Positions 1 through 64,000 of a stretch of DNA of 64,000 nucleotides are shown piece by piece. The notes under the pieces were generated by a model. The model had not been told where the DNA came from, did no database searches, and saw only the letters and a list, made by a program, of their open reading frames with translations. Positions within the stretch are counted from its first letter, which is position 1; every line of letters begins with the position of its first letter. A program made the translations under genes and the position numbers. The stretch is taken from the IMG/VR virus record IMGVR_UViG_3300021256_000062, positions 64,001 through 128,000 of that record, one strand, 5' to 3'. Origin of the DNA: a virus (lineage: Duplodnaviria > Caudoviricetes).

Positions 1-319
1 AATCATTTAGTTCTGCTTTAGCTTCATCAGCTTCTTTTTGTATAGCCCTTAATGCTTTCTTACGTTTCCACATTCTTTCACTAAGTTTATCTAATTTTTT
101 CTGTTTTAAATAAACTTGTCTAATTAAATTTTTAAAGCCTTCTGTAAACATACCCCTAGCACTATTTAAATACTCTTCTAATAGACCATTAAGACTATCA
201 ACATTATAACAGCCTTCTTCATCATATTCCCCAAGTTCAACTTCACTATCAGATATATAATCACTGAATACATCATCATGAGATGATTCAAATAATTCAT
301 CTAAATCAAATCTTGCCAT
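1..319 (-). CDS. hypothetical early protein, 3'-partial (MARFDLDELFESS...)
   Basis: ATG at 319 with a GGAG RBS upstream; frame stays open to the window edge; not in the ORF track. Confidence 0.75.
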   Translation of the reverse strand, partial: MARFDLDELFESSHDDVFSDYISDSEVELGEYDEEGCYNVDSLNGLLEEYLNSARGMFTEGFKNLIRQVYLKQKKLDKLSERMWKRKKALRAIQKEADEAKAELND

Positions 320-509
320 CTTGTTCTCCTTTTATTTCATCTACATTTACATTTTGTAATACTTCATCTATTTTTCCACATTGTGGACATCCAATTAAAT
401 ATTTATTAAAGAAATGACTACAATCATTTACAAGAAATGCAAATACACACTCACATTTAGAGCAAGTGTGTATATACGAATATTTACCAGGTTTTAAAAT
501 GCTTCTCAT
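306..509 (-). CDS. small zinc-ribbon protein
   Basis: CSKC...CPQC pairs; ends in TGA. Confidence 0.7.
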   Translation of the reverse strand: MRSILKPGKYSYIHTCSKCECVFAFLVNDCSHFFNKYLIGCPQCGKIDEVLQNVNVDEIKGEQDGKI

Positions 510-512
510 ACT

Positions 513-800
513 TTAAGAAACCTCATTATTCGTAACATTACTATAAATTAACTCTCCGATATCATCCATATATTCACTAAAGTCTTTATCCATTAAATGT
601 AATATACATCTGAACATTGACCTTAAATCATATTGGTTATCTTCAATGATATATTCCCCACTCTCAATTAATGATTCAACTCTATCAAAATTAAGGTCTG
701 CCATCAATATCAGTGGAAATAACATTGGATTAGCTGTTTCAATAAACTCATTAAATTCCTTACGTAAATTTACAATATCTTCTCTAGTAATATTCTTCAT
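513..800 (-). CDS. hypothetical protein
   Basis: Tightly packed ORF in the early operon; AGGAG RBS. Confidence 0.7.
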   Translation of the reverse strand: MKNITREDIVNLRKEFNEFIETANPMLFPLILMADLNFDRVESLIESGEYIIEDNQYDLRSMFRCILHLMDKDFSEYMDDIGELIYSNVTNNEVS

Positions 801-806
801 TTTATC

Positions 807-1028
807 TTATCTCCTATTTAAACTAGTTTGTGCATAACTAACTTCAAATGAACCCGCTACAAAGTCATCAGCCTCTAATTTGTATTCTCTCTTTAAGGCA
901 TCAAGACCATCAATGATATTTTCAATACTTCCTTTTTTACAATGAGACCAATAATTAATTTCTTTCTTCTCACCATTAACTAATAAACAACTAATTGTAT
1001 ATAATCTTTGTCCTCTCATAAAGTCCAC
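807..1028 (-). CDS. hypothetical protein
   Basis: Packed ORF; likely start is ATG 1019 after GAGGTG. Confidence 0.65.
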   Translation of the reverse strand: MDFMRGQRLYTISCLLVNGEKKEINYWSHCKKGSIENIIDGLDALKREYKLEADDFVAGSFEVSYAQTSLNRR

Positions 1029-1031
1029 CTC

Positions 1032-1238
1032 TTACTTATTTTGAATTTTCTTTAGTTCATTAACATCATTTAAATCACTTACATATCCAACAACAAGAAT
1101 TCTTCCATCAGTAGCCCTTACTGTCACACAAGCAACATTCTCTTCAGAATCTATACTGATGATACATTCAGTTTTAAAACAATTAATTTCCTTATAACAA
1201 TTAAATGCTAAATTTAATGCTTTATCTTTTGTAAACAT
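1032..1238 (-). CDS. hypothetical protein
   Basis: AGGAGGGG RBS and ATG. Confidence 0.7.
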   Translation of the reverse strand: MFTKDKALNLAFNCYKEINCFKTECIISIDSEENVACVTVRATDGRILVVGYVSDLNDVNELKKIQNK

Positions 1239-1248
1239 ATTACCCCTC

Positions 1249-1398
1249 CTATAAGTTTTTCAATAATTGATTTTTAGTTCTTTCACTAATCAATTTGTAA
1301 TGAAAAAGATATTCAATAAAATCTTTCTTATCTTGATTACTATTAAAAACTTTAAAACACATAATACATTCAACATCCATGACTGATAAATATTTCAT
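1249..1398 (-). CDS. hypothetical protein (start revised to MKYLSV)
   Basis: AGGAGG RBS precedes ATG 1398; the longer track ORF overlaps the upstream gene. Confidence 0.6.
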   Translation of the reverse strand: MKYLSVMDVECIMCFKVFNSNQDKKDFIEYLFHYKLISERTKNQLLKNL

Positions 1399-1399
1399 A

Positions 1400-1609
1400 T
1401 TACTTTTCCTCCTTAAATACCTTAAATAAATAAGTGCAACAAACACTCCAAGTTTGTTTATCATATATTTTAACATTATCTACATATAATTTAAATCTAT
1501 TTTGACCTCTTACAACTAACATTCCTGTATGAGTTCCAATATTAAAAGTATATGTATTGTTACAATATTTAATATTAGTGCATTGTGCATACTTTAAATC
1601 ACATAACAT
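1400..1609 (-). CDS. hypothetical protein
   Basis: AGGAGGT RBS and ATG. Confidence 0.7.
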   Translation of the reverse strand: MLCDLKYAQCTNIKYCNNTYTFNIGTHTGMLVVRGQNRFKLYVDNVKIYDKQTWSVCCTYLFKVFKEEK

Positions 1610-1621
1610 ATTAAATACCTC

Positions 1622-1759
1622 CTATAATGTATCAATATATCTTTTTGCTTGAGCAACATCATTAAACTGATGATTTAACTCTTTAACAAATGTTGGAACA
1701 AACATTCCATTTTTACTAAAATCTAATACTAATGTATAACCTTTATATTTTGTAATCAT
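1622..1759 (-). CDS. 45-aa hypothetical protein (MITKYKGYTL...), first gene of the early operon
   Basis: AGGTGAGGTG RBS just downstream of a consensus promoter; below the track length cut-off. Confidence 0.65.
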   Translation of the reverse strand: MITKYKGYTLVLDFSKNGMFVPTFVKELNHQFNDVAQAKRYIDTL

Positions 1760-1786
1760 ACCAAACACCTCACCTTTGATGATTAT

Positions 1787-1815
1787 ATTATACATTTAAA
1801 AAATTAATTTGTCAA
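1787..1815 (-). promoter_or_regulatory. sigma70/sigmaA-type promoter
   Basis: TTGACA-17 nt-TATAAT. Confidence 0.85.
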
Positions 1816-1816
1816 T

Positions 1817-1847
1817 AAAAAAAGTAGCATATTTTTCATATACTACT
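1817..1847 (-). terminator. intrinsic terminator ending the tail operon
   Basis: AGTAGTATA/TATGCTACT stem followed by a T run. Confidence 0.65.
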
Positions 1848-1856
1848 AATTTTTTT

Positions 1857-2315
1857 TTAAATATCTTTAGTTTCTCCGAATCTCTTCAGTTTTTTAGCTG
1901 ATTCATATTTATCTTTAATAGTATCCCCATCTAGTTTTACTAAACCATGTTCAGCAAGTCTAGGTATTGATGTTTCTACATTTTCAAAGTATGTACTCAT
2001 TATTGGGAATAGATGCTTAGGACCTTTTGCATTTTGTAAATCTTGTTGATAGGATGCTAATTCATTATTCATTAAATTAATTTGGTGTGAATATACCTTT
2101 ATATTTACAAAATCTTCATCTGTTGGATTTTTCTTTTCTATTATTTTATCTATTTTATTTTGATATTCCTTAATTAATTCATTATATTTATTTATAATAT
2201 CAGTTGGCTTTGGACTACTTTTTACTAATTCTCGGTCTAGAATTGTATTATACACATCATATTCATTATTATCTTTTATTAAGATATATCTATTTTTATC
2301 ATTTAATAATGCCAT
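1857..2315 (-). CDS. hypothetical protein, last gene of the tail module
   Basis: ORF with RBS; coiled-coil middle. Confidence 0.7.
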   Translation of the reverse strand: MALLNDKNRYILIKDNNEYDVYNTILDRELVKSSPKPTDIINKYNELIKEYQNKIDKIIEKKNPTDEDFVNIKVYSHQINLMNNELASYQQDLQNAKGPKHLFPIMSTYFENVETSIPRLAEHGLVKLDGDTIKDKYESAKKLKRFGETKDI

Positions 2316-2329
2316 ATTTATTACCCCTT

Positions 2330-3520
2330 TTAATAATACAATCTAATAAATCCATCTCCACCATCACCGGATGCAGAACTTTGATAACCTGCCACTATGT
2401 CATAAATTTCTCCAGCACCACCACCTCCGGAACCAAAAGTACCGGCAACTCCAGCTCCACCAACACTACCCTTACCTCCAGAACCACCATTAGCTAAATA
2501 AGATGCAGCTCCACCACCTCCACCTTGTGATGAACCTTTTGTTCCTCCTGCTTTTTGACCAAATTCTTGATAGTATGGAGATATATCAGTAGATGAGTTT
2601 ATTAATTTATTTTTAAATGACTCTGTAGATGTTCCATTAGATGGGTCATATTCTGTACCTCCCCAGTATTCACCACCGTTACCACCAGACACACCATATT
2701 TAGAAAATAACACATTTGGTGCTGATACTCCAGTACTAGGAACTCCACCACGTCCCCCTTGAGCTAGAGTACTTGATGAATCTGTACCACTTTCACCATT
2801 ATCACCACAACCAGCAATCAATACTGAACTACTACCATTTTTAGTAATAGTTGTTGATGTTGGGTCAGTTAAAGTATATATGTAATGTGTTACAGGGATA
2901 AATCCTTGTTCTGTCCAAACATACTCAATCCAAGATGATGTTGTACATTTACCACCTTTTCCTATATTGAGTGTATATGTAGCATTATTTTCTAAATCCA
3001 TAACTATACCAACAAATGCACCTGAACCTCCACCCCCACCTCTGTTAGACCTATGTGGGCTGACACCTGTATTTGAATATGATATTCCACCTGCACCACC
3101 AGCTCCCATTGCCACAACAACTATCTTTTTAGGGATTACATTATCATCAAAATCAGATGGATAGTAAACTGTTGAACCTATGGTTAAAGTATCATTAGTT
3201 CTAACAATTGTAGTATTTTCAGTTATATCATTTCCTATTTGATTATATTTAGGAAATGTTCCCGATAATATTCCAGTTGCAACTGCGGTATCAAAATGTC
3301 CAGTAGGACTAAAGGTTGTTGTCCAATATGGGAATGAGAATTGTTGATTTGATATACCCATAATTGGAGGTAGATAATTAGTAGTCTTAACTAATTTTGT
3401 TGATGATATATTTTGATACTTTGGCCAAATATACTCAACATCAACAGGATTATCTAAAAAACTATATTTGGTATGCCAAGTAGGTAAAAATGAACCATTT
3501 ATAAAATATTTATCCCACAT
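2330..3520 (-). CDS. glycine-rich tail fibre/receptor-binding accessory protein
   Basis: GAGGAGG, GGGGGSG and GSGGGGAG...GGDGFIRLYY motifs typical of phage glycine-rich domains; follows the tail fibre. Confidence 0.65.
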   Translation of the reverse strand: MWDKYFINGSFLPTWHTKYSFLDNPVDVEYIWPKYQNISSTKLVKTTNYLPPIMGISNQQFSFPYWTTTFSPTGHFDTAVATGILSGTFPKYNQIGNDITENTTIVRTNDTLTIGSTVYYPSDFDDNVIPKKIVVVAMGAGGAGGISYSNTGVSPHRSNRGGGGGSGAFVGIVMDLENNATYTLNIGKGGKCTTSSWIEYVWTEQGFIPVTHYIYTLTDPTSTTITKNGSSSVLIAGCGDNGESGTDSSSTLAQGGRGGVPSTGVSAPNVLFSKYGVSGGNGGEYWGGTEYDPSNGTSTESFKNKLINSSTDISPYYQEFGQKAGGTKGSSQGGGGGAASYLANGGSGGKGSVGGAGVAGTFGSGGGGAGEIYDIVAGYQSSASGDGGDGFIRLYY

Positions 3521-3541
3521 AATCTATACCACCTTTCATCC

Positions 3542-5305
3542 TTAATTAATTAATTTATTTAATTCAACTTGTTGTTTATCAACTATTGTCTTTAATTGTT
3601 TAATTTCTTCTATTAATAAATAAACTAATTTATTTTCTTGAATAGATAAGTATCCATCCTTATTTTCATACACTAATTCTGGATATAATTGTTGTAAATC
3701 TTGTGCTAAACAACCAATTTGATTTTTAGCACCATCAATATAATCAAATCTCTTAATTGGTAAATCTAATATTGATTTAGTATATTTAAATGGACTGATG
3801 TTTTCTTTCAATCTTTGGTCAGATGTAGCATAAAAATTAACTGCAGTAACGCGACCTGCACATCCAATTTCATTTGCACTTAAATGATATGTGCTGATAT
3901 GTCCACCATGAATACCAGTATAACCTTCACTTGAAGTATATCCTACTTTTGTTATCTCAATCTTACCTTTTGAAATAGATAATAAATTATATTGTGGATT
4001 TTGAGTATTGCCCATAGATGTTAACTCATTATCTATTATTAGATTATTAAATTTTGCATTACCTGAATTATTAATATAATAATTAGTATTAGATGTACCT
4101 AAATATAATGTGCTACCTAGTCTTTTGTTAGCAGTGATTGTTTGAACAACATCTGAAAATAATACTCTATGTAAATTTAATTTTACATCATCCGTATCCG
4201 TATCTTTACCTATTACAACCCCATTTACTGCAGGTGTATTTATTCCACTACTTTTGATAGTAGTTCTTTCATATTCAGTTGCACCATTTGATTTTGTAAA
4301 AGTTAAGATATACTGATTATTAACACCAATATCTAGTTTAACATCTGACTCCAAATCACCATTTTTATGATAATTCAATGATGAGTTTTCAAAATAAATT
4401 GTATTATCTTCTCCAGATATAGTATTATCTCTTGCAGATAATGCTAGGAAAGGTTTTATAGAATTACCTGTATAAAATTCTACTTTTGAACTTTTAAATT
4501 GTTTGTAACAAGTTATAGTTTGGTCAGTGTCAATCATTTCAACTGTTCCAGATTGTTTAATATATGCCACAATTTCAGATGAACCAGTTTCTTTATTATT
4601 TAATCTAATAAATTTATTAGAATCCTTATCAATATTTAAATCATTAATTCCACTTGTATGTATATCAATAGAATCTAAACTACTTACTTTCGCATATGGA
4701 GTTATCAACTTAGCTGTTATTACTTTAGTGTTATCAATAACATCTAATGCAGATTTCTTAACTCCAGCATTAGTATGTCCACCATAAATATCATCTAAAT
4801 CTAATTTGAATTTACTATATTTTGGAATACTACCATCTTTAGAAAGACATAATGTGTAATACTCATCATCTGATGTTTGAATTTCAGGTATTGAATTAGA
4901 AATATATAATGCAATAAAATTAATATCACTATTATCTAAATAATCTAAATTTCTAGTATTGTATGTACTTGCATCATAAGGATATAATTCCCACATATTT
5001 ACATAATCAGTTTCACCTGTTATAGCTGTTTTAGATAATCTTATTGTTGCATACATATCTCCACTAGGTGTGAAATTCTTAACTTGGAAGAAATATCCAT
5101 GTATAAAAAATTCAATAACATTTTGTGAATAACTAACAATGAAACTTCCCTTATTTTGAGTAACTAATCTACTTACAATATTAGTTAAATTAAATTCGGT
5201 ATTTAATTTTGATTCTGGATTTACTGATATATCTACTCCACCATCATTATATTGTCTATAACCACTTGGGTACATATAAACATTTTCACTTTTAAAATAA
5301 CTCAT
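3542..5305 (-). CDS. tail fibre with C-terminal intramolecular chaperone (peptidase S74-like)
   Basis: SDQRLKENI...GCLAQDLQQLYPELV and a terminal coiled coil. Confidence 0.8.
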   Translation of the reverse strand: MSYFKSENVYMYPSGYRQYNDGGVDISVNPESKLNTEFNLTNIVSRLVTQNKGSFIVSYSQNVIEFFIHGYFFQVKNFTPSGDMYATIRLSKTAITGETDYVNMWELYPYDASTYNTRNLDYLDNSDINFIALYISNSIPEIQTSDDEYYTLCLSKDGSIPKYSKFKLDLDDIYGGHTNAGVKKSALDVIDNTKVITAKLITPYAKVSSLDSIDIHTSGINDLNIDKDSNKFIRLNNKETGSSEIVAYIKQSGTVEMIDTDQTITCYKQFKSSKVEFYTGNSIKPFLALSARDNTISGEDNTIYFENSSLNYHKNGDLESDVKLDIGVNNQYILTFTKSNGATEYERTTIKSSGINTPAVNGVVIGKDTDTDDVKLNLHRVLFSDVVQTITANKRLGSTLYLGTSNTNYYINNSGNAKFNNLIIDNELTSMGNTQNPQYNLLSISKGKIEITKVGYTSSEGYTGIHGGHISTYHLSANEIGCAGRVTAVNFYATSDQRLKENISPFKYTKSILDLPIKRFDYIDGAKNQIGCLAQDLQQLYPELVYENKDGYLSIQENKLVYLLIEEIKQLKTIVDKQQVELNKLIN

Positions 5306-5317
5306 ATACTAATCTCC

Positions 5318-5773
5318 TTACACTCCACTTGGATTACTAAATGACATTTCCCAAGTAATTATCACTGATGAATCTTCTGGATTACCACCCATTGTAATTA
5401 TATCAGTTAAGTTTACAATTGCCATAGGGTCAACATAGTTATTTTGATTAAATAACTCAATTGCTTTAACTGATTTATTAGCACCTATAACTACTCCAGG
5501 AATTGTTGCACTGAAATAAGCAACATAGTTATCATTCTTTAATTTAGTAAATCTATCTGAAATAGGAACTAATGTACTAGTAGTATCATCAGTATATACT
5601 ACTCTTATATAATTAGGTGCATTTAATTTATCATAATAAGTAAGTGTTAAACAGTTGCATAAGAAATACCACAATACATTAGTACCTCTATTGTGATATT
5701 TCATATTTTTAACTGCAATACCTTTATAATTAACTGTTATATTAACATTACTCTTTAATTTAATTGAACCCAT
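5318..5773 (-). CDS. baseplate/fibre-attachment protein (putative)
   Basis: Lies between wedge genes and fibre; beta-rich. Confidence 0.5.
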   Translation of the reverse strand: MGSIKLKSNVNITVNYKGIAVKNMKYHNRGTNVLWYFLCNCLTLTYYDKLNAPNYIRVVYTDDTTSTLVPISDRFTKLKNDNYVAYFSATIPGVVIGANKSVKAIELFNQNNYVDPMAIVNLTDIITMGGNPEDSSVIITWEMSFSNPSGV

Positions 5774-5787
5774 AATATAACACTCCT

Positions 5788-6492
5788 TTAATTATTAGAT
5801 GATATTTCATCATCATTAGGTGGTATAGAACCACTATTAACAATAACAGTAGTATGTGTTTTATTATCACTATTTGGTTTAAATACTTGACCAAATAAAC
5901 TACTACTATTTTTCTTATGTGTCTTATATGCAACAGCATTAAAGTCGTAAATATCTTGTTCAACATTAGTTGTAATAGTATTTACATAATAAATATTATA
6001 TATAAAACCAGCTGGTAATATATATTCAAATAAATCTTCAATTAATACTGTATCTTTTACATCTGATGGTAGATATAACTCTAAATATTGATATTCATTT
6101 CCATTATCATCAAGTTCAGATGTTCTAAATGATTTAATTAGTGTACCTATCTTTAGATTATATTCACTCTTAATATTTTGACTTTTAAATAGAATATCTA
6201 TGCAATATTCAATTGCAGCTTTAGTACCTTTAATTTTCATAATGGTTTTAAATACTGATGCCAATATTAATAGATTTGTATTTGGATAATCATGTTCACC
6301 ATAAAATCCTAATGAATATAATATCAAATTAATCATATCCAATAATGTATCATTTGACACGTTATTGTTATTAACCAAATTAGAATTCATAAGTAAATAA
6401 TTATACAATACTTCATTTACTCTACCTAATAATTGAAAATCTCTAGAATTTTCATAATAGGCCTCTGGTATACTTTTGTGAACTTTAATCAT
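5788..6492 (-). CDS. baseplate wedge protein (gp7/P2 gpI-like)
   Basis: KIKGTKAAIE and YILPAG motifs; follows the gp6-like gene. Confidence 0.65.
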   Translation of the reverse strand: MIKVHKSIPEAYYENSRDFQLLGRVNEVLYNYLLMNSNLVNNNNVSNDTLLDMINLILYSLGFYGEHDYPNTNLLILASVFKTIMKIKGTKAAIEYCIDILFKSQNIKSEYNLKIGTLIKSFRTSELDDNGNEYQYLELYLPSDVKDTVLIEDLFEYILPAGFIYNIYYVNTITTNVEQDIYDFNAVAYKTHKKNSSSLFGQVFKPNSDNKTHTTVIVNSGSIPPNDDEISSNN

Positions 6493-6503
6493 AGATATAC
6501 CTC

Positions 6504-9500
6504 CTAACTTCTAGATGATTTTACAACATCAATAGAACTATTATCAAAATCTAATTCTGCAAGTGTGAATCTATTTACAACATTATTAATATCCCACATT
6601 ATTGATGGGTCTCTGAAATTGTTAGTATCAATTACTTTGTCATTTGGAACATCATACATATAATAGAAATTCTTATTAGTACTTAACATACTTGATATTA
6701 AATTCATAAATGGTGCTTTTTCATCTTCAGATAAATTAAACTTATCATTTATTCCTTCTTTAACTTTAATTGGATATATAGTTAAATTTGATGTAGAATC
6801 ACTTGCAACAACTATTCTAATATATGCATTTTGATTTATTGTTGAAATATCCAATGTATTAACACCATCTTGAAGACTTGATGTTAAAGTTGAATCATTT
6901 AAATTTTGATATGTAAATCCATTTAAGGTTATACTTTCATTATTTACTGTGTTCTTATTATACAACATAGTTACTAAACTATTTTTATTTACTACCATTG
7001 GCATAGGTATAACTAAGTCAATTGTTTGTGTTCTATAATTTTCTAAATTAATGTAAATGTTGCCATCATTATTAATTTGTAATGGTTCACCTGCACTTAA
7101 ATAGTAATTTTTTCCACTTTGTATAGATGTATCAGTTGAACTTACCATAACTCCTGAATTATCTAATTCATACCAACCTAATGATTGTGGATTCTTTGAA
7201 ATTAATGTTGCAACAACTTCAAAGTAATTTTTATTTGAATCATATGGTTCAGTAGTTATTTTAGTATAAGTATCAGTTTCATCTGTATGTAAGTATAATC
7301 CATCAGTGACCATTTGTGCATAAGTACTAGATGTTACACTAGATGTTACATTTGCAACTTGTAACTTATAGTAATTGTGGTTTTCCACTGTAAATTCAGT
7401 TGCAAGATAATAATTATCACCGGTCTTTCTATACCAACCCATAACATTTGGATTTGGTTGAACACCAATAACTGGTTCTTGATATTTAAATAAATAACCA
7501 TTTAAAGTTAATAAACTAGTATCTACAATAAGTGGTGTATTACCAGAACGTTGAATGTATACATTTAACATTAATTGGTCTTCAGTAACATCTATTGATT
7601 GAGAGTTACCATAGTTTATAGTTAATGTTTCAGTAAATTTACCAGTTTCACAAACTATTTCTTGTGGTAATATTGGTCCACAATTAATATCTAATCTAGT
7701 TCTAATTTTCCAATTTTCATCTGCAACATTATTTTCTAATGTTGTCCATTTATTTTCTCCATAAATTTTATAGATGAATTTACTTTCCACATCTTTCAAT
7801 GTAGATGTTAAATCTTCACTTGGTTCATTTTCAAATGTGAAAGTATCACCACTTGTTAATGTTAGTATATTTTGTTCATCTACTTGAACAAAATCATTTA
7901 TTTTAAATACTATCTCTCTCCATTGAACTGCAGCATATGTCGATAAGTTTGTGTTGTCTAATTCACTTAATGATATTAATTTAGACTTATCTAATGTCCA
8001 CACAGTATCAGTCATATTTGTAACAAGTTTAGTTCCTGCACCAAATATTTCTACTTGACTCATTGAATCATCTGCATATATTAGATATTCATTTTCAGTT
8101 AGAATTGTAGTCATCTTACCATCAAGGTCAATATCATTAACATTGAATAAACTATTATCAACATTATCCATATACCAATACATCTTAATAATCTTAGCTT
8201 GAGCATTAGTTTTATTTTCAAGCTTTGTAGTTATCTTATTTAAGAATGCAATTTCTTCAGATGTACTTAAAGTATTGTATCTAACATCTCCAACTAAAAT
8301 TGTAGTTCTCTCACCATAGTATAAATCAAAATTAGGTTTGATAATTACATATTCTAATTTTTCAGTAGACAATACTTGAGTACCACTCATTGTTATTTTT
8401 GTCCATGTTGGACCAGTATAACTATAAATATATGTTAAATTTAATCCATCTGAATTTGTAGCATTTAGTTTTAATGTTTCATCAGTAGATAATTTATAAG
8501 TAGTATTCTTACTAATAAATACTTTACTTGAATCAGTTGAAGTTAGTAAGTAATTTACACCAGCCACTGCAGTATTACTAATTGCAAAACTTGGTGAGAA
8601 TAATTGAACAACTTGATTATCTTTTAAAGTGAATCCATTAGCACCTGTTACAGCTGATTTATCAATAACTAATTGTGAATCTATACTTGTAATATTATTA
8701 AACTCATTAGTTTTTATTTGTCCAAAACTATAATCAAAATCTTCATCATATTCAAATATATTAACTTTACCTGCTAATATATTCTTTGCAAGTAATACTA
8801 AATAATCAGTTGAACCATCTACAAATACTTCTTTTTCATCTTCATCTGCATACATAACTTTAGTTGTTATTTTAGGTTCATCTAATGACACACTCTTAAT
8901 TAATGGGTTAGCATTCTTAATTGTATCTAATATTAAATCATATGATAACTCTTGACCATAGTTAACTTTTCTTGAATTGAAATTTTCAAATAAAGCTTGT
9001 TTAACTTGTTTAATTAATTGTTCTCTTTCAGCATTATTTACTTTTCTTGTTGTTGTCAATTTAACATCTAATCCATAGTAATTCTTATATAAGAATCTAT
9101 GTGTACTACCTTCAGGTTTAATATAAGTATGGTCAATTGATTGCGAATTTTCAAATACTGCAGGGATTGTTGCCATATCTTGAGATGGAGTAAAACTCAT
9201 CTTATATAAATCTTCAGTGTTAATATTATTAACATAATTAAGTGGATATAATACTAAATCAAATGGATTGATTACAACTCCTGTTTCAGAACTTGCGGGA
9301 TATGAATATTCTAATTTAGGTCCACTACCTGTTAATGTAATAATAGGAATTGAATAGTTTATATCTATTCTTCTATCAGTTACTTGAGCATTACCTACTA
9401 TAGGATATCCATTACTATCTAAATAATTAAATAAGTAGTTTGCAAAATCTCTACAATTAATTAATGTATTAAATGTACCAATAGTTTTTTTAAAGTTGAA

Positions 9501-10472
9501 ATATGCTTCATCTATATTTTCAGGGTCTAGTCCATTAGTTGCTGCAGCTGAGTTCAATACTATCAATAATTTAGTATTAGTATTTTCATCTTGAACTATA
9601 ACAGATTCATCACTATTTTCATAAGTTAAATTACTTTCAGCTGGTTGATACAATTTATTTAGTTTTCTTGCAGGTACATTTCCATTATAGCCTGATGTAA
9701 CTACATATTTAACATTTAAACCATTACTGATTAATTCAACAATATTACTTGGAAATTGAATATATGGTAATTCTTTATTTGAGTCATAACCAAATTTATA
9801 TATTAACTTATTCGGTGAGTATAAATTTAAATTATCTACTTTAGTCCATTGAGTCCAGTTATCCGGTTCATCTACAGTTTTAATGTATATTTGATTTTCA
9901 GCTACATATTTTGTAGGGAAGAATAATCTATTATTACTATCTAAGTTATTTAATTGTATATCTGAATTTCCATTAATTAATAAATCAGTAAAAGTACCTT
10001 CACATATTTTTCCAGAAAAGGCATAATTTGGTTCATTAATAGTTACACTATCAATTAATGAATATATGATTTCATTATTATCATCTGTAAATTGTGTGGT
10101 AAATTTATCAAATTTAATTGGTTTAGTTTTACTTACATCCCCATTATATTGAATAGAAATATTTGTTGTGGCACTTCTATAATATTTCATATTGTAACCT
10201 TGTGTTTCAACAATATCTCTAAAAGCTGACTCTTGAGTAGCACTAGGAATATGTGCTTGTAATGCACCTTGGTCACAGTTATAATTAATTTTATCTCCCA
10301 TAAATCCTAGTAATTTAAGTAATGCTACTAGAGGGTCAGATTCATTTGTACTATTTGGGTCCCATCTACTTGTTAATGTATTAACTAATTCAGTTATTTC
10401 TGGATATAGTTTTTGGAAATCCTTATTAGTATATGATATATTACTAATTTGTAATTCTTTATCTGAATACAT
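6504..10472 (-). CDS. baseplate wedge protein (T4 gp6/P2 gpJ-like) with long C-terminal extension
   Basis: SYTNKDF...ESDPLVALLKLLGFMGDKINY N-terminus; GLDPENIDE...LINCRDF. Confidence 0.8.
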   Translation of the reverse strand: MYSDKELQISNISYTNKDFQKLYPEITELVNTLTSRWDPNSTNESDPLVALLKLLGFMGDKINYNCDQGALQAHIPSATQESAFRDIVETQGYNMKYYRSATTNISIQYNGDVSKTKPIKFDKFTTQFTDDNNEIIYSLIDSVTINEPNYAFSGKICEGTFTDLLINGNSDIQLNNLDSNNRLFFPTKYVAENQIYIKTVDEPDNWTQWTKVDNLNLYSPNKLIYKFGYDSNKELPYIQFPSNIVELISNGLNVKYVVTSGYNGNVPARKLNKLYQPAESNLTYENSDESVIVQDENTNTKLLIVLNSAAATNGLDPENIDEAYFNFKKTIGTFNTLINCRDFANYLFNYLDSNGYPIVGNAQVTDRRIDINYSIPIITLTGSGPKLEYSYPASSETGVVINPFDLVLYPLNYVNNINTEDLYKMSFTPSQDMATIPAVFENSQSIDHTYIKPEGSTHRFLYKNYYGLDVKLTTTRKVNNAEREQLIKQVKQALFENFNSRKVNYGQELSYDLILDTIKNANPLIKSVSLDEPKITTKVMYADEDEKEVFVDGSTDYLVLLAKNILAGKVNIFEYDEDFDYSFGQIKTNEFNNITSIDSQLVIDKSAVTGANGFTLKDNQVVQLFSPSFAISNTAVAGVNYLLTSTDSSKVFISKNTTYKLSTDETLKLNATNSDGLNLTYIYSYTGPTWTKITMSGTQVLSTEKLEYVIIKPNFDLYYGERTTILVGDVRYNTLSTSEEIAFLNKITTKLENKTNAQAKIIKMYWYMDNVDNSLFNVNDIDLDGKMTTILTENEYLIYADDSMSQVEIFGAGTKLVTNMTDTVWTLDKSKLISLSELDNTNLSTYAAVQWREIVFKINDFVQVDEQNILTLTSGDTFTFENEPSEDLTSTLKDVESKFIYKIYGENKWTTLENNVADENWKIRTRLDINCGPILPQEIVCETGKFTETLTINYGNSQSIDVTEDQLMLNVYIQRSGNTPLIVDTSLLTLNGYLFKYQEPVIGVQPNPNVMGWYRKTGDNYYLATEFTVENHNYYKLQVANVTSSVTSSTYAQMVTDGLYLHTDETDTYTKITTEPYDSNKNYFEVVATLISKNPQSLGWYELDNSGVMVSSTDTSIQSGKNYYLSAGEPLQINNDGNIYINLENYRTQTIDLVIPMPMVVNKNSLVTMLYNKNTVNNESITLNGFTYQNLNDSTLTSSLQDGVNTLDISTINQNAYIRIVVASDSTSNLTIYPIKVKEGINDKFNLSEDEKAPFMNLISSMLSTNKNFYYMYDVPNDKVIDTNNFRDPSIMWDINNVVNRFTLAELDFDNSSIDVVKSSRS

Positions 10473-10475
10473 ATC

Positions 10476-10850
10476 CTAGTCCTCCTGTTGGAAAATTACT
10501 AAACTGTAATTTTCTTGTGAATAATCTACTACATAAGTAGCTTTAATATTTGCAACTAATTTTCCTTTAGTTGTTTGAATGACATCTATGTCTTTCCTAT
10601 TAACAATTAATTGTGGCATAAATGTTTTAATTTGAGAATAAATCTCATCTATAATAATATCTTTAAGTACATTATTATTGGGTTCAAATATATATCTCTT
10701 TAGTCGTATTCCAAAATAAGGGTCTCCTAAAAACTGACCTTTTTCCGAACCTAATAAGATTTTCAAATTACTTAAAGTTGCTTCTTTATCAGTTATAATA
10801 TTTGATGATGTTTTATTTTTAAATATTTTTGGGAATCCAATTGATTTCAT
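10476..10850 (-). CDS. baseplate wedge/sheath initiator (gp25-like)
   Basis: NLKILLGSEKGQFLGDPYFGIRLKRYIFEP signature. Confidence 0.85.
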   Translation of the reverse strand: MKSIGFPKIFKNKTSSNIITDKEATLSNLKILLGSEKGQFLGDPYFGIRLKRYIFEPNNNVLKDIIIDEIYSQIKTFMPQLIVNRKDIDVIQTTKGKLVANIKATYVVDYSQENYSLVIFQQED

Positions 10851-10863
10851 AATTAAACCTCAC

Positions 10864-11862
10864 TTAAAATATCTCTACTACAGTATCTACAAGATAAGAA
10901 TCACTAACTAATCCGGTAAATATACGTGGATTACCATCTTCATTTAGTGAACTTATAACAACTTTAAGTTCATCTGCATTTGTGCCATAAACACCTATTA
11001 TATAAGATTCACAATATCCCCATGAAAAATCAACATCATGTTCTGAAAAGTCTACAACCACATCAGTAATAAAAGAAAATGAATCATCTTCATATCTACC
11101 TGCTGCTGTAAGACAATTATTTACTCCATTATGACCTCTAGAATATAGCACTTGTGCGATATCCGCACTATTCTCAAAAGCTTCGCCATTATTACTTAAT
11201 AATCTAAATGTCAAGATTTCACCCATACTTGATGCATCTGCATTATTAGCTAGAACAAAATTATGTTCATATAAATGTTTTTCATTTAATAGTAATTCCA
11301 CATGGGCTTCTGTAGGGAATCTAGCATCTGCTTGCTCTCTAGTATAGAAATTTCCATAAACATCACTTATAGTAGCAAACTTATCATCTGATTCTTCTTT
11401 AGTATAAGCATCTGTAGTTCCACCACTCTCATCAATCTTATATCTATTATTAGCTACATCTCTAAATAGTCTTTCGATTTCATCCCCACTAATGTCTCCA
11501 ATTGTAGTATTTTTAGGTAATTTTGCATTATGAGTAACTCTTAAATCTTGCACAATATCATTTGTTCTAGATTCAGTTTCACCATTACCTAAATATAATT
11601 TACCTAGAATTATTGGTTTTGATTTATCATTATCTTCAAAACTAACAAATACTATATCCCCAACATTATAACTATTTAAATGTTCAGGTTGATAACATAA
11701 TGTTGCTTCGATACTTGAAGGGGATAGTTTAGAATCTTTAGATTGACCAGCTGATAAGAATATAGGTATAAATACTTCATATATATTATCATATTTCTCA
11801 ACACCATTTTCAGTTATCCATTTACCTGTAGGTATTTTTGTAATCTTTCCTTTTGTAATCAT
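10864..11862 (-). CDS. baseplate central spike (gp5/gpV OB-fold-like)
   Basis: VGDIVFVSFEDNDKSKPIILG motif; lies between hub and gp25. Confidence 0.7.
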   Translation of the reverse strand: MITKGKITKIPTGKWITENGVEKYDNIYEVFIPIFLSAGQSKDSKLSPSSIEATLCYQPEHLNSYNVGDIVFVSFEDNDKSKPIILGKLYLGNGETESRTNDIVQDLRVTHNAKLPKNTTIGDISGDEIERLFRDVANNRYKIDESGGTTDAYTKEESDDKFATISDVYGNFYTREQADARFPTEAHVELLLNEKHLYEHNFVLANNADASSMGEILTFRLLSNNGEAFENSADIAQVLYSRGHNGVNNCLTAAGRYEDDSFSFITDVVVDFSEHDVDFSWGYCESYIIGVYGTNADELKVVISSLNEDGNPRIFTGLVSDSYLVDTVVEIF

Positions 11863-11904
11863 AAACTAACCTCTCATATATTTATTATACAATAATATTA
11901 TATA

Positions 11905-13197
11905 TTATTGCTGTGAATTATCCCCACCGACTCTAGTTAATGATAAACTCGTCTTAAATCCTTGTTCACTGATATTATCTATTTGTTGGGTTAAAATATA
12001 TAATCCACTAGAGTTATGTTTTTTACCATAAAAATATACATTTAATCTAACATAACTCATTAATAATGCAGGTCTTAATAATCCTTTTAATGTAAGGTTT
12101 ACTTTAATTGGATATTGAGTCACTTTAGTCCACCAAGTCTTATCTTGTTCTTGTGTGGTAAATGTAGGGTTCTTACTTGAAATCATTGGAGAGTATACTT
12201 GTTCAAGATTACCATCATTATCAATTCTTTGAACATAATAACTCTGATTTAATTTAGCTTGGTAATCGTATAGTATTGAGAAATTTTCATTATTTTCAAT
12301 GTTAAATTGTGTCACTATATTTTGAGATGGGAATCCTATATCAATTACATATGTATCTATAGGGTCATCATTTTTATTATTTCTAACTATTTCAAAATAA
12401 GGTCCATCAAAAATAAATTCACTATTCTCATCACTTCTATTATAATTACTAGTACTATCAATTATATTTAATGTATATATTGAACCTTGTTGTATTGAAT
12501 TAGGATTAATATCTGATGGTTTCATACAATTTACTAAATAAGATAAATAATCTAATGGAGATGTATTTTCGTGCAATTCTAAATCTACAACTCTATCTCC
12601 ACCAGGAATTAAATTATAAGATTCTACTAAATCTCTATTTTTCATTCCTGTAAAAATTTCTAACATCCCAAAATCACCATATAGTAATTCTTTTATAACA
12701 TTACTTGGTTTATCTCTAGTTGCTCTAAATGTATAGGCACCAGATGTAGCCAAGAATGCACTACTTACAGCACTAACTGTATATTGTATTACTGATGATT
12801 GAATTTGAAAATCTTGTTTAATATCAGTAATAACTGCTTGTTCTTCTCTATAAATAAAAGATGGTACTGATAAGTCACCATAACTAAATACTATTGTACG
12901 TGTTTTACTTACTGAACTAAATACTTTATCAAAAAAATTAGGGTCATCAGTTTCCGTAATAGGATATACTAACACTAGTGTATATGTATTAACCTTACCA
13001 TTTATCTTCTTAACTTGTAATGATTTAACATAGTTAGGATATTGTACCTTATTAGATACCTTATATTGGTTATCAGTTTGATATTTAGATTTTGCATATA
13101 CACCAAAAGTATAATCGCCAATTGTCACTTTTACAAAAGGAACTTCAACTCTACTTTGACTTGATAATAATGATAAATTACTTGGCATAAATATCAC
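11905..13197 (-). CDS. baseplate hub protein (gp27/gpD-like)
   Basis: C-terminal SSGLYILTQQIDNISEQGFKTSLSLTR; synteny. Confidence 0.65.
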   Translation of the reverse strand: MIFMPSNLSLLSSQSRVEVPFVKVTIGDYTFGVYAKSKYQTDNQYKVSNKVQYPNYVKSLQVKKINGKVNTYTLVLVYPITETDDPNFFDKVFSSVSKTRTIVFSYGDLSVPSFIYREEQAVITDIKQDFQIQSSVIQYTVSAVSSAFLATSGAYTFRATRDKPSNVIKELLYGDFGMLEIFTGMKNRDLVESYNLIPGGDRVVDLELHENTSPLDYLSYLVNCMKPSDINPNSIQQGSIYTLNIIDSTSNYNRSDENSEFIFDGPYFEIVRNNKNDDPIDTYVIDIGFPSQNIVTQFNIENNENFSILYDYQAKLNQSYYVQRIDNDGNLEQVYSPMISSKNPTFTTQEQDKTWWTKVTQYPIKVNLTLKGLLRPALLMSYVRLNVYFYGKKHNSSGLYILTQQIDNISEQGFKTSLSLTRVGGDNSQQ

Positions 13198-13522
13198 CTG
13201 TATAGTAAATATATGAAATTGATGGAATTTTAATTGTTTTAAATTTGTCAGTAAGTTTCATAAATGGGTCAATTATTCTATTGAAATCTGCAATAATCCA
13301 ATAATAGTCAGGACGACCATAATAGAATAGTGCAAGTGAATCTAATGTATCACTTGGCACTAATGTATGTAAAGTATATGAACTATTGTCACTTAATGGT
13401 TTACATAGACCATATACATATTTTTTATTTAAGGTATCATAATAAAATGATACTGATTCATATCTTGATAATGCAGGATAGTCTTTTGTTTGTTTATCTA
13501 TATATGTATTCATAATTAACAC
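13178..13522 (-). CDS. baseplate LysM-like protein (gp53/gpX-like)
   Basis: DTLDSLALFYYGRPDYYWIIADFNRIIDP. Confidence 0.8.
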   Translation of the reverse strand: MLIMNTYIDKQTKDYPALSRYESVSFYYDTLNKKYVYGLCKPLSDNSSYTLHTLVPSDTLDSLALFYYGRPDYYWIIADFNRIIDPFMKLTDKFKTIKIPSISYIYYTGDIYAK

Positions 13523-14122
13523 CTACCCTTCAAATGTTACACCATTTCTAAATGCTCTAGATATACCTCTAAATGAACCTAATTCCATTACAGTATCTGC
13601 GTCATATGGGTCAACCTCATAAACTGTAAATCCAATAGTAACTAATGCATATTGTCCATTACTTAACATTGGTGGTGCATAGGCTACAGTTACTCCACCA
13701 ATAACAACACCTTTAATAAATATATCTTCTCCTGCACCAATTCTAATTGCAACCATAGGTGGTATAACTGATTTAGATGCTTCAACATATCTAGGTAATG
13801 CAATTGCTTGAATTTTTCTAATCAATGCATTTACATAATCTTCACCTACTTCTAATGTAGCATTACTTAAACCATTTGCATTTACTGAATCAAGTAAATC
13901 TCTATGTAACTCGAATTGAAATGTCATAGAACGTGGTCCTGAATTTGAATATGAGAAGACTGGTGCTGAACGAGATAGAGCTGTTGTTTGTTGGAAATTA
14001 GATTGTAATGTATCTGTAATACTTTCTGGATATGTAGGTAAAAATATTACCTCATCAGTATGATACATATAAATATAATTTCCTGTTTTAATTAACTCTT
14101 TTTTTCTTTCATTATCTGCCAT
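13523..14122 (-). CDS. tail tube initiator/baseplate cap (gp48/54-like)
   Basis: PESITDT...RSAPVFSYSNSGPRSMTF...PPMV; synteny. Confidence 0.6.
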   Translation of the reverse strand: MADNERKKELIKTGNYIYMYHTDEVIFLPTYPESITDTLQSNFQQTTALSRSAPVFSYSNSGPRSMTFQFELHRDLLDSVNANGLSNATLEVGEDYVNALIRKIQAIALPRYVEASKSVIPPMVAIRIGAGEDIFIKGVVIGGVTVAYAPPMLSNGQYALVTIGFTVYEVDPYDADTVMELGSFRGISRAFRNGVTFEG

Positions 14123-14123
14123 A

Positions 14124-15398
14124 CTAGTACTCCTTTATAGAATCATTCGTAGTTTCAATAATTAATTTTTCTTCTACATCCTTATCAACATATCCAAATG
14201 TATCACTACGTTTATCTAATACACCTTTTTTAATAGCATTTAAATATATAAGTAATCTTAATTTAGGAGTATACTCTCTATATGGGGTATATGTACTAAT
14301 AATTCCTTGTTCTAATAAACTATCTTGTACTCTATCAATATTTGATATTATTTCATCATTAGGAGTTATTACATTGTCAGTTAAGTATTCCATTAATCTA
14401 TCGGCAAAAGGATGTTGTTTAGAGTCATTCTTTTGTAATAACTGACTATCACTTGTAAAATAATTATTACTTATATTATCATTATTTAAATTTGAATAAT
14501 TAACTAATAAATTTCTATATTTAGATGGATAATAATTATATCCTTTATCTCCTAATACGTTATTCATATATCTTTTAGAAATTGTTACTTTAGTTTTTTC
14601 ATCCACTGTAGGTTCATCTGATATTTCAGTAACTACTAGTGATGATTCATTTAAAAATGGTATTTTAATAATTAATTTAAGTTCACTTTCTCTACTGAAC
14701 AATTCAGCTGGTATATGACTTAAATCAGTTAAATTATATAATTTATCATAAATTACACAATTACTAAATCTTAATCCATTAAATTTTGCATAGGTATCTT
14801 GATAAAAATATTTTAATTTATCATCTCCACCAATTATAATTTTATTAACTTGGTTATCATTCTCATATATTGTTGCAACTACTTCAATGTCAAATGAACA
14901 ATCAATGGCTATTGCATATTTCTTCCAAAATTTAACAGGTACTACACATAATTTATATGCACCATTTGTACTATCAAATACATTATCGAATGCAATAAAT
15001 TTTTTAGCATATTCTCCACTAAAACAATTATACATTGACATTAAATCTAAATTCTCATAATCTCTTACAAATCTTAAGTAATCTCCAAGTTCTTTATGTG
15101 TAATATAATCATATTGATTACTTTTAATAGGTAAGGTATGTGTAATATTCAACATTGGTCTATTCTTGTCAAATACATCACAAAATATAAAATCATCTGG
15201 ATTATAACCAAAATCATCAAAAAATTTAGTATTCTTTGCAATTACTACATTTGTCTTATAGATATATGTCATTCCTTTATAGATAAATAATCTATCATGG
15301 TCTCTTATAACCTTACATTTAGGGAGATTAAATGATTTTAATAATTGTTTAATTTGACCAACAAATATATTATTGAAATTATATTCTAGCATAATCAT
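14124..15398 (-). CDS. hypothetical virion protein
   Basis: Long ORF inside the tail operon. Confidence 0.65.
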   Translation of the reverse strand: MIMLEYNFNNIFVGQIKQLLKSFNLPKCKVIRDHDRLFIYKGMTYIYKTNVVIAKNTKFFDDFGYNPDDFIFCDVFDKNRPMLNITHTLPIKSNQYDYITHKELGDYLRFVRDYENLDLMSMYNCFSGEYAKKFIAFDNVFDSTNGAYKLCVVPVKFWKKYAIAIDCSFDIEVVATIYENDNQVNKIIIGGDDKLKYFYQDTYAKFNGLRFSNCVIYDKLYNLTDLSHIPAELFSRESELKLIIKIPFLNESSLVVTEISDEPTVDEKTKVTISKRYMNNVLGDKGYNYYPSKYRNLLVNYSNLNNDNISNNYFTSDSQLLQKNDSKQHPFADRLMEYLTDNVITPNDEIISNIDRVQDSLLEQGIISTYTPYREYTPKLRLLIYLNAIKKGVLDKRSDTFGYVDKDVEEKLIIETTNDSIKEY

Positions 15399-15410
15399 TC
15401 ATCTCCTATT

Positions 15411-17468
15411 CTATGTAAGTCCAGGTGTTCCACCTGTAGTATAGAAAGGTTCTTCCATTCTAACAGTTAATGTTTCACCTAATCTATCTAATATTTTATT
15501 TAAAGTAATATCTATTGAGTTAATCTTATCTGCAATTTCAGTCTTCATATCTACATCTGAACTTGCCATAATTTCTCCTTTAGATTTACTTTCACTTTCC
15601 ATTTGTTCATTTGCACTTTGTTTTGCTGATGCTAATGAACTCTCATAGAATGCACTACCACTAGATTGTCCCATAACTGTAGATTTAGAAGTTTGCATTC
15701 CACTTTGAACTGGTTTTACCTCTCCTAGTGTTGTTGTGGCAATATCTCTATTTATTCCTAATGTACTTAATGTTCTACTGAAATCAACAGTATTACCTAC
15801 ACCACTAATAATATCTCCAATCATACCAAGTGAACCAACACCCATAATTCCTAATTTCATCAAGTTCTCAACTGTAGTATTTAAATCTAAACCAGTACCC
15901 ATACCAAATATTGCAGGGATATTAATACCACCAGTATATTCTTGAATCATATCAGTTATTCTCCAAAGTGCAGATGTAACTGGATTATCTGCAATATTAG
16001 AGAACATTGAGAATTGAGCATTTTCAATAACAGTGTTAATTGCATCTGCCATTGCTGTTCTAGATGTCACTTGTCTCATTTGATATTCCAATTCACCTAT
16101 AGTATTACCATAGGTCATATTAGATTTATATATTTCATCTATTGCTTTTCTATTTAAATTTAAAGCTGCAGTTAAATCTGATACACTGACACCAAATGTT
16201 GATGCATACTGATTCTTAACAACTTGATTTGTTGAACTACCAATTTCTTGTAAATATTCAACAATTGATTTTAATAATTTATTAGTTTCATCAGTATTAA
16301 TTTGTCTAGTTAACATATCTGCATATGATAACCCAGCTCTACTTGCAGCCATAACAATTAAACTTTGAACTGATGAACTTTCAAGTCCACTTACATCACC
16401 TGTTGCAAGATATCCCAATGCTGATGCTAAATTACCTACAGTAGTTGAACTCAATCCTACTGATGATAGTGAACCTAACCATTTTTGGATTTGATACTCA
16501 AATTCAACACCTCTTTGAACATCTAATTGTGATGTAGCATCTACGATTGCTGTAGTTACATCATCAAATGAATCACTTAAGTATTCAGTATTTTGGAACA
16601 TACCATTTAAAAATCTAGTTAAGTATGCTTCCATACCTAATCTACTTGCAGTGGAGTCGGCTTGTTGTAATCTTACTATTCTCATTAAACTTGCATTTGC
16701 AGCATCAAATGTTGTTGCTACCTTATCACTTACAGTTTGTAAGAATGCTCTTTGTTCCAAATTAAATGCTATACCACTTTCTACTAAACTATTTAAATTC
16801 TCTAATAATGTTTGAGTTTTTAAATATGGAGTTATACCAACATTTCTTAATAATGAATTTTGTATTGAACTAAATCCACTACCTGAACCTTGTAATCTAG
16901 TATTAATTGCTGTTTGATATTTAGAGAATGTCTCTGCAACTTGTTTATATAAACCATCTGCAGCCGACATTGCTTTATTGAAATTCTCATTCATTCTCTT
17001 GGCACGAGACTCTGATGAAAATTGGTCTTTAATCATGGCAGCGGAAGTCTTTGCCCACGCTTTAGTGGCACTCATAGTTCCATCAGCCACCATTTGGTCT
17101 AATTGGTCTCTATAAGCTTGTAAATCTTCTTCTCTTTCTTTACGTTCTTCTTCTAATCTTTTCTTTCTATCTTTAGCAATTGTCTTATCTAAATTTTGAG
17201 CATCCTTAAGTGCTCTTTTAGCTTCATCTTTTTGCTCTTGTTCATATTGCTTTCTCTTATAATCAGCTAATTTCTTAACTAATGCAGCTTGTTCTTTAGA
17301 GTCTATAGTTAATGATTCATGTTGTAATAATCTTTTATACTTGGCAATTTCTTCTTCCATTGCCTTTTGTTTATCACGTTGTTCCTTTAAGTAGGCATCT
17401 TCAGCTGTTTGTCTTGTATTAACTTGACCTATATTAGGATTATTATTATCTTTTAAAGCCATAGACAA
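15411..17468 (-). CDS. tape measure protein
   Basis: Helical, Ala/Ser/Gln-rich with N-terminal coiled coil; follows tube and chaperones. Confidence 0.7.
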   Translation of the reverse strand: MSMALKDNNNPNIGQVNTRQTAEDAYLKEQRDKQKAMEEEIAKYKRLLQHESLTIDSKEQAALVKKLADYKRKQYEQEQKDEAKRALKDAQNLDKTIAKDRKKRLEEERKEREEDLQAYRDQLDQMVADGTMSATKAWAKTSAAMIKDQFSSESRAKRMNENFNKAMSAADGLYKQVAETFSKYQTAINTRLQGSGSGFSSIQNSLLRNVGITPYLKTQTLLENLNSLVESGIAFNLEQRAFLQTVSDKVATTFDAANASLMRIVRLQQADSTASRLGMEAYLTRFLNGMFQNTEYLSDSFDDVTTAIVDATSQLDVQRGVEFEYQIQKWLGSLSSVGLSSTTVGNLASALGYLATGDVSGLESSSVQSLIVMAASRAGLSYADMLTRQINTDETNKLLKSIVEYLQEIGSSTNQVVKNQYASTFGVSVSDLTAALNLNRKAIDEIYKSNMTYGNTIGELEYQMRQVTSRTAMADAINTVIENAQFSMFSNIADNPVTSALWRITDMIQEYTGGINIPAIFGMGTGLDLNTTVENLMKLGIMGVGSLGMIGDIISGVGNTVDFSRTLSTLGINRDIATTTLGEVKPVQSGMQTSKSTVMGQSSGSAFYESSLASAKQSANEQMESESKSKGEIMASSDVDMKTEIADKINSIDITLNKILDRLGETLTVRMEEPFYTTGGTPGLT

Positions 17469-17473
17469 TCCTC

Positions 17474-17773
17474 CTACTTTCTATTTTGTCTTTTTTGTTC
17501 TAATTCTCTTCTTTGTTCTTCATATTTTTCTTGAATCTTTTGTGCTTCTTCCACCAAGAAACTTAATATATAGTTTCTTTCAGTAGGAGACATTTTCAAC
17601 ACATCCTCATATGATGTATGTATATGTTTTGAAATTAAATAACAATCTTGAACTAAACTCTTATATAAAATTGGTCCTAATGGATTACCCTTTTCATCAT
17701 AGAGTTGGCCAAAAAAATTCAGATGTGGGGCGAAAGGTACTTGTGTAGTCTTTTTGACAACGTGGATTTCCAC
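17474..17773 (-). CDS. second tail chaperone ORF (gp51/GT-like), probably reached by frameshift
   Basis: SYEDVLKMSPTERNYILSFL motif; overlaps the upstream chaperone and has no convincing start of its own. Confidence 0.6.
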   Translation of the reverse strand: MEIHVVKKTTQVPFAPHLNFFGQLYDEKGNPLGPILYKSLVQDCYLISKHIHTSYEDVLKMSPTERNYILSFLVEEAQKIQEKYEEQRRELEQKRQNRK

Positions 17774-18443
17774 ATTGAGTTACAACTACAGTATCTAGTC
17801 CTATCATACTATTTATTTTTTCAGCTGCATCAAAAATAACTTTTGCATCCATCACTGGTAATTTTTGTACAAAATTTTCAAGTCTAATTGGGTCTAAAAC
17901 CTCACCATCTACTTCTTCAATTAAAGCCTCTAATGTTAACTCAAAAGTTGGGTCAATTGAATTAGGGTCTTTCTTAAGTCTTGCATTCTTTTGTTTATTA
18001 ATGTTTTCTAACATTGCAGGTGTTTGATATCTTAATGTTATAGTCTTTCCTGTTCTAGGTAATTCAACGGTAAACATTGATTTCATTTTAGGGTCATATT
18101 CATTGACATCTAAATCTTCTAGATTAAATACTTGTTCTTCAATCTCATTACAATAAGGACATCTAGTTGTCATTTTATATTCGGTACCATATGATACTAT
18201 TCTTAATTTATGCATCATAAACTGATAATCACCTAAACATAAATCTTTAACTGGGATTCCCAAGTCAGTTAATAAACAATCTTCTATTATTTCACACATT
18301 GTTAAATAAGGAGTCTTTGTTGGAGATAATCTTTTCATCTCTTCAATTGTAGTCATACTTCTTAATGTGAATTCAGGATTTACTTTCTTATCATAAATTA
18401 ATCCCTTTGATGGTAATGTAAAACTTTCTTGTATTGTATTCAT
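17697..18443 (-). CDS. tail/baseplate hub assembly chaperone (T4 gp26-like)
   Basis: TLPSKG...LRSMTTIEE...LRIVSYG...CPYC...LRY; ends FFWP. Confidence 0.75.
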   Translation of the reverse strand: MNTIQESFTLPSKGLIYDKKVNPEFTLRSMTTIEEMKRLSPTKTPYLTMCEIIEDCLLTDLGIPVKDLCLGDYQFMMHKLRIVSYGTEYKMTTRCPYCNEIEEQVFNLEDLDVNEYDPKMKSMFTVELPRTGKTITLRYQTPAMLENINKQKNARLKKDPNSIDPTFELTLEALIEEVDGEVLDPIRLENFVQKLPVMDAKVIFDAAEKINSMIGLDTVVVTQCGNPRCQKDYTSTFRPTSEFFWPTL

Positions 18444-18648
18444 ACTAATTTCCTTTCTAATTGATGTAAAATTGCCTTAATTTTAATTTTTATATGAAAT
18501 ACTTATAACTTATGGCAAATTATATAAAAACTAATTATACGACAAATTTTACTATAATATAACAAAAATATCATAGAATATTATACCATATGATTATTTG
18601 TCATAGTTCATATGTACATACTCTATGATATTATACAATATTTCTATA

Positions 18649-19281
18649 TTAAGATTGTGAAACAAACTCTACTGATTCCATATCATCTGGTAAATGAGGG
18701 ATTGCTCTATCATATTCGATTGTTGCTGTAATTTCTCTCTTACCATCATCATCAGATGAGAATTCATTTTCATCTAATTTTGAAATCCATACACCATACA
18801 TATCCCAATATCTAATCATTCTATGGTCTGGAGTATATTCAATTAATTTTGCTTGAATCTTATAATCTTCTGCTCTACCTACTGATTCATCTTCAACGTG
18901 TGCAGCAAGTCCTCTCCATGCTTGTAAAATTCCTTTAGTATTTGCACCAATATAATCGTTAAATTTAAATGAACCAGAATCATAAGTAATTGCACCTGCA
19001 AATTTTACAGTACCATTACCTCTTTTAACTTCAATTACATTTTGAGTAAAATTAGGAACTGAAGCTGAACTTACTGATAATCTAATTACTTCTTGTGCAA
19101 TATCTGCTTTAAATTGTTCATAGTCAGACGCATTTGCTCTTTCAGCACCTAAAGCAATTAATGTATCAGTGAAGATAGGCATAAACACAAAGTTATTACT
19201 TCTTGCAGGAGTATATAACTCAGGATGCATTGCAATATGATATGTTCCTAAAATATCTGTTGATTTATTTTTACTTGGCAT
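18649..19281 (-). CDS. tail tube protein (gp19-like)
   Basis: VKFAGAITY, FNDYIG, WDMYGVW, ITATIEYDRA; follows sheath. Confidence 0.85.
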   Translation of the reverse strand: MPSKNKSTDILGTYHIAMHPELYTPARSNNFVFMPIFTDTLIALGAERANASDYEQFKADIAQEVIRLSVSSASVPNFTQNVIEVKRGNGTVKFAGAITYDSGSFKFNDYIGANTKGILQAWRGLAAHVEDESVGRAEDYKIQAKLIEYTPDHRMIRYWDMYGVWISKLDENEFSSDDDGKREITATIEYDRAIPHLPDDMESVEFVSQS

Positions 19282-19299
19282 ATTATTCTATCCCCTTTC

Positions 19300-20799
19300 C
19301 TATTCTTCAGTGACAGTGAATGAGTCAACTAATTCTACTAATAAATTAAATTTTTCAACTGCTTCAATTGGAATAATACTAATTACGGCTGCAAGTGTAG
19401 CCTTAACTGCAGTATCCACTTTAATCATCTTATAATCTTTAATTCCTTGATTAGTTTTCATAACGTCTAATAGTTGTTGAATTTGTGACTTAAAGTTGAA
19501 CCATAATCTATCACTATTTTGTTCAAACATATAAGCTTTAGAGCTTCTATATAATTGTTTCTTTAAGTCAATTACAAGTTGTCTAATATTTAAGAATGAA
19601 CTTGCAATTAATCCTTGAGATAAAGCATTATCCCATAATGTTCTATTACCCCAAATTAAGATTCCATATGGATTAACTGTTGTGATAGGGTTAACAGCAA
19701 CACCTGTATCTGGAGTTAATAGATTTGCTTTCTTCTCACCATAATTATAAATAGGTGTTCCTTTAATTGTACCTCTTAATCTACCTGCAGTCGCATACCA
19801 AGTAGGATTATCTTCAACTGAATTAATAAATGCATCTAGATAAGCAACTGATGCTGGTAATGTAATATCACTACCACTTATTGGATATTTACACCAAGGA
19901 CTAAACATTGCAGCATATTTAGATGTAACTAATTGTGCAGACGCTAGTACACTACCTACATCTGTCAAGTCATAAGGATGGTCTAATAATAATAGACAAT
20001 CTCCTCTTTCAGCTACTATTGTTTGTAATTTACTAATTGCAGCTGATACTGTTCCACCTGCAATATAATATACACGTCCTGCAGATGCAGTTTGACTATC
20101 ATCTAATACATATTGGCCATTTTGATTTTGATAGAAGAATTTTCCAGCTTCATACTCAACTTTAACATAGTATTCTCTATCTGCATTAAATTCACCATTG
20201 TCTAACACCCACGCTGGAGTTGTTATATCATAATAATAATATTTTGATGGTTGATATGATAATACATCAACATTTGCAGCTACATAGTAGCATTCAAATG
20301 CATGACTTAAATCTTCAGTATATCCTGCAGGTGAACCTGTAACATTAGTAAATGTTTTAATATTTGTATAATTTGGATTAGGTGCAGTTATATATCCACC
20401 TAATGTTAAGAATCTAACATCATATAATCCTTTATCATCTAAATCATCATAAAATGACTCTTGACTTAAAGCTTCCTTTAAACCATCATAACTTGTATAA
20501 GGCCCACCATTATTAGATGGTGATTTATATAATACTTTAAATCCACTATTCAATAAGAATTTTGCAGTAAGATATCCAGGGTCTCTTGTTATATTATTTG
20601 TACTAAATGGTGCTTCACCATCACTATATACTGGACATTCACCAAAATTCTCAACTAATTCATCCGCATTATTAAGTAATACGAATTTATCTAAATTAGA
20701 ATTTAATCTACTTCCACCTGGAACAAATACTACATAATCTTGTTCAGCTGATAAACCTGCAGAAGTATTGTCTCTTTCTCTAATATCAATAACAGGCAT
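19300..20799 (-). CDS. tail sheath protein (gp18-like)
   Basis: PTWYATAGRLRG, VNPI, WGNRTL, LNIRQL, FEQN motifs. Confidence 0.9.
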   Translation of the reverse strand: MPVIDIRERDNTSAGLSAEQDYVVFVPGGSRLNSNLDKFVLLNNADELVENFGECPVYSDGEAPFSTNNITRDPGYLTAKFLLNSGFKVLYKSPSNNGGPYTSYDGLKEALSQESFYDDLDDKGLYDVRFLTLGGYITAPNPNYTNIKTFTNVTGSPAGYTEDLSHAFECYYVAANVDVLSYQPSKYYYYDITTPAWVLDNGEFNADREYYVKVEYEAGKFFYQNQNGQYVLDDSQTASAGRVYYIAGGTVSAAISKLQTIVAERGDCLLLLDHPYDLTDVGSVLASAQLVTSKYAAMFSPWCKYPISGSDITLPASVAYLDAFINSVEDNPTWYATAGRLRGTIKGTPIYNYGEKKANLLTPDTGVAVNPITTVNPYGILIWGNRTLWDNALSQGLIASSFLNIRQLVIDLKKQLYRSSKAYMFEQNSDRLWFNFKSQIQQLLDVMKTNQGIKDYKMIKVDTAVKATLAAVISIIPIEAVEKFNLLVELVDSFTVTEE

Positions 20800-20825
20800 A
20801 ATTGTTCTCCTTTTTATTATTTTTT

Positions 20826-20842
20826 ATCTATATAATTTAGCT
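20826..20842 (-). promoter_or_regulatory. putative late promoter AGCTAAATTATATAGAT
   Basis: Identical 17-mer at 32805-32821; variants at 51300 and 61487; all lie upstream of virion genes. Confidence 0.6.
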
Positions 20843-21440
20843 AGTCTTTTAATTCAATATTTGAATTTTCTTCATCAATACTAACATTGTTTTTATATGG
20901 TAATGAGAAGAAATAAGCATCATCTACTACAAATCTAATTGTCCACCTTGTAAATTGGTCAGGTGCCAATCTTAATGGTATATCGGATGTATCTTCTATT
21001 GTAGGTAATACTCGAATATTACTCCAATGTTCATATTGAATATTATTATAAGGTAAAATTACCTTTACTGTAGGGAAATTTTGTAATTGGAACACAAAGT
21101 TCCTTAAGTATTCATCTCCCTCATTAAAATATCTAGTGTATATATCTATTTGATAAGATATAGTCATTGGTATTGCATCAATTTGTAATGATTTATCATG
21201 AGTGGCAGCTAGCATCATACCATCATATGACATTACTTTTTTATGTGTATATTGTAACTCAATTTCGGGATTTCTAGTTATAGTAATTAAAGGTAGTGTT
21301 ATAGGAGTATCTTTAGTCTCATCTGCCTTTATTTGAAATAATCTTTCAGTTTCATCTGGAGATAACACCTTTAATGACTCATCCTTAATCCAACTTTTAA
21401 TTTTAGCCACAATTGCTTCATCATATAATCTAATAGACAT
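20841..21440 (-). CDS. tail terminator/sheath stabiliser (gp15-like)
   Basis: ITLPLITITR...IPMTISYQIDIYTR; position before sheath. Confidence 0.7.
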   Translation of the reverse strand: MSIRLYDEAIVAKIKSWIKDESLKVLSPDETERLFQIKADETKDTPITLPLITITRNPEIELQYTHKKVMSYDGMMLAATHDKSLQIDAIPMTISYQIDIYTRYFNEGDEYLRNFVFQLQNFPTVKVILPYNNIQYEHWSNIRVLPTIEDTSDIPLRLAPDQFTRWTIRFVVDDAYFFSLPYKNNVSIDEENSNIELKD

Positions 21441-21442
21441 AT

Positions 21443-21841
21443 TTAAACCATCCTATTCCTTAATTTATATAATTGGTAATAACTATATCCTTGATTTATT
21501 ATATCGTTAAACCATTTTGAAATTGTATATGTTCCTTTTACATCTAAATTACCAAACTCAATTAAATTAATTAACTCCGATATTTTATGACCACCATATC
21601 GTGCATTAGAATTTAAATCTAATAAATAATAATGTTTTGTTATAGTGACATATGAGTGGTTAAGTGCATATATTAATATGTCATATGTATAAGTTGGTTT
21701 TCCAAATAATCTGGTTAAATACTTATCCATTTTAACATATTTATAATTCATTCTATCTGAATTCCACTTAACTTTTAAAATGTATGGAACAAAATTTATA
21801 AAATATCCATCTGAGTAATTATCATAAATTTTTAATTGCAT
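21443..21841 (-). CDS. hypothetical virion-module protein
   Basis: Packed ORF. Confidence 0.6.
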   Translation of the reverse strand: MQLKIYDNYSDGYFINFVPYILKVKWNSDRMNYKYVKMDKYLTRLFGKPTYTYDILIYALNHSYVTITKHYYLLDLNSNARYGGHKISELINLIEFGNLDVKGTYTISKWFNDIINQGYSYYQLYKLRNRMV

Positions 21842-21842
21842 A

Positions 21843-22703
21843 TTATAAATCCTTTATTTGGTTTAAATATGTCTTTAAATCTTTTAATAATTCTTTATCT
21901 CCACTTATTTTACTTAATAAATTATCTAATTTATCTTTATCTTGAATTTCTTCCTTATTGTCTTTCTTAATATTTCTAGATAATAATGAAACATTCTTTC
22001 TAATTTCTTGTTCAGTTCTCATTAATTTATTAATTTTATTTGGAGTTGGTTTTGCACCATCATAATATAATACAAGATTAACCAATTCTCTATAACTAGG
22101 TTTAGATGAATCTACAAATTGATGTCCAACACTATCACCTGAAAATGTAATTAATCTAGGAGTTCCATCTTGATTTTCAACATCTTGATATTCACTAACT
22201 AATCTTCTACTTTCATAATCATCAGTTAAGTATGCCCAAACATCAATTACATAATCTTGTTTTCTCTCATTATCATCATAGAATTCTGAGTCCTCTAAAA
22301 CACTTGCCCTAGTTCCATCCATTAAAGATTTATTAGTTAGTACATTATTAGAGTATTTATTGTTTATTATTGCCAACTCATTATAAGTGGGCTTTATGTT
22401 AACTCTATTTAAATACTCTAAATAATTAATGAAAGGATTACTATTTTTATTTAATGTTTTAAATGCTGACACCCAATTACCAATTAAATTCATAGAAGAT
22501 TCATCATCTACAAGATATGATAAATTTTTAAGATTATTTATAATGTAATAAGAAACTACTTTATTAATATCTTCTGGAGCACCTGTAATTGCTTTTTGTA
22601 ATGCACCTTCATAATCATTTCTTTGTACTAAATCATAAATATCAGTACTTGTAAATTCTTGTTCAGTAGGAAGACTTGCTTCAGTTAAAATCAATTTATT
22701 CAT
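21843..22703 (-). CDS. hypothetical protein, possible internal head protein
   Basis: N-terminal MNKLILTEA carries the LxE motif. Confidence 0.6.
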   Translation of the reverse strand: MNKLILTEASLPTEQEFTSTDIYDLVQRNDYEGALQKAITGAPEDINKVVSYYIINNLKNLSYLVDDESSMNLIGNWVSAFKTLNKNSNPFINYLEYLNRVNIKPTYNELAIINNKYSNNVLTNKSLMDGTRASVLEDSEFYDDNERKQDYVIDVWAYLTDDYESRRLVSEYQDVENQDGTPRLITFSGDSVGHQFVDSSKPSYRELVNLVLYYDGAKPTPNKINKLMRTEQEIRKNVSLLSRNIKKDNKEEIQDKDKLDNLLSKISGDKELLKDLKTYLNQIKDL

Positions 22704-23218
22704 TATGTATCTTCCTCCACTAATAAATTAAATGTATCTTGTGAATGAGATAATTGACTTCTGTCAAAATTATCTATATATTCAGGAACTATCTTACATG
22801 CAACTGAAGCTGGGTAAATCATTATTCCACTGATATCTACTACTCTAAATACTCTTCCCTTTGTATTATCAAATCCACTTGGAACAATGAATAATGCTCC
22901 TTGTTGCAAATTCTCTAAATCATATGGAACGTGTATAACTGAAGCATCTTCTTGTCTTTCAGAATTCCATCCTAATAATTTAGTAGTCTTTTGTGTAGGG
23001 TGTTCTTCAAAGATACATCCTACAACTTTAGGAGAACTGTAACTAGATATCAATTCTCCTTGTGTAGTATATTGTTTATTTTGATTAATAGGAGTTTTGT
23101 ATAAACAATTTACTCCCATTAATCTAACCATTTCTTTGAACCATTGTCTATGTAACTTAATATCAGGAGTTAATAATTTCCCATAACTATCTCTTGATGT
23201 GATATAATTTTCATCCAT
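22703..23218 (-). CDS. neck/head-closure protein (gp14-like)
   Basis: FKEMVRLMGVNCLY; synteny with gp13- and gp15-like genes. Confidence 0.6.
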   Translation of the reverse strand: MDENYITSRDSYGKLLTPDIKLHRQWFKEMVRLMGVNCLYKTPINQNKQYTTQGELISSYSSPKVVGCIFEEHPTQKTTKLLGWNSERQEDASVIHVPYDLENLQQGALFIVPSGFDNTKGRVFRVVDISGIMIYPASVACKIVPEYIDNFDRSQLSHSQDTFNLLVEEDT

Positions 23219-23244
23219 ACTACTAACCCCTTTCTAAAATCAAA

Positions 23245-26200
23245 TTATTTTCTTCTATTAGAAACTTTACCACGAATATTTCTAGAATTTCCATCTACTT
23301 TAACTTTATAATCAAAGTTTAAACTTTCTGATAATAGTTTTTTATTTTCAACTGTACAGTTTAATGTGAATGCTTTTTTATTCTTAGCAAATGTTTCATT
23401 AATACCTTTGTATTGTAATTTATTTTCTTTTTGAGATGACTTTTCAAATAAGAATTTAGTTTCTTTTGTTTTTCCATTCTTATATGTTAATAATCCTTCA
23501 AGAATTAAATTACCTTTTTCTGATTTACAATTAGATAATTTGAAATCTTTTACATTTTCATAAACTGAAATACAATATTTATTAACTAGATTTTCAAATA
23601 ATGATTCATCAACATCATCATAAGTATCAGTAGGTTCTAACTCAGATAAGATTTCATAAACTAAATCTGGATTACCTTTTACGAAATTGAAGAATGCATC
23701 TTCTTCAGCTTGTTGTTCTTTAGTACCTCTTGGTAAATCTTCATATCCATCAGTACTTATTGTAATATCTCCAGATTGAACTCTATCTTTAAAGTCATCA
23801 TAAAGAGTATCTTCTAAATCAATGTAACTATATAATTTACCTTTGTATGCAACTTCAGGGTCTGCCCACTCACCATGCCAAATAAATTCAACTTCAGGAA
23901 CACCATAGAATAAATCAGCTTCTACTTCTCCTGTTTCTTGGTTATAATGAGCTTCTAAAAATTTAGATTTCTTTTTAGGAGTTTTATCATCACATCCTTC
24001 AGTTTTACAAGATTCTTTCTTAACACCATAATCAGCTAAAATTTGTTTAGCATTGTCGGCTTTGAATCCATTTTGTTTTAACCAATCTTTAATATGTCTT
24101 AAAGTTGTTTGTGAGTAAGTACCATAAATTACAGGTTTACCATCTTTAATTTCACCAACTAAAGTATCATATGAGAATAATTGATTCTTATCATTATTAT
24201 CTCCTGTATTTACTTGTGCTTTACCATAGAAAGATTTTCTACTATCATATTGTGGTTCTAATCCATAAATAGGTGCTTCAGTTAAACTTTCATTAGTATT
24301 ATCTTGTTCACCATTATCTCCTTTTAAGATTAATTCACAAATATGACCAATATCATTACCAAAATCAAATAATACTTCATCCCAAGTTTCATTTGTTAAA
24401 TCTGCAGGTGATGATACATATTCTTCTAATACTTCCCATTGGTCTGCAATATATGTTAATGCTGAGTCAACTTCTTCAGTTACTACATCATATATAGCAT
24501 TTTCATAGTCTCTAGTTTTTAAATCTTCAAAATCAATTCTATTTAATATTTCGGCAACAATATCTAGGAAATCGAAATTTACTGAATAATCAAAATATTT
24601 ACCAATTATATCTTTATATGGAGATTTTTGTATATCACCTTTAGCTTCTTTTAATTGTTTTGTAAAATTAGGATTTTCAAATCCATATGATTTTAATTCT
24701 TCAACTAATTTTGATTTATCTTCTAAGCTTAATGATTCTTTAATTCTCTTTGAGATTTCAATAAGTTTTTCATCAATAGGTCTTGCCTTTGCAATTTTAA
24801 TTGATTCATTCTTATTTACACCAACTCCATTTTTAACAAGTAAGTCTCTAATTACTGTTGGGTCGGCACCATATACTTCAAATCCATCATACTCCCAACC
24901 TTCGAAATCATCTACAAATCTAGAACTTTCTAGTACACCTAGTACTTCTTCATATTCAGGTTGAGAACTTGTTGTAATAATTGTATTTGCACTTACCTTA
25001 ATTGATTCATTTAATTTATCTTTAGATTCACTAATTGCTTTAGTTACTCTTCTAATAAATCTTTCCTTAATTAATTTCTTTTTAGATTCAGTTAGTGCTT
25101 TAACTTGTTTTTTAGATTCATTGATTTGTTTACCATTTTTCTTTAAAGATTCATCTAAGTCCCATTCAATATTAGTAATTGTAACAGTTCCATCTTTATC
25201 TTCAATATCTAAACCGTTAACTAAATATCCATAAGAATCTGATAAATAATCAGTAACAACATCATTTAAATCATCAGTTTCGGGGTCATAATTTAATTCT
25301 TCATAAGTAACTGTTTCTTCAGTAGGTAATCCTAAATCCTCTAATTTATCTTCATATGATGGTTCTTTTTCATTATAGTAATCTTCAACATCTTGAATCA
25401 TATCTTGGAATAAGTCATCATACATATCAGCTACCACTTGTTGGTCATCAATTACACCATAATGAACACCTAAATCTACAATATCACTTGTGTAGATTAA
25501 TCCATCATCAATTGCACCATTTACAGCATCACTAGGTTCATAACCATCATCTACCCAAGATTTTGCTCTATCAATTAAACTATTTAATACATCATAGAAC
25601 CCCTCTTTTAGTTGTTGAGATTCTTTTAAATTTTCTTTCAATGGTTCAAGATTTCCACTCATTAGTGCTTTAAAATCTTCTTTACTTCCAACTCTATACC
25701 AACAAGGTGCATTTACCGTAGTATTTATATCGTGAACTAATAAGTAATCTTGATTTTCACCATCAGTAAAATACTCAAAATTACCATCATTATATTCTGG
25801 ACCTTGATATTTGTCAAAACCATCCATATCTTTGTAAGAAACTTTATTTCCAGTATATTTACGAATTAGATTTGCAAGATATTTTTTCCAATTAATACCT
25901 TGTTCATCATCTTCCCACTCACCAGTTTCTCTTAATGATTTGTTTTCTTTTAATGGTTCTTCAATAACACTTACTTCTCCAAATAAAACATCTCTTGTTT
26001 CATCATTATCATATTCAGGATGTGCTTTAACATAATCATCAATGAATTCTAATGCAGTTTGAGCATTTCCATCATATACATAGCCTACTTTTTTCTTATA
26101 TTCTTCCCAAGCATTTTGAAAGTCTGCTAATTCGCCATAAGATAAATCTTCTTTAACTGATTTCCCACAACCTTCATCCATATTTCTATTGTGTCTCTCA

Positions 26201-26907
26201 GCTCTAGTTAAGTTTCTTTCTTTTAAATTGTCTTCTTTTTTACTCCCATCGCAAGATTCTTCTTTTGGAGTTACATTAAAAGATTTTCTAACGGCTTTAC
26301 CTACAGTCCCATCTAGACCATATTCTTCTTTTAAATTAGTGGGGATATCTTCTTTTGCATTTTTCATTTTAAAAGATTCTTTTAAAATTTTTCTTGCTTT
26401 TGCTTTTTTAGATAATCCTTCATCTACCTTTTTATCATCTTCATCGGGTTCATCTTCTGAGTCATCATCAGATTCATCGTCATCTAACCAATCAGTTAAA
26501 TCATCTAAATCATCTTCTTCAGTATCAGTTTCTCCACCATAAGGTGCGACTTTACCTTTAACTTCGAATCCATCTTTTTGTTGACAATGTGGACAAGGTT
26601 CACCTACATTAAATAATGTAGGTTCATCTTCACTTTGTTCAACCTCATCTTCATCTTTATAATGAATTGTATGACAAGTAGGGCAGTATAGAAGAAGAGA
26701 ACCTACATAAGTATCTCTTAAATCTTCTTCATCTTCTGCATCTATGTCAACTACCATTTCAATGTCAGATACATCATCAATATCTTCCATTCTTTCTTTT
26801 GCTTTCTTGGCGTCATCTTTGTCGCCTAAATTAAATTTATTTTTCTTTTTGTTTTCTTTGTCATCTAATAAATCTAATTCTTGAAATGCTTCAATTAAAT
26901 ATGACAT
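23245..26907 (-). CDS. giant acidic modular protein (1220 aa), putative head polyprotein
   Basis: More than 20 [LIV]xE[S/N/G/A] linkers; CxxC...CxxC near the N-terminus. Confidence 0.7.
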   Translation of the reverse strand: MSYLIEAFQELDLLDDKENKKKNKFNLGDKDDAKKAKERMEDIDDVSDIEMVVDIDAEDEEDLRDTYVGSLLLYCPTCHTIHYKDEDEVEQSEDEPTLFNVGEPCPHCQQKDGFEVKGKVAPYGGETDTEEDDLDDLTDWLDDDESDDDSEDEPDEDDKKVDEGLSKKAKARKILKESFKMKNAKEDIPTNLKEEYGLDGTVGKAVRKSFNVTPKEESCDGSKKEDNLKERNLTRAERHNRNMDEGCGKSVKEDLSYGELADFQNAWEEYKKKVGYVYDGNAQTALEFIDDYVKAHPEYDNDETRDVLFGEVSVIEEPLKENKSLRETGEWEDDEQGINWKKYLANLIRKYTGNKVSYKDMDGFDKYQGPEYNDGNFEYFTDGENQDYLLVHDINTTVNAPCWYRVGSKEDFKALMSGNLEPLKENLKESQQLKEGFYDVLNSLIDRAKSWVDDGYEPSDAVNGAIDDGLIYTSDIVDLGVHYGVIDDQQVVADMYDDLFQDMIQDVEDYYNEKEPSYEDKLEDLGLPTEETVTYEELNYDPETDDLNDVVTDYLSDSYGYLVNGLDIEDKDGTVTITNIEWDLDESLKKNGKQINESKKQVKALTESKKKLIKERFIRRVTKAISESKDKLNESIKVSANTIITTSSQPEYEEVLGVLESSRFVDDFEGWEYDGFEVYGADPTVIRDLLVKNGVGVNKNESIKIAKARPIDEKLIEISKRIKESLSLEDKSKLVEELKSYGFENPNFTKQLKEAKGDIQKSPYKDIIGKYFDYSVNFDFLDIVAEILNRIDFEDLKTRDYENAIYDVVTEEVDSALTYIADQWEVLEEYVSSPADLTNETWDEVLFDFGNDIGHICELILKGDNGEQDNTNESLTEAPIYGLEPQYDSRKSFYGKAQVNTGDNNDKNQLFSYDTLVGEIKDGKPVIYGTYSQTTLRHIKDWLKQNGFKADNAKQILADYGVKKESCKTEGCDDKTPKKKSKFLEAHYNQETGEVEADLFYGVPEVEFIWHGEWADPEVAYKGKLYSYIDLEDTLYDDFKDRVQSGDITISTDGYEDLPRGTKEQQAEEDAFFNFVKGNPDLVYEILSELEPTDTYDDVDESLFENLVNKYCISVYENVKDFKLSNCKSEKGNLILEGLLTYKNGKTKETKFLFEKSSQKENKLQYKGINETFAKNKKAFTLNCTVENKKLLSESLNFDYKVKVDGNSRNIRGKVSNRRK

Positions 26908-26926
26908 ATTCTAATCTCTCCTTCTA

Positions 26927-29900
26927 TTACTTTTTAATACTATCATCTAAATAACTCATTATTGAACCATATTCTTTTAATGATTCATCTTCTGGATATG
27001 AACCATATAAAACTGATTCATCTTCATCTACAACCTCAGCTGATACAGCATATCCCTTATCAACTAACCAATCACAAACATCTTTTGCTTCATCTAAATC
27101 GGAATATTCACCATAATAATCAGCAATACCCTGGTCTCTTAAAACATCATCTGCCCAATATTTAATTGAGTATTGTGCATCAGAATCATCACTTTCATTT
27201 ATATTTTCTTGAGCTTTTCTTCTCTTTATTTTCATTCTATATTTATTAGCTGGTTTTGTTTCTTTAGAAACCATAACTTTCTTTGCTAATTCATTAGAAT
27301 TTTTAATGTTCTCTTCTTTATCATCAGTTAGTTTGATTTCATCTATATCATCCCAACCATATCCCCAATTTCCTTGTAGAACTTTATATTTATCTTTTTT
27401 CTCAAATAAATTTTCAAATAATTCTTCATCAGTTAATACATCATCAACTAATTCATCTGGATGAACTATATAATAAATTAATGTTATATATGCATTTAAA
27501 TTTTCTTCATCATTTAATTTAACTAATTCATCTAAAATTTCTTCATAAGAATGGTTGTGGTGTAATAATGAATATAAATTATCATATTTTGAATCTGTTT
27601 GACTCAACTCATATGTTTCTTCTTCAAGTGGTCTTAAGATATAGTCATCATAGTACATTGGGTCTAATCTATCCACTGCGCCTACTAAATCTAACTCATC
27701 ATCTTCAATATCACCTAAATTAGCACCTTGATTGTCTCTTAATTTATATACTTCTTCTCCATCTTCATTTTGTGTCTTATAGATTGTAAAATCGAAAGAA
27801 TCAAAGAATTCTGAAGCTGTTAATTTATCAGGTTTATTTGAGTATTTAGCAACTCTCTCATTTAAGTTCTCATCAGTTCTAGGTGCGATGTATTCTAAAT
27901 GACCATAACCTGCATCTTCAGTCTCTTTAAGAGTTTCAAATGGTCCATCTATTTCTTTACCACTACTGTCATCAACAATGTACCAAGCACCATCTTGTTT
28001 TACTCTAATCCAATCTTTTTTGCTTTCCTTTAAGTTTAATTTAACTGGGTAATTACTTTCATACTCTGCAATTAAATCTTTAACTTTTTGGTCATTTAGA
28101 TTTGCTTTCTTTAATGTTTTTACATAATCTGGTGCAGCAACTGTGTGTTGACCATTATGTACATAAGCATCAAAGTTACCTTTTCTATCTCCTATTGATT
28201 TAAATACAATGATTGGTTCACCATCTTCTTCATAATAAATTTTAGCATTTAATTTTTGTACATCTTCTTTTAAGTTTTCATCAATGTATTCTTTACCAGT
28301 ATCTAATAAACATTGCAATCTATCTATTTCTGCTTCAACCTTTTTTGATGCACTACTATCCCCGTGATATTGTTTTTGTAATTTTGAATATTTGTCCACT
28401 AATCGTTGTATTTCATCTTTGATTTTGATTTTACCTTCTTTAAGACTTTCATCAAAATAATCTAAATTATCTGGATTTGCTAAAAAAGTATTATCATAGT
28501 AACCATTATATTTTCTTGGTTTATCTCTCTTGATAGTGAATACTTCTAAGTTACCTTGATAATCTCTATCAACAATGCTTCCTACATCACCAATGTTTCT
28601 TTCACCACCTTTAGACCAACCATCATTATTTACATATTTAACTCTGTCGCCTACTGAAAATACTCTATGAGGTTTTCTATCTTTTATTGGTGCATCTTCT
28701 TTTAAGTTTTCATCTAATGTACCATCATATAACGTTTCAGTATAATCTAATAAACCATTTTCATAATGAACTCTATTGATTATAATATCTCCACCATATT
28801 CATCACTTAATTCTTCAATGATTTCTTCATCTGTTGTGCCGTCAAAATACTCTCCCTCGCCCTCATCGAAATATTTAATAGTTTCACCATTACCATCAAC
28901 TACCTCAATTTGAGTATAACTATCATCCAAATTTAAACTTTCATTAGTTAACTTTGATTTAATTTTAAATCTTTCAAGTTCACTATCTTCATCATATACA
29001 TCAAATTTAGTATTAAATAGTTTTACCATCTCATTAAAGTCTTCTGGGAAAGTACTTATTGAACATTCATTTGAACTAACTAACCCAGTAACTTTAACAT
29101 CTTTATTATTTTCTTTTGCAAATTTCTTTGCATCATTAATTAGATTTTGTGTATCATCTAAAGTTTCTTTTACATTTTTATTCTTAACTAAATAAGTAAT
29201 GTCACTTACTTGTTCAACTCTATCTTTATATTTCTTGAACATTCTATCTTGTTCTTCTTTAGTTTTTGCAACATATGGATTTGAACCATCCTCAAATTTA
29301 AATTGAATCCATTTTTCATTTATAGATTCATTAACACTTCTGACTCTACTAAATTGAGAGTCAGCTGCATTAATTAATTCTTCTTCAGTTGCGTCCATTC
29401 CTAAAGTTTTAGCAAGTTTAACAAGTTCTCCTGGAGTTCCCTTAACTAGGTAATTTCCTCTAACTTTATCATATTCTAAACCTAAATCTTTTAATTGATT
29501 TTCATCAATTTCATTATTTAGTACAAAGAATCCTAATTTATTTGATTTATTTTCCTTTAATGATTCATCAGTATCATCATTCTCAGATTCATTGTCATTT
29601 CCTAAATTTCTACCAAATACTTGGAAATTAACTGCATATGGACTTCTACCATGTTTAGCATCAAATACAAATTCACCATCAGGATATTTAGCAAGTAAGT
29701 CTTTTAATATTTTATCAGGACTATCAACTCTACCATATAATCCATTTTCAAAATTGTCTCCAACTACTTCAAATCCTTTAGATTCGAAATCACTTTGGTC
29801 AAGACAAGTATTTGCTCTTCTTGGATTATTAATTAGATTATCTAAATAATCGTCTGGATTTTGTTTAATACAAGCCTCACAGTAAATACCATCATTATCT

Positions 29901-32080
29901 ACAATACCATAATCATCAGGATTACTTGAACCAAAATCAATTAATTCTCCACAACCATAACAAGCTGTAAACATATCTGAGAATCCCCATTTATCATCAA
30001 GGATTTCATCTAATTTTCTAGTATCAGTATCACTCTTTGGTTCATAATCAGGTGCTAAGAATTTTTGTAATTCAATTGCTTCATCCCAACTATCCACAAT
30101 GAAGAATGGTTCTTCATCATCATATGCTACATTTAAATTAGGGAATGCATCTAATACTTTAGAATAAGTTTCTCCATCTAAACTTTCTTTAACATTTTTC
30201 TTCTTTGATGTAAATAGTTTTGATTTATCAATAACTGATTCTTTAAAACAATTTCTACATGCTTTTTTATTAGTTGATTCATTTAATTTAAAGAATGGGT
30301 CAAATAAATCTTTACTAATCTTTTTATATGTTTGTTCAGTTAAATTATCTTCCATTAAATCTTTAGCCTTTTTAACTACCTTAGCTAAGTCATCAAATTC
30401 ATCATAAATTGTATCATCTTCAATATCAATTACTTCTTGTAATTTATCATTCATTTCATATAATGATTTATTTAAAGTACCTCTAATGAAATCACCAGCT
30501 TCTCCTTCAGTCATTGTTTCAGGAGTACCATCATATTCAGCTAAGTCAGTAACTACAATTCCTCTTGCAGATGTCCAATTACTTATCTTATCTTGAATAC
30601 TTTGTAATTTTTGTCTAATATTATTTTCAGATGTATTATTTACATTTTCAGTTACTTGTTTTGCACATTCTTCTACAACTTTATATTGACTCTTATCTTT
30701 ATTTGATGTGTACTTTGTTAAGTAGTCAATGATTTGATTTGCATCATTGAATTTACTATAATCTTGAACCATATTTGCATTTCTTACTTGTGCATCATAA
30801 TTAGATTTTGGAGTTCCCTTATATTTACCATTCTCTTTATAGATTACATAAGTTACCTTATCATCTAGGGATTCTCTTTTTGATTTTCTAACTTTTACTT
30901 TATCTTCAGGTTTAATTTCAATTTCATCTAATTCAGTTCCAGCTGTTGCAATTGCTTTTTGACCTGCATATTTAACTTTTCTATCTTGTCTAATTTTATT
31001 TAGAAGTTCTTTATTTGTTTTATAATTATTACTTGAGAATTTGTATTCATCATTTACATAAACATCTCTTTTTGCAAATGCTTCTTCAACATCTTCTTCA
31101 TCATATTTATATTGTTTGTCATAATCTCTTTCCCAAACAACACCTTCATCATATTCATCAATTACATCTTCAGACTCAAAGTCACTCACTAATGCAAATT
31201 GCAATTGTCTATGTGTTACTGAAATTCCCCTATTCTTCTTAGCGTCTGCAATTGCTTCTTCTTTAGTTTCAAAGTATTCTTCAGTTCCATCATCATATTC
31301 TACAATATATTCATCTTGCCAATCTTCTCCGGTAACTGCAAGGTCAATATCATTAATAACTCTTTCATTTTGAATTGTGATAGTAAATGTATTAGTGTCA
31401 CATCCATATGGGTCTTTTTCAACATCATTATAATCACCGCTGATTTCTCCTGTAAATGTTGAATGTGACCATCCACCACCTAATCCACAATCAAATTCAA
31501 ACTCATTATAATATTTAACTATTTGTTCAGGACTTTCTCCTTTAAATTCACTTTCCCAATAAGTAAAATTTAATTCAATTGTAGCTGGGATTGCAGCACC
31601 ATCTACTATATCTCTTCCATAATAATAAGAACTAGCACTTACATTTTCAATATCACAATTTGCAGTGGCAGTTACTGTAATTTCATTTTCTCCATATTTA
31701 TTTGTTTCTGATTTAGTATCTAATATTTTAATATCTCTTAAACTAGAAACTGAACCTTTAACACTATATCCTGCACCAGGACCTTCTCTTAATGGTTTTT
31801 TACTTTCCACTAATTTACCACCACATACTGTATTACAAATAGATTCAACTAATTTGTTTATTTCATTTGATTTATTAATCATTACTTTAATTGTATCTCT
31901 ATTTAATTTAGATGTCCAACTTTTATCATCATCACATGCATTTAATGATTCTACAATTGCATCAACTTTATCATTAATATTTAATGAGTATTTAACTTCT
32001 TTTAAACTTTCAGTTAATTTTGATTTTAGTAAATTCTTATTTGATATCATTTTCTTTTTCTCCTTATTAATCGTAAACAT
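26927..32080 (-). CDS. giant acidic modular protein (1717 aa), putative head polyprotein
   Basis: About 20 ESLKE/ENLKE-type linkers separating short domains. Confidence 0.7.
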   Translation of the reverse strand: MFTINKEKKKMISNKNLLKSKLTESLKEVKYSLNINDKVDAIVESLNACDDDKSWTSKLNRDTIKVMINKSNEINKLVESICNTVCGGKLVESKKPLREGPGAGYSVKGSVSSLRDIKILDTKSETNKYGENEITVTATANCDIENVSASSYYYGRDIVDGAAIPATIELNFTYWESEFKGESPEQIVKYYNEFEFDCGLGGGWSHSTFTGEISGDYNDVEKDPYGCDTNTFTITIQNERVINDIDLAVTGEDWQDEYIVEYDDGTEEYFETKEEAIADAKKNRGISVTHRQLQFALVSDFESEDVIDEYDEGVVWERDYDKQYKYDEEDVEEAFAKRDVYVNDEYKFSSNNYKTNKELLNKIRQDRKVKYAGQKAIATAGTELDEIEIKPEDKVKVRKSKRESLDDKVTYVIYKENGKYKGTPKSNYDAQVRNANMVQDYSKFNDANQIIDYLTKYTSNKDKSQYKVVEECAKQVTENVNNTSENNIRQKLQSIQDKISNWTSARGIVVTDLAEYDGTPETMTEGEAGDFIRGTLNKSLYEMNDKLQEVIDIEDDTIYDEFDDLAKVVKKAKDLMEDNLTEQTYKKISKDLFDPFFKLNESTNKKACRNCFKESVIDKSKLFTSKKKNVKESLDGETYSKVLDAFPNLNVAYDDEEPFFIVDSWDEAIELQKFLAPDYEPKSDTDTRKLDEILDDKWGFSDMFTACYGCGELIDFGSSNPDDYGIVDNDGIYCEACIKQNPDDYLDNLINNPRRANTCLDQSDFESKGFEVVGDNFENGLYGRVDSPDKILKDLLAKYPDGEFVFDAKHGRSPYAVNFQVFGRNLGNDNESENDDTDESLKENKSNKLGFFVLNNEIDENQLKDLGLEYDKVRGNYLVKGTPGELVKLAKTLGMDATEEELINAADSQFSRVRSVNESINEKWIQFKFEDGSNPYVAKTKEEQDRMFKKYKDRVEQVSDITYLVKNKNVKETLDDTQNLINDAKKFAKENNKDVKVTGLVSSNECSISTFPEDFNEMVKLFNTKFDVYDEDSELERFKIKSKLTNESLNLDDSYTQIEVVDGNGETIKYFDEGEGEYFDGTTDEEIIEELSDEYGGDIIINRVHYENGLLDYTETLYDGTLDENLKEDAPIKDRKPHRVFSVGDRVKYVNNDGWSKGGERNIGDVGSIVDRDYQGNLEVFTIKRDKPRKYNGYYDNTFLANPDNLDYFDESLKEGKIKIKDEIQRLVDKYSKLQKQYHGDSSASKKVEAEIDRLQCLLDTGKEYIDENLKEDVQKLNAKIYYEEDGEPIIVFKSIGDRKGNFDAYVHNGQHTVAAPDYVKTLKKANLNDQKVKDLIAEYESNYPVKLNLKESKKDWIRVKQDGAWYIVDDSSGKEIDGPFETLKETEDAGYGHLEYIAPRTDENLNERVAKYSNKPDKLTASEFFDSFDFTIYKTQNEDGEEVYKLRDNQGANLGDIEDDELDLVGAVDRLDPMYYDDYILRPLEEETYELSQTDSKYDNLYSLLHHNHSYEEILDELVKLNDEENLNAYITLIYYIVHPDELVDDVLTDEELFENLFEKKDKYKVLQGNWGYGWDDIDEIKLTDDKEENIKNSNELAKKVMVSKETKPANKYRMKIKRRKAQENINESDDSDAQYSIKYWADDVLRDQGIADYYGEYSDLDEAKDVCDWLVDKGYAVSAEVVDEDESVLYGSYPEDESLKEYGSIMSYLDDSIKK

Positions 32081-32774
32081 ATGTTAATTGAGAATTAATT
32101 CTCAATGTCTCTCTTAAATTATCTAAATCAGTTTGTCCTTCTTCAAGAAGTTGTTCACCGTCATTCTCCCAAAGTGAATTTGCAAGTTTATATCTAGTTC
32201 TAACTCTACCTACATATAATTTTGTTAATGCAATACAATATCTAACTAGTATATCAATCCAATAATCACTTTTAACATCATCAACATCTAATAATTTAGG
32301 TACACATTCAAGTGTAATATACACTGGATTATCTAATGTATTAATGTATATTTTCTTTTCTGAACTATCCCATACAAATGCTAAGTCAGTTGATATAGTA
32401 TTTCTTATTTGTAATTTTGTGTTCCAAGCACCAAATCTCTCGGTAAAATCATTCAAGTTATATAAGTTATATCCATTACTGAATAGAAGAAATGCTGAAG
32501 CATAAAATGGGTCTAAAGCACCACCTCTATATGCATCTCCATCTCCATAACTTGAAGTTCTAAATACTCTAGATACTGAACTGATATTACTATCTTTTAA
32601 ATCTATACATTTAGAGTATGGCACTGTAATAAATTTAGTGGAGTCTATATATCTTTGAAGTTCTCTCAATGCTTTATCAATTATTTGATTTAATGTTTTA
32701 TCATCTAACTCCAATTCTAAAATGTTAGCAGTTAGTTCTAATCTAATTTCGGAAATTATTTCTTCTCTTGTCAT
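32067..32774 (-). CDS. neck/head-tail adaptor (gp13-like)
   Basis: LELELDDKTLNQIIDKAL...WIDILVRYCIALTKLYVGRVRTRY...DGEQLLEEG. Confidence 0.8.
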   Translation of the reverse strand: MTREEIISEIRLELTANILELELDDKTLNQIIDKALRELQRYIDSTKFITVPYSKCIDLKDSNISSVSRVFRTSSYGDGDAYRGGALDPFYASAFLLFSNGYNLYNLNDFTERFGAWNTKLQIRNTISTDLAFVWDSSEKKIYINTLDNPVYITLECVPKLLDVDDVKSDYWIDILVRYCIALTKLYVGRVRTRYKLANSLWENDGEQLLEEGQTDLDNLRETLRINSQLTYVYD

Positions 32775-32804
32775 TTTGCATATAACTCCTTTACATCAAA
32801 TTAT

Positions 32805-32821
32805 ATCTATATAATTTAGCT
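32805..32821 (-). promoter_or_regulatory. putative late promoter
   Basis: AGCTAAATTATATAGAT, identical to 20826-20842. Confidence 0.6.
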
Positions 32822-32903
32822 CACTTATTTTTATAAACTTTAAAATATTGATAATCAGTAGTTTCCTACATACTATTATACAATTTTTTAATTATAAAAT
32901 GAC

Positions 32904-32930
32904 AAAAAAGACTAATATAAATTAGTCTTT
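32904..32930 (-). terminator. intrinsic terminator
   Basis: AAAGACTA/TAGTCTTT stem plus T run at the end of the RNA-island transcript. Confidence 0.6.
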
Positions 32931-33149
32931 ACCTAGTACCCTATGAGTACCTTTAAATACATTACCTATTTGTTCACATTGTAGTGTAATTACATCATCA
33001 CTAATAGTATGTTCTTTAAATAATTTAAATTCATTAAATCTATCAGATAATGATATCTTAATTTCAGTTAAATCGCATCCATCAAATTCAGCAACTAAAT
33101 CATTAACTAAATTTTGTAAATCTTGTAAATTATTAATCAATACTACCAC
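32922..33149 (-). CDS. hypothetical protein
   Basis: Overlaps the phosphoesterase stop. Confidence 0.55.
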   Translation of the reverse strand: MVVLINNLQDLQNLVNDLVAEFDGCDLTEIKISLSDRFNEFKLFKEHTISDDVITLQCEQIGNVFKGTHRVLGKD

Positions 33150-33738
33150 CCCTATTTAATTTCTTTTCAGTTGCTTTATCAATAGTTATTCTATGAATAT
33201 CTTCTACTGATTTAAAGTATCCATTCTTGAATAATGATAATAAATTTATTGGAGTATAGTTAATATGTTCTGCACATACATTTAAATGATTTTCTCCAAC
33301 AAACCAATTTGAATGGTCGTGTCCATGTATATTGAATATACAATTAGGTAAATTCAATGGTTCATGTGATAACATTACCTTTTCACTAATCATTAATGGT
33401 CCTTCATATATTTCATCAAATAAATGATTATCATAATTTTCATTAATTTCTCTTTTATATTTTGAACTACCTACATCATGATTACCTTTAATCAATACCT
33501 TATAACTAGCTCTTAATTTAGATACAAAAGATATATCTCCAACATCTCCTAAACAAATTAATGTTGATTTTTTACCACATACTGAATTAATTCTTTTAAT
33601 TTGTTCTTCATCAGATATATAATTCTTTCTTATATATTTCATATCTGGGTCATTAAAATGTGGGTCTGAAATTATATAAACATCATTAGAATTATTAAAC
33701 CATTTATCAAAACAATGATATAAAAATTTATTCTCCAT
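33133..33738 (-). CDS. calcineurin-like metallophosphoesterase
   Basis: SDPHF, LGDVG, KGNHD, SHEP and IHGHDH motifs; start set at MENKF after GAAAGGGTGA. Confidence 0.9.
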   Translation of the reverse strand: MENKFLYHCFDKWFNNSNDVYIISDPHFNDPDMKYIRKNYISDEEQIKRINSVCGKKSTLICLGDVGDISFVSKLRASYKVLIKGNHDVGSSKYKREINENYDNHLFDEIYEGPLMISEKVMLSHEPLNLPNCIFNIHGHDHSNWFVGENHLNVCAEHINYTPINLLSLFKNGYFKSVEDIHRITIDKATEKKLNRGGSID

Positions 33739-33765
33739 TAAAATCACCCTTTCATTATAAGTAAC

Positions 33766-33865
33766 AAGACAGTGTTCTTTGCTTGGGATTTGAACCCAAA
33801 ATTGATTTCTTGGAAGGAAATTGACTTACCGTTTGTCTAGCATTTAGAATTGCTGTAACTGTCTT
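33766..33865 (-). ncRNA. ACAGCAA-stem RNA copy 1, carrying a tRNA-Gly(TCC)-like D/anticodon/T core
   Basis: AAGACAG-TTACAGCAA-TTCT...ATTTC CTTCCAA GAAAT...TTGGG TTCAAAT CCCAA...AGAA-CA-CTGTCTT. Confidence 0.75.
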
Positions 33866-33875
33866 TAATTTTATT

Positions 33876-33949
33876 TGGCAGGGGCGGAGAGATTCGAACT
33901 CCCGTTGATGGTGTTGGAGACCATAGTCCTACCACTGAACGACACCCCT
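33876..33949 (-). tRNA. tRNA-Trp(CCA)
   Basis: Cloverleaf; loop CTCCAAC; encoded CCA. Confidence 0.92.
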
Positions 33950-33950
33950 A

Positions 33951-34330
33951 TGGTGGAGATGAGGGGAATTGAACCCCTGTATTGAAATCAGTCCATTTGA
34001 CTTTCTACATATTATCTTATTTATGTCCTCGTACAAATTACATCATCAGTAAATAAGCAAATTAGAAATGTAATTCAATTAGTTTCTATGGTCATTTCGA
34101 TTTCCTTTCGACTACTAATAAATGCAAAGTTCATCTACCCCTATATCGATTAACTACTAATTAGTATAGGTATCCTAATTTTCGTTTCCTAATTTATCTA
34201 ATTAGGCAAATGCATATGCTCTAGGAGCATTGTTTAAAGTTGCGGTTATTTAAACCTCGACGTTGATAACCCAGTCTACTGGATATGCTTATCATCTTTC
34301 ATAACTCCAAGCGAATCCATAAACATCCCC
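33951..34330 (-). ncRNA. ssrA: tmRNA, tag (A)TLNNAPRAYAFA*
   Basis: GGGGATG 5' end; T-arm and CATCTCCACCA 3' end; ATAACC-GCA resume site; tag ORF 34243-34202. Confidence 0.92.
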
Positions 34331-34343
34331 ATATTTAATTTAT

Positions 34344-34418
34344 TGGCGGGTCCTGAGAGATTCGAACTCCCCTATGGCAGCTTAACAGGCTGCTGCCCAA
34401 CCACTAGGCCAAGGACCC
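34344..34418 (-). tRNA. tRNA-Asn(GTT)
   Basis: Cloverleaf; loop CTGTTAA. Confidence 0.9.
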
Positions 34419-34835
34419 TTTTAATATATTATCAATTAAATAATCTTTTTCATACTTAATATTTGATTTTTGACCATTTTTTGGGTTATCATATCTAATA
34501 TTAAGTCCACTTGTAGGTGCATCATCAATACTGATTAATAAAATAACATCTCTTGTTACATTATAACAAGCGAAATAATCAATTTCAGTAGCATTATAAA
34601 TATGTCTAACACCTTTTGTACAATGAAGAGTTGATGATACTAAACTAAATTTCATAACTCCATTCTCAGCTTTAACTGATGTTTTAACTTGGATTTTATT
34701 TAATTTACCATTAAATTCTGCAATTAAGTCAGCCTTTTCATTATCACCGAAAGGTACATAAACAGGTATACCTAACTCCACAAATTTACATAATACTTTA
34801 GCCTCTCCAATATTCCCTATTGACTTACTATTCAT
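34404..34835 (-). CDS. free-standing PD-(D/E)XK homing-type endonuclease (I-Ssp6803I-like family)
   Basis: GNIGEAKV...PFGDNEKADLI...KIQVKTS...IDYFACY; start revised to MNSKS. Confidence 0.8.
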   Translation of the reverse strand: MNSKSIGNIGEAKVLCKFVELGIPVYVPFGDNEKADLIAEFNGKLNKIQVKTSVKAENGVMKFSLVSSTLHCTKGVRHIYNATEIDYFACYNVTRDVILLISIDDAPTSGLNIRYDNPKNGQKSNIKYEKDYLIDNILKGSLA

Positions 34836-34855
34836 AATGTTACTCCTAATTATAA

Positions 34856-34932
34856 TGGTTCCACCTAGCGGACTCGAACCGCTCATCTACCGCGTGAAAG
34901 GCGGGTGTCTTAACCAACTCGACTAAGGTGGA
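34856..34932 (-). tRNA. tRNA-Glu(TTC)
   Basis: Cloverleaf; loop CTTTCAC. Confidence 0.9.
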
Positions 34933-34970
34933 ATATACTGATTATCTTTTACAATAATCAAAAATATTAA

Positions 34971-35046
34971 TGGTGGACAGGCTTGGAATCGAACCAAGAT
35001 ATCTAGTTCTTCAGACTAGCGCACAGACCACATATGCCATCTGTCC
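34971..35046 (-). tRNA. tRNA-Phe(GAA)
   Basis: Cloverleaf; loop CTGAAGA. Confidence 0.88.
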
Positions 35047-35047
35047 A

Positions 35048-35124
35048 TGGTCTCCTAAATTGGATTTGAACCAATACTTTGTAAGGTTTGAGCTTACTAC
35101 CTCTTCCAATTGGGTTATTAGGAG
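35048..35124 (-). tRNA. tRNA-Leu(CAA), short variable loop
   Basis: GTAAG CTCAAAC CTTAC. Confidence 0.85.
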
Positions 35125-35130
35125 TTGTAA

Positions 35131-35206
35131 TGGAGGTCTCTCTCGGATTTGAACCGAGGTTCATGGTGTTGCAGACCATTGCCTTAATCCACTTGGCTAA
35201 GAGACC
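35131..35206 (-). tRNA. tRNA-Cys(GCA)
   Basis: Cloverleaf; U73. Confidence 0.92.
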
Positions 35207-35211
35207 TATAT

Positions 35212-35288
35212 TGGTGGACCCTACAGGACTTGAACCTGTGACAACTCGGTTATGAGCCGAGAGTTCTAACCAACTGAACTAAAGGTCC
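35212..35288 (-). tRNA. tRNA-Ile2(CAT), lysidine type (or elongator Met)
   Basis: GGACCTT acceptor and CGG CTCATAA CCG resemble Firmicutes Ile2. Confidence 0.8.
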
Positions 35289-35294
35289 ATTTAC

Positions 35295-35363
35295 TAGATA
35301 CATATTATAATCGGACAAATTTTCAGTTCGTAGATTTTAATAGTAATTTGCTGTTAGTATCTA
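35295..35363 (-). ncRNA. ACAGCAA-stem RNA copy 2, carrying a Phe(GAA) anticodon stem-loop
   Basis: TAGATAC-TAACAGCAA...ACGAA CTGAAAA TTTGT...GTATCTA. Confidence 0.7.
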
Positions 35364-35603
35364 AATGTTCCTAATATTCTTTTAATGATGTATGATAGAT
35401 TGCAACACAATTGATGATTTATTTTTGCAAGTCACTTTCTCTATCAATTACTGATACACAATCCTTCATCATACATCCTGCATATTTTTAAATAATTTTC
35501 TTCATTGTAGTTGTTCTTTTAAATATTTATAAATTATTTGCAGTTCGTGACTTAATGTGATTTTGTTTAAAATTGTTCACCAACAACTTTTCATTATTAA
35601 ATA

Positions 35604-35679
35604 TGGTGAGTCCGACGAGGTTCGAACTCGTGACCCCATGATTAAAAGTCATGTGCTCTACCAGCTGAGCTACGGACTC
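35604..35679 (-). tRNA. tRNA-Lys(TTT)
   Basis: Cloverleaf; CATGA CTTTTAA TCATG. Confidence 0.93.
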
Positions 35680-35683
35680 ATCT

Positions 35684-35760
35684 TGGCACACCGTAAGAGA
35701 TTCGAACTCCTAACTTATCGCTTAGAAGGCGATTACTCTAATCCGTTGAGTTAACGGTGT
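35684..35760 (-). tRNA. tRNA-Arg(TCT)
   Basis: Cloverleaf; loop CTTCTAA. Confidence 0.92.
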
Positions 35761-35771
35761 ATTCACATATT

Positions 35772-35800
35772 ATTATACAACATATTTATTTAATTGTCAA
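35772..35800 (-). promoter_or_regulatory. sigma70-type promoter for a tRNA block
   Basis: TTGACA-17-TATAAT. Confidence 0.85.
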
Positions 35801-35838
35801 GTAGGACTAATTTAATAGCCCTACTTTTATTATTACAA

Positions 35839-37062
35839 TTAAATTAAATAGTGAATATTCTTTCCATAACTTCTCTTAAATACTAAATATTTTATTCCTT
35901 TAGAGATTAGAATATTATTCTTACATCTATTGTAATTATCCTTATAAGTTGTTACAGCATTCTTATATTCATCTTCATTCTCAAAATCACATCTATCTGG
36001 TTGATAGATTGATTCTTTACGTAATTCACTTGAAACCAATTCATCATAGTCTATATGTAAATCATTAGAATTAATGATATTTAACATCAACTTTGTGTCA
36101 AACTGAATATCTTGTGTATTAAATCTTATATAGTAACCATCGTAATCATAACAAGCATCTTGTTCACTAAATATATCTAGTCTTAATTTTGAAGTTGTTG
36201 TTTGTGTACCATCATTTAATATTGCATAAACATTGTAATAAACAGGTTCAATATTCACAATATTTAAATCTTTAATGGCTTCTTCAAATGGTATTCCTTG
36301 AGATAATTCAAATGATATTGCTCTTAAACAATCATAGTTTATATCAACTTTATTTGCGAAATTAATTACTTTAGATATTTCACCATAATATTTAGGTTCT
36401 AATTTATCTTCCATATATTCTCTAATTTCATCAGCTGTAGGATAATCAAATCTAAAATGATAATGAAATCTACCAGGTCTATTGATTAAGAAATCATTTA
36501 AACCATTTAAATCATTACATGTTACTACAAATAATTTCTTACTATTTGCAAGACCATCAAATAAAGTTAATAATGTAGTTTGGGAACTTGATGATGAGCC
36601 ATCTCTATCTTCATCTGTAAATTTCAAATTACCTCTACCACTTTGAGCTTGTGCAAAAGTTTTATCAAATTCATCAAATAAAACTACACACTCTTGTTCA
36701 ATTTCAGTTAGGTAATCAGCTATACCTGGGATATACTTATTAACAACTATAACAGGTAAGTTTTCCTCTAAAGATTTTTTTGCAATTAATTTTGCACAAA
36801 TTGATTTTCCTATTCCCTTATCTCCTGATAAAATAACACCAAGATTTCTGTTCATAAGTTTATAGGCATTTAATACCTTATTTACTTTAGATAAATGTGG
36901 ACCATAAATCTTTTCATTAACATCAATCATTGGATAAAGTTGTAAGAAAAATCCAGATAATGGAGAGAATTCTACAGTATAACACTTATTAGGTAATACA
37001 TCATAAGTTCTCAAATCATCATCATAAATTCTGTAAATATTTCCTGTATTTACAATTTTCAA
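35839..37062 (-). CDS. AAA+ ATPase
   Basis: Walker A GDKGIGKS, Walker B LFDEFDK, SRH INRPGRF. Confidence 0.9.
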   Translation of the reverse strand: MKIVNTGNIYRIYDDDLRTYDVLPNKCYTVEFSPLSGFFLQLYPMIDVNEKIYGPHLSKVNKVLNAYKLMNRNLGVILSGDKGIGKSICAKLIAKKSLEENLPVIVVNKYIPGIADYLTEIEQECVVLFDEFDKTFAQAQSGRGNLKFTDEDRDGSSSSSQTTLLTLFDGLANSKKLFVVTCNDLNGLNDFLINRPGRFHYHFRFDYPTADEIREYMEDKLEPKYYGEISKVINFANKVDINYDCLRAISFELSQGIPFEEAIKDLNIVNIEPVYYNVYAILNDGTQTTTSKLRLDIFSEQDACYDYDGYYIRFNTQDIQFDTKLMLNIINSNDLHIDYDELVSSELRKESIYQPDRCDFENEDEYKNAVTTYKDNYNRCKNNILISKGIKYLVFKRSYGKNIHYLI

Positions 37063-37085
37063 TTAAATCACCCTTTCATTTTTTA

Positions 37086-37162
37086 TGGTGCCATCTCTGG
37101 GATTCGAACCCAGACTTAAGGGCTTTTAAGACCCTTGCCTCTGCCAATTGGGCTAAGGTGGC
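37086..37162 (-). tRNA. tRNA-Leu(TAA), short variable loop
   Basis: AGGGT CTTAAAA GCCCT. Confidence 0.85.
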
Positions 37163-37168
37163 ATTTAT

Positions 37169-37245
37169 TGGTTCGCCAAAGTGGATTTGAACCACTGACC
37201 TCTCGATTATCGGTCGAGTGCTCTAACCAACTGAGCTACTGGCGA
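37169..37245 (-). tRNA. tRNA-Ile(GAT)
   Basis: Cloverleaf; loop CCGATAA (C33). Confidence 0.88.
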
Positions 37246-37248
37246 ATA

Positions 37249-37377
37249 TGGTACCCACAAAAGGACTTGCACCTAATACTGTATTGCGTTCATCTCGGTG
37301 GCCATCTCCAAGATTCATCCTCATCTCCTTATTTCAGTTTGCAACCATCCATAAATCAATGTGACTATAACGTGAGC
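37249..37377 (-). ncRNA. 129-nt tRNA-like RNA (acceptor stem, T-like arm and CCA; non-tRNA interior)
   Basis: GCTCACG.../TGTGGGT-A-CCA; AGG TGCAAGT CCT; internal ATCTTGG/CCGAGAT hairpin. Confidence 0.55.
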
Positions 37378-37391
37378 ATATATAAGTTTAA

Positions 37392-37481
37392 TGGCGGTGC
37401 GTGTAGGATTTGAACCTACGGGTGGAGAACCACCGCCGGTTTTCAAGACCGGTGCAATAAACCAGACTCTGCCAACGCACC
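37392..37481 (-). tRNA. tRNA-Ser(TGA)
   Basis: Long variable arm; loop CTTGAAA. Confidence 0.92.
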
Positions 37482-37488
37482 ATCTATT

Positions 37489-37564
37489 TGGCGACCCCAG
37501 TGAGACTTGAACTCACGACACCGGCGTGACAGGCCAGCATTATAACCAGCTTAACTATGAGGCC
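37489..37564 (-). tRNA. tRNA-Asp(GTC)
   Basis: Cloverleaf; loop CTGTCAC. Confidence 0.92.
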
Positions 37565-37620
37565 AAAAATAACTTGGTATCTTCCTAACCATGGCTTGTG
37601 TAGATACCAGAACCGTAACC

Positions 37621-37729
37621 TGGTGGATGAAGACAAGAATTTCACTTGCAAAGACCTTTAATTAACTAGTATACTGTATCAGTCACCATTGTTACAGAAT
37701 GGCTACTTTTTATAATTGTATATTCATCC
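37621..37729 (-). ncRNA. oversized atypical tRNA-Tyr(GTA)-like RNA
   Basis: GGATGAA/TTCATCC-A-CCA; CCATT CTGTAAC AATGG; ~35-nt variable region; T loop TGAAATT. Confidence 0.6.
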
Positions 37730-37750
37730 ATTTACTAAATATTAAATTAA

Positions 37751-37827
37751 TGGTCGGAGTAGCAGGATTCGAACCTGCGACGTCTAGTTCCCAAAACTAG
37801 TGACCTAACCAGCTGGCCTATACCCCG
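37751..37827 (-). tRNA. tRNA-Pro(TGG)
   Basis: Cloverleaf; loop TTTGGGA. Confidence 0.92.
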
Positions 37828-38036
37828 ATATTATAAAGATTTCCCTGTTTTATATCTCTATCAATCCCAATGACTCATACTACATTTTCCGAAATTTTAT
37901 AAACACTCTCATCTAAACTACTACCAATGCTTAATGGTTCAGTTGTAACGTACTCTCAACGTTATATTACCAACTATATCTGTCTTTATCTTTTTCAACC
38001 CATATTTTACAGCCAGGACTATAGCTATTTAATTAT

Positions 38037-38122
38037 TGGTGGTTGGGGTAGGATTCGAACCTACGTACCGATTAAGGAACAGATTTACAGTCTGTCGCGT
38101 TTAACCACTTCGCTACCCAACC
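38037..38122 (-). tRNA. tRNA-Tyr(GTA)
   Basis: Long variable arm; loop CTGTAAA. Confidence 0.92.
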
Positions 38123-38135
38123 ATATTATTTATTT

Positions 38136-38212
38136 TGGTGTGATGTGGGAGATTTGAACTCCCGACCCCTTGAGCCACAATCAAGTGTTCTACCAACTGA
38201 ACTAACACCACC
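38136..38212 (-). tRNA. tRNA-His(GTG)
   Basis: Loop TTGTGGC; encoded G-1; A73. Confidence 0.88.
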
Positions 38213-38217
38213 ATGTA

Positions 38218-38293
38218 TGGTGCAGTATACAGGACTTGAACCTATAACCTTTAGTTTGTAAGACTAACACTCTCCCAATTGAGTTAATACTGC
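38218..38293 (-). tRNA. tRNA-Val(TAC)
   Basis: Cloverleaf; loop CTTACAA. Confidence 0.92.
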
Positions 38294-38297
38294 ATAT

Positions 38298-38372
38298 TGG
38301 CAGGACCGGAAGGAATCGAACCTTCATAATTCGGGTCAAAGCCGAATGCACTAACCGTTGTGCTACAGTCCT
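38298..38372 (-). tRNA. tRNA-Gln(TTG)
   Basis: Cloverleaf; loop CTTTGAC. Confidence 0.92.
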
Positions 38373-38379
38373 ATAACTA

Positions 38380-38470
38380 TGGCGGTTGCTGAGGGACTTG
38401 AACCCCCGCGGGCTTTCACACCCCTATCGCGTTAGCAATGCGACCTCTTCACCAACTTGAGTAAGCAACC
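38380..38470 (-). tRNA. tRNA-Ser(GCT)
   Basis: Long variable arm; loop TTGCTAA. Confidence 0.92.
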
Positions 38471-38479
38471 ATCAAATAT

Positions 38480-38508
38480 ATTATACAATTATTTGTTTTA
38501 AATGTCAA
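38480..38508 (-). promoter_or_regulatory. sigma70-type promoter for a tRNA block
   Basis: TTGACA-17-TATAAT. Confidence 0.85.
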
Positions 38509-38529
38509 CTTTTTTATATTATTTTTTTT

Positions 38530-38605
38530 TGGCACATCCAGATGGATTCGAACCATCAATACCAGGTTCGTAGCCTGGTGGTTTAATCCATTAGCCTATG
38601 GATGT
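38530..38605 (-). tRNA. tRNA-Arg(ACG)
   Basis: CCAGG CTACGAA CCTGG. Confidence 0.9.
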
Positions 38606-38609
38606 ATAG

Positions 38610-38684
38610 TGGTACCACCTACCAGACTTGAACTGATATTATTCGGGTATGAACCGAACTTCCTAACCATTGAAAGAAAGTGGC
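38610..38684 (-). tRNA. tRNA-Met(CAT), elongator (divergent)
   Basis: TTCGG TTCATAC CCGAA. Confidence 0.8.
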
Positions 38685-38741
38685 ATAAAAAATATCAGTT
38701 TTCTTTTTAATTAGTCCTCTAAAACTGATAAAACCTGAACT

Positions 38742-38818
<77 letters not shown>

Positions 38819-38826
38819 ATATAAGT

Positions 38827-38904
38827 AATCAAACTCAATTGTGGAGGTGATTTAAGGTGAATGTTTTTTGGAGGAAAAAAATATTATTTCAATTGAGTTT
38901 GATT
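38827..38904 (-). ncRNA. hairpin RNA with three anti-Shine-Dalgarno motifs in its loop
   Basis: Perfect 15-bp stem AATCAAACTCAATTG/CAATTGAGTTTGATT; loop contains CCTCC, TCACCT and TCACCTCC. Confidence 0.55.
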
Positions 38905-38979
38905 TGGAGCGGATGATGGGAATCGAACCCACATATCCAGCTTGGAAGGCTGGAGTTCTAACCATTGAACTACATCCGC
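38905..38979 (-). tRNA. tRNA-Gly(TCC)
   Basis: Cloverleaf; loop CTTCCAA. Confidence 0.93.
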
Positions 38980-39018
38980 ATTTGAAGGTTTCAAGTCTTA
39001 TTATACCTACAACTTATT

Positions 39019-39095
39019 TGGTGGGGATGGAGGGAGTCGAACCCACACTGTCTAGTTTCTAAAACTAGTTCCTCTGCCAATTGGGATACATCCCC
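39019..39095 (-). tRNA. tRNA-Leu(TAG), short variable loop
   Basis: CTAGT TTTAGAA ACTAG. Confidence 0.85.
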
Positions 39096-39102
39096 AAAAT
39101 AC

Positions 39103-39219
39103 AAGACTCATTTATCATGGGTTTTGCAGGACTTGAACCTGCTACTTTCAAATTAGAAGTTTGACGCTCTACCAAATGAGCTAAAAATCCTAGAATGGAG
39201 TATTTGCAGTATGAGTCTT
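39103..39219 (-). ncRNA. ACAGCAA-stem RNA copy 3, enclosing a complete tRNA-Arg(TCT)-like cloverleaf (39118-39190)
   Basis: AAGACTC-ATACTGCAA...[GGATTTT...TCAAA CTTCTAA TTTGA...GCAGG TTCAAGT CCTGC AAAACCC]...GAGTCTT. Confidence 0.75.
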
Positions 39220-39295
<76 letters not shown>

Positions 39296-39448
39296 ATTTT
39301 AAGTGTTGATTTTCCTAGGTTCAACACTAGCTTATAAGCTATCCCACCCATCGGAAGGAGATAAGTCACCACTTTATCTTTCTTTCATTTATCAGATGAA
39401 CGCTTTATATCTATTATAACTGTTCTATAGTAACAGATATAAACTATA

Positions 39449-39524
39449 TGGTGGAGCTAGTCGGGTTCGAACCGACGACTTTCAACTTGCAAAGCTGACA
39501 CTCTCCCAACTGAGTTATAGCCCC
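39449..39524 (-). tRNA. tRNA-Ala(TGC)
   Basis: GGGGCTA acceptor with G3:U70; loop TTTGCAA. Confidence 0.93.
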
Positions 39525-39611
39525 AAACATGTCCAAGCTTAAAGTACGAGGACAGAATCCTACTAGAAGATAACTTAATATATTATACAATAATTGTTTT
39601 TAATTTTATAC

Positions 39612-39675
39612 AAGACTCTATTTTGGGTATTATGATTAAAAGTCATAGCCTAAAATAAATTGCGGTATAAGTCTT
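39612..39675 (-). ncRNA. ACAGCAA-stem RNA copy 4, carrying a Lys(TTT) anticodon stem-loop only
   Basis: AAGACTT-ATACCGCAA-TTTATTTTAGGC-TATGA CTTTTAA TCATA-ATACCCAAAATA-GAGTCTT. Confidence 0.75.
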
Positions 39676-39709
39676 TTTAAATTGTTCTTTATATTATTTT
39701 AAATGATTC

Positions 39710-39815
39710 AAGACACTTCTTTTTGCGTATACCATTTCGCCACTTAGCACATGCTGCTGAGATAGGATTCGAACCTATAATAATCTAAAAGATTAAGGTT
39801 TGCTGTATGTGTCTT
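39710..39815 (-). ncRNA. ACAGCAA-stem RNA copy 5, circularly permuted tRNA-like (YrlA-like topology)
   Basis: AAGACAC-ATACAGCAA...T arm ATAGG TTCGAAT CCTAT, loop-closed acceptor CTCAGCA GCATG TGCTAAG, D arm GCG AAATGGTATA CGC...GTGTCTT. Confidence 0.78.
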
Positions 39816-39849
39816 TATATCAGTAAAATTATTTATTTTATAAGTAATC

Positions 39850-39989
39850 AAGACATTCTTGTTGATTTTAAGTGTGATACCATTACACCACTCCCCTATA
39901 TAATTAAATATATGGCAGGGGAGGAATGGATTCGAACCATCATCACTGGAGTTGCAGTCCCTATCATTTAGAATTGCAGTAAATGTCTT
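39850..39989 (-). ncRNA. ACAGCAA-stem RNA copy 6, circularly permuted tRNA-Cys(GCA)-like
   Basis: AAGACAT-TTACTGCAA...GGA CTGCAAC TCC, T arm, CTCCCCT-G-CCA, AT linker, AGGGGAG, D arm...ATGTCTT. Confidence 0.78.
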
Positions 39990-39998
39990 TATTTTATT

Positions 39999-50100: not shown

Positions 50101-51269
50101 TTCTTTAAGAAACTAGTTTCATATTTTGATAAATCAATCTTTTGTCCCTTTTCATAATTCTTTGATTCTTCTACAACTTGTGGTAACTCGTTTTTATTAG
50201 GTGACTTTCTAATTTTCTTATTATCAACATAGTCATAATGATATTCTATTGGTTTTACATCAGCACCTTTTAATCTACTTGCAATCATTAAAGTTAAATC
50301 TTCAAAATCTTCCCAGAACTTATATGTTGCACAAACATCTGACCAATAATCATGTTCACCTTGAGTTGCAAATGGTAACATATCTTCAATATCAATGATT
50401 AATTGATTTTGTTCATCAATTGTATCTTCATTGTCTACATTATCAAAATATTCACCAACTAGTTTAGATAATCTTTTCCACTTATTTAAGAATTCTTTGT
50501 ATTTATTCTTATCTACATAATTCTTTTTTACTGATTCTAAAAATTCAGGTTTTTCAAATGGGTTATCAGTTTGTTGAACTAATAAGTCTAAACTTCTACC
50601 ATCTTCAGTAGAATATGCATCTACAACTTCAGTCATTTCATAGTAAGCATCATCATAATCATTGAATCTTTTTGCTTCACTCTTATTAGTTGTAAATGTG
50701 TAGTAAGGTTCATCATTAGTTACATCATCAGCTAGGTACATACCATTCTTAATATTGTCATATAAACCATTATCACTATCAACTATAATGTAATAGTAAT
50801 TGTATTCATCACTTTCTAACCATTCTTCAGCTTTCTTTAATTTATCTGGGTCAGATGTAATGAATTTTACTTGTTCTCCATATTCACCTACGTAACCAAG
50901 TTTACCATCACTAAACTTTACAAAATCAGGTGCATCTTTAGCAACTACATAATCTAATGCAGTTAAGTAACTATCAATACTATATTTTACATTACCATCA
51001 ATATCAGTATATTTGCACAATATTTCATCAAGGTCTATATCATTATCTATTAGAATTTGTTCTTCTTTTTCTTGCATATTTTGTTCAGGATAATCAATAC
51101 CATCATCAGATTGATATTCTTCTCCTGAGATAATTATTTCATAGTCAAGTGGTTTATCTACATCTTCACTTATCATACCACCACCCATAATGTTATTGAA
51201 AGTATTCATATTTCCTAATGGGTCACCAAACATATTTATGCCGTTATACTTTTCTTTCTTATTTTTCAT
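47187..51269 (-). CDS. giant acidic modular protein (1360 aa), putative head polyprotein
   Basis: About 15 ESLKES-type linkers; late-promoter motif upstream. Confidence 0.7.
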   Translation of the reverse strand: MKNKKEKYNGINMFGDPLGNMNTFNNIMGGGMISEDVDKPLDYEIIISGEEYQSDDGIDYPEQNMQEKEEQILIDNDIDLDEILCKYTDIDGNVKYSIDSYLTALDYVVAKDAPDFVKFSDGKLGYVGEYGEQVKFITSDPDKLKKAEEWLESDEYNYYYIIVDSDNGLYDNIKNGMYLADDVTNDEPYYTFTTNKSEAKRFNDYDDAYYEMTEVVDAYSTEDGRSLDLLVQQTDNPFEKPEFLESVKKNYVDKNKYKEFLNKWKRLSKLVGEYFDNVDNEDTIDEQNQLIIDIEDMLPFATQGEHDYWSDVCATYKFWEDFEDLTLMIASRLKGADVKPIEYHYDYVDNKKIRKSPNKNELPQVVEESKNYEKGQKIDLSKYETSFLKKLAKGGRWLSRDEKADFNYATKIEPTGTVMEQTDKGLLVSVTYYRWNKERTDKVKKMTKIWIPKAQLKESVNYNELLKDAYRILDNANIRFDVEGTTFEFVDDDDAENAWKLLAKAYGKNRTTKKGLFKVELNLDESLKESKNNIPEKASLKKVLDRYNSNGKFAKQGSWKIARGGYDLAFQLYYNDLALIDGINDGFSNNTTLELDQDTYGANDEYSVKDLANYICQVYTDCKLDESLKEDFEDYYKDSVKYAVVYRNREDDSLIDAKVYDTREKAMAVLNSEYAKRNLSPKIEIDIEEVTPESNLWENLKESSIPVKDLLAMTDNKYDITLDHAIDDIKRSKGYNDSLLGDNYSIQLLMKRYGLEKRDIIRALNYKFDGKELEESTLDDYSNKWSKKAKEQVVGSQPTKFTVDGYYDDKYRGLANSETFDDPDKAFEYVWDLLQKGNYVRVNNFHKLSPDDVQEPEDIPSEWFMESLKESNNVSIDKVKEVVDKYDNSVYLEDEGYVSCANRKEMLAIAKELNIDDNHYGGNPADGYFIDINKTDDLDESKDKSTKGNVEAIYDPKHNKITYKLGDKEFITKFWDEAGWKDGAFEPFYNFLKAAGIKEDELEDIKKGVEDGSLTTPDVVEDLFGKDTTKFVSELGDPIIEESLTESSVTLKQENVGKFNVEYRWDKGYQGGYYSVGVYEKGPNDVYKTVVKKEYATKEDAKKAFDRYLKLVKQGKYGSIDESLDIDNIRKNLNNYSLDELRDIFTDIINETEGLDEDDPRAVDLSDLYNEVDNAINKKKVNESRHTYKDCDGDIQVYNDWGVEYKETYKNAVIVYDEDRDKYTIWSTNSNRPLSRIGRNNQYEPIYFNSIEEVKKYVDKDNTNESLNENSELFNFSKPDILKIRKWWRDVDDYYNNSIDLDTLDDPEVIDDWFITMWDVLIDLKKDNSEEAKKLLRRGKSIYNKYSISQFNESVSVKKN

Positions 51270-51299
51270 ATTATTTCTCCTTAATAAATAAAATCTATT

Positions 51300-51316
51300 A
51301 ACTATATAATTTAGCT
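51300..51316 (-). promoter_or_regulatory. putative late promoter
   Basis: AGCTAAATTATATAGTT. Confidence 0.55.
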
Positions 51317-51553
51317 ATTATATTCTAATAATTTATTATTCTATTTAACTTATATTACTCTTTATTACTATTTATTAATATTATTTTATAGATAGTATAA
51401 TACTATCTAGTTGAAAAAGAGATGAAAGTCAAAAAGAAAATAAATAAAAGAAAAAGGAAAGCAGAGAAAAAGAATATTGTAATTTTACAAAATCTTTAGT
51501 ATTAAGTTTTAACTATTTAATAAAACTTGCTACTATTTGCAAATTCCTATTAT

Positions 51554-51582
51554 ATTATACAATTTTTTAATTTACTTGTCAA
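51554..51582 (-). promoter_or_regulatory. sigma70-type promoter
   Basis: TTGACA-17-TATAAT. Confidence 0.75.
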
Positions 51583-51696
51583 CTCTTTAGATATTTAAAT
51601 AAAAATATCCCCTATTTTCAATCTTTATCTAAATGTAGTATAAGTTATCACTTTTTAATAAAAAATGAAAATAAGGGCAAATTTAATATGGTTTAA

Positions 51697-51921
51697 TTAA
51701 TATTTAACTTCTTTCCACCAATAATAACCATTATCTCTAAAGAATCTAAAATGTCTTTTAGTAGAGAATGAATATATCTCAACTGTAAACTCGTTTAATG
51801 GTGGTTTAAAATCTTCTTCAATCTCTTTTATTGCATAATGATTATCATTGTACTTATAAACAAATAAATCTCCAGGATTTAATTCTACAAATAAAAAATC
51901 GGATAATTGTAAAGTATACAT
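51697..51921 (-). CDS. hypothetical protein
   Basis: AGGAGAG RBS and ATG. Confidence 0.65.
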   Translation of the reverse strand: MYTLQLSDFLFVELNPGDLFVYKYNDNHYAIKEIEEDFKPPLNEFTVEIYSFSTKRHFRFFRDNGYYWWKEVKY

Positions 51922-51956
51922 ACTACTCTCCTTAACTATCCTTTCTTTTATTTTCT

Positions 51957-52232
51957 TTACATTAATTTTATTACTTTTGCATAATCACAAACAAATTCAG
52001 TTTCATTTTGTGATATTATTTCATTTGGTTCACATAAATATATAACAGGATTACCACCAAATTTACTACAACATTTTTGTGCATAATTATATGCAGATAT
52101 TGGAGAGATGGTTAACCATACAAAATTATCTTTACCTACTCTAAAATCTTCTCTCAATATGTTTGTTTCAGTTGGTGGTAATATTTCTGCTAATTTACCA
52201 AATATATCAGATGTTCCATGATATAAGTTCAT
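51957..52232 (-). CDS. Arr-like (rifampin ADP-ribosyltransferase family) small ART
   Basis: LYHGTS...NFVWLT..SAYNYA...GGNPVIYLCEP. Confidence 0.65.
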   Translation of the reverse strand: MNLYHGTSDIFGKLAEILPPTETNILREDFRVGKDNFVWLTISPISAYNYAQKCCSKFGGNPVIYLCEPNEIISQNETEFVCDYAKVIKLM

Positions 52233-52242
52233 ATTAGATTAC

Positions 52243-52476
52243 CTAGATTGATTCATGAATTGTACGACTAATTACATCATCCTGTTGTTCTTTTGTAAGC
52301 TTGATGAAGTTTACAGCATAACCAGATACTCTAATAGTTAATTGAGGGTATTTTTCAGGATGAGCTTGTGCATCTAATAATGTTTCACGATTGAAAACAT
52401 TAACATTTAAATGATAGCCGCCATCTGATACATATGTATCTAACATTTGAACTAAATTATTAACTCTATTACTCAT
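52243..52476 (-). CDS. grcA: autonomous glycyl radical cofactor (PFL C-terminal domain)
   Basis: HLNVNV...[32 protein letters not shown]. Confidence 0.9.
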
Positions 52477-52552
52477 TTAAGTTCTCCTTTAAATTATCAT
52501 TGCTACTATAGATAGAACTAAAACTGATGTCAATAACATTAATTTAAAAATA

Positions 52553-53197
52553 CTATGTAAGGTCTTTATCATCATACTTACCTTCTTTCATATTACAAAA
52601 CATTTTAAAGTATGGTAAATTCTCAAGTGTTTTACAAAATTGTTGCCATTCTTCTAATCTATGGTTCTTTCTTTGATAATACATTGTCATTAGTTCTTCA
52701 TAGTTTGTATCCACAGTTCTCTTTTGTAAGAATGATTCTGGTAATAATTTTTTAGCTCTTCTTAATAATTCATTCTTATTAGGACAATCTTTCTTAATGT
52801 ACTCTTTTCTAATATTCTCTATTCTATCAACTGTAAAAGATAAAATTGTTGCATCTTCCTCATTATAAGAGAACATATCTAATGTGATGGGTTTATTACT
52901 TAATAACTTGTGCATAGTTGAACAGCTATTCTTTGTATTGAAATGATATGTATCAAATTCAGACCAAAAATATCTAGGTGCATTTAAATCAAACTGAACG
53001 TGAATCATTCTTAAGAATTTTCTATGTTCAGGTCCTGACTTAATTAATTTATTAATTAACTTTAAATCATTTGGACCAATATCAATTACACCATTATTTA
53101 AATTACTATCACTTAATTCCCAACTATCCATTGGGTTTCTCATACCACGAATAGCACCTTTAAATCCCCATACTTCTATTTCATTCATATTATTCAT
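52553..53197 (-). CDS. ThyX-fold (flavin-dependent thymidylate synthase-like) protein
   Basis: EHRKFLR..APRYFWSEFDTY..SCSTMHK..LLPES..NYEEL..QRKNHRLEEW. Confidence 0.7.
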   Translation of the reverse strand: MNNMNEIEVWGFKGAIRGMRNPMDSWELSDSNLNNGVIDIGPNDLKLINKLIKSGPEHRKFLRMIHVQFDLNAPRYFWSEFDTYHFNTKNSCSTMHKLLSNKPITLDMFSYNEEDATILSFTVDRIENIRKEYIKKDCPNKNELLRRAKKLLPESFLQKRTVDTNYEELMTMYYQRKNHRLEEWQQFCKTLENLPYFKMFCNMKEGKYDDKDLT

Positions 53198-54285
53198 TAA
53201 TTATCACCTCTTAATTTATTTACTTTATCATTACCCCAATGATTTAATAATGTACAAACACTATTTACTTTTTCAAGTTGAGTAAAACAATATCCTTCTG
53301 GAAATTGATTGTATAAACAAGTACCACTCACAACTGGTATAAATACTAACTCAGGAGTTAATAACATAGTTAGTAATACTCTCATGAATTCTCCATCTTG
53401 TTTAAATTGTAGATAATCATTATCAATAAATGGCATTACCTTGTTTCCATAATTATTCTTATTAGAATAACTGTGTTGGATTATTTTAGTTATGTACTCA
53501 GGGTCATTTGGATTATCATATGAGTTTGCATTCTCGTTAAACATACCACTCATAGTATACTTATCATCTAACTTTTCAACTCTAGTAGCATTGATTCCTA
53601 ATTTATGTATTACTTGTTCGGCAATACTGACTTCTAGATTACCTTTATCAACATCTGATTTTCCATCAGGTTTAACACTCTTTAGATAGTAGTATTCAAT
53701 ATCTTTCTCTCTACCTTTAAATAATCCTGTAAGATATCTAGTATCTAATCCACCTGTTATTGATGGAATGAATAATTTATCATTAATTAAATTTCCAATA
53801 TACTTTCTATACTTACTTATAAATAAATTTAACTTTGTATAGAATTCTTTATCATTGAATCCACATTTAAATAAATTATCAATAGGAAATCTTTCTAAAA
53901 GTGTGACATTACCTTTGTTATCAATTGTCACAGTTTCCCAATCATCAATATATGATACATTGTACTTATAATTCTTCATTACTGATGTTTTTATGTGAGC
54001 TCTAATATTTTTATCAATGTCTTCTAAATTATCGAAAGTATCAGTTAATTTGATATCATGTTCATTTGCAAAATTAACAACACTATCAACATCAAAACTA
54101 TAACAGAATAAATCATTTGACTTGACATAATATATACAAGGACAAGCTATAAAATTTGATTTAAATATAATTTCATCATTTATCTTTTTAATAGAATAAT
54201 CTCTACTAGGACAGTCTTTTGGTTTTGGACCAATAAACTCACTGAACTCATTAATATTAAAATTTGTAATTACAGGAAATTCCAT
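53197..54285 (-). CDS. asparagine-synthase-like N-type ATP pyrophosphatase protein
   Basis: PP-loop SITGGLDTR; MPFID motif. Confidence 0.6.
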   Translation of the reverse strand: MEFPVITNFNINEFSEFIGPKPKDCPSRDYSIKKINDEIIFKSNFIACPCIYYVKSNDLFCYSFDVDSVVNFANEHDIKLTDTFDNLEDIDKNIRAHIKTSVMKNYKYNVSYIDDWETVTIDNKGNVTLLERFPIDNLFKCGFNDKEFYTKLNLFISKYRKYIGNLINDKLFIPSITGGLDTRYLTGLFKGREKDIEYYYLKSVKPDGKSDVDKGNLEVSIAEQVIHKLGINATRVEKLDDKYTMSGMFNENANSYDNPNDPEYITKIIQHSYSNKNNYGNKVMPFIDNDYLQFKQDGEFMRVLLTMLLTPELVFIPVVSGTCLYNQFPEGYCFTQLEKVNSVCTLLNHWGNDKVNKLRGDN

Positions 54286-55841
54286 TAGAATAATCTCCTT
54301 TCTTCAGTAGATAATTCATAAACATATTTATAACCATCAGCTTCTCTAATTTGATTTGTTACGAAATTTACATTATAAAATAAATTTGAATGTGAATCAA
54401 TTTTCTCAATAAATGAATATCTATTATGTAAGAAATTTACTATAACACTGATTGTTGAATTATGAGTATCATTATTTAATAATTTATATGTTGAATAGAA
54501 TTCTACAATATTTTCAGTATATCCAAACATAATTGAATCATTAATATACTTATAATTTCCCATACATAATTCATCACTACCTAAATAGTTTACATTATTT
54601 AGATTGTTAGTATTTGAACCACTGAAAACATATTCAGTATCTAAAGATGTAAATTTATCAATAAATGAATCAGTTAAATCGTTTACAATTACACTAGGTT
54701 GTTTTACTATGAGTGTATATTTTTTATTTATTTTCTTAAGTGTTTCATATAATTTATCTTCAGTTGTTTTATAATATAAAACATTATTGTTTTGTAACTG
54801 TTTTAATAATAGATGTTCATCATCTTGTAAAGTTGTTACAATTGCAATATCCTTACTGATATTTATCTCTCTATCTTTTTCATAATCAAACAATTGATAT
54901 GAAACCTTATTCATCACATCTTGCATAGTTAACATATACAATTCATTTCCATCTCTATTGATGTACTTATCTTTTAATAATGAAAAATTAATTTTAGGTT
55001 GATTAACCTCACAATTAAATTCAAGTGGGATTGGTTCATAGTTATTACTGTTGATTACAGTATGGTAATACCCATCATACATTACATCATTATGATTTAA
55101 TTCAAAGCTAATATTCTTTAAATCTTCTTGTGTTACTACATATGCCTTACCATTATTAACTAAAGAGTTTAATTCTAAATTAAGTGATTTTTCTAACTCT
55201 ACTTTATCTTTTATTGTATTTGTAAACTGATATACATTTCCATCAGATAATGGTAATAATAATCCTTGTTCCTTTTTAACTCTTACCATCTCATATAAAT
55301 TATCAGTTAACAATTTATCTCTAATAGCGTGTAATTCGAAATCTGCACTTTGATATTTTGGACAACTTATAAAATATAGTAATTCAAATCCATTTCTAAT
55401 TTGTATTCTTGGTAGGTAATAATCACCTAAATGTTCATTAACTACTATGTTATTCAATCCTATACCGTTTATCATATTGGCAGTATATCCATTAATTTCA
55501 ATTGAATAAAACTTATCATGACTATTAACTTTAAAATATTCAATACTAACTATTTTATTGTGATTTGATATGACTGCATAGGTTCTTCTAAAATGACCCA
55601 TTTTCTCCATTACATCAATTAATTCAACATTTACACCATCAATCACTGCAATATAATTATCAGGATAATCAAAAATAGGTTTATCTAGTGGTGTGTGATT
55701 CTCATCATATACTAAATAATATAAGTCTAGTTTATCTTCAAATTTTTCTTTAGTTTTCTTATTATATACATACTCAATACCTAATCCCTTAAAATCAATT
55801 GATAGGTATTTTTCTCTTTGTGCTCCACTTGTTAATACCAT
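54285..55841 (-). CDS. protein with probable C-terminal glycosyltransferase-like domain
   Basis: YVFSG...YKYINDSIMFGY...KIDSHSNLF resembles a degenerate PLOD-type GT domain. Confidence 0.45.
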   Translation of the reverse strand: MVLTSGAQREKYLSIDFKGLGIEYVYNKKTKEKFEDKLDLYYLVYDENHTPLDKPIFDYPDNYIAVIDGVNVELIDVMEKMGHFRRTYAVISNHNKIVSIEYFKVNSHDKFYSIEINGYTANMINGIGLNNIVVNEHLGDYYLPRIQIRNGFELLYFISCPKYQSADFELHAIRDKLLTDNLYEMVRVKKEQGLLLPLSDGNVYQFTNTIKDKVELEKSLNLELNSLVNNGKAYVVTQEDLKNISFELNHNDVMYDGYYHTVINSNNYEPIPLEFNCEVNQPKINFSLLKDKYINRDGNELYMLTMQDVMNKVSYQLFDYEKDREINISKDIAIVTTLQDDEHLLLKQLQNNNVLYYKTTEDKLYETLKKINKKYTLIVKQPSVIVNDLTDSFIDKFTSLDTEYVFSGSNTNNLNNVNYLGSDELCMGNYKYINDSIMFGYTENIVEFYSTYKLLNNDTHNSTISVIVNFLHNRYSFIEKIDSHSNLFYNVNFVTNQIREADGYKYVYELSTEERRLF

Positions 55842-55878
55842 ATTATCATTCCTTTCATTATCTATATATTATACAATA

Positions 55879-56127
55879 TTATCTCCATACATTCTCTAAA
55901 ATCAATTCACATTTACGAGATATAGCATAACCAGTTTCTAAAAATCTAGGACCATATCTTTTCTTTAAATCAAACTCAAGATGTAACTCAACTTTAGCAA
56001 TTGCATTACTTTCACTAATTGACCACACATTCATTTCACAAGTATAATCAGGATTACTTTCACCAGGATGATATCCACCTACTTGACCAATTGTTACACT
56101 TACCTTATACACATTACCTTGTTTCAT
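55879..56127 (-). CDS. hypothetical protein
   Basis: AGGAGG RBS. Confidence 0.65.
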   Translation of the reverse strand: MKQGNVYKVSVTIGQVGGYHPGESNPDYTCEMNVWSISESNAIAKVELHLEFDLKKRYGPRFLETGYAISRKCELILENVWR

Positions 56128-56128
56128 A

Positions 56129-56500
56129 TTAAAATTCCTCCTTTAGTAATCCTTTAAGATATTCAATTCTTTCTTGACATTGACTTATACGACATTTCAT
56201 ATAATTACTTATTTCAGTACTGATGATATCCTTTTTTAATTCAGACTCATAATATTCAATACCATTATTTAAATCAGTTATCTCTTTATCTACCTTATTT
56301 TTAATTGCTTCCTTCATTCTATCTCGGTAGAAAAGATAATCTACACTACCAAGTAATTTAATTGCACTGATACAATTTGTTATTGCATACATATTTTCAA
56401 AATCAATATTACCTGATTCAAAATCAGCTACTGCACCATCTAAATAATTTTCTAAAACTAATACTGCACCATTATACTTATCCATAAAGTACACCTCCAT
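56129..56500 (-). CDS. hypothetical protein
   Basis: Downstream of a consensus promoter; likely start MDKYN. Confidence 0.65.
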   Translation of the reverse strand: MEVYFMDKYNGAVLVLENYLDGAVADFESGNIDFENMYAITNCISAIKLLGSVDYLFYRDRMKEAIKNKVDKEITDLNNGIEYYESELKKDIISTEISNYMKCRISQCQERIEYLKGLLKEEF

Positions 56501-56509
56501 TCTAATGAT

Positions 56510-56538
56510 ATTATATCATTATAACTATTAAATGTCAA
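56510..56538 (-). promoter_or_regulatory. sigma70-type promoter
   Basis: TTGACA-17-TATAAT with TG extension. Confidence 0.8.
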
Positions 56539-56556
56539 TAAAAAAGACAAGAAGTG

Positions 56557-57192
56557 TTAATTCTTGTCTATATCTTTAAATTTTTCTTTCATTAGGTTAG
56601 TTAGTTTGATTTTATTTTCAGGTGTATTAGCATCTTTATAATCAATGTTTAATTCATCTAAATAATCTATAAAATAAGGACTTCTTCTATTTGAAGGATT
56701 ATTTTGAATTAGTGTATCGTAATCAATATGTTGCACTAAGCAAGGGCGATACCTAACACTTGGTATATTTAAGTTATACATAGCCAAATTTTCTAATGTA
56801 TCATATTGATTATATGGCTTACGTATTTTTTCCATTTCTTCTGCTAGTCTCTTACTTATACCTTTTGGATAATAAGTACATTGATTATATACGAAATGTC
56901 CAATAGTTGAAAATGAAGTGAACCACTCATGTGGTAATGTAAAGAAGTTTATTATTTGATTAGGCCATTCGGATATGGCCTTTTCAATATTTACTAAAAA
57001 ATCCTTACATAATATGACATCATCTTCTAATAATATGCTATCATACTTATCTATTTCTTTTAATTGTTTTATAAAAGAATCTACTGGTTTATGCTCTTTA
57101 TCCACTAGCAATGTATAATTGCCTTTTAGTTCTATATCAATAGATTCGTGAAGTTTGCGTTCACCAGTAGTTCTTATGAAAATCTTAATCAT
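56557..57192 (-). CDS. GT-A fold glycosyltransferase (GT2/GT25-like)
   Basis: ILLEDDVILC and PCLVQHID motifs. Confidence 0.7.
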   Translation of the reverse strand: MIKIFIRTTGERKLHESIDIELKGNYTLLVDKEHKPVDSFIKQLKEIDKYDSILLEDDVILCKDFLVNIEKAISEWPNQIINFFTLPHEWFTSFSTIGHFVYNQCTYYPKGISKRLAEEMEKIRKPYNQYDTLENLAMYNLNIPSVRYRPCLVQHIDYDTLIQNNPSNRRSPYFIDYLDELNIDYKDANTPENKIKLTNLMKEKFKDIDKN

Positions 57193-58303
57193 TTGAAGGA
57201 ATAACTTTTAAGAATGATTGCATATCTTCTAATGAGCAGTCATACCAAGTAGTATCGTTACTTGAAGAACCAGTTTTTATACCAATTCTTGGTGCTAAAA
57301 CAGTATTTCTATAATTAGATAAGTTTGCGCCTTCTGTTATGCAAACGTCTCCTAATGCTTCTACTAACTTCTTAATAGTAAATGGCTCTTCTATGGTATA
57401 GGCATCACTGCTATATGCAATTGGCTCATAATCACCAGCCATTAAACTAAAGAATGTTTCACTATTTCCGCTTCCTTCGGTTGCGTAAATTGTAGCATAA
57501 AATGCATCGGCATTATGTCCTTCAGAAGAAGCATAACTTAAAGCACCAGAACCAATATATATTCCACCACTTGTTGAATAATCAAGCATAGTTTCCATTT
57601 CTGCGTCAATGTCTATATTTAATTTTACAAGAACATCTAAAAACTTTTGTGGATAGAATTCAAGTTTAAATGTTTCTTCATTAGGGAATTCAAAATATTT
57701 ATTTTTTCCACCTAACTCTTCCCAAGTGGAAGTAGTAATTGTCTCAGTATGTGAGCCACCTTCAAATAAGAATGCTATGTCTAATAATTCCAAATTTTCA
57801 TTTGTTAGATTATCTACAAAATATTGAGTAATTGTAGCTGAAGGGATTTCAGTAAATCCTTCTAATGTAGGTTCAATTAAATCTTCTGGTAAACTATTAG
57901 ATGTACAGTGATATTCTATACTATCATTGTCTCCTTCGTCATAGTTTATATAATATTCTGTAGGTCGGTCATCTTCATATGTGATTTTTTCAAGGTTAAG
58001 TAGGCTATAGCCTTCCTCATCAAAATAAAGTCCAACTATTGCCTGACCACTAGATAAAAGACTAGTAATATCTCCTGCAGTAACCTTATCTTTCAACTTA
58101 AAACTTTTACCTACTTTTAAATCACTAATCACTTTTTCTTCAGTAGTATTAGTACAAGTATAATATTTTCCATCTGGTGTTTTGTATAATACACCTTCTT
58201 TACCAACTTCTGGAAGTGTGTCAACTTTGATTAGGTCTCCACCACCTACTATCTTTCTTATTTCTGCTACTGCTTTACTATCTAAAATAATCTCATTATT
58301 CAT
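57185..58303 (-). CDS. putative head decoration/fibre protein
   Basis: Directly follows the major capsid gene; VDTLPEVGKEGVLYK virion-fibre-like motif. Confidence 0.5.
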   Translation of the reverse strand: MNNEIILDSKAVAEIRKIVGGGDLIKVDTLPEVGKEGVLYKTPDGKYYTCTNTTEEKVISDLKVGKSFKLKDKVTAGDITSLLSSGQAIVGLYFDEEGYSLLNLEKITYEDDRPTEYYINYDEGDNDSIEYHCTSNSLPEDLIEPTLEGFTEIPSATITQYFVDNLTNENLELLDIAFLFEGGSHTETITTSTWEELGGKNKYFEFPNEETFKLEFYPQKFLDVLVKLNIDIDAEMETMLDYSTSGGIYIGSGALSYASSEGHNADAFYATIYATEGSGNSETFFSLMAGDYEPIAYSSDAYTIEEPFTIKKLVEALGDVCITEGANLSNYRNTVLAPRIGIKTGSSSNDTTWYDCSLEDMQSFLKVIPSND

Positions 58304-58320
58304 CTTTCTTTCTCCTTATT

Positions 58321-58353
58321 AAAATATAAGGGAGTAACTTTTATATTACTCCC
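58321..58353 (-). terminator. intrinsic terminator after the major capsid gene
   Basis: GGGAGTAA/TTACTCCC stem plus T-rich tail. Confidence 0.75.
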
Positions 58354-58377
58354 TATAAATTAAAACTAGTTAATTAA

Positions 58378-59898
58378 TTATTCTTGTGCAGAAATATTAA
58401 TAACTTGTGGTTCTTCAACAATCTTACCAGCGATTAATAAGTCCTTATTTAATAATTGTAATGCATAAACAGAACTATAACCTTTAGTATTTGTTCCATC
58501 TGGAGTTTCTAGAGATGCAGTTGGAGTGATTGCTAAGAATGGAGCCCATACAGCAGCACTTGTTCCTAGGTCATTTCCATTAACACCTAAAACATATCTA
58601 TCAGCTGGCATATTTGGAGTGATATATACTTTCATTCCATTATATGTACCAAAGTAGTAAGGACCATTTACAGATGCTAAGTTTGCAGCTTGTTTGAATC
58701 CTTCGCATAGAGGTAAAATTGACATAAATTCAGTACCTGCTAACATATAGTTAGGAGTGAATTTTTGAGTTGCTTCGTATACTTTTTGTTGACCTTGTAA
58801 TACTTTTCTAGCAAATCCAGCAAAGTGTTGAGCTAAGCTGATTCCTGTAGGAACAGCAATATTGAATGTTAGAGAGTCATCAAGTCTTGCATTTTTAACT
58901 AATAGATTAGTTACTTCTACGTCTGTTTCATATTTTAAAGTATGAATTGCAACTTGTTCTAATCTTGCACCTAAATTTTCACCATATTCTTTCTTATATT
59001 GATAAGCAGCCATTTGTGAATATTCGATAGCAATCTTTCTTGCTTCGCAAGTTACATAAATACCTTTTTGTTGAACAGTGATGTAAGGAATTTCATGTTG
59101 ATTAATTGCAATGTTATTGTATAAGTAGTTAACTTTAACAGGTGCAGTTACACCAACTAATGCAGTATCAAATACGATTGCAGCAGGTTCTTCATCATAG
59201 ATGTCTCCTGTTACTGATTTTGCTTTCTTATAACCATAAGTAATTGTACCTACTTTTGTAGCTGTACCAGCATCAACGATAAATCTACCAGCTACTCCTT
59301 CAATGTGTCCATTTGCATCTTTTTGTTCAGCTGTGAATACTTTAGATGCGAATGTACCTTGATAGATTTTACCATCTCCACCATCGAAGAATGTGTTATC
59401 TCCAATTGTGAATTCTACAGTACCAGGAATAATTGGGTCCCATTTTAATGCTAAAGTTTTATTATCTTCACCTAATGTAGCATTTTCAATAACTGTTTGG
59501 CTAGTGTAATTAGGGTCAACTTTACCATTTCTGAATGGGTTAACAATCATATCACCTACTGAAGATTCACCTTTGTTAGATGCTTTTGAGTATTCATAGT
59601 AAGTAATATAACCATTGAAATTGTCGATAGGTTTAGTTAATACTAAATCTGGAGCGATAAAGTTAGGTAATGCTAAAGTGGCAACGTCCATAACGAATTT
59701 CTTCATCATACCAATGTCACTTCTTTGAGTTGAAACTGATTGGTCACCATAAGTTTCAGTTAAATATTTGTTTTGGTTTTCAAGGATTTGTGCAGTAATG
59801 ATTTTTCTATCCATAGGGATAACAGCACCATTATTATACTTTGCATATAATCCTTCAGAGATTGCTAATCTCTTTTTATACTTTTCTAATAAAGTCAT
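58378..59898 (-). CDS. major capsid protein (T4 gp23-like, with insertion domain)
   Basis: AQILENQ, LPNFIAPDLVLTKPI, CEARKI..YS..AA, YFGTYNGMKVY, AVWAPF. Confidence 0.9.
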   Translation of the reverse strand: MTLLEKYKKRLAISEGLYAKYNNGAVIPMDRKIITAQILENQNKYLTETYGDQSVSTQRSDIGMMKKFVMDVATLALPNFIAPDLVLTKPIDNFNGYITYYEYSKASNKGESSVGDMIVNPFRNGKVDPNYTSQTVIENATLGEDNKTLALKWDPIIPGTVEFTIGDNTFFDGGDGKIYQGTFASKVFTAEQKDANGHIEGVAGRFIVDAGTATKVGTITYGYKKAKSVTGDIYDEEPAAIVFDTALVGVTAPVKVNYLYNNIAINQHEIPYITVQQKGIYVTCEARKIAIEYSQMAAYQYKKEYGENLGARLEQVAIHTLKYETDVEVTNLLVKNARLDDSLTFNIAVPTGISLAQHFAGFARKVLQGQQKVYEATQKFTPNYMLAGTEFMSILPLCEGFKQAANLASVNGPYYFGTYNGMKVYITPNMPADRYVLGVNGNDLGTSAAVWAPFLAITPTASLETPDGTNTKGYSSVYALQLLNKDLLIAGKIVEEPQVINISAQE

Positions 59899-59911
59899 AA
59901 TATTTCTTCTC

Positions 59912-61444
59912 CTATAATAAATTTTTTAATTCTTCTAAACCAGAAACATCATCAGCTAAAGATGGTTCTTCATACTGACTTTCTTTTGATTCAGTAATTC
60001 TTACTCTTGGTTTCTTACCAACGTTAAATGGTAATTTACCTATACGTAAGTTATATTGTTGTAAACTTTCACATATCTTATCAATGTCATCAAGTGTAAA
60101 ATCATCTTCTAATCTATTTTTAATTTCACTAGAACTGATTCCCAACATTGTTGCCTTTGAATTAATATATTTGTTTACTACTGATTTAATATCATTCTTG
60201 TATTTTTCAGTCAATTTACGACTCTTATTTAAAGATGATTCTAATTCAGCACATTTCTTATTATTAATTTCAGATTGTTCTAATTTTTCCTTTAAGGATT
60301 TAATTTCATTTTGAGCATTTTTTAATGATTCATTTAAGGTATTAATCTTACTATCTCTACTAGTTGTAGATTCAGTTAATGTCTTATTTGATTTAACACT
60401 CTCATTTAATTTCTTTCTTAAAATACTAATGTTAGAATTTTTCCCAATTAATTCAATATCCTTTTGTTTTAGTTGTTCTTGTAAAGATTGATTCTCTTGT
60501 TTCAAGTTTTTACTTTCAGATAACTTAGCACTCAAACGAACTGATGTCTTTTTGTATCTATCAAGTTCTTCTTCTAAACTATTAACTTTAGTATTACTAA
60601 CTGCCAATTGTTCTTGAAGTTCTTGTACTTGTTTTTCTAAAGCCACTCTACTTCTTAAAGATTCAGTTAAACTCTTAACTAATGATTTAGAATCAACATC
60701 ATTGACTTCCTTATCTTGGTTAACAGTCTCTTTAGTATCTTCAACTTTTTTATTTATATTATCACTCTCTTGAGTGTTAATATCTTCATTTAATTTCTTT
60801 TCTACTGCTTTAATTGTATTTTTCATTGATTCCTTAACTGAAGAATCTGCATCATCTACTAATTTAGCAAGTGATTCTCTTAAAGATTTACCATTTAATG
60901 ATTCTTTAACATATTTCATTCTTGCCTTTTTAACAGCTGGTAAAATTACAGCATCCCAACAAGTTAAATCAAATGTATCAGGTTCAACACTTGAGTTGCC
61001 ATCATAATCTTCAGTTACATCTCCATTACCTCTTGAACTAACACCAATTACAGTTCCATAGTCACATAATGTTTTTAGGATACGACCATTAGGTAAGTCT
61101 AGTATATGGAATTCCCCATATAACATACCATCATCACCAATTTTTGGTGTACTTGCTAAACACATACATGCTTCTTGTGGTTTTATCTCTTCTCTATCTG
61201 TAGGGTGTTCTAGTTCACCTAGTACAGCTTTGTTTTGTAATTGTTCTTGGAAGATTGGGTCATTAATTGCTTTCTCCCATGCTTCTCTTGGATATAGTCT
61301 ACCATTTCTAGTTGGCTGTTTAGTATCAGCAATAGGACCATATAATGTACCTAATATTCCTCTTTCTTTTTGTTCTTCTGGAGATAATTTTGTATATTCA
61401 AATTTATTTCCTACAAATGTTTCTAACATTATAATACCTCCCAA
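59912..61444 (-). CDS. prohead protease (gp21-like) fused to a coiled-coil scaffold
   Basis: TRNGRLYP, LGELEHP, PNGRILK, IGVSSRGNG, WDAVILPA; long coiled-coil C-terminus rich in LxE. Confidence 0.9.
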   Translation of the reverse strand: MGGIIMLETFVGNKFEYTKLSPEEQKERGILGTLYGPIADTKQPTRNGRLYPREAWEKAINDPIFQEQLQNKAVLGELEHPTDREEIKPQEACMCLASTPKIGDDGMLYGEFHILDLPNGRILKTLCDYGTVIGVSSRGNGDVTEDYDGNSSVEPDTFDLTCWDAVILPAVKKARMKYVKESLNGKSLRESLAKLVDDADSSVKESMKNTIKAVEKKLNEDINTQESDNINKKVEDTKETVNQDKEVNDVDSKSLVKSLTESLRSRVALEKQVQELQEQLAVSNTKVNSLEEELDRYKKTSVRLSAKLSESKNLKQENQSLQEQLKQKDIELIGKNSNISILRKKLNESVKSNKTLTESTTSRDSKINTLNESLKNAQNEIKSLKEKLEQSEINNKKCAELESSLNKSRKLTEKYKNDIKSVVNKYINSKATMLGISSSEIKNRLEDDFTLDDIDKICESLQQYNLRIGKLPFNVGKKPRVRITESKESQYEEPSLADDVSGLEELKNLL

Positions 61445-61486
61445 ATTGGTTGTGTATATAACTATATCACTGAATTAGTTACTCTA

Positions 61487-61503
61487 ATTCATTTAATTTA
61501 GCT
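61487..61503 (-). promoter_or_regulatory. putative late promoter variant
   Basis: AGCTAAATTAAATG upstream of protease and capsid genes. Confidence 0.5.
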
Positions 61504-61545
61504 ATATTATTTTTTTAAAAAATTTTAAATTTTTCACAGTTTTCA

Positions 61546-62001
61546 CTATTTTATTTGTTCTAGTGCCTTTAAATCAGCCTTAATTAATCTTAATAATTCC
61601 ATACATTTAGTAATATCATATGTTGTAAAGTAATTATTAAGTACTTTTGTAATATCACTTGCTCTAGAATGTTTTAAGAATAATGTTTTATTATCATCTA
61701 ACTTTTTAGCAAATAAAAGAATCTGAGTTAGTAACGCAGACAAGGTAGTTAATACCTCATCTGGTTTCTCTATCTCTTTAACTATATTAATATAAATATT
61801 TGATTTTTTCTTGTTGTAATTTTTTCTTAATAGTTCATAGAAATTTAATACTTCTAATGGTCTATTTTTATTAATAAATTTTAATACACTTAAATCCACA
61901 TTGGATTTACTTGCAACTTTTTCAATTAATTCTCCTGCTTCACTATTTCCTTGTTCTTCTAGTTCTGCAAGTAATAATATGCAATCAGTATTTGTAATCA
62001 T
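61546..62001 (-). CDS. hypothetical head-module protein
   Basis: GAAAGG RBS; lies between portal and protease. Confidence 0.7.
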   Translation of the reverse strand: MITNTDCILLLAELEEQGNSEAGELIEKVASKSNVDLSVLKFINKNRPLEVLNFYELLRKNYNKKKSNIYINIVKEIEKPDEVLTTLSALLTQILLFAKKLDDNKTLFLKHSRASDITKVLNNYFTTYDITKCMELLRLIKADLKALEQIK

Positions 62002-62027
62002 AAAATTATCCTTTCATTAAATCAATC

Positions 62028-63911
62028 TTAAACTTCTTGGTTATTATAATCTACACCAAGTTCAGCGAATGATGGAAGATAGTCTTCTCCACCTTGAGAT
62101 TGTTCTATTTCAACTTGTCCTTCTTCCCCTGTAGGTTCTTGTTCTTGTGGTTCTTCTCCACCTAATCCTAGTTCTTGACCTATATCAGCCATTGGAGAGT
62201 TTCCACCAGAAGGACCTCTTCCACTTGGACCACTTGGACTTTCATTTCCACCTTGTGGATTTGGTTGTTGTGGTTGTTGTTTTTCTTGTTCTTCAACATA
62301 CTCAATTTCATCTTGGATATATTGAATAACATCAGGACTGTTAGTGATATCTTGCATTAAAACTTTAACGATTTTTAATCTTGTAGATTTTCTATCAATA
62401 TCTCCTAATACATCCATAGTATCTCTTAACATACCAAGTGCATTTGTTTGTGCTTCTCTTCTATCAATTTCTTCCTTTGTAACTGGAGCTTGCATTCTTA
62501 ATGTAAAGTTATTTACATAAGATAATAATCCTCTATCAATTAAAAGGATGTTAATTAAATCTCTAGTCATTGATATAAATGCTTGTTGAATTCTTTTAAT
62601 TCTCTTAGCATATTTAGCTGAAATTAATGTTAATGATGTACCACCATTGAATCCTGTTTGGTCATCAGTAAATCCTACATATGACTTTGGAATACCTGTT
62701 GATGAGAAGAATCTATCTCTAAAGTATTCAAGGTCTGTTAATTGTTTAGGGTCATATTCTCCACCTACATTTGATACTGATAAATTACCAATTGTTCCAT
62801 GTGTAGGTACATAAATATTATTCTCTACAGGTCCTGGATTTGTATAGTTACCACTAGATATTCCAGTATCTATAGATGTCTTTTGTTCCATCATTGATTT
62901 AATACCTTGTAAATGGTTTGCAATCATTTCTTTAGGCATATCACCGACTTCTACTTGAATTACCCTAATTAAACTTGATTTAGTTAATCTTGTTAAAATA
63001 ATTGCATTCTCTAGAAGTGTCATTTCTCTCCAAGATTTGAACCAATCATATAACAAAGATTTACCTCTTTTAACATCATAAGAATGAGAATTAGTACCAG
63101 TCTTATAATCATCATCATTATCAAATAAATCTACAGTTTCTTTAGTTCTTCCTGTATCATCAAATAGATATCCATGTACATAATCAGTTGCACTAAATAC
63201 ATTGATATCTCCTTTAGCTACTTTATAGTTTTGAATAAAGTTATATTCAGTTTGATTATAATCATTTACATTTAAGGTATTAAATACATTATATGGAGCA
63301 TTAATATATCCTTGTGTTTTACCCTTACTAGTAAGTTCAAACATCTCAGCAGGATTTGATACTTTCTCTACGAAATTAACATAATGTTCACTTTTATCTT
63401 CAATGTGTAAAATAACATCTTCATGTAATCTACTCTTCTTATTTATAGCGTCATTGTCAAATATACTACTTTCTTCATATTCACTTTCTTTAAATAGTTT
63501 TAGATATAAGTCACCATATTTGATTAATGAGTTAACCCATCCATATGCATTTTCATTTATTTGTAAAGTAGATAATAAGAATGTAACATATTTTACTACA
63601 TCCGCATCTTCTGATTCTACCCACATTACATTTCCATCTGGGTTAGTTTCAGTAGCATCTTCAGCATATGACTCAATGATAGATGCCACAGTACCATCTT
63701 GTGACATCATATCAATTAATCTATATACATTCTCTCTATTTTGTGCTACTGATAGGAAATTCTCTAATTCACTTAAATTAAGAGTATCATTGATTGCTGC
63801 ATTAACAATATTTTCAGCAAAATGCCCTTCAGTATCCATTCCTACATTTACAGGTTCTTTAGGCACTGCTGTTATTTTCTTACCTACTAAATCATTTTCT
63901 TTATTTTCCAT
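62028..63911 (-). CDS. portal protein (T4 gp20-like)
   Basis: GKSLL..W..LLENAIILTRL..RVIQVEVGDMP; DLEYFRDRFFSSTGIPKS. Confidence 0.9.
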   Translation of the reverse strand: MENKENDLVGKKITAVPKEPVNVGMDTEGHFAENIVNAAINDTLNLSELENFLSVAQNRENVYRLIDMMSQDGTVASIIESYAEDATETNPDGNVMWVESEDADVVKYVTFLLSTLQINENAYGWVNSLIKYGDLYLKLFKESEYEESSIFDNDAINKKSRLHEDVILHIEDKSEHYVNFVEKVSNPAEMFELTSKGKTQGYINAPYNVFNTLNVNDYNQTEYNFIQNYKVAKGDINVFSATDYVHGYLFDDTGRTKETVDLFDNDDDYKTGTNSHSYDVKRGKSLLYDWFKSWREMTLLENAIILTRLTKSSLIRVIQVEVGDMPKEMIANHLQGIKSMMEQKTSIDTGISSGNYTNPGPVENNIYVPTHGTIGNLSVSNVGGEYDPKQLTDLEYFRDRFFSSTGIPKSYVGFTDDQTGFNGGTSLTLISAKYAKRIKRIQQAFISMTRDLINILLIDRGLLSYVNNFTLRMQAPVTKEEIDRREAQTNALGMLRDTMDVLGDIDRKSTRLKIVKVLMQDITNSPDVIQYIQDEIEYVEEQEKQQPQQPNPQGGNESPSGPSGRGPSGGNSPMADIGQELGLGGEEPQEQEPTGEEGQVEIEQSQGGEDYLPSFAELGVDYNNQEV

Positions 63912-63921
63912 TATTATTCTC

Positions 63922-64000
63922 CTACCAAACCATTATTCCATTTTTAACATTCATATAGTTCTTTGCAGCTTCTAACCTATCTTGTTTAGTAACTTCTTTT
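63922..64000 (-). CDS. 3' end of the upstream gene, probably terminase large subunit
   Basis: Open frame ...NVKNGIMVW* directly before the portal; identity from synteny only. Confidence 0.4.
   Translation of the reverse strand, partial: KEVTKQDRLEAAKNYMNVKNGIMVW

Follow-up and report, generated by a model that had tools for sequence, protein, structure and literature searches.

Giant mosaic proteins of an uncultured phage with a recurring head-protease-type linker as candidate capsid-cargo polyproteins

Giant genes in the neck operon and beyond

The stretch of DNA analysed here (the window, 64,000 nucleotides) belongs to an uncultured, 159-kb, rumen-type phage and carries two neighbouring genes for giant proteins of 1220 and 1717 aa (P0001 and P0002, Table 1) among its virion and late genes. 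Both ORFs had been named in a first-pass annotation and are real, lying on the minus strand with the coordinates reported there. Since the homologues of P0002 and its ESM Atlas record begin at Met11, sequence comparison places the true start of this protein most likely at that residue, at window position 32050. The two genes are packed tightly within the late structural operon, in which a head-tail adaptor is followed by the giants, neck, sheath and tube, with the first gene downstream of the pair at 22703-23218. A promoter and terminator scan, whose counts were no better than chance, revealed no minus-strand terminator-like site within the operon. The slot that the giants occupy varies in the relatives G004 and G001. 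Both proteins had been described as acidic, which is borne out by D+E fractions of 0.23 for P0001 and 0.22 for P0002.

The linker phenomenon extends beyond these two ORFs, as two further giants outside the neck operon, P0005 and P0006, also carry the motif described below. P0002 and P0001 represent two architectural classes. The leader of P0002 is found at the extreme N-terminus of eight other giants (nine in all), though it was absent from the search query.

Conventional annotation recovers little of these proteins. Scans against Pfam, PHROGs and PADLOC returned only phrog_4264, a family of unknown function, for P0001 and nothing for P0002 and P0005, and no Pfam domain was detected in these three proteins at E<=0.01 to 0.1. 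When 50,697 phage records were searched, neither megablast with the giant region nor tblastn with P0002 gave a match, and P0001 matched solely via one small module, in Firmicutes phages. A related-locus search with P0001 found none.

Table 1. Features of the giant genes, the head protease and the capsid in the window (residue numbers refer to the respective protein)
Feature	Residues	Position	Strand	Remarks
Head-tail adaptor		32067..32774	-	phrog_211, Ad2; immediately upstream of P0002/P0001
P0002, giant	1717 aa	26927..32080	-	class I: conserved N-terminal leader, then variable modules
Leader of P0002	11-100	31781..32050	-	candidate capsid-targeting part
ESLKE	24-28	31997..32011	-	within leader; full motif not kept in homologues
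Module A	636-832	29585..30175	-	
ESLKE	839-843	29552..29566	-	directly past module A
ESINE	918-922	29315..29329	-	sharp homology breakpoints at 916 and 919
ENLKE	1124-1128	28697..28711	-	opens beta-rich module also in L001
ESLKE	1211-1215	28436..28450	-	breakpoint at 1212; within low-pLDDT gap
ENLKE	1268-1272	28265..28279	-	breakpoint at 1272
ENLNE	1404-1408	27857..27871	-	
Module from ENLNE to ENLFE	1409-1555	27416..27856	-	model pLDDT 93-97
ENLFE	1556-1560	27401..27415	-	
ENINE	1625-1629	27194..27208	-	P0029-homologous module begins here
ESLKE	1699-1703	26972..26986	-	
P0001, giant	1220 aa	23245..26907	-	class II: N- and C-terminal domains conserved, interior shuffled
Conserved N-terminal domain of P0001	1-225	26233..26907	-	acidic, zinc ribbon; common to G004, G001 and P0158 orthologues
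ENLKE	425-429	25621..25635	-	
ESLTE	873-877	24277..24291	-	
phrog_4264-matching module	878-968	24004..24276	-	
ESLFE	1101-1105	23593..23607	-	immediately ahead of conserved C-terminal domain
Conserved C-terminal domain of P0001	1102-1220	23248..23604	-	
P0006, fourth giant	979 aa	43703..46642	-	nucleotidyltransferase domain, ART-PolyVal, more modules; 1 strict motif, residue 561
ART-PolyVal (PF18760) of P0006	355-507	45122..45580	-	E 1e-13, 52.7 bits against a cut-off of 31.2
P0005, third giant	1360 aa	47187..51269	-	6 strict motifs at residues 525, 626, 698, 866, 1042, 1265
YLTE of capsid protein	45-48	59755..59766	-	probable propeptide cleavage site
Scaffold part		59912..60904	-	coiled coil, fused to protease
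Peptidase_S77 protease domain		60905..61444	-	T4 gp21-like; His80, Ser137 and Asp164 align with gp21 triad

A recurring linker and the modules that it borders

The first-pass annotation had portrayed the 1220- and 1717-aa proteins as strings of unrelated modules with a recurring linker, a description that both the motif counts and the comparison of the modules uphold. We defined the strict motif as E-[SN]-[LI]-x-E and took its expectation from 500 composition-preserving shuffles. The motif occurs 10 times in P0002 against 0.30 expected, a number that none of the 500 shuffles reached, and three times in P0001 against 0.26 expected, giving 13 for the pair. With six more contributed by P0005, the total over the four giants is 20; the remaining proteome holds 11 against 5.4 expected. 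An unbiased ranking of k-mers in the giants is headed by ESL, LKE, LKES, ESLK and ESLKE, the latter being present seven times against 0.02 expected, an excess of about 300-fold.

The order of the residues matters, as permuted versions of the motif are found 0-1 times and the reversed version six times, compared to 20 for the motif itself. Although Asp is as common as Glu in these proteins, it takes P1 or P5 in just 1-2 occurrences versus 20 with Glu (at P1, one motif with Asp against 20 with Glu). The shuffles and the permuted motifs rule out a low-complexity or composition artefact. Serine at the motif is encoded by AGT, TCA and TCT, that is by codons from different codon families, which excludes that the motif goes back to a repeat or recombination box in the DNA. 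Since these codons vary, selection on the motif is, as far as the sequences tell, exerted at the protein level. In a logo built on 125 unique instances from the source phage and homologues, an acidic stretch precedes the motif, P7 is hydrophobic in 60%, P6 is D/E/N, P3 is Leu or Ile, P2 is Lys in 60% and P1' is S/D/A/G in 69%. Each joint reads h-[DEN]-E-[SN]-L-x-E, with a small residue at P1'. L-x-E is short, and the extended motif could have another purpose.

Among the modules, no BLASTP match at E<0.01 was obtained within or between the four giants; as the modules are mutually unrelated by this measure, internal duplication is ruled out as their origin. A comparison of orthologues had been suggested to reveal whether linkers coincide with domain boundaries, and breakpoints, standalone homologues and structure models agree that they do. 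In giants of other phages, a BLAST breakpoint lies within 8 aa of 62 of the 90 motif sites (69%) as compared to 30% for random positions, with the statistics drawn from related proteins and the sites not independent of each other. Matches found by phmmer to the giants are local and end at motifs. Moreover, standalone proteins of 122-199 aa each equal one module. The stretch between ENLNE and ENLFE of P0002, for example, makes up the entire proteins P0016, P0049 and P0070 of 122-147 aa, and an L001 protein begins exactly past the P-L-R-E|G site of P0002. The phrog_4264 module of P0001 also exists on its own as a small gene, in 121 records of cultured Firmicutes phages, by which a low-GC Firmicute is the probable host. 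Its counterpart in the G004 orthologue is 83% identical but lies at residues 318-411. Modules are also common to giants at different loci, and those of P0005 recur within the G004 orthologue of P0002.

On the structural level, a model of P0002 residues 1100-1717 places all seven motifs within interdomain gaps of low confidence or at the borders of such gaps, although its mean pLDDT is 63.9 and only five of the seven sites lie inside segments with a pLDDT <50. Module A is predicted to form one compact domain (pLDDT 93.3) that contains an insert of the type CxxC..CxxC. Among its homologues are over 100 standalone proteins, each about 200 aa long, and x-L-K-E variants flank it in many diverse proteins. 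A Foldseek search per module had been recommended; run on module A, it yielded no match in the PDB (best E 0.52), nor did VIA-align wide (best Z 4.2) or the ESM Atlas (best 0.84, unnamed clusters) provide one. An effector identity is shown by homology for the ART-PolyVal and nucleotidyltransferase modules only, which reside in the sister giant P0006 and, as found by BLAST for ART-PolyVal, inside the G004 orthologue of P0001. Most modules are without recognisable function.

The head protease and a possible route of the giants through the prohead

The prohead protease gp21 of phage T4 cleaves behind L/I-x-Glu and does not process sites with Asp at P1 (PMC9026906). The linker fits this rule, including Glu at P1, as the annotation had supposed, and the phage encodes a protease of the gp21 family with an aligned His/Ser/Asp triad (PF03420, 2.5e-17; T4 gp21 structure 5JBL, 5.8e-10). 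Similar sites are found in the capsid protein, in the scaffold and at the junction of scaffold and protease. Here the earlier description needs amendment, as the strict E-S-L-x-E motif is absent from the scaffold part, but the simpler site [LIM]-x-E-[SAG] is enriched (8 versus 1.8 expected, z 4.8). In the whole proteome, giants and scaffold together take the top ranks for this looser site, with z values of 7.0, 5.7, 4.8, 4.5 and 3.5. The junction sites V-K-E|S and L-R-E|S-L are kept in four phages. The YLTE reported near the capsid N-terminus is indeed present and conserved in relatives as FLSE and FMNE. S77 proteases are encoded by three of the three relatives whose records cover the head genes, all of them from one lineage, so that the co-occurrence of S77 enzyme and giants is not an independent test.

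Since the linker fits the cutting rule of the phage's own head protease, the giants probably enter the capsid and are divided into many small proteins that are injected. We thus lean towards the view that the giants are leader-targeted capsid-cargo polyproteins, cut in trans by the prohead protease, and thereby a variant of the 'polyvalent proteins'. Each giant would combine a conserved carrier with a series of modules of about 45-200 aa that are unrelated and fold independently. In the 1717-aa type the carrier would be the N-terminal leader, about 80 aa long, and in the 1220-aa type the N- and C-terminal domains. By way of its carrier, each giant would enter the scaffold core of the prohead, where the Glu-specific serine protease of the S77 family, made as a scaffold fusion, would cut the joints after L-x-E while it concurrently trims the capsid propeptide and shreds the scaffold. 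The folded modules would stay in the head because they are too large for the pores of the shell, enter the host with the DNA and act there as early effectors, ADP-ribosyltransferase and nucleotidyltransferase among them. Packaging, cleavage and injection of the giants are steps predicted from sequence. Strongly acidic proteins are an unusual cargo for co-packaging with DNA, which counts against the cargo reading. It is an even call whether delivery is also of a plug-and-play kind, in which any module between two E-S-L-x-E joints behind the leader would be loaded, released singly and injected, and phages of the lineage would freely exchange modules at the joints, among loci as well as among genomes.

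Alternatively, the giants might be polyvalent proteins that are delivered or used intact, with E-S-L-x-E as only a structural joint, such as a helix cap or a spacer, that spreads by exchange of a module together with its joint. Several polyvalent proteins, N4 virion RNA polymerase, ArdC and TraC1 among them, undergo no processing on transfer (PMC5512222), the motif is often predicted to be helical at domain edges and it is frequently included in the homologous segments. A passive joint, however, needs neither Glu over Asp at two positions nor a fixed order, a small P1' and a hydrophobic P7 residue; moreover, the same rule applies at the capsid propeptide and the scaffold junction, and with its varying codons the motif is not a recombination box in the DNA. 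We hence regard use of the intact chains as rather unlikely. Cleavage of the joints might also occur elsewhere or by another enzyme (a Glu-specific protease of the host, another phage protease or processing after injection), in which case passage through the prohead would not be needed. Post-injection processing is considered in the paper on polyvalent proteins (PMC5512222), and P0005 and P0006 carry the motif yet lie outside the neck operon. Pfam, however, detects no embedded peptidase in the giants, MPTase-PolyVal (PF18818) is absent from the genome in a search that matched the control genome, and the S77 enzyme is the sole recognised protease of the phage with fitting specificity. The late-operon position and the conserved leader further favour entry into the prohead, which makes cleavage by another enzyme improbable. 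It is very improbable that the 1220-aa type, instead of being internal cargo, forms an external appendage of the virion such as a neck whisker, a collar or a decoration protein, attached by its conserved ends and displaying a hypervariable region. Its conserved termini, variable middle and neck-gene neighbourhood are reminiscent of T4 fibritin (the T4 gene order being well established). Its interior, however, is not a coiled coil but a series of unrelated globular modules, including the ADP-ribosyltransferase of the G004 orthologue; modules are common to giants at other loci, and the joints have a protease-type motif.

If the giants are capsid-cargo polyproteins, tailed phages would deliver many small proteins together with their DNA by a polyprotein strategy like that of RNA viruses, and the capsid-maturation protease that is already present would do the processing. 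This would account for the way in which polyvalent proteins that lack an embedded peptidase are separated into functional pieces, and would supply a sequence rule for capsid cargo in uncultured phages. Dozens of uncharacterised modules would become candidates for early factors of anti-defence or host takeover. Artificial loading of phage heads with protein has been done with the T4 capsid-targeting sequence, and the giants would represent a natural design for multi-protein loading. Should plug-and-play delivery be true as well, the specificity of the head protease would amount to a private 'cargo code', and modules of unknown fold such as module A would form a large untapped set of early anti-host effectors.

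Comparison with known phage systems

Polyvalent proteins were described by Iyer, Burroughs, Anand, de Souza and Aravind in 2017, who also drew the analogy to viral polyproteins (PMC5512222). Like these, the proteins analysed here are giant mosaics of many unrelated domains in one phage polypeptide, are encoded beside virion genes and are predicted to be packaged and injected. We tentatively group them with Iyer's polyvalent proteins because the sister giant P0006 and the G004 orthologue of P0001 carry ART-PolyVal (PF18760); P0001, P0002 and P0005 themselves gave no Pfam domain. Processing of polyvalent proteins is predicted to rely on an embedded zincin-like MPTase or a C-terminal assemblin-like peptidase (PMC5512222). 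Such an embedded peptidase is common, though not obligatory; Pfam found none in the giants, and every joint is instead a defined peptide matching a separate, trans-acting S77 prohead protease.

The closest cultured backbone is that of Thornevirus (Bacillus phage SP-15 and Listeria phage LIS04), whose capsid protein is 26% and whose protease-scaffold fusion is 26-29% identical to those of the source phage. The gene order of portal, protease, capsid, neck, sheath and tube is shared. In LIS04 the giant slot is empty, as the gene for the neck protein is followed by the next structural gene without a giant in between.

Among the ejection and inner-body proteins of phiKZ, 201phi2-1 and SPN3US, many head-internal proteins are cleaved behind Glu, at several places per chain, by a gp21 homologue that has diverged. 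Their N-terminal propeptides are fragmented in this way, and a single mature C-terminal product remains (PMC10052503, PMC5694885). The motif in these phages is S/A/G-x-E, whereas P3 of the giants is Leu or Ile. Homology to the giants was not detected, nor are the ejection proteins built as mosaics of shuffling modules. The prohead proteases of T4, phiKZ and SPN3US mostly remove propeptides, with one mature product left. To our knowledge, no documented case exists in which a single chain sets free many cargo modules.

Phage T4 offers a parallel in its internal proteins IPI-III and Alt, which are cut by a protease of the same S77 family under the same L/I-x-Glu rule (PMC9026906). Alt is an ADP-ribosyltransferase that is packaged and, after cleavage by gp21, ejected (PMC9026906). 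By analogy to the N-terminal targeting, cleavage and ejection with DNA of IPI-III and Alt, the same sequence of events is proposed for the giants, which have no sequence homology to the T4 internal proteins. The T4 cargo consists of single proteins that lose a short propeptide, whereas at least 10 products per chain are proposed for the giants; and where T4 uses a targeting sequence of 10 residues, the giants have a folded leader of about 80 aa and the extended tandem motif h-x-E-S-L-x-E.

The linker peptide

The two open reading frames of 1220 aa and 1717 aa (giants P0001 and P0002) match their description in the first-pass annotation, which had also claimed that a recurring linker runs through them. 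We counted the strict motif E-[SN]-[LI]-x-E, whose last Glu is P1 and precedes the putative cut, and observed 10 instances in P0002 (0.30 expected from shuffles), 3 in P0001 (0.26 expected) and 6 in the 1360-aa giant P0005 (0.21 expected); 0 of 500 shuffles matched the observed count for each of these proteins, while the remaining proteome holds 11 instances vs 5.4 expected. When all 3- to 5-mers of the four giants, including the 979-aa P0006, were ranked without supplying the motif beforehand, ESL, LKE, LKES, ESLK and ESLKE came out on top (ESLKE: 7 observed vs 0.02 expected), which bears out the linker claim. The motif is order-specific, with 20 instances in the four giants against 6 of its reversal and 0–1 of its permutations, and Glu-specific, as Asp occupies P1 once and P5 twice although Asp and Glu are equally frequent in these proteins. 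The codon of the P4 Ser varies among AGT, TCA and TCT, so the peptide is under selection rather than a DNA repeat. The logo of 125 unique instances from the present phage and homologues has an acidic run at P13–P8, a hydrophobic P7 in 60%, D/E/N at P6, E at P5, S/N at P4, L/I at P3, K at P2 in 60%, E at P1 and S/D/A/G at P1′ in 69%, and amounts to a tandem h-x-E/L-x-E site.

Modules, their borders and their exchange

No similarity was detected among or within the four giants, in agreement with the claim that their modules are unrelated. When P0002 residues 518–1717 were compared by phmmer with all 1.84 billion representatives, 468 matches resulted, each local to one module and with edges at motifs. 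Residues 640–825 have >100 standalone homologues of ~200 aa each, the stretch from ENLNE to ENLFE corresponds to whole proteins of 122–147 aa elsewhere, and that from ENINE to the final ESLKE aligns with a portion of a 183-aa protein. Sharp homology breakpoints in BLAST also coincide with motifs: across 90 motif sites in homology-covered regions, an alignment ends ≤8 aa from the motif at 62 sites vs 30% of random positions (nominal binomial p 2e-14, which overstates independence because the motif-bearing proteins are related). Both searches thus confirm the linkers as module borders.

The scan also recovered further giants, among them P0007, P0009, P0010 and P0044, whose mosaics combine differing module sets, with ESLKE, ENLKE, ESLEE or ESLNE at every junction. 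Eight other giants, the orthologue in the relative G004 among them, begin with the P0002 leader (residues 11–100), which lay outside the search query. In many proteins of only 30–40% identity, x-L-K-E variants border module A (P0002 residues 636–832). In the IMG/VR relative L001 the linker motif brackets modules common to the present phage, and one L001 protein starts exactly at the P-L-R-E↓G-P-G-A-G-Y position (arrow, putative cut) of P0002 and P0010. In a 560-aa L001 mosaic protein (16995–18677), a BspA-like leucine-rich-repeat block occurs together with a 50-aa module that is flanked by ESLQE and ESLKE and common to P0006 residues 498–565.

Both ends of P0001, an N-terminal domain of ~200 aa and a C-terminal domain of ~117 aa, are kept in the relatives G004 and G001 and in the orthologue P0158, among which the interior is reshuffled; the phrog_4264 module, 83% identical in G004, occupies residues 875–968 in P0001 vs 318–411 in G004. 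In G004, the P0001 orthologue includes an ART-PolyVal module with homology to that of P0006, and P0005 modules recur in the P0002 orthologue. Since modules turn up across giants and phages, the giants draw on one shared module pool. At 32022–42918 of its contig, G004 (L017/L018), the closest relative fragment, holds open reading frames of 2396 aa and 1242 aa upstream of the head genes, the former with ART-PolyVal-like segments homologous to P0006.

The structural model of module A (77 sequences) is a compact domain (mean pLDDT 93.3) that spans joint to joint. That of P0002 residues 1100–1717 is low overall (mean pLDDT 63.9), yet confident domains are present, and 7/7 motifs lie in or beside low-confidence inter-domain gaps, five inside segments of pLDDT <50 and two within ~5 residues. 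This model agrees with motifs as joints between domains, which alone is weak evidence.

Genome setting and the head protease

The giants are encoded on one 158,917-bp phage contig (GC 26–33%), of which the window spans bases 64001–128000 and whose minus strand holds all large open reading frames. P0005 and P0006 are followed by a Ro-like protein, the tRNA array, a phosphoesterase and the late structural operon, in which adaptor, giants and next gene are spaced by 16–26 nt and a scan of the operon strand found no terminator-like site.

Features of the window
Feature	Position	Strand	Remark
Portal	62028–63911	minus	
Protease-scaffold fusion P0003	59912–61444	minus	510 aa
Major capsid protein	58378–59898	minus	
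Giant P0005	47187–51269	minus	beyond head genes along strand
Giant P0006	43703–46642	minus	beyond head genes along strand
Acidic protein	42978–43631		217 aa
Gap adjoining Ro-like gene	41650–42950		~1.3 kb, no ORF >62 aa
phrog_850 protein ('RNA-binding protein')	39999–41630		543 aa; 7e-113
27 tRNA genes and tmRNA	33876–39524		between head genes and neck operon; tmRNA tag peptide ATLNNAPRAYAFA
AAA-type ATPase	35839–37062		407 aa; phrog_2376, 1.6e-99; within tRNA array
Head-tail adaptor	32067–32774	minus	opens late structural operon
Giant P0002	26927–32080	minus	late structural operon, after adaptor
Giant P0001	23245–26907	minus	late structural operon, after P0002; four small ORFs follow
Sheath	19300–20799	minus	late structural operon
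Tube	18649–19281	minus	late structural operon; hub protein next

For the very acidic 217-aa protein no family match was found; L001 has a 210-aa counterpart (9521–10153) beside its mosaic proteins, and our guess is a DNA-mimic-like anti-restriction protein. A further acidic protein, of 720 aa (D+E 0.24), is encoded ~50 kb before the window starts (genome 13951–16113). It has one strict motif, shows enrichment of the generic site [LIM]-x-E-[SAG] (z 4.5) and is a candidate for a fifth cargo polyprotein.

P0003 had been described as a gp21-like protease, and it does match Peptidase_S77 (2.5e-17, 63.4 bits vs a cut-off of 27) and the T4 gp21 structure 5JBL (5.8e-10), with whose triad His80, Ser137 and Asp164 align. 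Among the relatives, the three with records that span the head genes all possess an S77 protease, although these form one lineage and are not an independent test. T4 gp21 cuts after L/I-x-Glu, and Asp at P1 prevents processing (PMC9026906). The L-x-E-type site noted near the capsid N-terminus is present at ~residue 48 (Y-L-T-E; F-L-S-E or F-M-N-E in relatives), and V/I-x-E↓S(G) and L-x-E↓S-L follow the protease domain in the present phage and relatives. For the generic site, P0001 (z 7.0), P0005 (5.7), the protease-scaffold fusion (4.8), the 720-aa protein and P0002 (3.5) all rank within the six highest of 104 proteins.

The best-supported reading of these sequences is that the giants are probably capsid cargo polyproteins, which the prohead protease would cut and whose modules would be injected. 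That the linker is a passive joint in giants used intact, the main rival, appears unlikely: the Glu-specificity and fixed residue order of the motif speak against it, as do the capsid and scaffold sites, which obey the same rule as the linkers.

Comparison with known systems

The nearest cultured backbone is Thornevirus (SP-15, LIS04; 26–29% identity); LIS04 shares the gene order of the present phage, but its slot corresponding to P0002 and P0001 is without giants. The ART-PolyVal and nucleotidyltransferase domains of P0006 would place the giants as a set among the polyvalent proteins that Iyer et al. described, which are predicted to be packaged, injected and resolved by embedded zincin or assemblin-like peptidases (PMC5512222). 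In contrast, searches found no embedded peptidase in the present giants and no MPTase-PolyVal anywhere in the genome. Short N-terminal sequences guide T4 cargo to the core, and Alt, an ADP-ribosyltransferase, is both cut and ejected (PMC9026906). The literature searched contains no description of at least 10 separate cargo modules freed from one chain at uniform joints. The head proteases of T4, phiKZ and SPN3US strip propeptides, sometimes by several cuts, and leave one mature product per chain, whereas many modules per chain are proposed for the giants described here.

Follow-up and report, generated by a model that had tools for sequence, protein, structure and literature searches.

A putative Shine-Dalgarno-pairing hairpin RNA between tRNA-Gly and initiator tRNA-Met in the tRNA array of a sheep-rumen phage

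RsaE/RoxS and the other Rsa sRNAs with UCCC motifs in Firmicutes expose several unpaired C-rich motifs that pair with the Shine-Dalgarno (SD) regions of many mRNAs. The spacers of tRNA operons are a second known source of regulatory RNAs, as illustrated by 3′ETS-leuZ of E. coli, which sponges Hfq-dependent sRNAs. The tRNA cluster of phage T4 likewise encodes extra stable RNAs (species 1 and 2, rnaC/rnaD), for which we know of no function and of no described anti-SD motifs. Hairpins may also arrive with mobile sequences, and the MITEs Correia, RUP and ERIC are multicopy elements with target-site duplications on their flanks. An exact copy of the 16S rRNA anti-SD sequence within a non-ribosomal RNA has been described in the P6 stem of OLE RNA, a 600-nt ribonucleoprotein RNA of Bacillota where the mimic forms a duplex with an SD-like strand (PMC12054373). 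A 2025 review of phage-derived sRNAs does not mention tRNA (PMC12197685), and our literature search found no phage RNA of the tRNA-spacer anti-SD kind. Here, we describe a hairpin of a rumen phage that is best classed with two of these known kinds, the C-rich anti-SD sRNAs and the RNAs derived from tRNA spacers.

The window analyzed is a stretch of 64,000 nt that corresponds to bases 64001–128000 of a 158,917-bp IMG/VR phage contig (94% complete, ~28% G+C), and pieces identical to this phage DNA come from sheep-rumen assemblies; the source study includes the samples behind SRR873596 and SRR873602 as well as ERZ28612970. The (−) strand holds 125 of the 127 ORFs of ≥120 aa. Since SD-like motifs (AGGAG, AAAGG, GGAGG or GAGGT) precede the starts of phage ORFs, the phage and its host appear to use Shine-Dalgarno initiation. 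All genes of the tRNA array lie on the (−) strand, and the RNA is therefore the reverse complement of the window. The array contains two perfect TTGACA-17-TATAAT promoters, at window positions 38480–38508 and 35772–35800 (both on the (−) strand), and thus consists of several transcription units; the hairpin belongs to the unit upstream of the first internal promoter. The hairpin region is organized as follows (window coordinates, in the direction of transcription after the first line):

33876–39524, (−) strand: array of 28 tRNA genes and a tmRNA gene (ARAGORN)
38905–38979, (−) strand: tRNA-Gly(UCC) with its CCA encoded (ARAGORN; Rfam tRNA, 75.4 bits)
38890–38904 (read from 38904 to 38890), (−) strand: 5′ arm of the stem, AAUCAAACUCAAUUG, part of a perfect 15-bp inverted repeat
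38842–38889, (−) strand: loop of 48 nt, G-free and A/U-rich, predicted by folding to be fully unpaired
38870–38874, (−) strand: motif 1, CCUCC, with U7 and A6 on its flanks
38855–38860, (−) strand: motif 2, UCACCU
38843–38851, (−) strand: motif 3, AUCACCUCC, a 9-nt match to the 16S rRNA 3′ tail that occurs once in the genome
38827–38841, (−) strand: 3′ arm of the stem, CAAUUGAGUUUGAUU, the perfect complement of the 5′ arm
38819–38826, (−) strand: 8-nt leader, ACUUAUAU, whose last six bases are TTATAT
38742–38818, (−) strand: tRNA-Met(CAU), initiator-type (ARAGORN)

This anatomy agrees with the original prediction, which had claimed a perfect 15-bp stem around a 48-nt A/U-rich loop (found on the (−) strand, at 38890–38904 and 38827–38841), three anti-SD motifs (all located in the loop, which reads AAAUAAUAUUUUUUUCCUCCAAAAAACAUUCACCUUAAAUCACCUCCA on the (−) strand) and a hairpin that abuts the CCA of tRNA-Gly and stands 8 nt ahead of tRNA-Met. 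The two tRNA genes lie on the same strand, 86 nt apart, which places the hairpin in the position of a transcribed spacer within a tRNA operon, and the 5′ arm begins one base past the CCA. The initiator type of the tRNA-Met is indicated by G29–G31:C39–C41 in the anticodon stem, A11:U24 and a weak U1–A72 pair. In the spacer between this gene and the other tRNA-Met gene (38685–38741, (−) strand) there is a further hairpin of 9 bp, composed of A/U pairs (AUCAGUUUU...AAAACUGAU), with an SD-like loop (AGAGGACUAAUUAAAAAG) and followed by AUUUUUUAU; it is weakly terminator-like.

Just downstream of the DUF2828 gene (39710–39989, (−) strand) lie tRNA-like pieces in permuted order, with the T arm and the acceptor 3′ strand with CCA preceding the acceptor 5′ strand and the D arm. 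The tag encoded by the phage tmRNA (33951–34330, (−) strand) ends in APRAYAFA and those of relatives L002, L005 and L008 in NAPRAYAFA, a YAFA ending being typical of Mollicutes-type tmRNA tags, and a tRNA with the anticodon UCA is present in relatives L005 and L139. Taken together, the tag and this tRNA hint at a Mollicutes-like rumen host, possibly one using code 4.

RNAfold predicted the hairpin with its loop wholly open, at a minimum free energy of −15.2 kcal/mol (z = −5.7), and none of 200 shuffles was as stable. When the 238-nt stretch from tRNA-Gly through tRNA-Met was folded whole, the hairpin was unchanged, two clean cloverleaves formed beside it and the loop was still unpaired. Both tRNAs are left intact by the putative insertion, and a single-stranded 8-nt leader is retained before tRNA-Met. 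The loop sits within a 53-nt G-free run that ranks second on the sense strand, among three runs of ≥48 nt. Because the loop lacks G, its C-rich motifs find no partner inside the RNA and are predicted to escape sequestration.

We then considered whether the motif pattern could be due to chance. The sense strand of the whole genome contains eight CCTCC and seven TCACCT, two of each falling here, and ATCACCTCC has a single genome occurrence counting both strands. The cluster of three anti-SD segments is the sole one on the sense strand, three segments were reached in 3 of 200 composition-preserving block shuffles, and a chance origin of the pattern is very unlikely. The content is unusual in either orientation, since no native ribosome-binding region of the phage carries three SD-like segments within 50 nt; the lone sense-strand cluster of three SD-like segments is a Gly-rich coding stretch. 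By itself, the stem is moderately unusual, given that the genome has two perfect 15-bp inverted repeats (loops ≤150 nt) and that block shuffles yield stems of up to 14 bp. The other repeat, AATAATGTTTACTAT with a 29-nt loop, is located at genome positions 129989–130047 (65989–66047 in window numbering, just outside the window). As the motif cluster goes beyond chance, a function as an anti-SD element or 16S-tail mimic stays plausible.

No Rfam 15 family covered the hairpin at E ≤ 1 in a scan of 7.5 kb, and a scan of 96 nt alone returned noise only (5–13 bits, E > 3). Intrinsic terminators are recognized by a short G+C-rich stem, a small loop and a 3′ U tract, and this class was rejected: the terminator scan was silent, 4 of the 15 stem pairs are G:C, the loop has 48 nt, and ACUUAUAU follows the stem. 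The likeness to RsaE/RoxS lies in the unpaired C-rich motifs set against G-rich SD regions, of which sRNAs of this type carry at least two and the predicted open loop would present three. In contrast to the hairpin, RsaE/RoxS are encoded on chromosomes, each gene having a promoter and a terminator of its own, show conservation across genera and use CCCC/UCCC motifs, not a 9-nt 16S-tail copy; the hairpin has no Rfam match to them and lies inside a tRNA polycistron with no terminator. With 3′ETS-leuZ it shares the location in a transcribed tRNA-operon spacer, and with both 3′ETS-leuZ and the T4 RNAs the putative origin as a small RNA cut from a polycistronic tRNA precursor by tRNA-processing nucleases, but 3′ETS-leuZ targets sRNAs and not SD sequences. 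The P6 stem of OLE RNA is alike in holding an exact 16S anti-SD copy outside the ribosome and differs in that its copy is duplexed within a large RNA, whereas the rumen phage has single-stranded copies in the loop of a small hairpin (PMC12054373). Finally, the hairpin resembles a MITE as a short insert with terminal inverted repeats (here, the perfect 15-bp arms) that would form a hairpin upon transcription. Unlike a MITE, it has no second copy in the phage, its arm pattern yielded no related match in IMG/VR or GTDB, and its flanks, ...GCUCCA and ACUUAUAU..., show no direct repeat. With neither a target-site duplication nor a second copy, the hallmarks of a MITE are missing.

The closest precedent comes from another phage lineage. 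In Erwinia phage phiEa21-4 (NC_011811.1, 22974–23200; L223:1344–1570), the 227-nt spacer between tRNA-Asp and tRNA-Ser contains, on the tRNA strand, the hairpin CUUAAACGU-UUCACCUCCUU-GCGUUUAAG. This spacer is found in 36 phage records (Kolesnikvirus-type) and exists in two versions, the second of which (Salmonella phage ST-3 and Erwinia phage Coenus; L227:101–324 and L228:101–326) has the stem ACAGUG/CACUGU and the loop UUCCCUCCUU. The stem thus covaries (AAACG/CGUUU versus ACAGUG/CACUGU) and the loop keeps CCUCCUU, a pattern that shows the display of a 16S-tail sequence in a tRNA-array spacer to be under selection in at least one further lineage of phages. An SD-led micro-ORF of nine codons is located upstream within the same spacer. 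Both hairpins occupy a tRNA-array spacer, are encoded on the tRNA strand and carry a 16S-tail sequence in the loop, but they differ in architecture: the Kolesnikvirus hairpin has a 9-bp stem, an 11-nt loop and one motif within a structured 227-nt spacer, as opposed to 15 bp, 48 nt and three motifs in the rumen phage. Moreover, the former belongs to phages of Gram-negative hosts and is kept in 36 records, whereas the latter is an orphan, and BLAST against 50,697 phage records revealed no sequence homology between them; their likeness is one of function and style. Our literature search found no publication on the Kolesnikvirus hairpin. Its covariation raises the prior for a function of the rumen-phage hairpin. 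A further class, the ACNGCAA clamp (a closing stem of 6–7 bp followed by unpaired WWAC(A/U/C)GCAA), was rejected for the rumen-phage hairpin: ACNGCAA is absent throughout 38819–38904, and the 5′ arm runs on into AAAUAAUAUUUU.

To find related loci, we used the neighboring DUF2828/DUF7788 protein, which has thousands of homologues; the loci compared were L002–L010 and L139, at 74–80% identity, and 80 IMG/VR loci at 40–74% identity. The best relative found through this protein (~80% identity) has a rearranged tRNA array. Through the AAA ATPase encoded inside the array, the next relative is 56% identical, and the 100% matches represent this phage again, sampled in the same sheep-rumen study. The hairpin was found in none of the ~90 related loci (closest, ~80% protein identity), no comparable unpaired anti-SD cluster was present in any of the 85 distinct sense-strand tRNA-tRNA spacers of 40–200 nt in related loci, and a BLAST search with the hairpin gave no match in five related phage records taken whole. 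Searches of IMG/VR with exact and gapped motif patterns returned no homologue, a 19-base gapped pattern hit coding sequences or tandem repeats only (none near a tRNA), and the arm pattern had no match there and two in 185,579 GTDB species genomes, both unrelated Bacteroidota palindromes. Similarly, BLAST yielded chance matches only in the 50,697 INPHARED phage records (E ≥ 3) and in PLSDB plasmids, and a k-mer search of 2.9 Mb of retrieved loci recovered nothing beyond copies of this phage. A metagenome scan of JGI contigs revealed an identical copy of the same phage and two chance matches in coding DNA.

By these sequence searches, the hairpin is an orphan, single-genome element. No copies were found other than identical ones from the same sheep-rumen phage, so neither covariation nor purifying selection can be demonstrated. 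The original prediction had called for a search for homologues in other phage tRNA arrays and staked its refutation on loop motifs that are not conserved in relatives; the absence of these motifs from ~90 loci, at protein identities of up to about 80%, counts weakly against it.

The relatives do suggest how the hairpin arose. In five distant relatives (L177, L181, L182, L186 and L187), the spacer between tRNA-Gly(tcc) and tRNA-Met is TTATAT, 6 nt in length, and in a sixth (L195) it has 9 nt. Given the TTATAT-only spacer in these phages and the same end of the spacer here, the hairpin looks like an 80-nt insertion, and the simplest reading would be that a piece of 80 nt (the 78-nt hairpin plus AC) was inserted directly past the CCA. 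The perfect stem is compatible with an insertion that is recent and possibly neutral. What follows tRNA-Gly(tcc) in the closest relatives is a tyrosine-rich mini-ORF led by an SD (MKEDYYYYYNLIFLNRGVVR / MESDYSYYYNLIIKFRGVVR; L005:11544–11618, L008:11438–11602 and L139:6489–6650); it extends into the region of the tRNA-Tyr gene and resembles a leader peptide of Tyr codons placed before tRNA-Tyr.

Our preferred reading, which we hold tentatively, is that the hairpin is an RNA derived from the tRNA precursor that pairs with SD sequences. As a lineage-specific 80-nt insert in the spacer between tRNA-Gly(UCC) and the initiator tRNA-Met, it would be transcribed within the phage tRNA precursor. RNase P cleaves at the 5′ end of tRNAs, and its cut at the 5′ end of tRNA-Met (38818/38819) would set the 3′ end of the RNA, 8 nt past the stem. 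On the other side, an encoded CCA inhibits RNase Z as an anti-determinant and a 15-bp stem should stall 3′ exonucleases, from which we infer that release of the RNA from tRNA-Gly would take another endonuclease cut, either at the stem or within it; alternatively, tRNA-Gly may retain the hairpin as a 3′ extension. No cleavage signal for this step is evident. The prediction that tRNA processing releases the hairpin is therefore supported on one side only: RNase P would form the 3′ end, and the 5′ side, which abuts the CCA, would require the additional cut. The product would be an RNA of ~80–86 nt in which the long stem keeps the G-free loop open and displays three copies of 16S 3′-tail sequence. 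This loop could pair with SD sequences of the GGAGG, AGGUGA and GGAGGUGAU types in competition with 30S subunits, which would make the RNA a multivalent mask or sponge for SD sequences, produced alongside the phage tRNAs. We infer its transcription, processing and accumulation, as well as an effect on translation.

Duplex predictions bear on what such an RNA could select. Across the 17 nt upstream of 182 phage ORF starts, the loop reached a mean of −8.9 kcal/mol, compared with −9.5 for the 16S tail, and its duplexes were at −8 kcal/mol or better at 112 of the 182 ORFs. Strong binders of the loop are scattered across the whole genome, a spread that speaks against selective masking of one gene class. 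The phage genome contains no long specific antisense target; the longest matches, of 10–12 nt, are at chance level and include the ribosome-binding site of the AAA ATPase gene at 37072. Since the loop is predicted to pair with the ribosome-binding sites of the phage about as well as the 16S tail does, the selective host shut-off proposed originally is not favored: phage sites would be masked as readily as those of the host. If functional, the hairpin would thus probably be a generic multivalent competitor for SD sequences and not a host-specific shut-off device or a regulator of one gene. One genome cannot carry a functional claim.

The main rival is a neutral, recent insertion, which we consider somewhat unlikely. 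Here, a fragment ending in inverted repeats (MITE-like or produced by template switching) would have entered the junction of the tRNA-Gly CCA with the old TTATAT spacer, its "anti-SD" motifs would stem from a ribosome-binding region (GGAGGTGATTTAAG-GTG...) that lies in the opposite orientation and so reads as its reverse complement, and the hairpin would be merely tolerated. Several observations are consistent with this idea. TTATAT alone links the two tRNAs in the distant relatives and ends the spacer here, no relative has the hairpin, the perfect 15-bp terminal inverted repeat suggests recency, and the (+) strand reads as a canonical SD followed by a GTG start. In addition, the sense strand has 157 C-free runs of ≥48 nt; with such runs this common, an inverted fragment of sense type would look G-free. 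Stems of 12–14 bp also occur by chance in this AT-rich genome. However, the arms have no second copy in the phage, IMG/VR or GTDB (the two unrelated Bacteroidota palindromes aside), the insertion lacks a target-site duplication, and the phage offers no native ribosome-binding region with three SD-like segments in 50 nt, which leaves the content unusual on the other strand as well.

It is quite unlikely, in our estimate, that the loop instead serves as a decoy, offering copies of the 16S tail to a sequence-specific endoribonuclease (for example of MazF type, cutting at C^ACCU or U^CCUU) or a protein that binds the tail (for example bS21), with ribosome protection or titration of the factor as the effect and no binding of mRNA. 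The C^ACCU immediately ahead of the anti-SD in 16S rRNA is a cleavage site of MazF-mt11 (PMC12274833), and the loop contains two CACCU sites. The anti-SD mimic of OLE RNA binds bS21 (PMC12054373), and the phage encodes a borderline bS21-like ORF of 77 aa, outside the window (L219:1486–1719, (−) strand; genome 19038–19271). This ORF scored 26.3 bits against Pfam PF01165 (cut-off, 27; E = 6e-6), its best PDB matches are chloroplast bS21, and IMG/VR contains no close relative of its S21-like product. Five relatives lack the ORF and also lack the hairpin (four searched over the whole record and the fifth in its 21-kb locus only), yet the co-occurrence of the S21-like gene and the hairpin rests on one genome, and the OLE RNA anti-SD is duplexed with an SD mimic rather than single-stranded. 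The 9-nt match AUCACCUCC exceeds the length that typical SD pairing needs, which would fit a decoy, whereas real 16S tails have a UUU after CCUCC that is missing from the loop. Orphan status is a weakness that the decoy shares with the SD-pairing reading.

We see a slim chance that the stem is what matters, as a processing site of RNase III or Mini-III type or as a folding insulator between tRNA-Gly and the initiator tRNA, the loop being incidental. The stem makes an exact bridge between the CCA of tRNA-Gly and the leader of tRNA-Met, each of the three modules folds on its own, and a hairpin set against an encoded CCA would, from what is known of tRNA 3′ maturation, call for an endonucleolytic step. 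Nevertheless, in relatives a 6-nt spacer suffices for maturation of this tRNA pair, so no processing element is needed; moreover, 15 bp is short for RNase III, our search found no RNase III gene in the phage, and the G-free loop with its triple motif is left unexplained. Very improbable is an SD-led micro-ORF on the (+) strand, antisense to the tRNA array (GTG at 38857, 19 codons, MNVFWRKKILFQLSLIWSG, or ATG at 38861, 11 codons), for although GGAGGTGAT lies 9 nt ahead of the GTG and the (+) strand folds stably too (−21.2 kcal/mol), only 2 of the 127 ORFs of ≥120 aa are on that strand, no convincing (+) strand promoter was found nearby, the reading frame would enter tRNA-Gly antisense, and the start region is buried in the (+) strand fold.

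Returning to the SD-pairing reading, a broader proposal, fairly unlikely in its full extent, is that spacer RNAs displaying anti-SD sequences have arisen repeatedly and independently in phage tRNA arrays, with three motifs in the rumen phage and one in Kolesnikvirus. These would form an undescribed class of translation-initiation modulators, and the rumen-phage RNA would perhaps act with the phage bS21-like protein and the initiator tRNA to bias the choice of messages. If the hairpin RNA is made and binds SD sequences, it would be a very compact means of interfering with translation initiation, namely a protein-free, multivalent competitor of the 16S tail that is co-transcribed with tRNAs. Even if it is merely a neutral insertion, it still shows a route by which new hairpin RNAs may enter tRNA precursors. 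Together with the Kolesnikvirus hairpin, it would raise the directly testable question of whether the seemingly "empty" spacers of phage tRNA arrays are hiding places of regulatory RNAs.

What the first reader, a model, noticed from the sequence alone, without database searches (positions are those of the whole stretch)
39612..39675. Minimal Lys(UUU) anticodon stem-loop mounted on the handle
This 64-nt RNA is only the handle plus TATGA CTTTTAA TCATA, nearly identical to the anticodon arm of the phage tRNA-Lys (CATGA CTTTTAA TCATG). tRNA-Lys(UUU) is an established target of PrrC and PARIS AriB anticodon nucleases. An unchargeable anticodon stem-loop fits a decoy or bait role (inference).
Basis: partly seen in the sequence, partly recalled or inferred. 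Interest (0 to 1): 0.75.

Follow-up and report, generated by a model that had tools for sequence, protein, structure and literature searches.

The report
Phage Y-like RNA displaying tRNA-Lys anticodon arm
A large phage makes a roughly 65-nt RNA that is a conserved "handle" carrying a faithful copy of the tRNA-Lys(UUU) anticodon hairpin; such handle RNAs accompany a Ro60-shaped protein in many phages and probably act as bait for proteins that read or cut tRNA anticodons.

Summary
On the minus strand at 39611-39675, a 7-bp terminal helix and an unpaired ACCGCAA (the handle) enclose UAUGA-CUUUUAA-UCAUA. This differs from the phage's own tRNA-Lys(UUU) anticodon arm only in the closing pair.

The handle occurs nine times in this 159-kb phage, always on one strand. 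Most copies lie beside a DUF2828+vWA gene whose model folds like Ro60 (Z 22). The same handle lies beside DUF2828 genes in 86 of 88 other phage loci.

Short cargos are strongly enriched for 5-bp/7-nt hairpins with anticodon-type loops (24 of 82 against 1.0 in shuffles). 42% carry a loop identical to a real phage tRNA loop, against 1.3% of background hairpins. Lys CUUUUAA dominates, and its stems covary around the fixed loop.

It is therefore a Y-RNA-like molecule whose display module is an anticodon arm. This is a new variant of the Ro60/Y RNA kind and is absent from Rfam.

The decoy role against anticodon nucleases is plausible but untested. Expression and protein binding are also inferred, not shown.

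This scan has noted the handle system before in at least 47 other genomes.

The parts
39611..39675 (-). The whole handle RNA with the Lys(UUU) anticodon-arm cargo (copy C5), about 65 nt
   Evidence: The covariance model R1 scores it 60.1 bits, but the model includes this sequence, so that score is not independent.
39669..39675 (-). 5' arm of the handle helix, AAGACUU
   Evidence: Pairs with 39612-39618. The helix covaries across 24 homologues, with 7 of 8 pairs showing compensatory changes.
39660..39666 (-). Conserved unpaired handle motif ACCGCAA (family consensus ACAGCAA)
   Evidence: A, C, G, C, A, A are invariant in alignment A3.
39631..39647 (-). Anticodon-arm mimic UAUGA-CUUUUAA-UCAUA (5-bp stem, 7-nt loop with U33, UUU, A37)
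   Evidence: All 5 stem pairs covary in homologues while the loop stays fixed.
39612..39618 (-). 3' arm of the handle helix, GAGUCUU, followed by G at 39611
39999..41630 (-). DUF2828 + DUF7788 (vWA with a MIDAS motif) gene of 543 aa with a Ro60-like fold; the presumed protein partner
   Evidence: Pfam. Invariant D317/S319/S321. Model pLDDT 87. Ro60 structures are the top hits: Foldseek E 4e-8 and VIA Z 22.3.
41638..41700 (-). Handle copy C8 in the DUF2828 leader; its 3' arm abuts the ribosome-binding site
41720..41748 (-). Perfect sigma-70-type promoter (12 of 12, with TG) upstream of C8 and DUF2828. No terminator-like site was found from 41900 down to 38900, i.e. through C5 and into the start of the tRNA array.
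39850..39989 (-). Handle copy C7: handle plus a permuted tRNA-like cargo (anticodon-like hairpin, T arm, closed acceptor, D arm)
39710..39815 (-). Handle copy C6: handle plus a T-arm/D-arm (YrlA-like) cargo
39103..39219 (-). Handle copy C4: handle enclosing a complete tRNA-Arg(UCU)
35294..35364 (-). Handle copy C2: handle plus ACGAA-CUGAAAA-UUUGU (Phe GAA-type loop)
   Evidence: 36.3 bits.
35429..35553 (-). Handle copy C3, with a cargo that is not tRNA-like
33766..33865 (-). Handle copy C1: handle plus a tRNA-like cargo (Rfam tRNA model, 41.5 bits)
35604..35679 (-). The phage's genuine tRNA-Lys(UUU), whose anticodon arm the finding copies

Best explanation
The element is a small non-coding RNA of a phage ribonucleoprotein that parallels Ro60 with its Y RNAs.

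The handle is the covarying 7-8 bp helix joining the two ends, followed on the 5' strand by two variable nucleotides and the unpaired ACNGCAA motif. It is the docking site for the Ro60-shaped DUF2828/vWA protein encoded just upstream. This docking is inferred from co-occurrence and from the analogy with Y RNAs.

The variable module is a faithful, unchargeable copy of the tRNA-Lys(UUU) anticodon arm. This is shown by sequence, and selection on it is shown by covarying stems around a fixed loop.

I propose that the particle presents this arm as bait to a protein that recognises the tRNA-Lys anticodon loop. The most likely target is a host anticodon nuclease of the PrrC, RloC or AriB type. The bait would compete for it or sequester it, sparing the tRNA-Lys that the phage needs. 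The phage's own polynucleotide-kinase-like and RNA-ligase genes would belong to the same conflict.

My odds:
- A genuine member of the handle RNA family that is expressed: about 0.85.
- The anticodon mimicry is under selection: about 0.9.
- The target is an anticodon nuclease, as decoy or inhibitor: about 0.35.

The confidence given is for the bait reading as a whole.
For: The handle is real and tied to the protein.
- It occurs 9 times in the genome, all on one strand, with none in the controls.
- In 86 of 88 DUF2828 loci from GenBank and IMG/VR phages the same pattern (6 nt, 2 nt, ACNGCAA, then the complementary arm) lies near the gene. There are 358 copies on the gene strand against 85 antisense.
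- The carriers range from Bacillus, Listeria, Staphylococcus and Enterococcus phages to FelixO1, KVP40 and a mycobacteriophage.
- Covariance model R1 finds 191 matches at E <= 0.01, all on the gene strand.

The partner protein folds like Ro60.
- The model has pLDDT 87 and pTM 0.87.
- The 13 best Foldseek hits are Ro60 structures aligned over the full length.
- VIA gives Z 22.3, rmsd 3.9 A over 398 residues to 1yvp. Hits to the vWA domain alone reach at most Z 11.6.

The cargo mimics an anticodon arm.
- 24 of 82 unique short cargos hold a 5-bp/7-nt hairpin with a Y-U-NNN-R-N loop, against 1.0 +/- 1.0 (maximum 4) in 200 shuffles.
- 35 of 83 distinct cargo hairpins have a loop identical to a real phage tRNA anticodon loop, against 284 of 21,612 background hairpins (odds ratio 55, p 2e-42).
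- Lys CUUUUAA makes up 12 of 35, against 9 of 333 tRNA genes (p 7e-11).
- In 24 homologues 99% of cells pair, 12 of 13 pairs show compensatory change, 0 of 500 shuffles reach this, and slid controls pair at 31-48%.
- The loops follow tRNA rules: A37 after U36 or A36, and G37 with Pro and Leu(UAG)-type anticodons.

The context is tRNA breakage and repair.
- A ninth handle RNA directly follows an operon of an AAA_33 kinase-like gene, DUF3310 and an RNA ligase.
- In two lineages an RNA-ligase homologue starts about 100 nt after the anticodon-arm handle that follows DUF2828.

From the literature:
- AriB cuts tRNA-Lys(UUU), Thr(UGU) and Asn(GUU), the same three that recur on this scaffold (PMC12409363).
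- The Felixounavirus homologue Bas63 gp130 counters the Ppl defence (preprint 10.1101/2024.10.10.617714).
- In Listeria phage CKA15 the Rsr-like homologue lies within 2 kb downstream of very abundant unannotated RNAs (PMC12282133). I find its three handle RNAs in that interval.
Against: - No expression, RNA ends or protein binding are shown for this phage.
- A stoichiometric decoy is a weak answer to a catalytic nuclease unless binding is tight.
- AriB is reported to need contacts beyond the anticodon arm, in the D-loop and elsewhere.
- The host of this phage, and whether it carries any anticodon nuclease, is unknown.
- The link between anticodon-arm handles and repair genes within 8 kb is not significant once loci are collapsed to lineages (6/4 against 21/39, p 0.13; for Lys alone p 0.46).
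- Other frequent loops, such as Ser UGA, Met CAU and Ile GAU, are not classic nuclease targets.
- The closest relative (L010, 74% protein identity) carries its Lys-arm handle in the DUF2828 leader against the ribosome-binding site, which hints at a regulatory use.
Confidence: 0.45

Rival explanations
1. The RNA is an adaptor for helpful enzymes rather than bait for a nuclease. The anticodon arm would tether the Ro60-like ring to enzymes that handle tRNA-Lys: the phage RNA ligase and kinase, host LysRS, or anticodon-loop modification enzymes. The particle would then work as a repair or quality-control platform for tRNA-Lys, as is proposed for bacterial Rsr-YrlA next to RtcB.
For: - An RNA ligase gene lies directly after the anticodon-arm handle in two lineages.
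- A kinase-like/ligase operon is followed by a handle RNA in this genome.
- RtcB lies about 1.3 kb downstream of the DUF2828 gene in Listeria phage LP-125.
- Y RNAs are known tethers, and the bacterial rsr-yrlA genes sit in an RNA-repair operon (abstracts of PMC4201824 and PMC7790460).
- Jumbo-phage TROVE proteins have been read as repair platforms (PMC7824862).
Against: - The association with repair genes is not significant at lineage level.
- Most loci show no repair gene within 8 kb.
- An intact hairpin loop is not a ligase substrate.
- Nothing shows binding.
Confidence: 0.25
2. Only the handle matters. On this reading the RNA is a protein-binding site, serving as an autoregulatory operator or a titrating sponge for the DUF2828 protein. 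The anticodon arm would be an inert stable hairpin inherited from a tRNA-derived ancestor.
For: - Handle copies sit in the DUF2828 leader with the 3' arm touching the ribosome-binding site, in this window and, with a Lys arm, in the closest relative L010.
- Many handle RNAs carry cargos that are not tRNA-like.
Against: - The loop CUUUUAA is kept while all five stem pairs change, in 15 distinct stems and 17 lineages. An inert hairpin would not conserve its loop.
- Loops obey tRNA position-37 rules.
- Copy C5 is not next to any ribosome-binding site. The nearest annotated gene downstream is tRNA-Ala, 87 nt away.
Confidence: 0.08
3. It is a decayed tRNA-Lys pseudogene, or a chance hairpin in AT-rich DNA, with no function.
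For: The window is AT-rich and full of tRNA genes. The fold z-score alone is modest at -2.64.
Against: - Shuffles and background hairpins give far fewer such loops.
- The structure covaries across distant phages.
- The handle is strand-specific and tied to one gene family.
Confidence: 0.02

Closest known systems
Ro60 (Rsr) with Y RNAs, especially bacterial and phage YrlA (Rfam RF02553; Chen et al. 2014, PMC4201824)
   Same: - A ring-plus-vWA protein of Ro60 fold.
- Small RNAs encoded beside the gene.
- RNA ends joined in a helix, with a conserved unpaired motif on the 5' strand.
- A variable distal module that imitates part of a tRNA.
- A link to RNA repair genes.
   Different: - The protein is DUF2828+DUF7788, not Pfam TROVE. 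A profile search reaches Ro60 only at E about 0.7.
- The RNA motif is ACNGCAA, not GNCGAA(N)G.
- The Rfam YrlA model does not match (17 bits against a threshold of 69; no hits in 8 phage loci).
- This RNA shows the anticodon arm alone, whereas YrlA shows the elbow (T arm, D arm, closed acceptor).
Thermus phage phiLo Ro60 with Yrl1/Yrl2 (PMC12135203; PDB 9KOP, 9L5Y)
   Same: A phage-encoded Ro60-fold protein with adjacent Y-like RNAs, proposed to interfere with host RNA metabolism. It is the second-best structural match.
   Different: phiLo Ro60 is a TROVE protein, and its RNAs carry the CGAA bulge motif. No anticodon-arm cargo is described. Its reported partner is host PNPase.
Bas63 gp130 (Felixounavirus; PhageMaP preprint 10.1101/2024.10.10.617714) and Listeria phage CKA15_055 (PMC12282133)
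   Same: These are likely the same protein family. CKA15 holds LP-125's DUF2828/handle region at 96.8% identity, and LP-125 and FelixO1 are DUF2828 homologues. Bas63 gp130 itself was not compared here. Both proteins lie next to tRNA arrays and were noted as Ro60- or Rsr-like, and both papers speculate that nearby RNAs might be Y RNAs. gp130 counters the Ppl defence. CKA15_055 lies downstream of hyper-abundant unannotated RNAs.
   Different: Neither paper defines the RNAs, the handle motif or the anticodon-arm cargos.
Phage answers to anticodon nucleases: T5 tRNA-Lys/Thr/Asn variants against PARIS AriB (PMC12409363), and T4 Pnk plus Rnl1 against PrrC (my own knowledge)
   Same: The same tRNA species are involved (Lys UUU, then Asn GUU and Thr UGU). 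The elements sit in phage tRNA arrays, and kinase-like and ligase genes are present in this genome.
   Different: Those are full, chargeable replacement tRNAs with nuclease-resistant substitutions, or repair enzymes. This is an unchargeable arm with a canonical loop, mounted on a protein-binding handle.
Class I RNAs of dictyostelid amoebae (Rfam RF01414; PMC7919456)
   Same: A short helix joins the ends, a conserved motif of about 11 nt lies next to the 5' strand with C..CAA at its end, the rest is variable, and the length is about 60 nt. This was a lead from earlier notes of this scan.
   Different: The Rfam model does not reach significance in this genome: the best score is 16.5 bits against a threshold of 41.5, and the finding itself is not hit. 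The known binding protein is an RRM protein. Any relationship remains unproven.

Membership tests
Ro60/Y RNA ribonucleoprotein (YrlA-type Y RNA) | The partner protein has the Ro60 architecture: a helical-repeat ring plus a vWA domain with a MIDAS motif. | tested here: met
   Model pLDDT 87. Ro60 structures are the top 13 Foldseek hits over the full length. Z 22.3 to 1yvp_A against at most 11.6 for vWA-only hits. D-x-S-x-S is invariant.
Ro60/Y RNA ribonucleoprotein (YrlA-type Y RNA) | The partner protein belongs to the TROVE sequence family. | tested here: not met
   Pfam gives DUF2828 + DUF7788 and no TROVE in the window protein and five homologues. A profile search against PDB reaches Ro60/TROVE only at E about 0.7, in the vWA part.
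Ro60/Y RNA ribonucleoprotein (YrlA-type Y RNA) | The RNA gene lies next to the protein gene on the same strand. | tested here: met
   C5 lies 324 nt downstream of the gene's stop. 86 of 88 homologous loci have handles on the gene strand. All 191 model hits are on the gene strand.
Ro60/Y RNA ribonucleoprotein (YrlA-type Y RNA) | The 5' and 3' ends form a helix flanked by a conserved, largely unpaired protein-binding motif on the 5' strand. | tested here: met
   The helix covaries, with 7 of 8 pairs compensatory. ACNGCAA is invariant. The motif differs from GNCGAA(N)G and GGUCCGA.
Ro60/Y RNA ribonucleoprotein (YrlA-type Y RNA) | A match to the Rfam YrlA covariance model, or a tRNA-elbow domain (T arm, D arm). 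| tested here: not met
   YrlA scores 17 bits against a gathering score of 69, at another place, and does not hit 8 phage loci. This RNA has no T or D arm, although sister copies C6 and C7 do.
Ro60/Y RNA ribonucleoprotein (YrlA-type Y RNA) | Physical binding of the RNA to the protein. | not testable with these tools
   This needs RIP or CLIP, or a gel-shift assay.
tRNA (RF00005) | A cloverleaf with an acceptor stem that can be charged. | tested here: not met
   Neither ARAGORN nor the Rfam tRNA model calls anything at 39611-39675. The sequence has no acceptor, D or T arm.
tRNA (RF00005) | An anticodon arm: a 5-bp stem and a 7-nt loop with U33 and a purine at position 37. | tested here: met
   UAUGA-CUUUUAA-UCAUA. 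The loop is identical to that of the phage tRNA-Lys(UUU).
Dictyostelid Class I RNA (RF01414) | A score above the Rfam gathering threshold. | tested here: not met
   The best score in the genome is 16.5 bits against 41.5. The finding itself is not hit.
Dictyostelid Class I RNA (RF01414) | A short terminal helix plus a conserved motif next to the 5' strand, with a variable remainder. | tested here: inconclusive
   The general layout agrees with the description in PMC7919456. The motif letters are not printed in the text held, and no homology was shown.
Anti-defence decoy or inhibitor of an anticodon nuclease | It binds, or is cut by, a tRNA-Lys-specific nuclease and relieves defence. | not testable with these tools
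   Only circumstantial evidence exists: the overlap with AriB targets and repair genes nearby.

The most novel reading that the evidence does not exclude
Phages of many families carry a Ro60-like particle whose interchangeable RNA subunits display single tRNA parts. The anticodon-arm subunits (Lys UUU above all, then Asn, Thr, Ser and others) would be RNA-based anti-defence factors. They would capture or inhibit host anticodon nucleases, possibly as renewable decoys that the phage ligase and kinase reseal. That would be a new class of counter-defence. It would also give the first clear molecular job for a Y-RNA display module.
Probability: 0.3. Interest if true: 0.9.

Novelty: new variant of a known kind. 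Interest (0 to 1): 0.78.

Why it matters
Why Ro60 partners with tRNA-like Y RNAs has been open since YrlA was described. Here the display module is reduced to one recognisable part, an anticodon arm, with a strong preference for tRNA-Lys(UUU), the tRNA most often attacked by bacterial immune nucleases. That turns a vague resemblance to tRNA into a directly testable idea: which anticodon-reading protein does the particle engage?

The system occurs in cultivable phages of Bacillus, Listeria, Staphylococcus, Mycobacterium, Salmonella/E. coli and Vibrio. One homologue of the protein already has a counter-defence phenotype. If the bait reading is right, phage tRNA arrays hold a hidden layer of RNA anti-defence genes that current annotation and Rfam miss.

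Tried and rejected
- **Rfam.** No family matches the handle or this RNA at gathering or E-value thresholds. YrlA scores only 17 bits, at a different place.
- **Class I RNA of Dictyostelium (lead from earlier notes).** RF01414 gives at best 16.5 bits in this genome, so it is not supported here.
- **Close relatives by single-protein search of IMG/VR.** None were found. An alignment query was needed.
- **Closest relative L010 (74% protein identity).** It has no copy of C5 at the matching downstream position. Its Lys-arm handle is in the leader instead.
- **Link between anticodon-arm handles and RNA repair genes within 8 kb.** It is not significant at lineage level (p 0.13 and 0.46), so only the synteny in two lineages is reported.
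- **A general rule that the arm copies the phage's own tRNA-Lys stem.** Rejected: identity is 4-6 of 10 in three relatives against 8 of 10 here.
- **A leave-one-out covariance model.** MAFFT misaligned the 3' arms in A4, so model R1 includes the window sequence and its score for C5 is not independent.
- **RtcB and T4-type Rnl1 families.** Not found in this genome, and the Rnl1 search had no positive control.
- **Terminator reading.** No terminator-like site lies in 38900-41900, and the hairpin has no U tail.
- **Literature.** Searches for DUF2828 itself gave only plant papers. No paper was found that describes anticodon-arm decoy RNAs in phages.

Full report
**What is there.**
Read on the minus strand, 39675-39611 is: AAGACUU, AU, ACCGCAA, a 12-nt linker, UAUGA-CUUUUAA-UCAUA, a 12-nt linker, GAGUCUU, G. 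The two outer heptamers pair, and so do the linkers in part (UAUUUU/AAAAUA and GG/CC). The RNA is therefore one long imperfect hairpin topped by a 5-bp stem and a 7-nt loop (-10.8 kcal/mol, z -2.64).

The phage's real tRNA-Lys(UUU) at 35604-35679 has the arm CAUGA-CUUUUAA-UCAUG. No ORF of 60 aa or more overlaps the element. ARAGORN and Rfam call no tRNA there. With no acceptor, D or T arm it cannot be charged.

**The handle is a repeated, strand-specific module.**
The pattern AGWYNNNNACNGCAA occurs 8 times in the window, all on the minus strand, against 0.27 expected. It occurs 9 times in the 158,917-bp virus record, with none on the other strand or in the reversed controls. Each copy closes with a complementary 3' arm. 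The cargos differ:
- C7 carries a permuted tRNA-like body.
- C6 carries a T-arm/D-arm body.
- C4 encloses a whole tRNA-Arg(UCU).
- C1 carries a tRNA-like body.
- C2 carries a Phe-type hairpin.
- C3 and C8 carry cargos that are not tRNA-like.
- C5, the finding, carries the Lys arm.

C8 lies in the leader of a 543-aa gene (39999-41630, minus strand), behind a perfect sigma-70-type promoter. No terminator-like site was found between that promoter and the start of the tRNA array (38900-41900 scanned). C7, C6 and C5 may therefore be cut out of one long transcript. That is inference.

**The neighbouring protein is Ro60-shaped.**
Pfam calls DUF2828 plus DUF7788 (a vWA-type domain), not TROVE. The D-x-S-x-S MIDAS motif is invariant. 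A profile search of PDB sequences reaches Ro60 only at E about 0.7. The AlphaFold model is confident (pLDDT 87.3, pTM 0.87). Its 13 best Foldseek matches are Ro60 structures from frog, human, Deinococcus and Thermus phage phiLo, aligned over the full length. The second-look aligner gives Z 22.3 (rmsd 3.9 A over 398 residues) to 1yvp, against at most 11.6 for proteins that share only the vWA domain.

**The handle travels with this protein family.**
tblastn finds the protein in 701 GenBank phage records. All eight that I opened have handle RNAs beside the gene, on its strand, with different but complementary arms. These were Bacillus PK-3 and Skywalker, Enterococcus GVEsP-1, Staphylococcus 6ec, Listeria LP-125, mycobacteriophage Kingsolomon, FelixO1 and KVP40.

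Across the eight GenBank loci and 80 further IMG/VR loci fetched with a protein alignment, the pattern with a helix of at least 7 bp occurs 358 times on the gene strand and 85 times antisense, in 86 of 88 loci. A covariance model built from 24 members finds 191 matches at E <= 0.01, every one on the gene strand. Rfam has nothing for them, and YrlA does not match. All homologues tested are DUF2828, never TROVE, so the TROVE-based Y RNA survey of 2014 would not have seen them.

The commonest cargo length is 30-50 nt. Results on the short cargos:
- Of 82 unique short cargos with a helix of at least 8 bp (100 on the gene strand against 3 antisense), 24 contain a perfect 5-bp/7-nt hairpin whose loop reads Y-U-NNN-R-N. 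Shuffled cargos give 1.0 +/- 1.0, with a maximum of 4 in 200.
- Only 12.5% of all such hairpins in these loci have such a loop, and CUUUUAA is 0.25% of them.
- 35 of 83 distinct cargo hairpins have a loop identical to the anticodon loop of a real tRNA gene in these loci, against 284 of 21,612 background hairpins (odds ratio 55, p 2e-42).
- Lys CUUUUAA accounts for 12 of those 35 but only 9 of 333 tRNA genes (p 7e-11). Ser(UGA) is also over-represented.
- The wider catalogue reads Lys UUU (19), Ser UGA (11), Asn GUU (7), Met CAU (4), Ser GCU, Ile GAU, Arg UCU, Cys GCA, Thr UGU, Gln UUG and Phe GAA. Pro- and Leu(UAG)-type loops carry G at position 37, as real tRNAs do.
- In an alignment of 24 Lys, Asn, Thr and Gln-type members, 99% of cells pair and 12 of 13 pairs show compensatory change. 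No shuffle of 500 reaches this, and slid controls pair at 31-48%. All five pairs of the anticodon stem vary while the loop stays fixed.
- Lys-arm handles occur in 19 of 89 sources, or 17 of 70 lineages at 85% DNA identity, with 15 distinct stems.
- Beneath the arm, 16 of 24 have a 3-bp helix with one unpaired base on the 5' side and 2-5 on the 3' side, against 6.6 +/- 2.0 (maximum 14) in shuffles. This resembles position 26 and the variable loop of a tRNA. That resemblance is inference.

**Repertoire turnover.**
The closest relative (L010, 74% protein identity) lacks a copy at the C5 position. It carries a Lys-arm handle in the DUF2828 leader, with its 3' arm touching the ribosome-binding site. 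L009 (56% identity) has a Lys-arm handle downstream of the gene.

The L010 counterparts of C1, C4 and C7 keep their bodies but show other anticodons: Gly UCC becomes Ser GCU, Arg UCU becomes Thr UGU, and Cys GCA becomes Asp GUC. This fits display of an anticodon better than decoding.

Only in this window does the arm closely match the phage's own tRNA-Lys stem (8 of 10, against 4-6 of 10 elsewhere).

**Context and function.**
The ninth handle RNA directly follows an operon of an AAA_33 kinase-like protein, DUF3310 and an RNA ligase. In two lineages the gene order is DUF2828, anticodon-arm handle, RNA ligase. Listeria phage LP-125 has RtcB about 1.3 kb downstream of the DUF2828 gene. After collapsing loci to lineages, however, the association with repair genes within 8 kb is not significant.

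From the literature:
- Y RNAs tether Ro60 to effectors, and bacterial YrlA mimics the tRNA elbow (PMC4201824).
- Thermus phage phiLo Ro60 with its Yrl RNAs binds host PNPase (PMC12135203).
- The Felixounavirus homologue Bas63 gp130 is Ro60-like and counters the Ppl defence. Its authors guessed that some neighbouring tRNAs are Y RNAs.
- In Listeria phage CKA15 the Rsr-like CKA15_055 lies within 2 kb downstream of hyper-abundant unannotated RNAs, which the authors suggest may be Y RNAs.
- I find three handle RNAs in that interval behind a TTGACA promoter. The text does not say whether they are among the abundant regions.
- AriB of PARIS cuts tRNA-Lys(UUU), Thr(UGU) and Asn(GUU) in the anticodon stem. 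These are the three types that recur on this scaffold. AriB needs contacts outside the arm (PMC12409363).
- PrrC cuts the tRNA-Lys loop, with t6A37 as a positive determinant (a reference cited there). That PrrC accepts anticodon stem-loop analogues is from my own memory.

**Verdict.**
The element is a member of a widespread family of handle RNAs that accompany a Ro60-shaped phage protein. No description of the family appeared in my searches of the held paper library, and no Rfam family matches it. Its cargo is a selected mimic of the tRNA-Lys(UUU) anticodon arm.

The best-supported mechanism is a Y-RNA-like particle that presents this arm to an anticodon-reading protein. I put a host anticodon nuclease first (about 0.35) and a repair or tRNA-handling enzyme second (about 0.25). 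Protein binding, expression and the target are all inferred.

It is a new variant of the Ro60/Y RNA kind. It fails the sequence-level membership tests (TROVE, the YrlA model, the CGAA motif) while matching the architecture. Other agents of this scan have described the same handle system in at least 47 other genomes. The specific contribution here is the quantitative test of anticodon mimicry, the dominance of Lys, and the covariation.

Noticed in passing
window 39103-39219 (-) and L010:3878-3994: Handle copy C4 encloses a complete tRNA. Its anticodon is UCU (Arg) here and UGU (Thr) in the 74%-identical relative, with an otherwise near-identical body. An identity switch by one base suggests that it is displayed rather than used for decoding.
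   Followed up: partly
window 33766-33865 (-) and 39850-39989 (-); L010:3440-3539 and 9831-9970: The tRNA-like cargos of C1 and C7 also change their anticodon-like loops between relatives: CUUCCAA becomes CUGCUAA, and CUGCAAC becomes AUGUCAA.
   Followed up: partly
window 41638-41700 (-), promoter 41720-41748 (-); L010:7921-7985: A handle copy lies in the DUF2828 leader with its 3' arm directly against the ribosome-binding site. In the relative L010 this leader copy carries the Lys arm. This points to possible autoregulation of the protein by its own RNA-binding site.
   Followed up: partly
G000:C1:144580-144735 (-) = L089:2080-2235; genes at L089:2267-3457 and 3674-4732: A ninth handle RNA of about 150 nt directly follows an operon of an AAA_33 kinase-like protein, DUF3310 and an RNA ligase (PF09414 with a PHA02142 OB domain). 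This looks like a healing-and-sealing pair of the kind T4 uses against PrrC.
   Followed up: partly
L010:9637-9806: A large handle RNA right after the DUF2828 stop codon has the motif variant ACAGCGA instead of ACAGCAA, so pattern searches undercount the family.
   Followed up: no
L090:2837-3328 (Listeria phage cka15, OR088597.1 26,236-26,727); window 41782-42947: In CKA15 an unannotated stretch of about 490 nt upstream of the handles gives up to two thirds of all phage transcripts (PMC12282133). This window also has an ORF-poor stretch just upstream of the DUF2828 promoter. A large structured RNA may belong to the same locus.
   Followed up: no
Listeria phage CKA15 protein CKA15_055 (L090:296-1816, -): The paper detected this DUF2828 homologue in purified virions with 57% peptide coverage, so the protein might be injected with the DNA.
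   Followed up: no
window 43703-46642 (-): A 979-aa protein combines a nucleotidyltransferase domain with an ART-PolyVal ADP-ribosyltransferase domain, two genes upstream of the DUF2828 locus.
   Followed up: no
window 33876-39524 (-): An array of 27 tRNA genes and a tmRNA gene lies on the same strand as the handle RNAs. An AAA ATPase gene (35839-37062) and a metallophosphoesterase gene (33133-33747) are also there.
   Followed up: no
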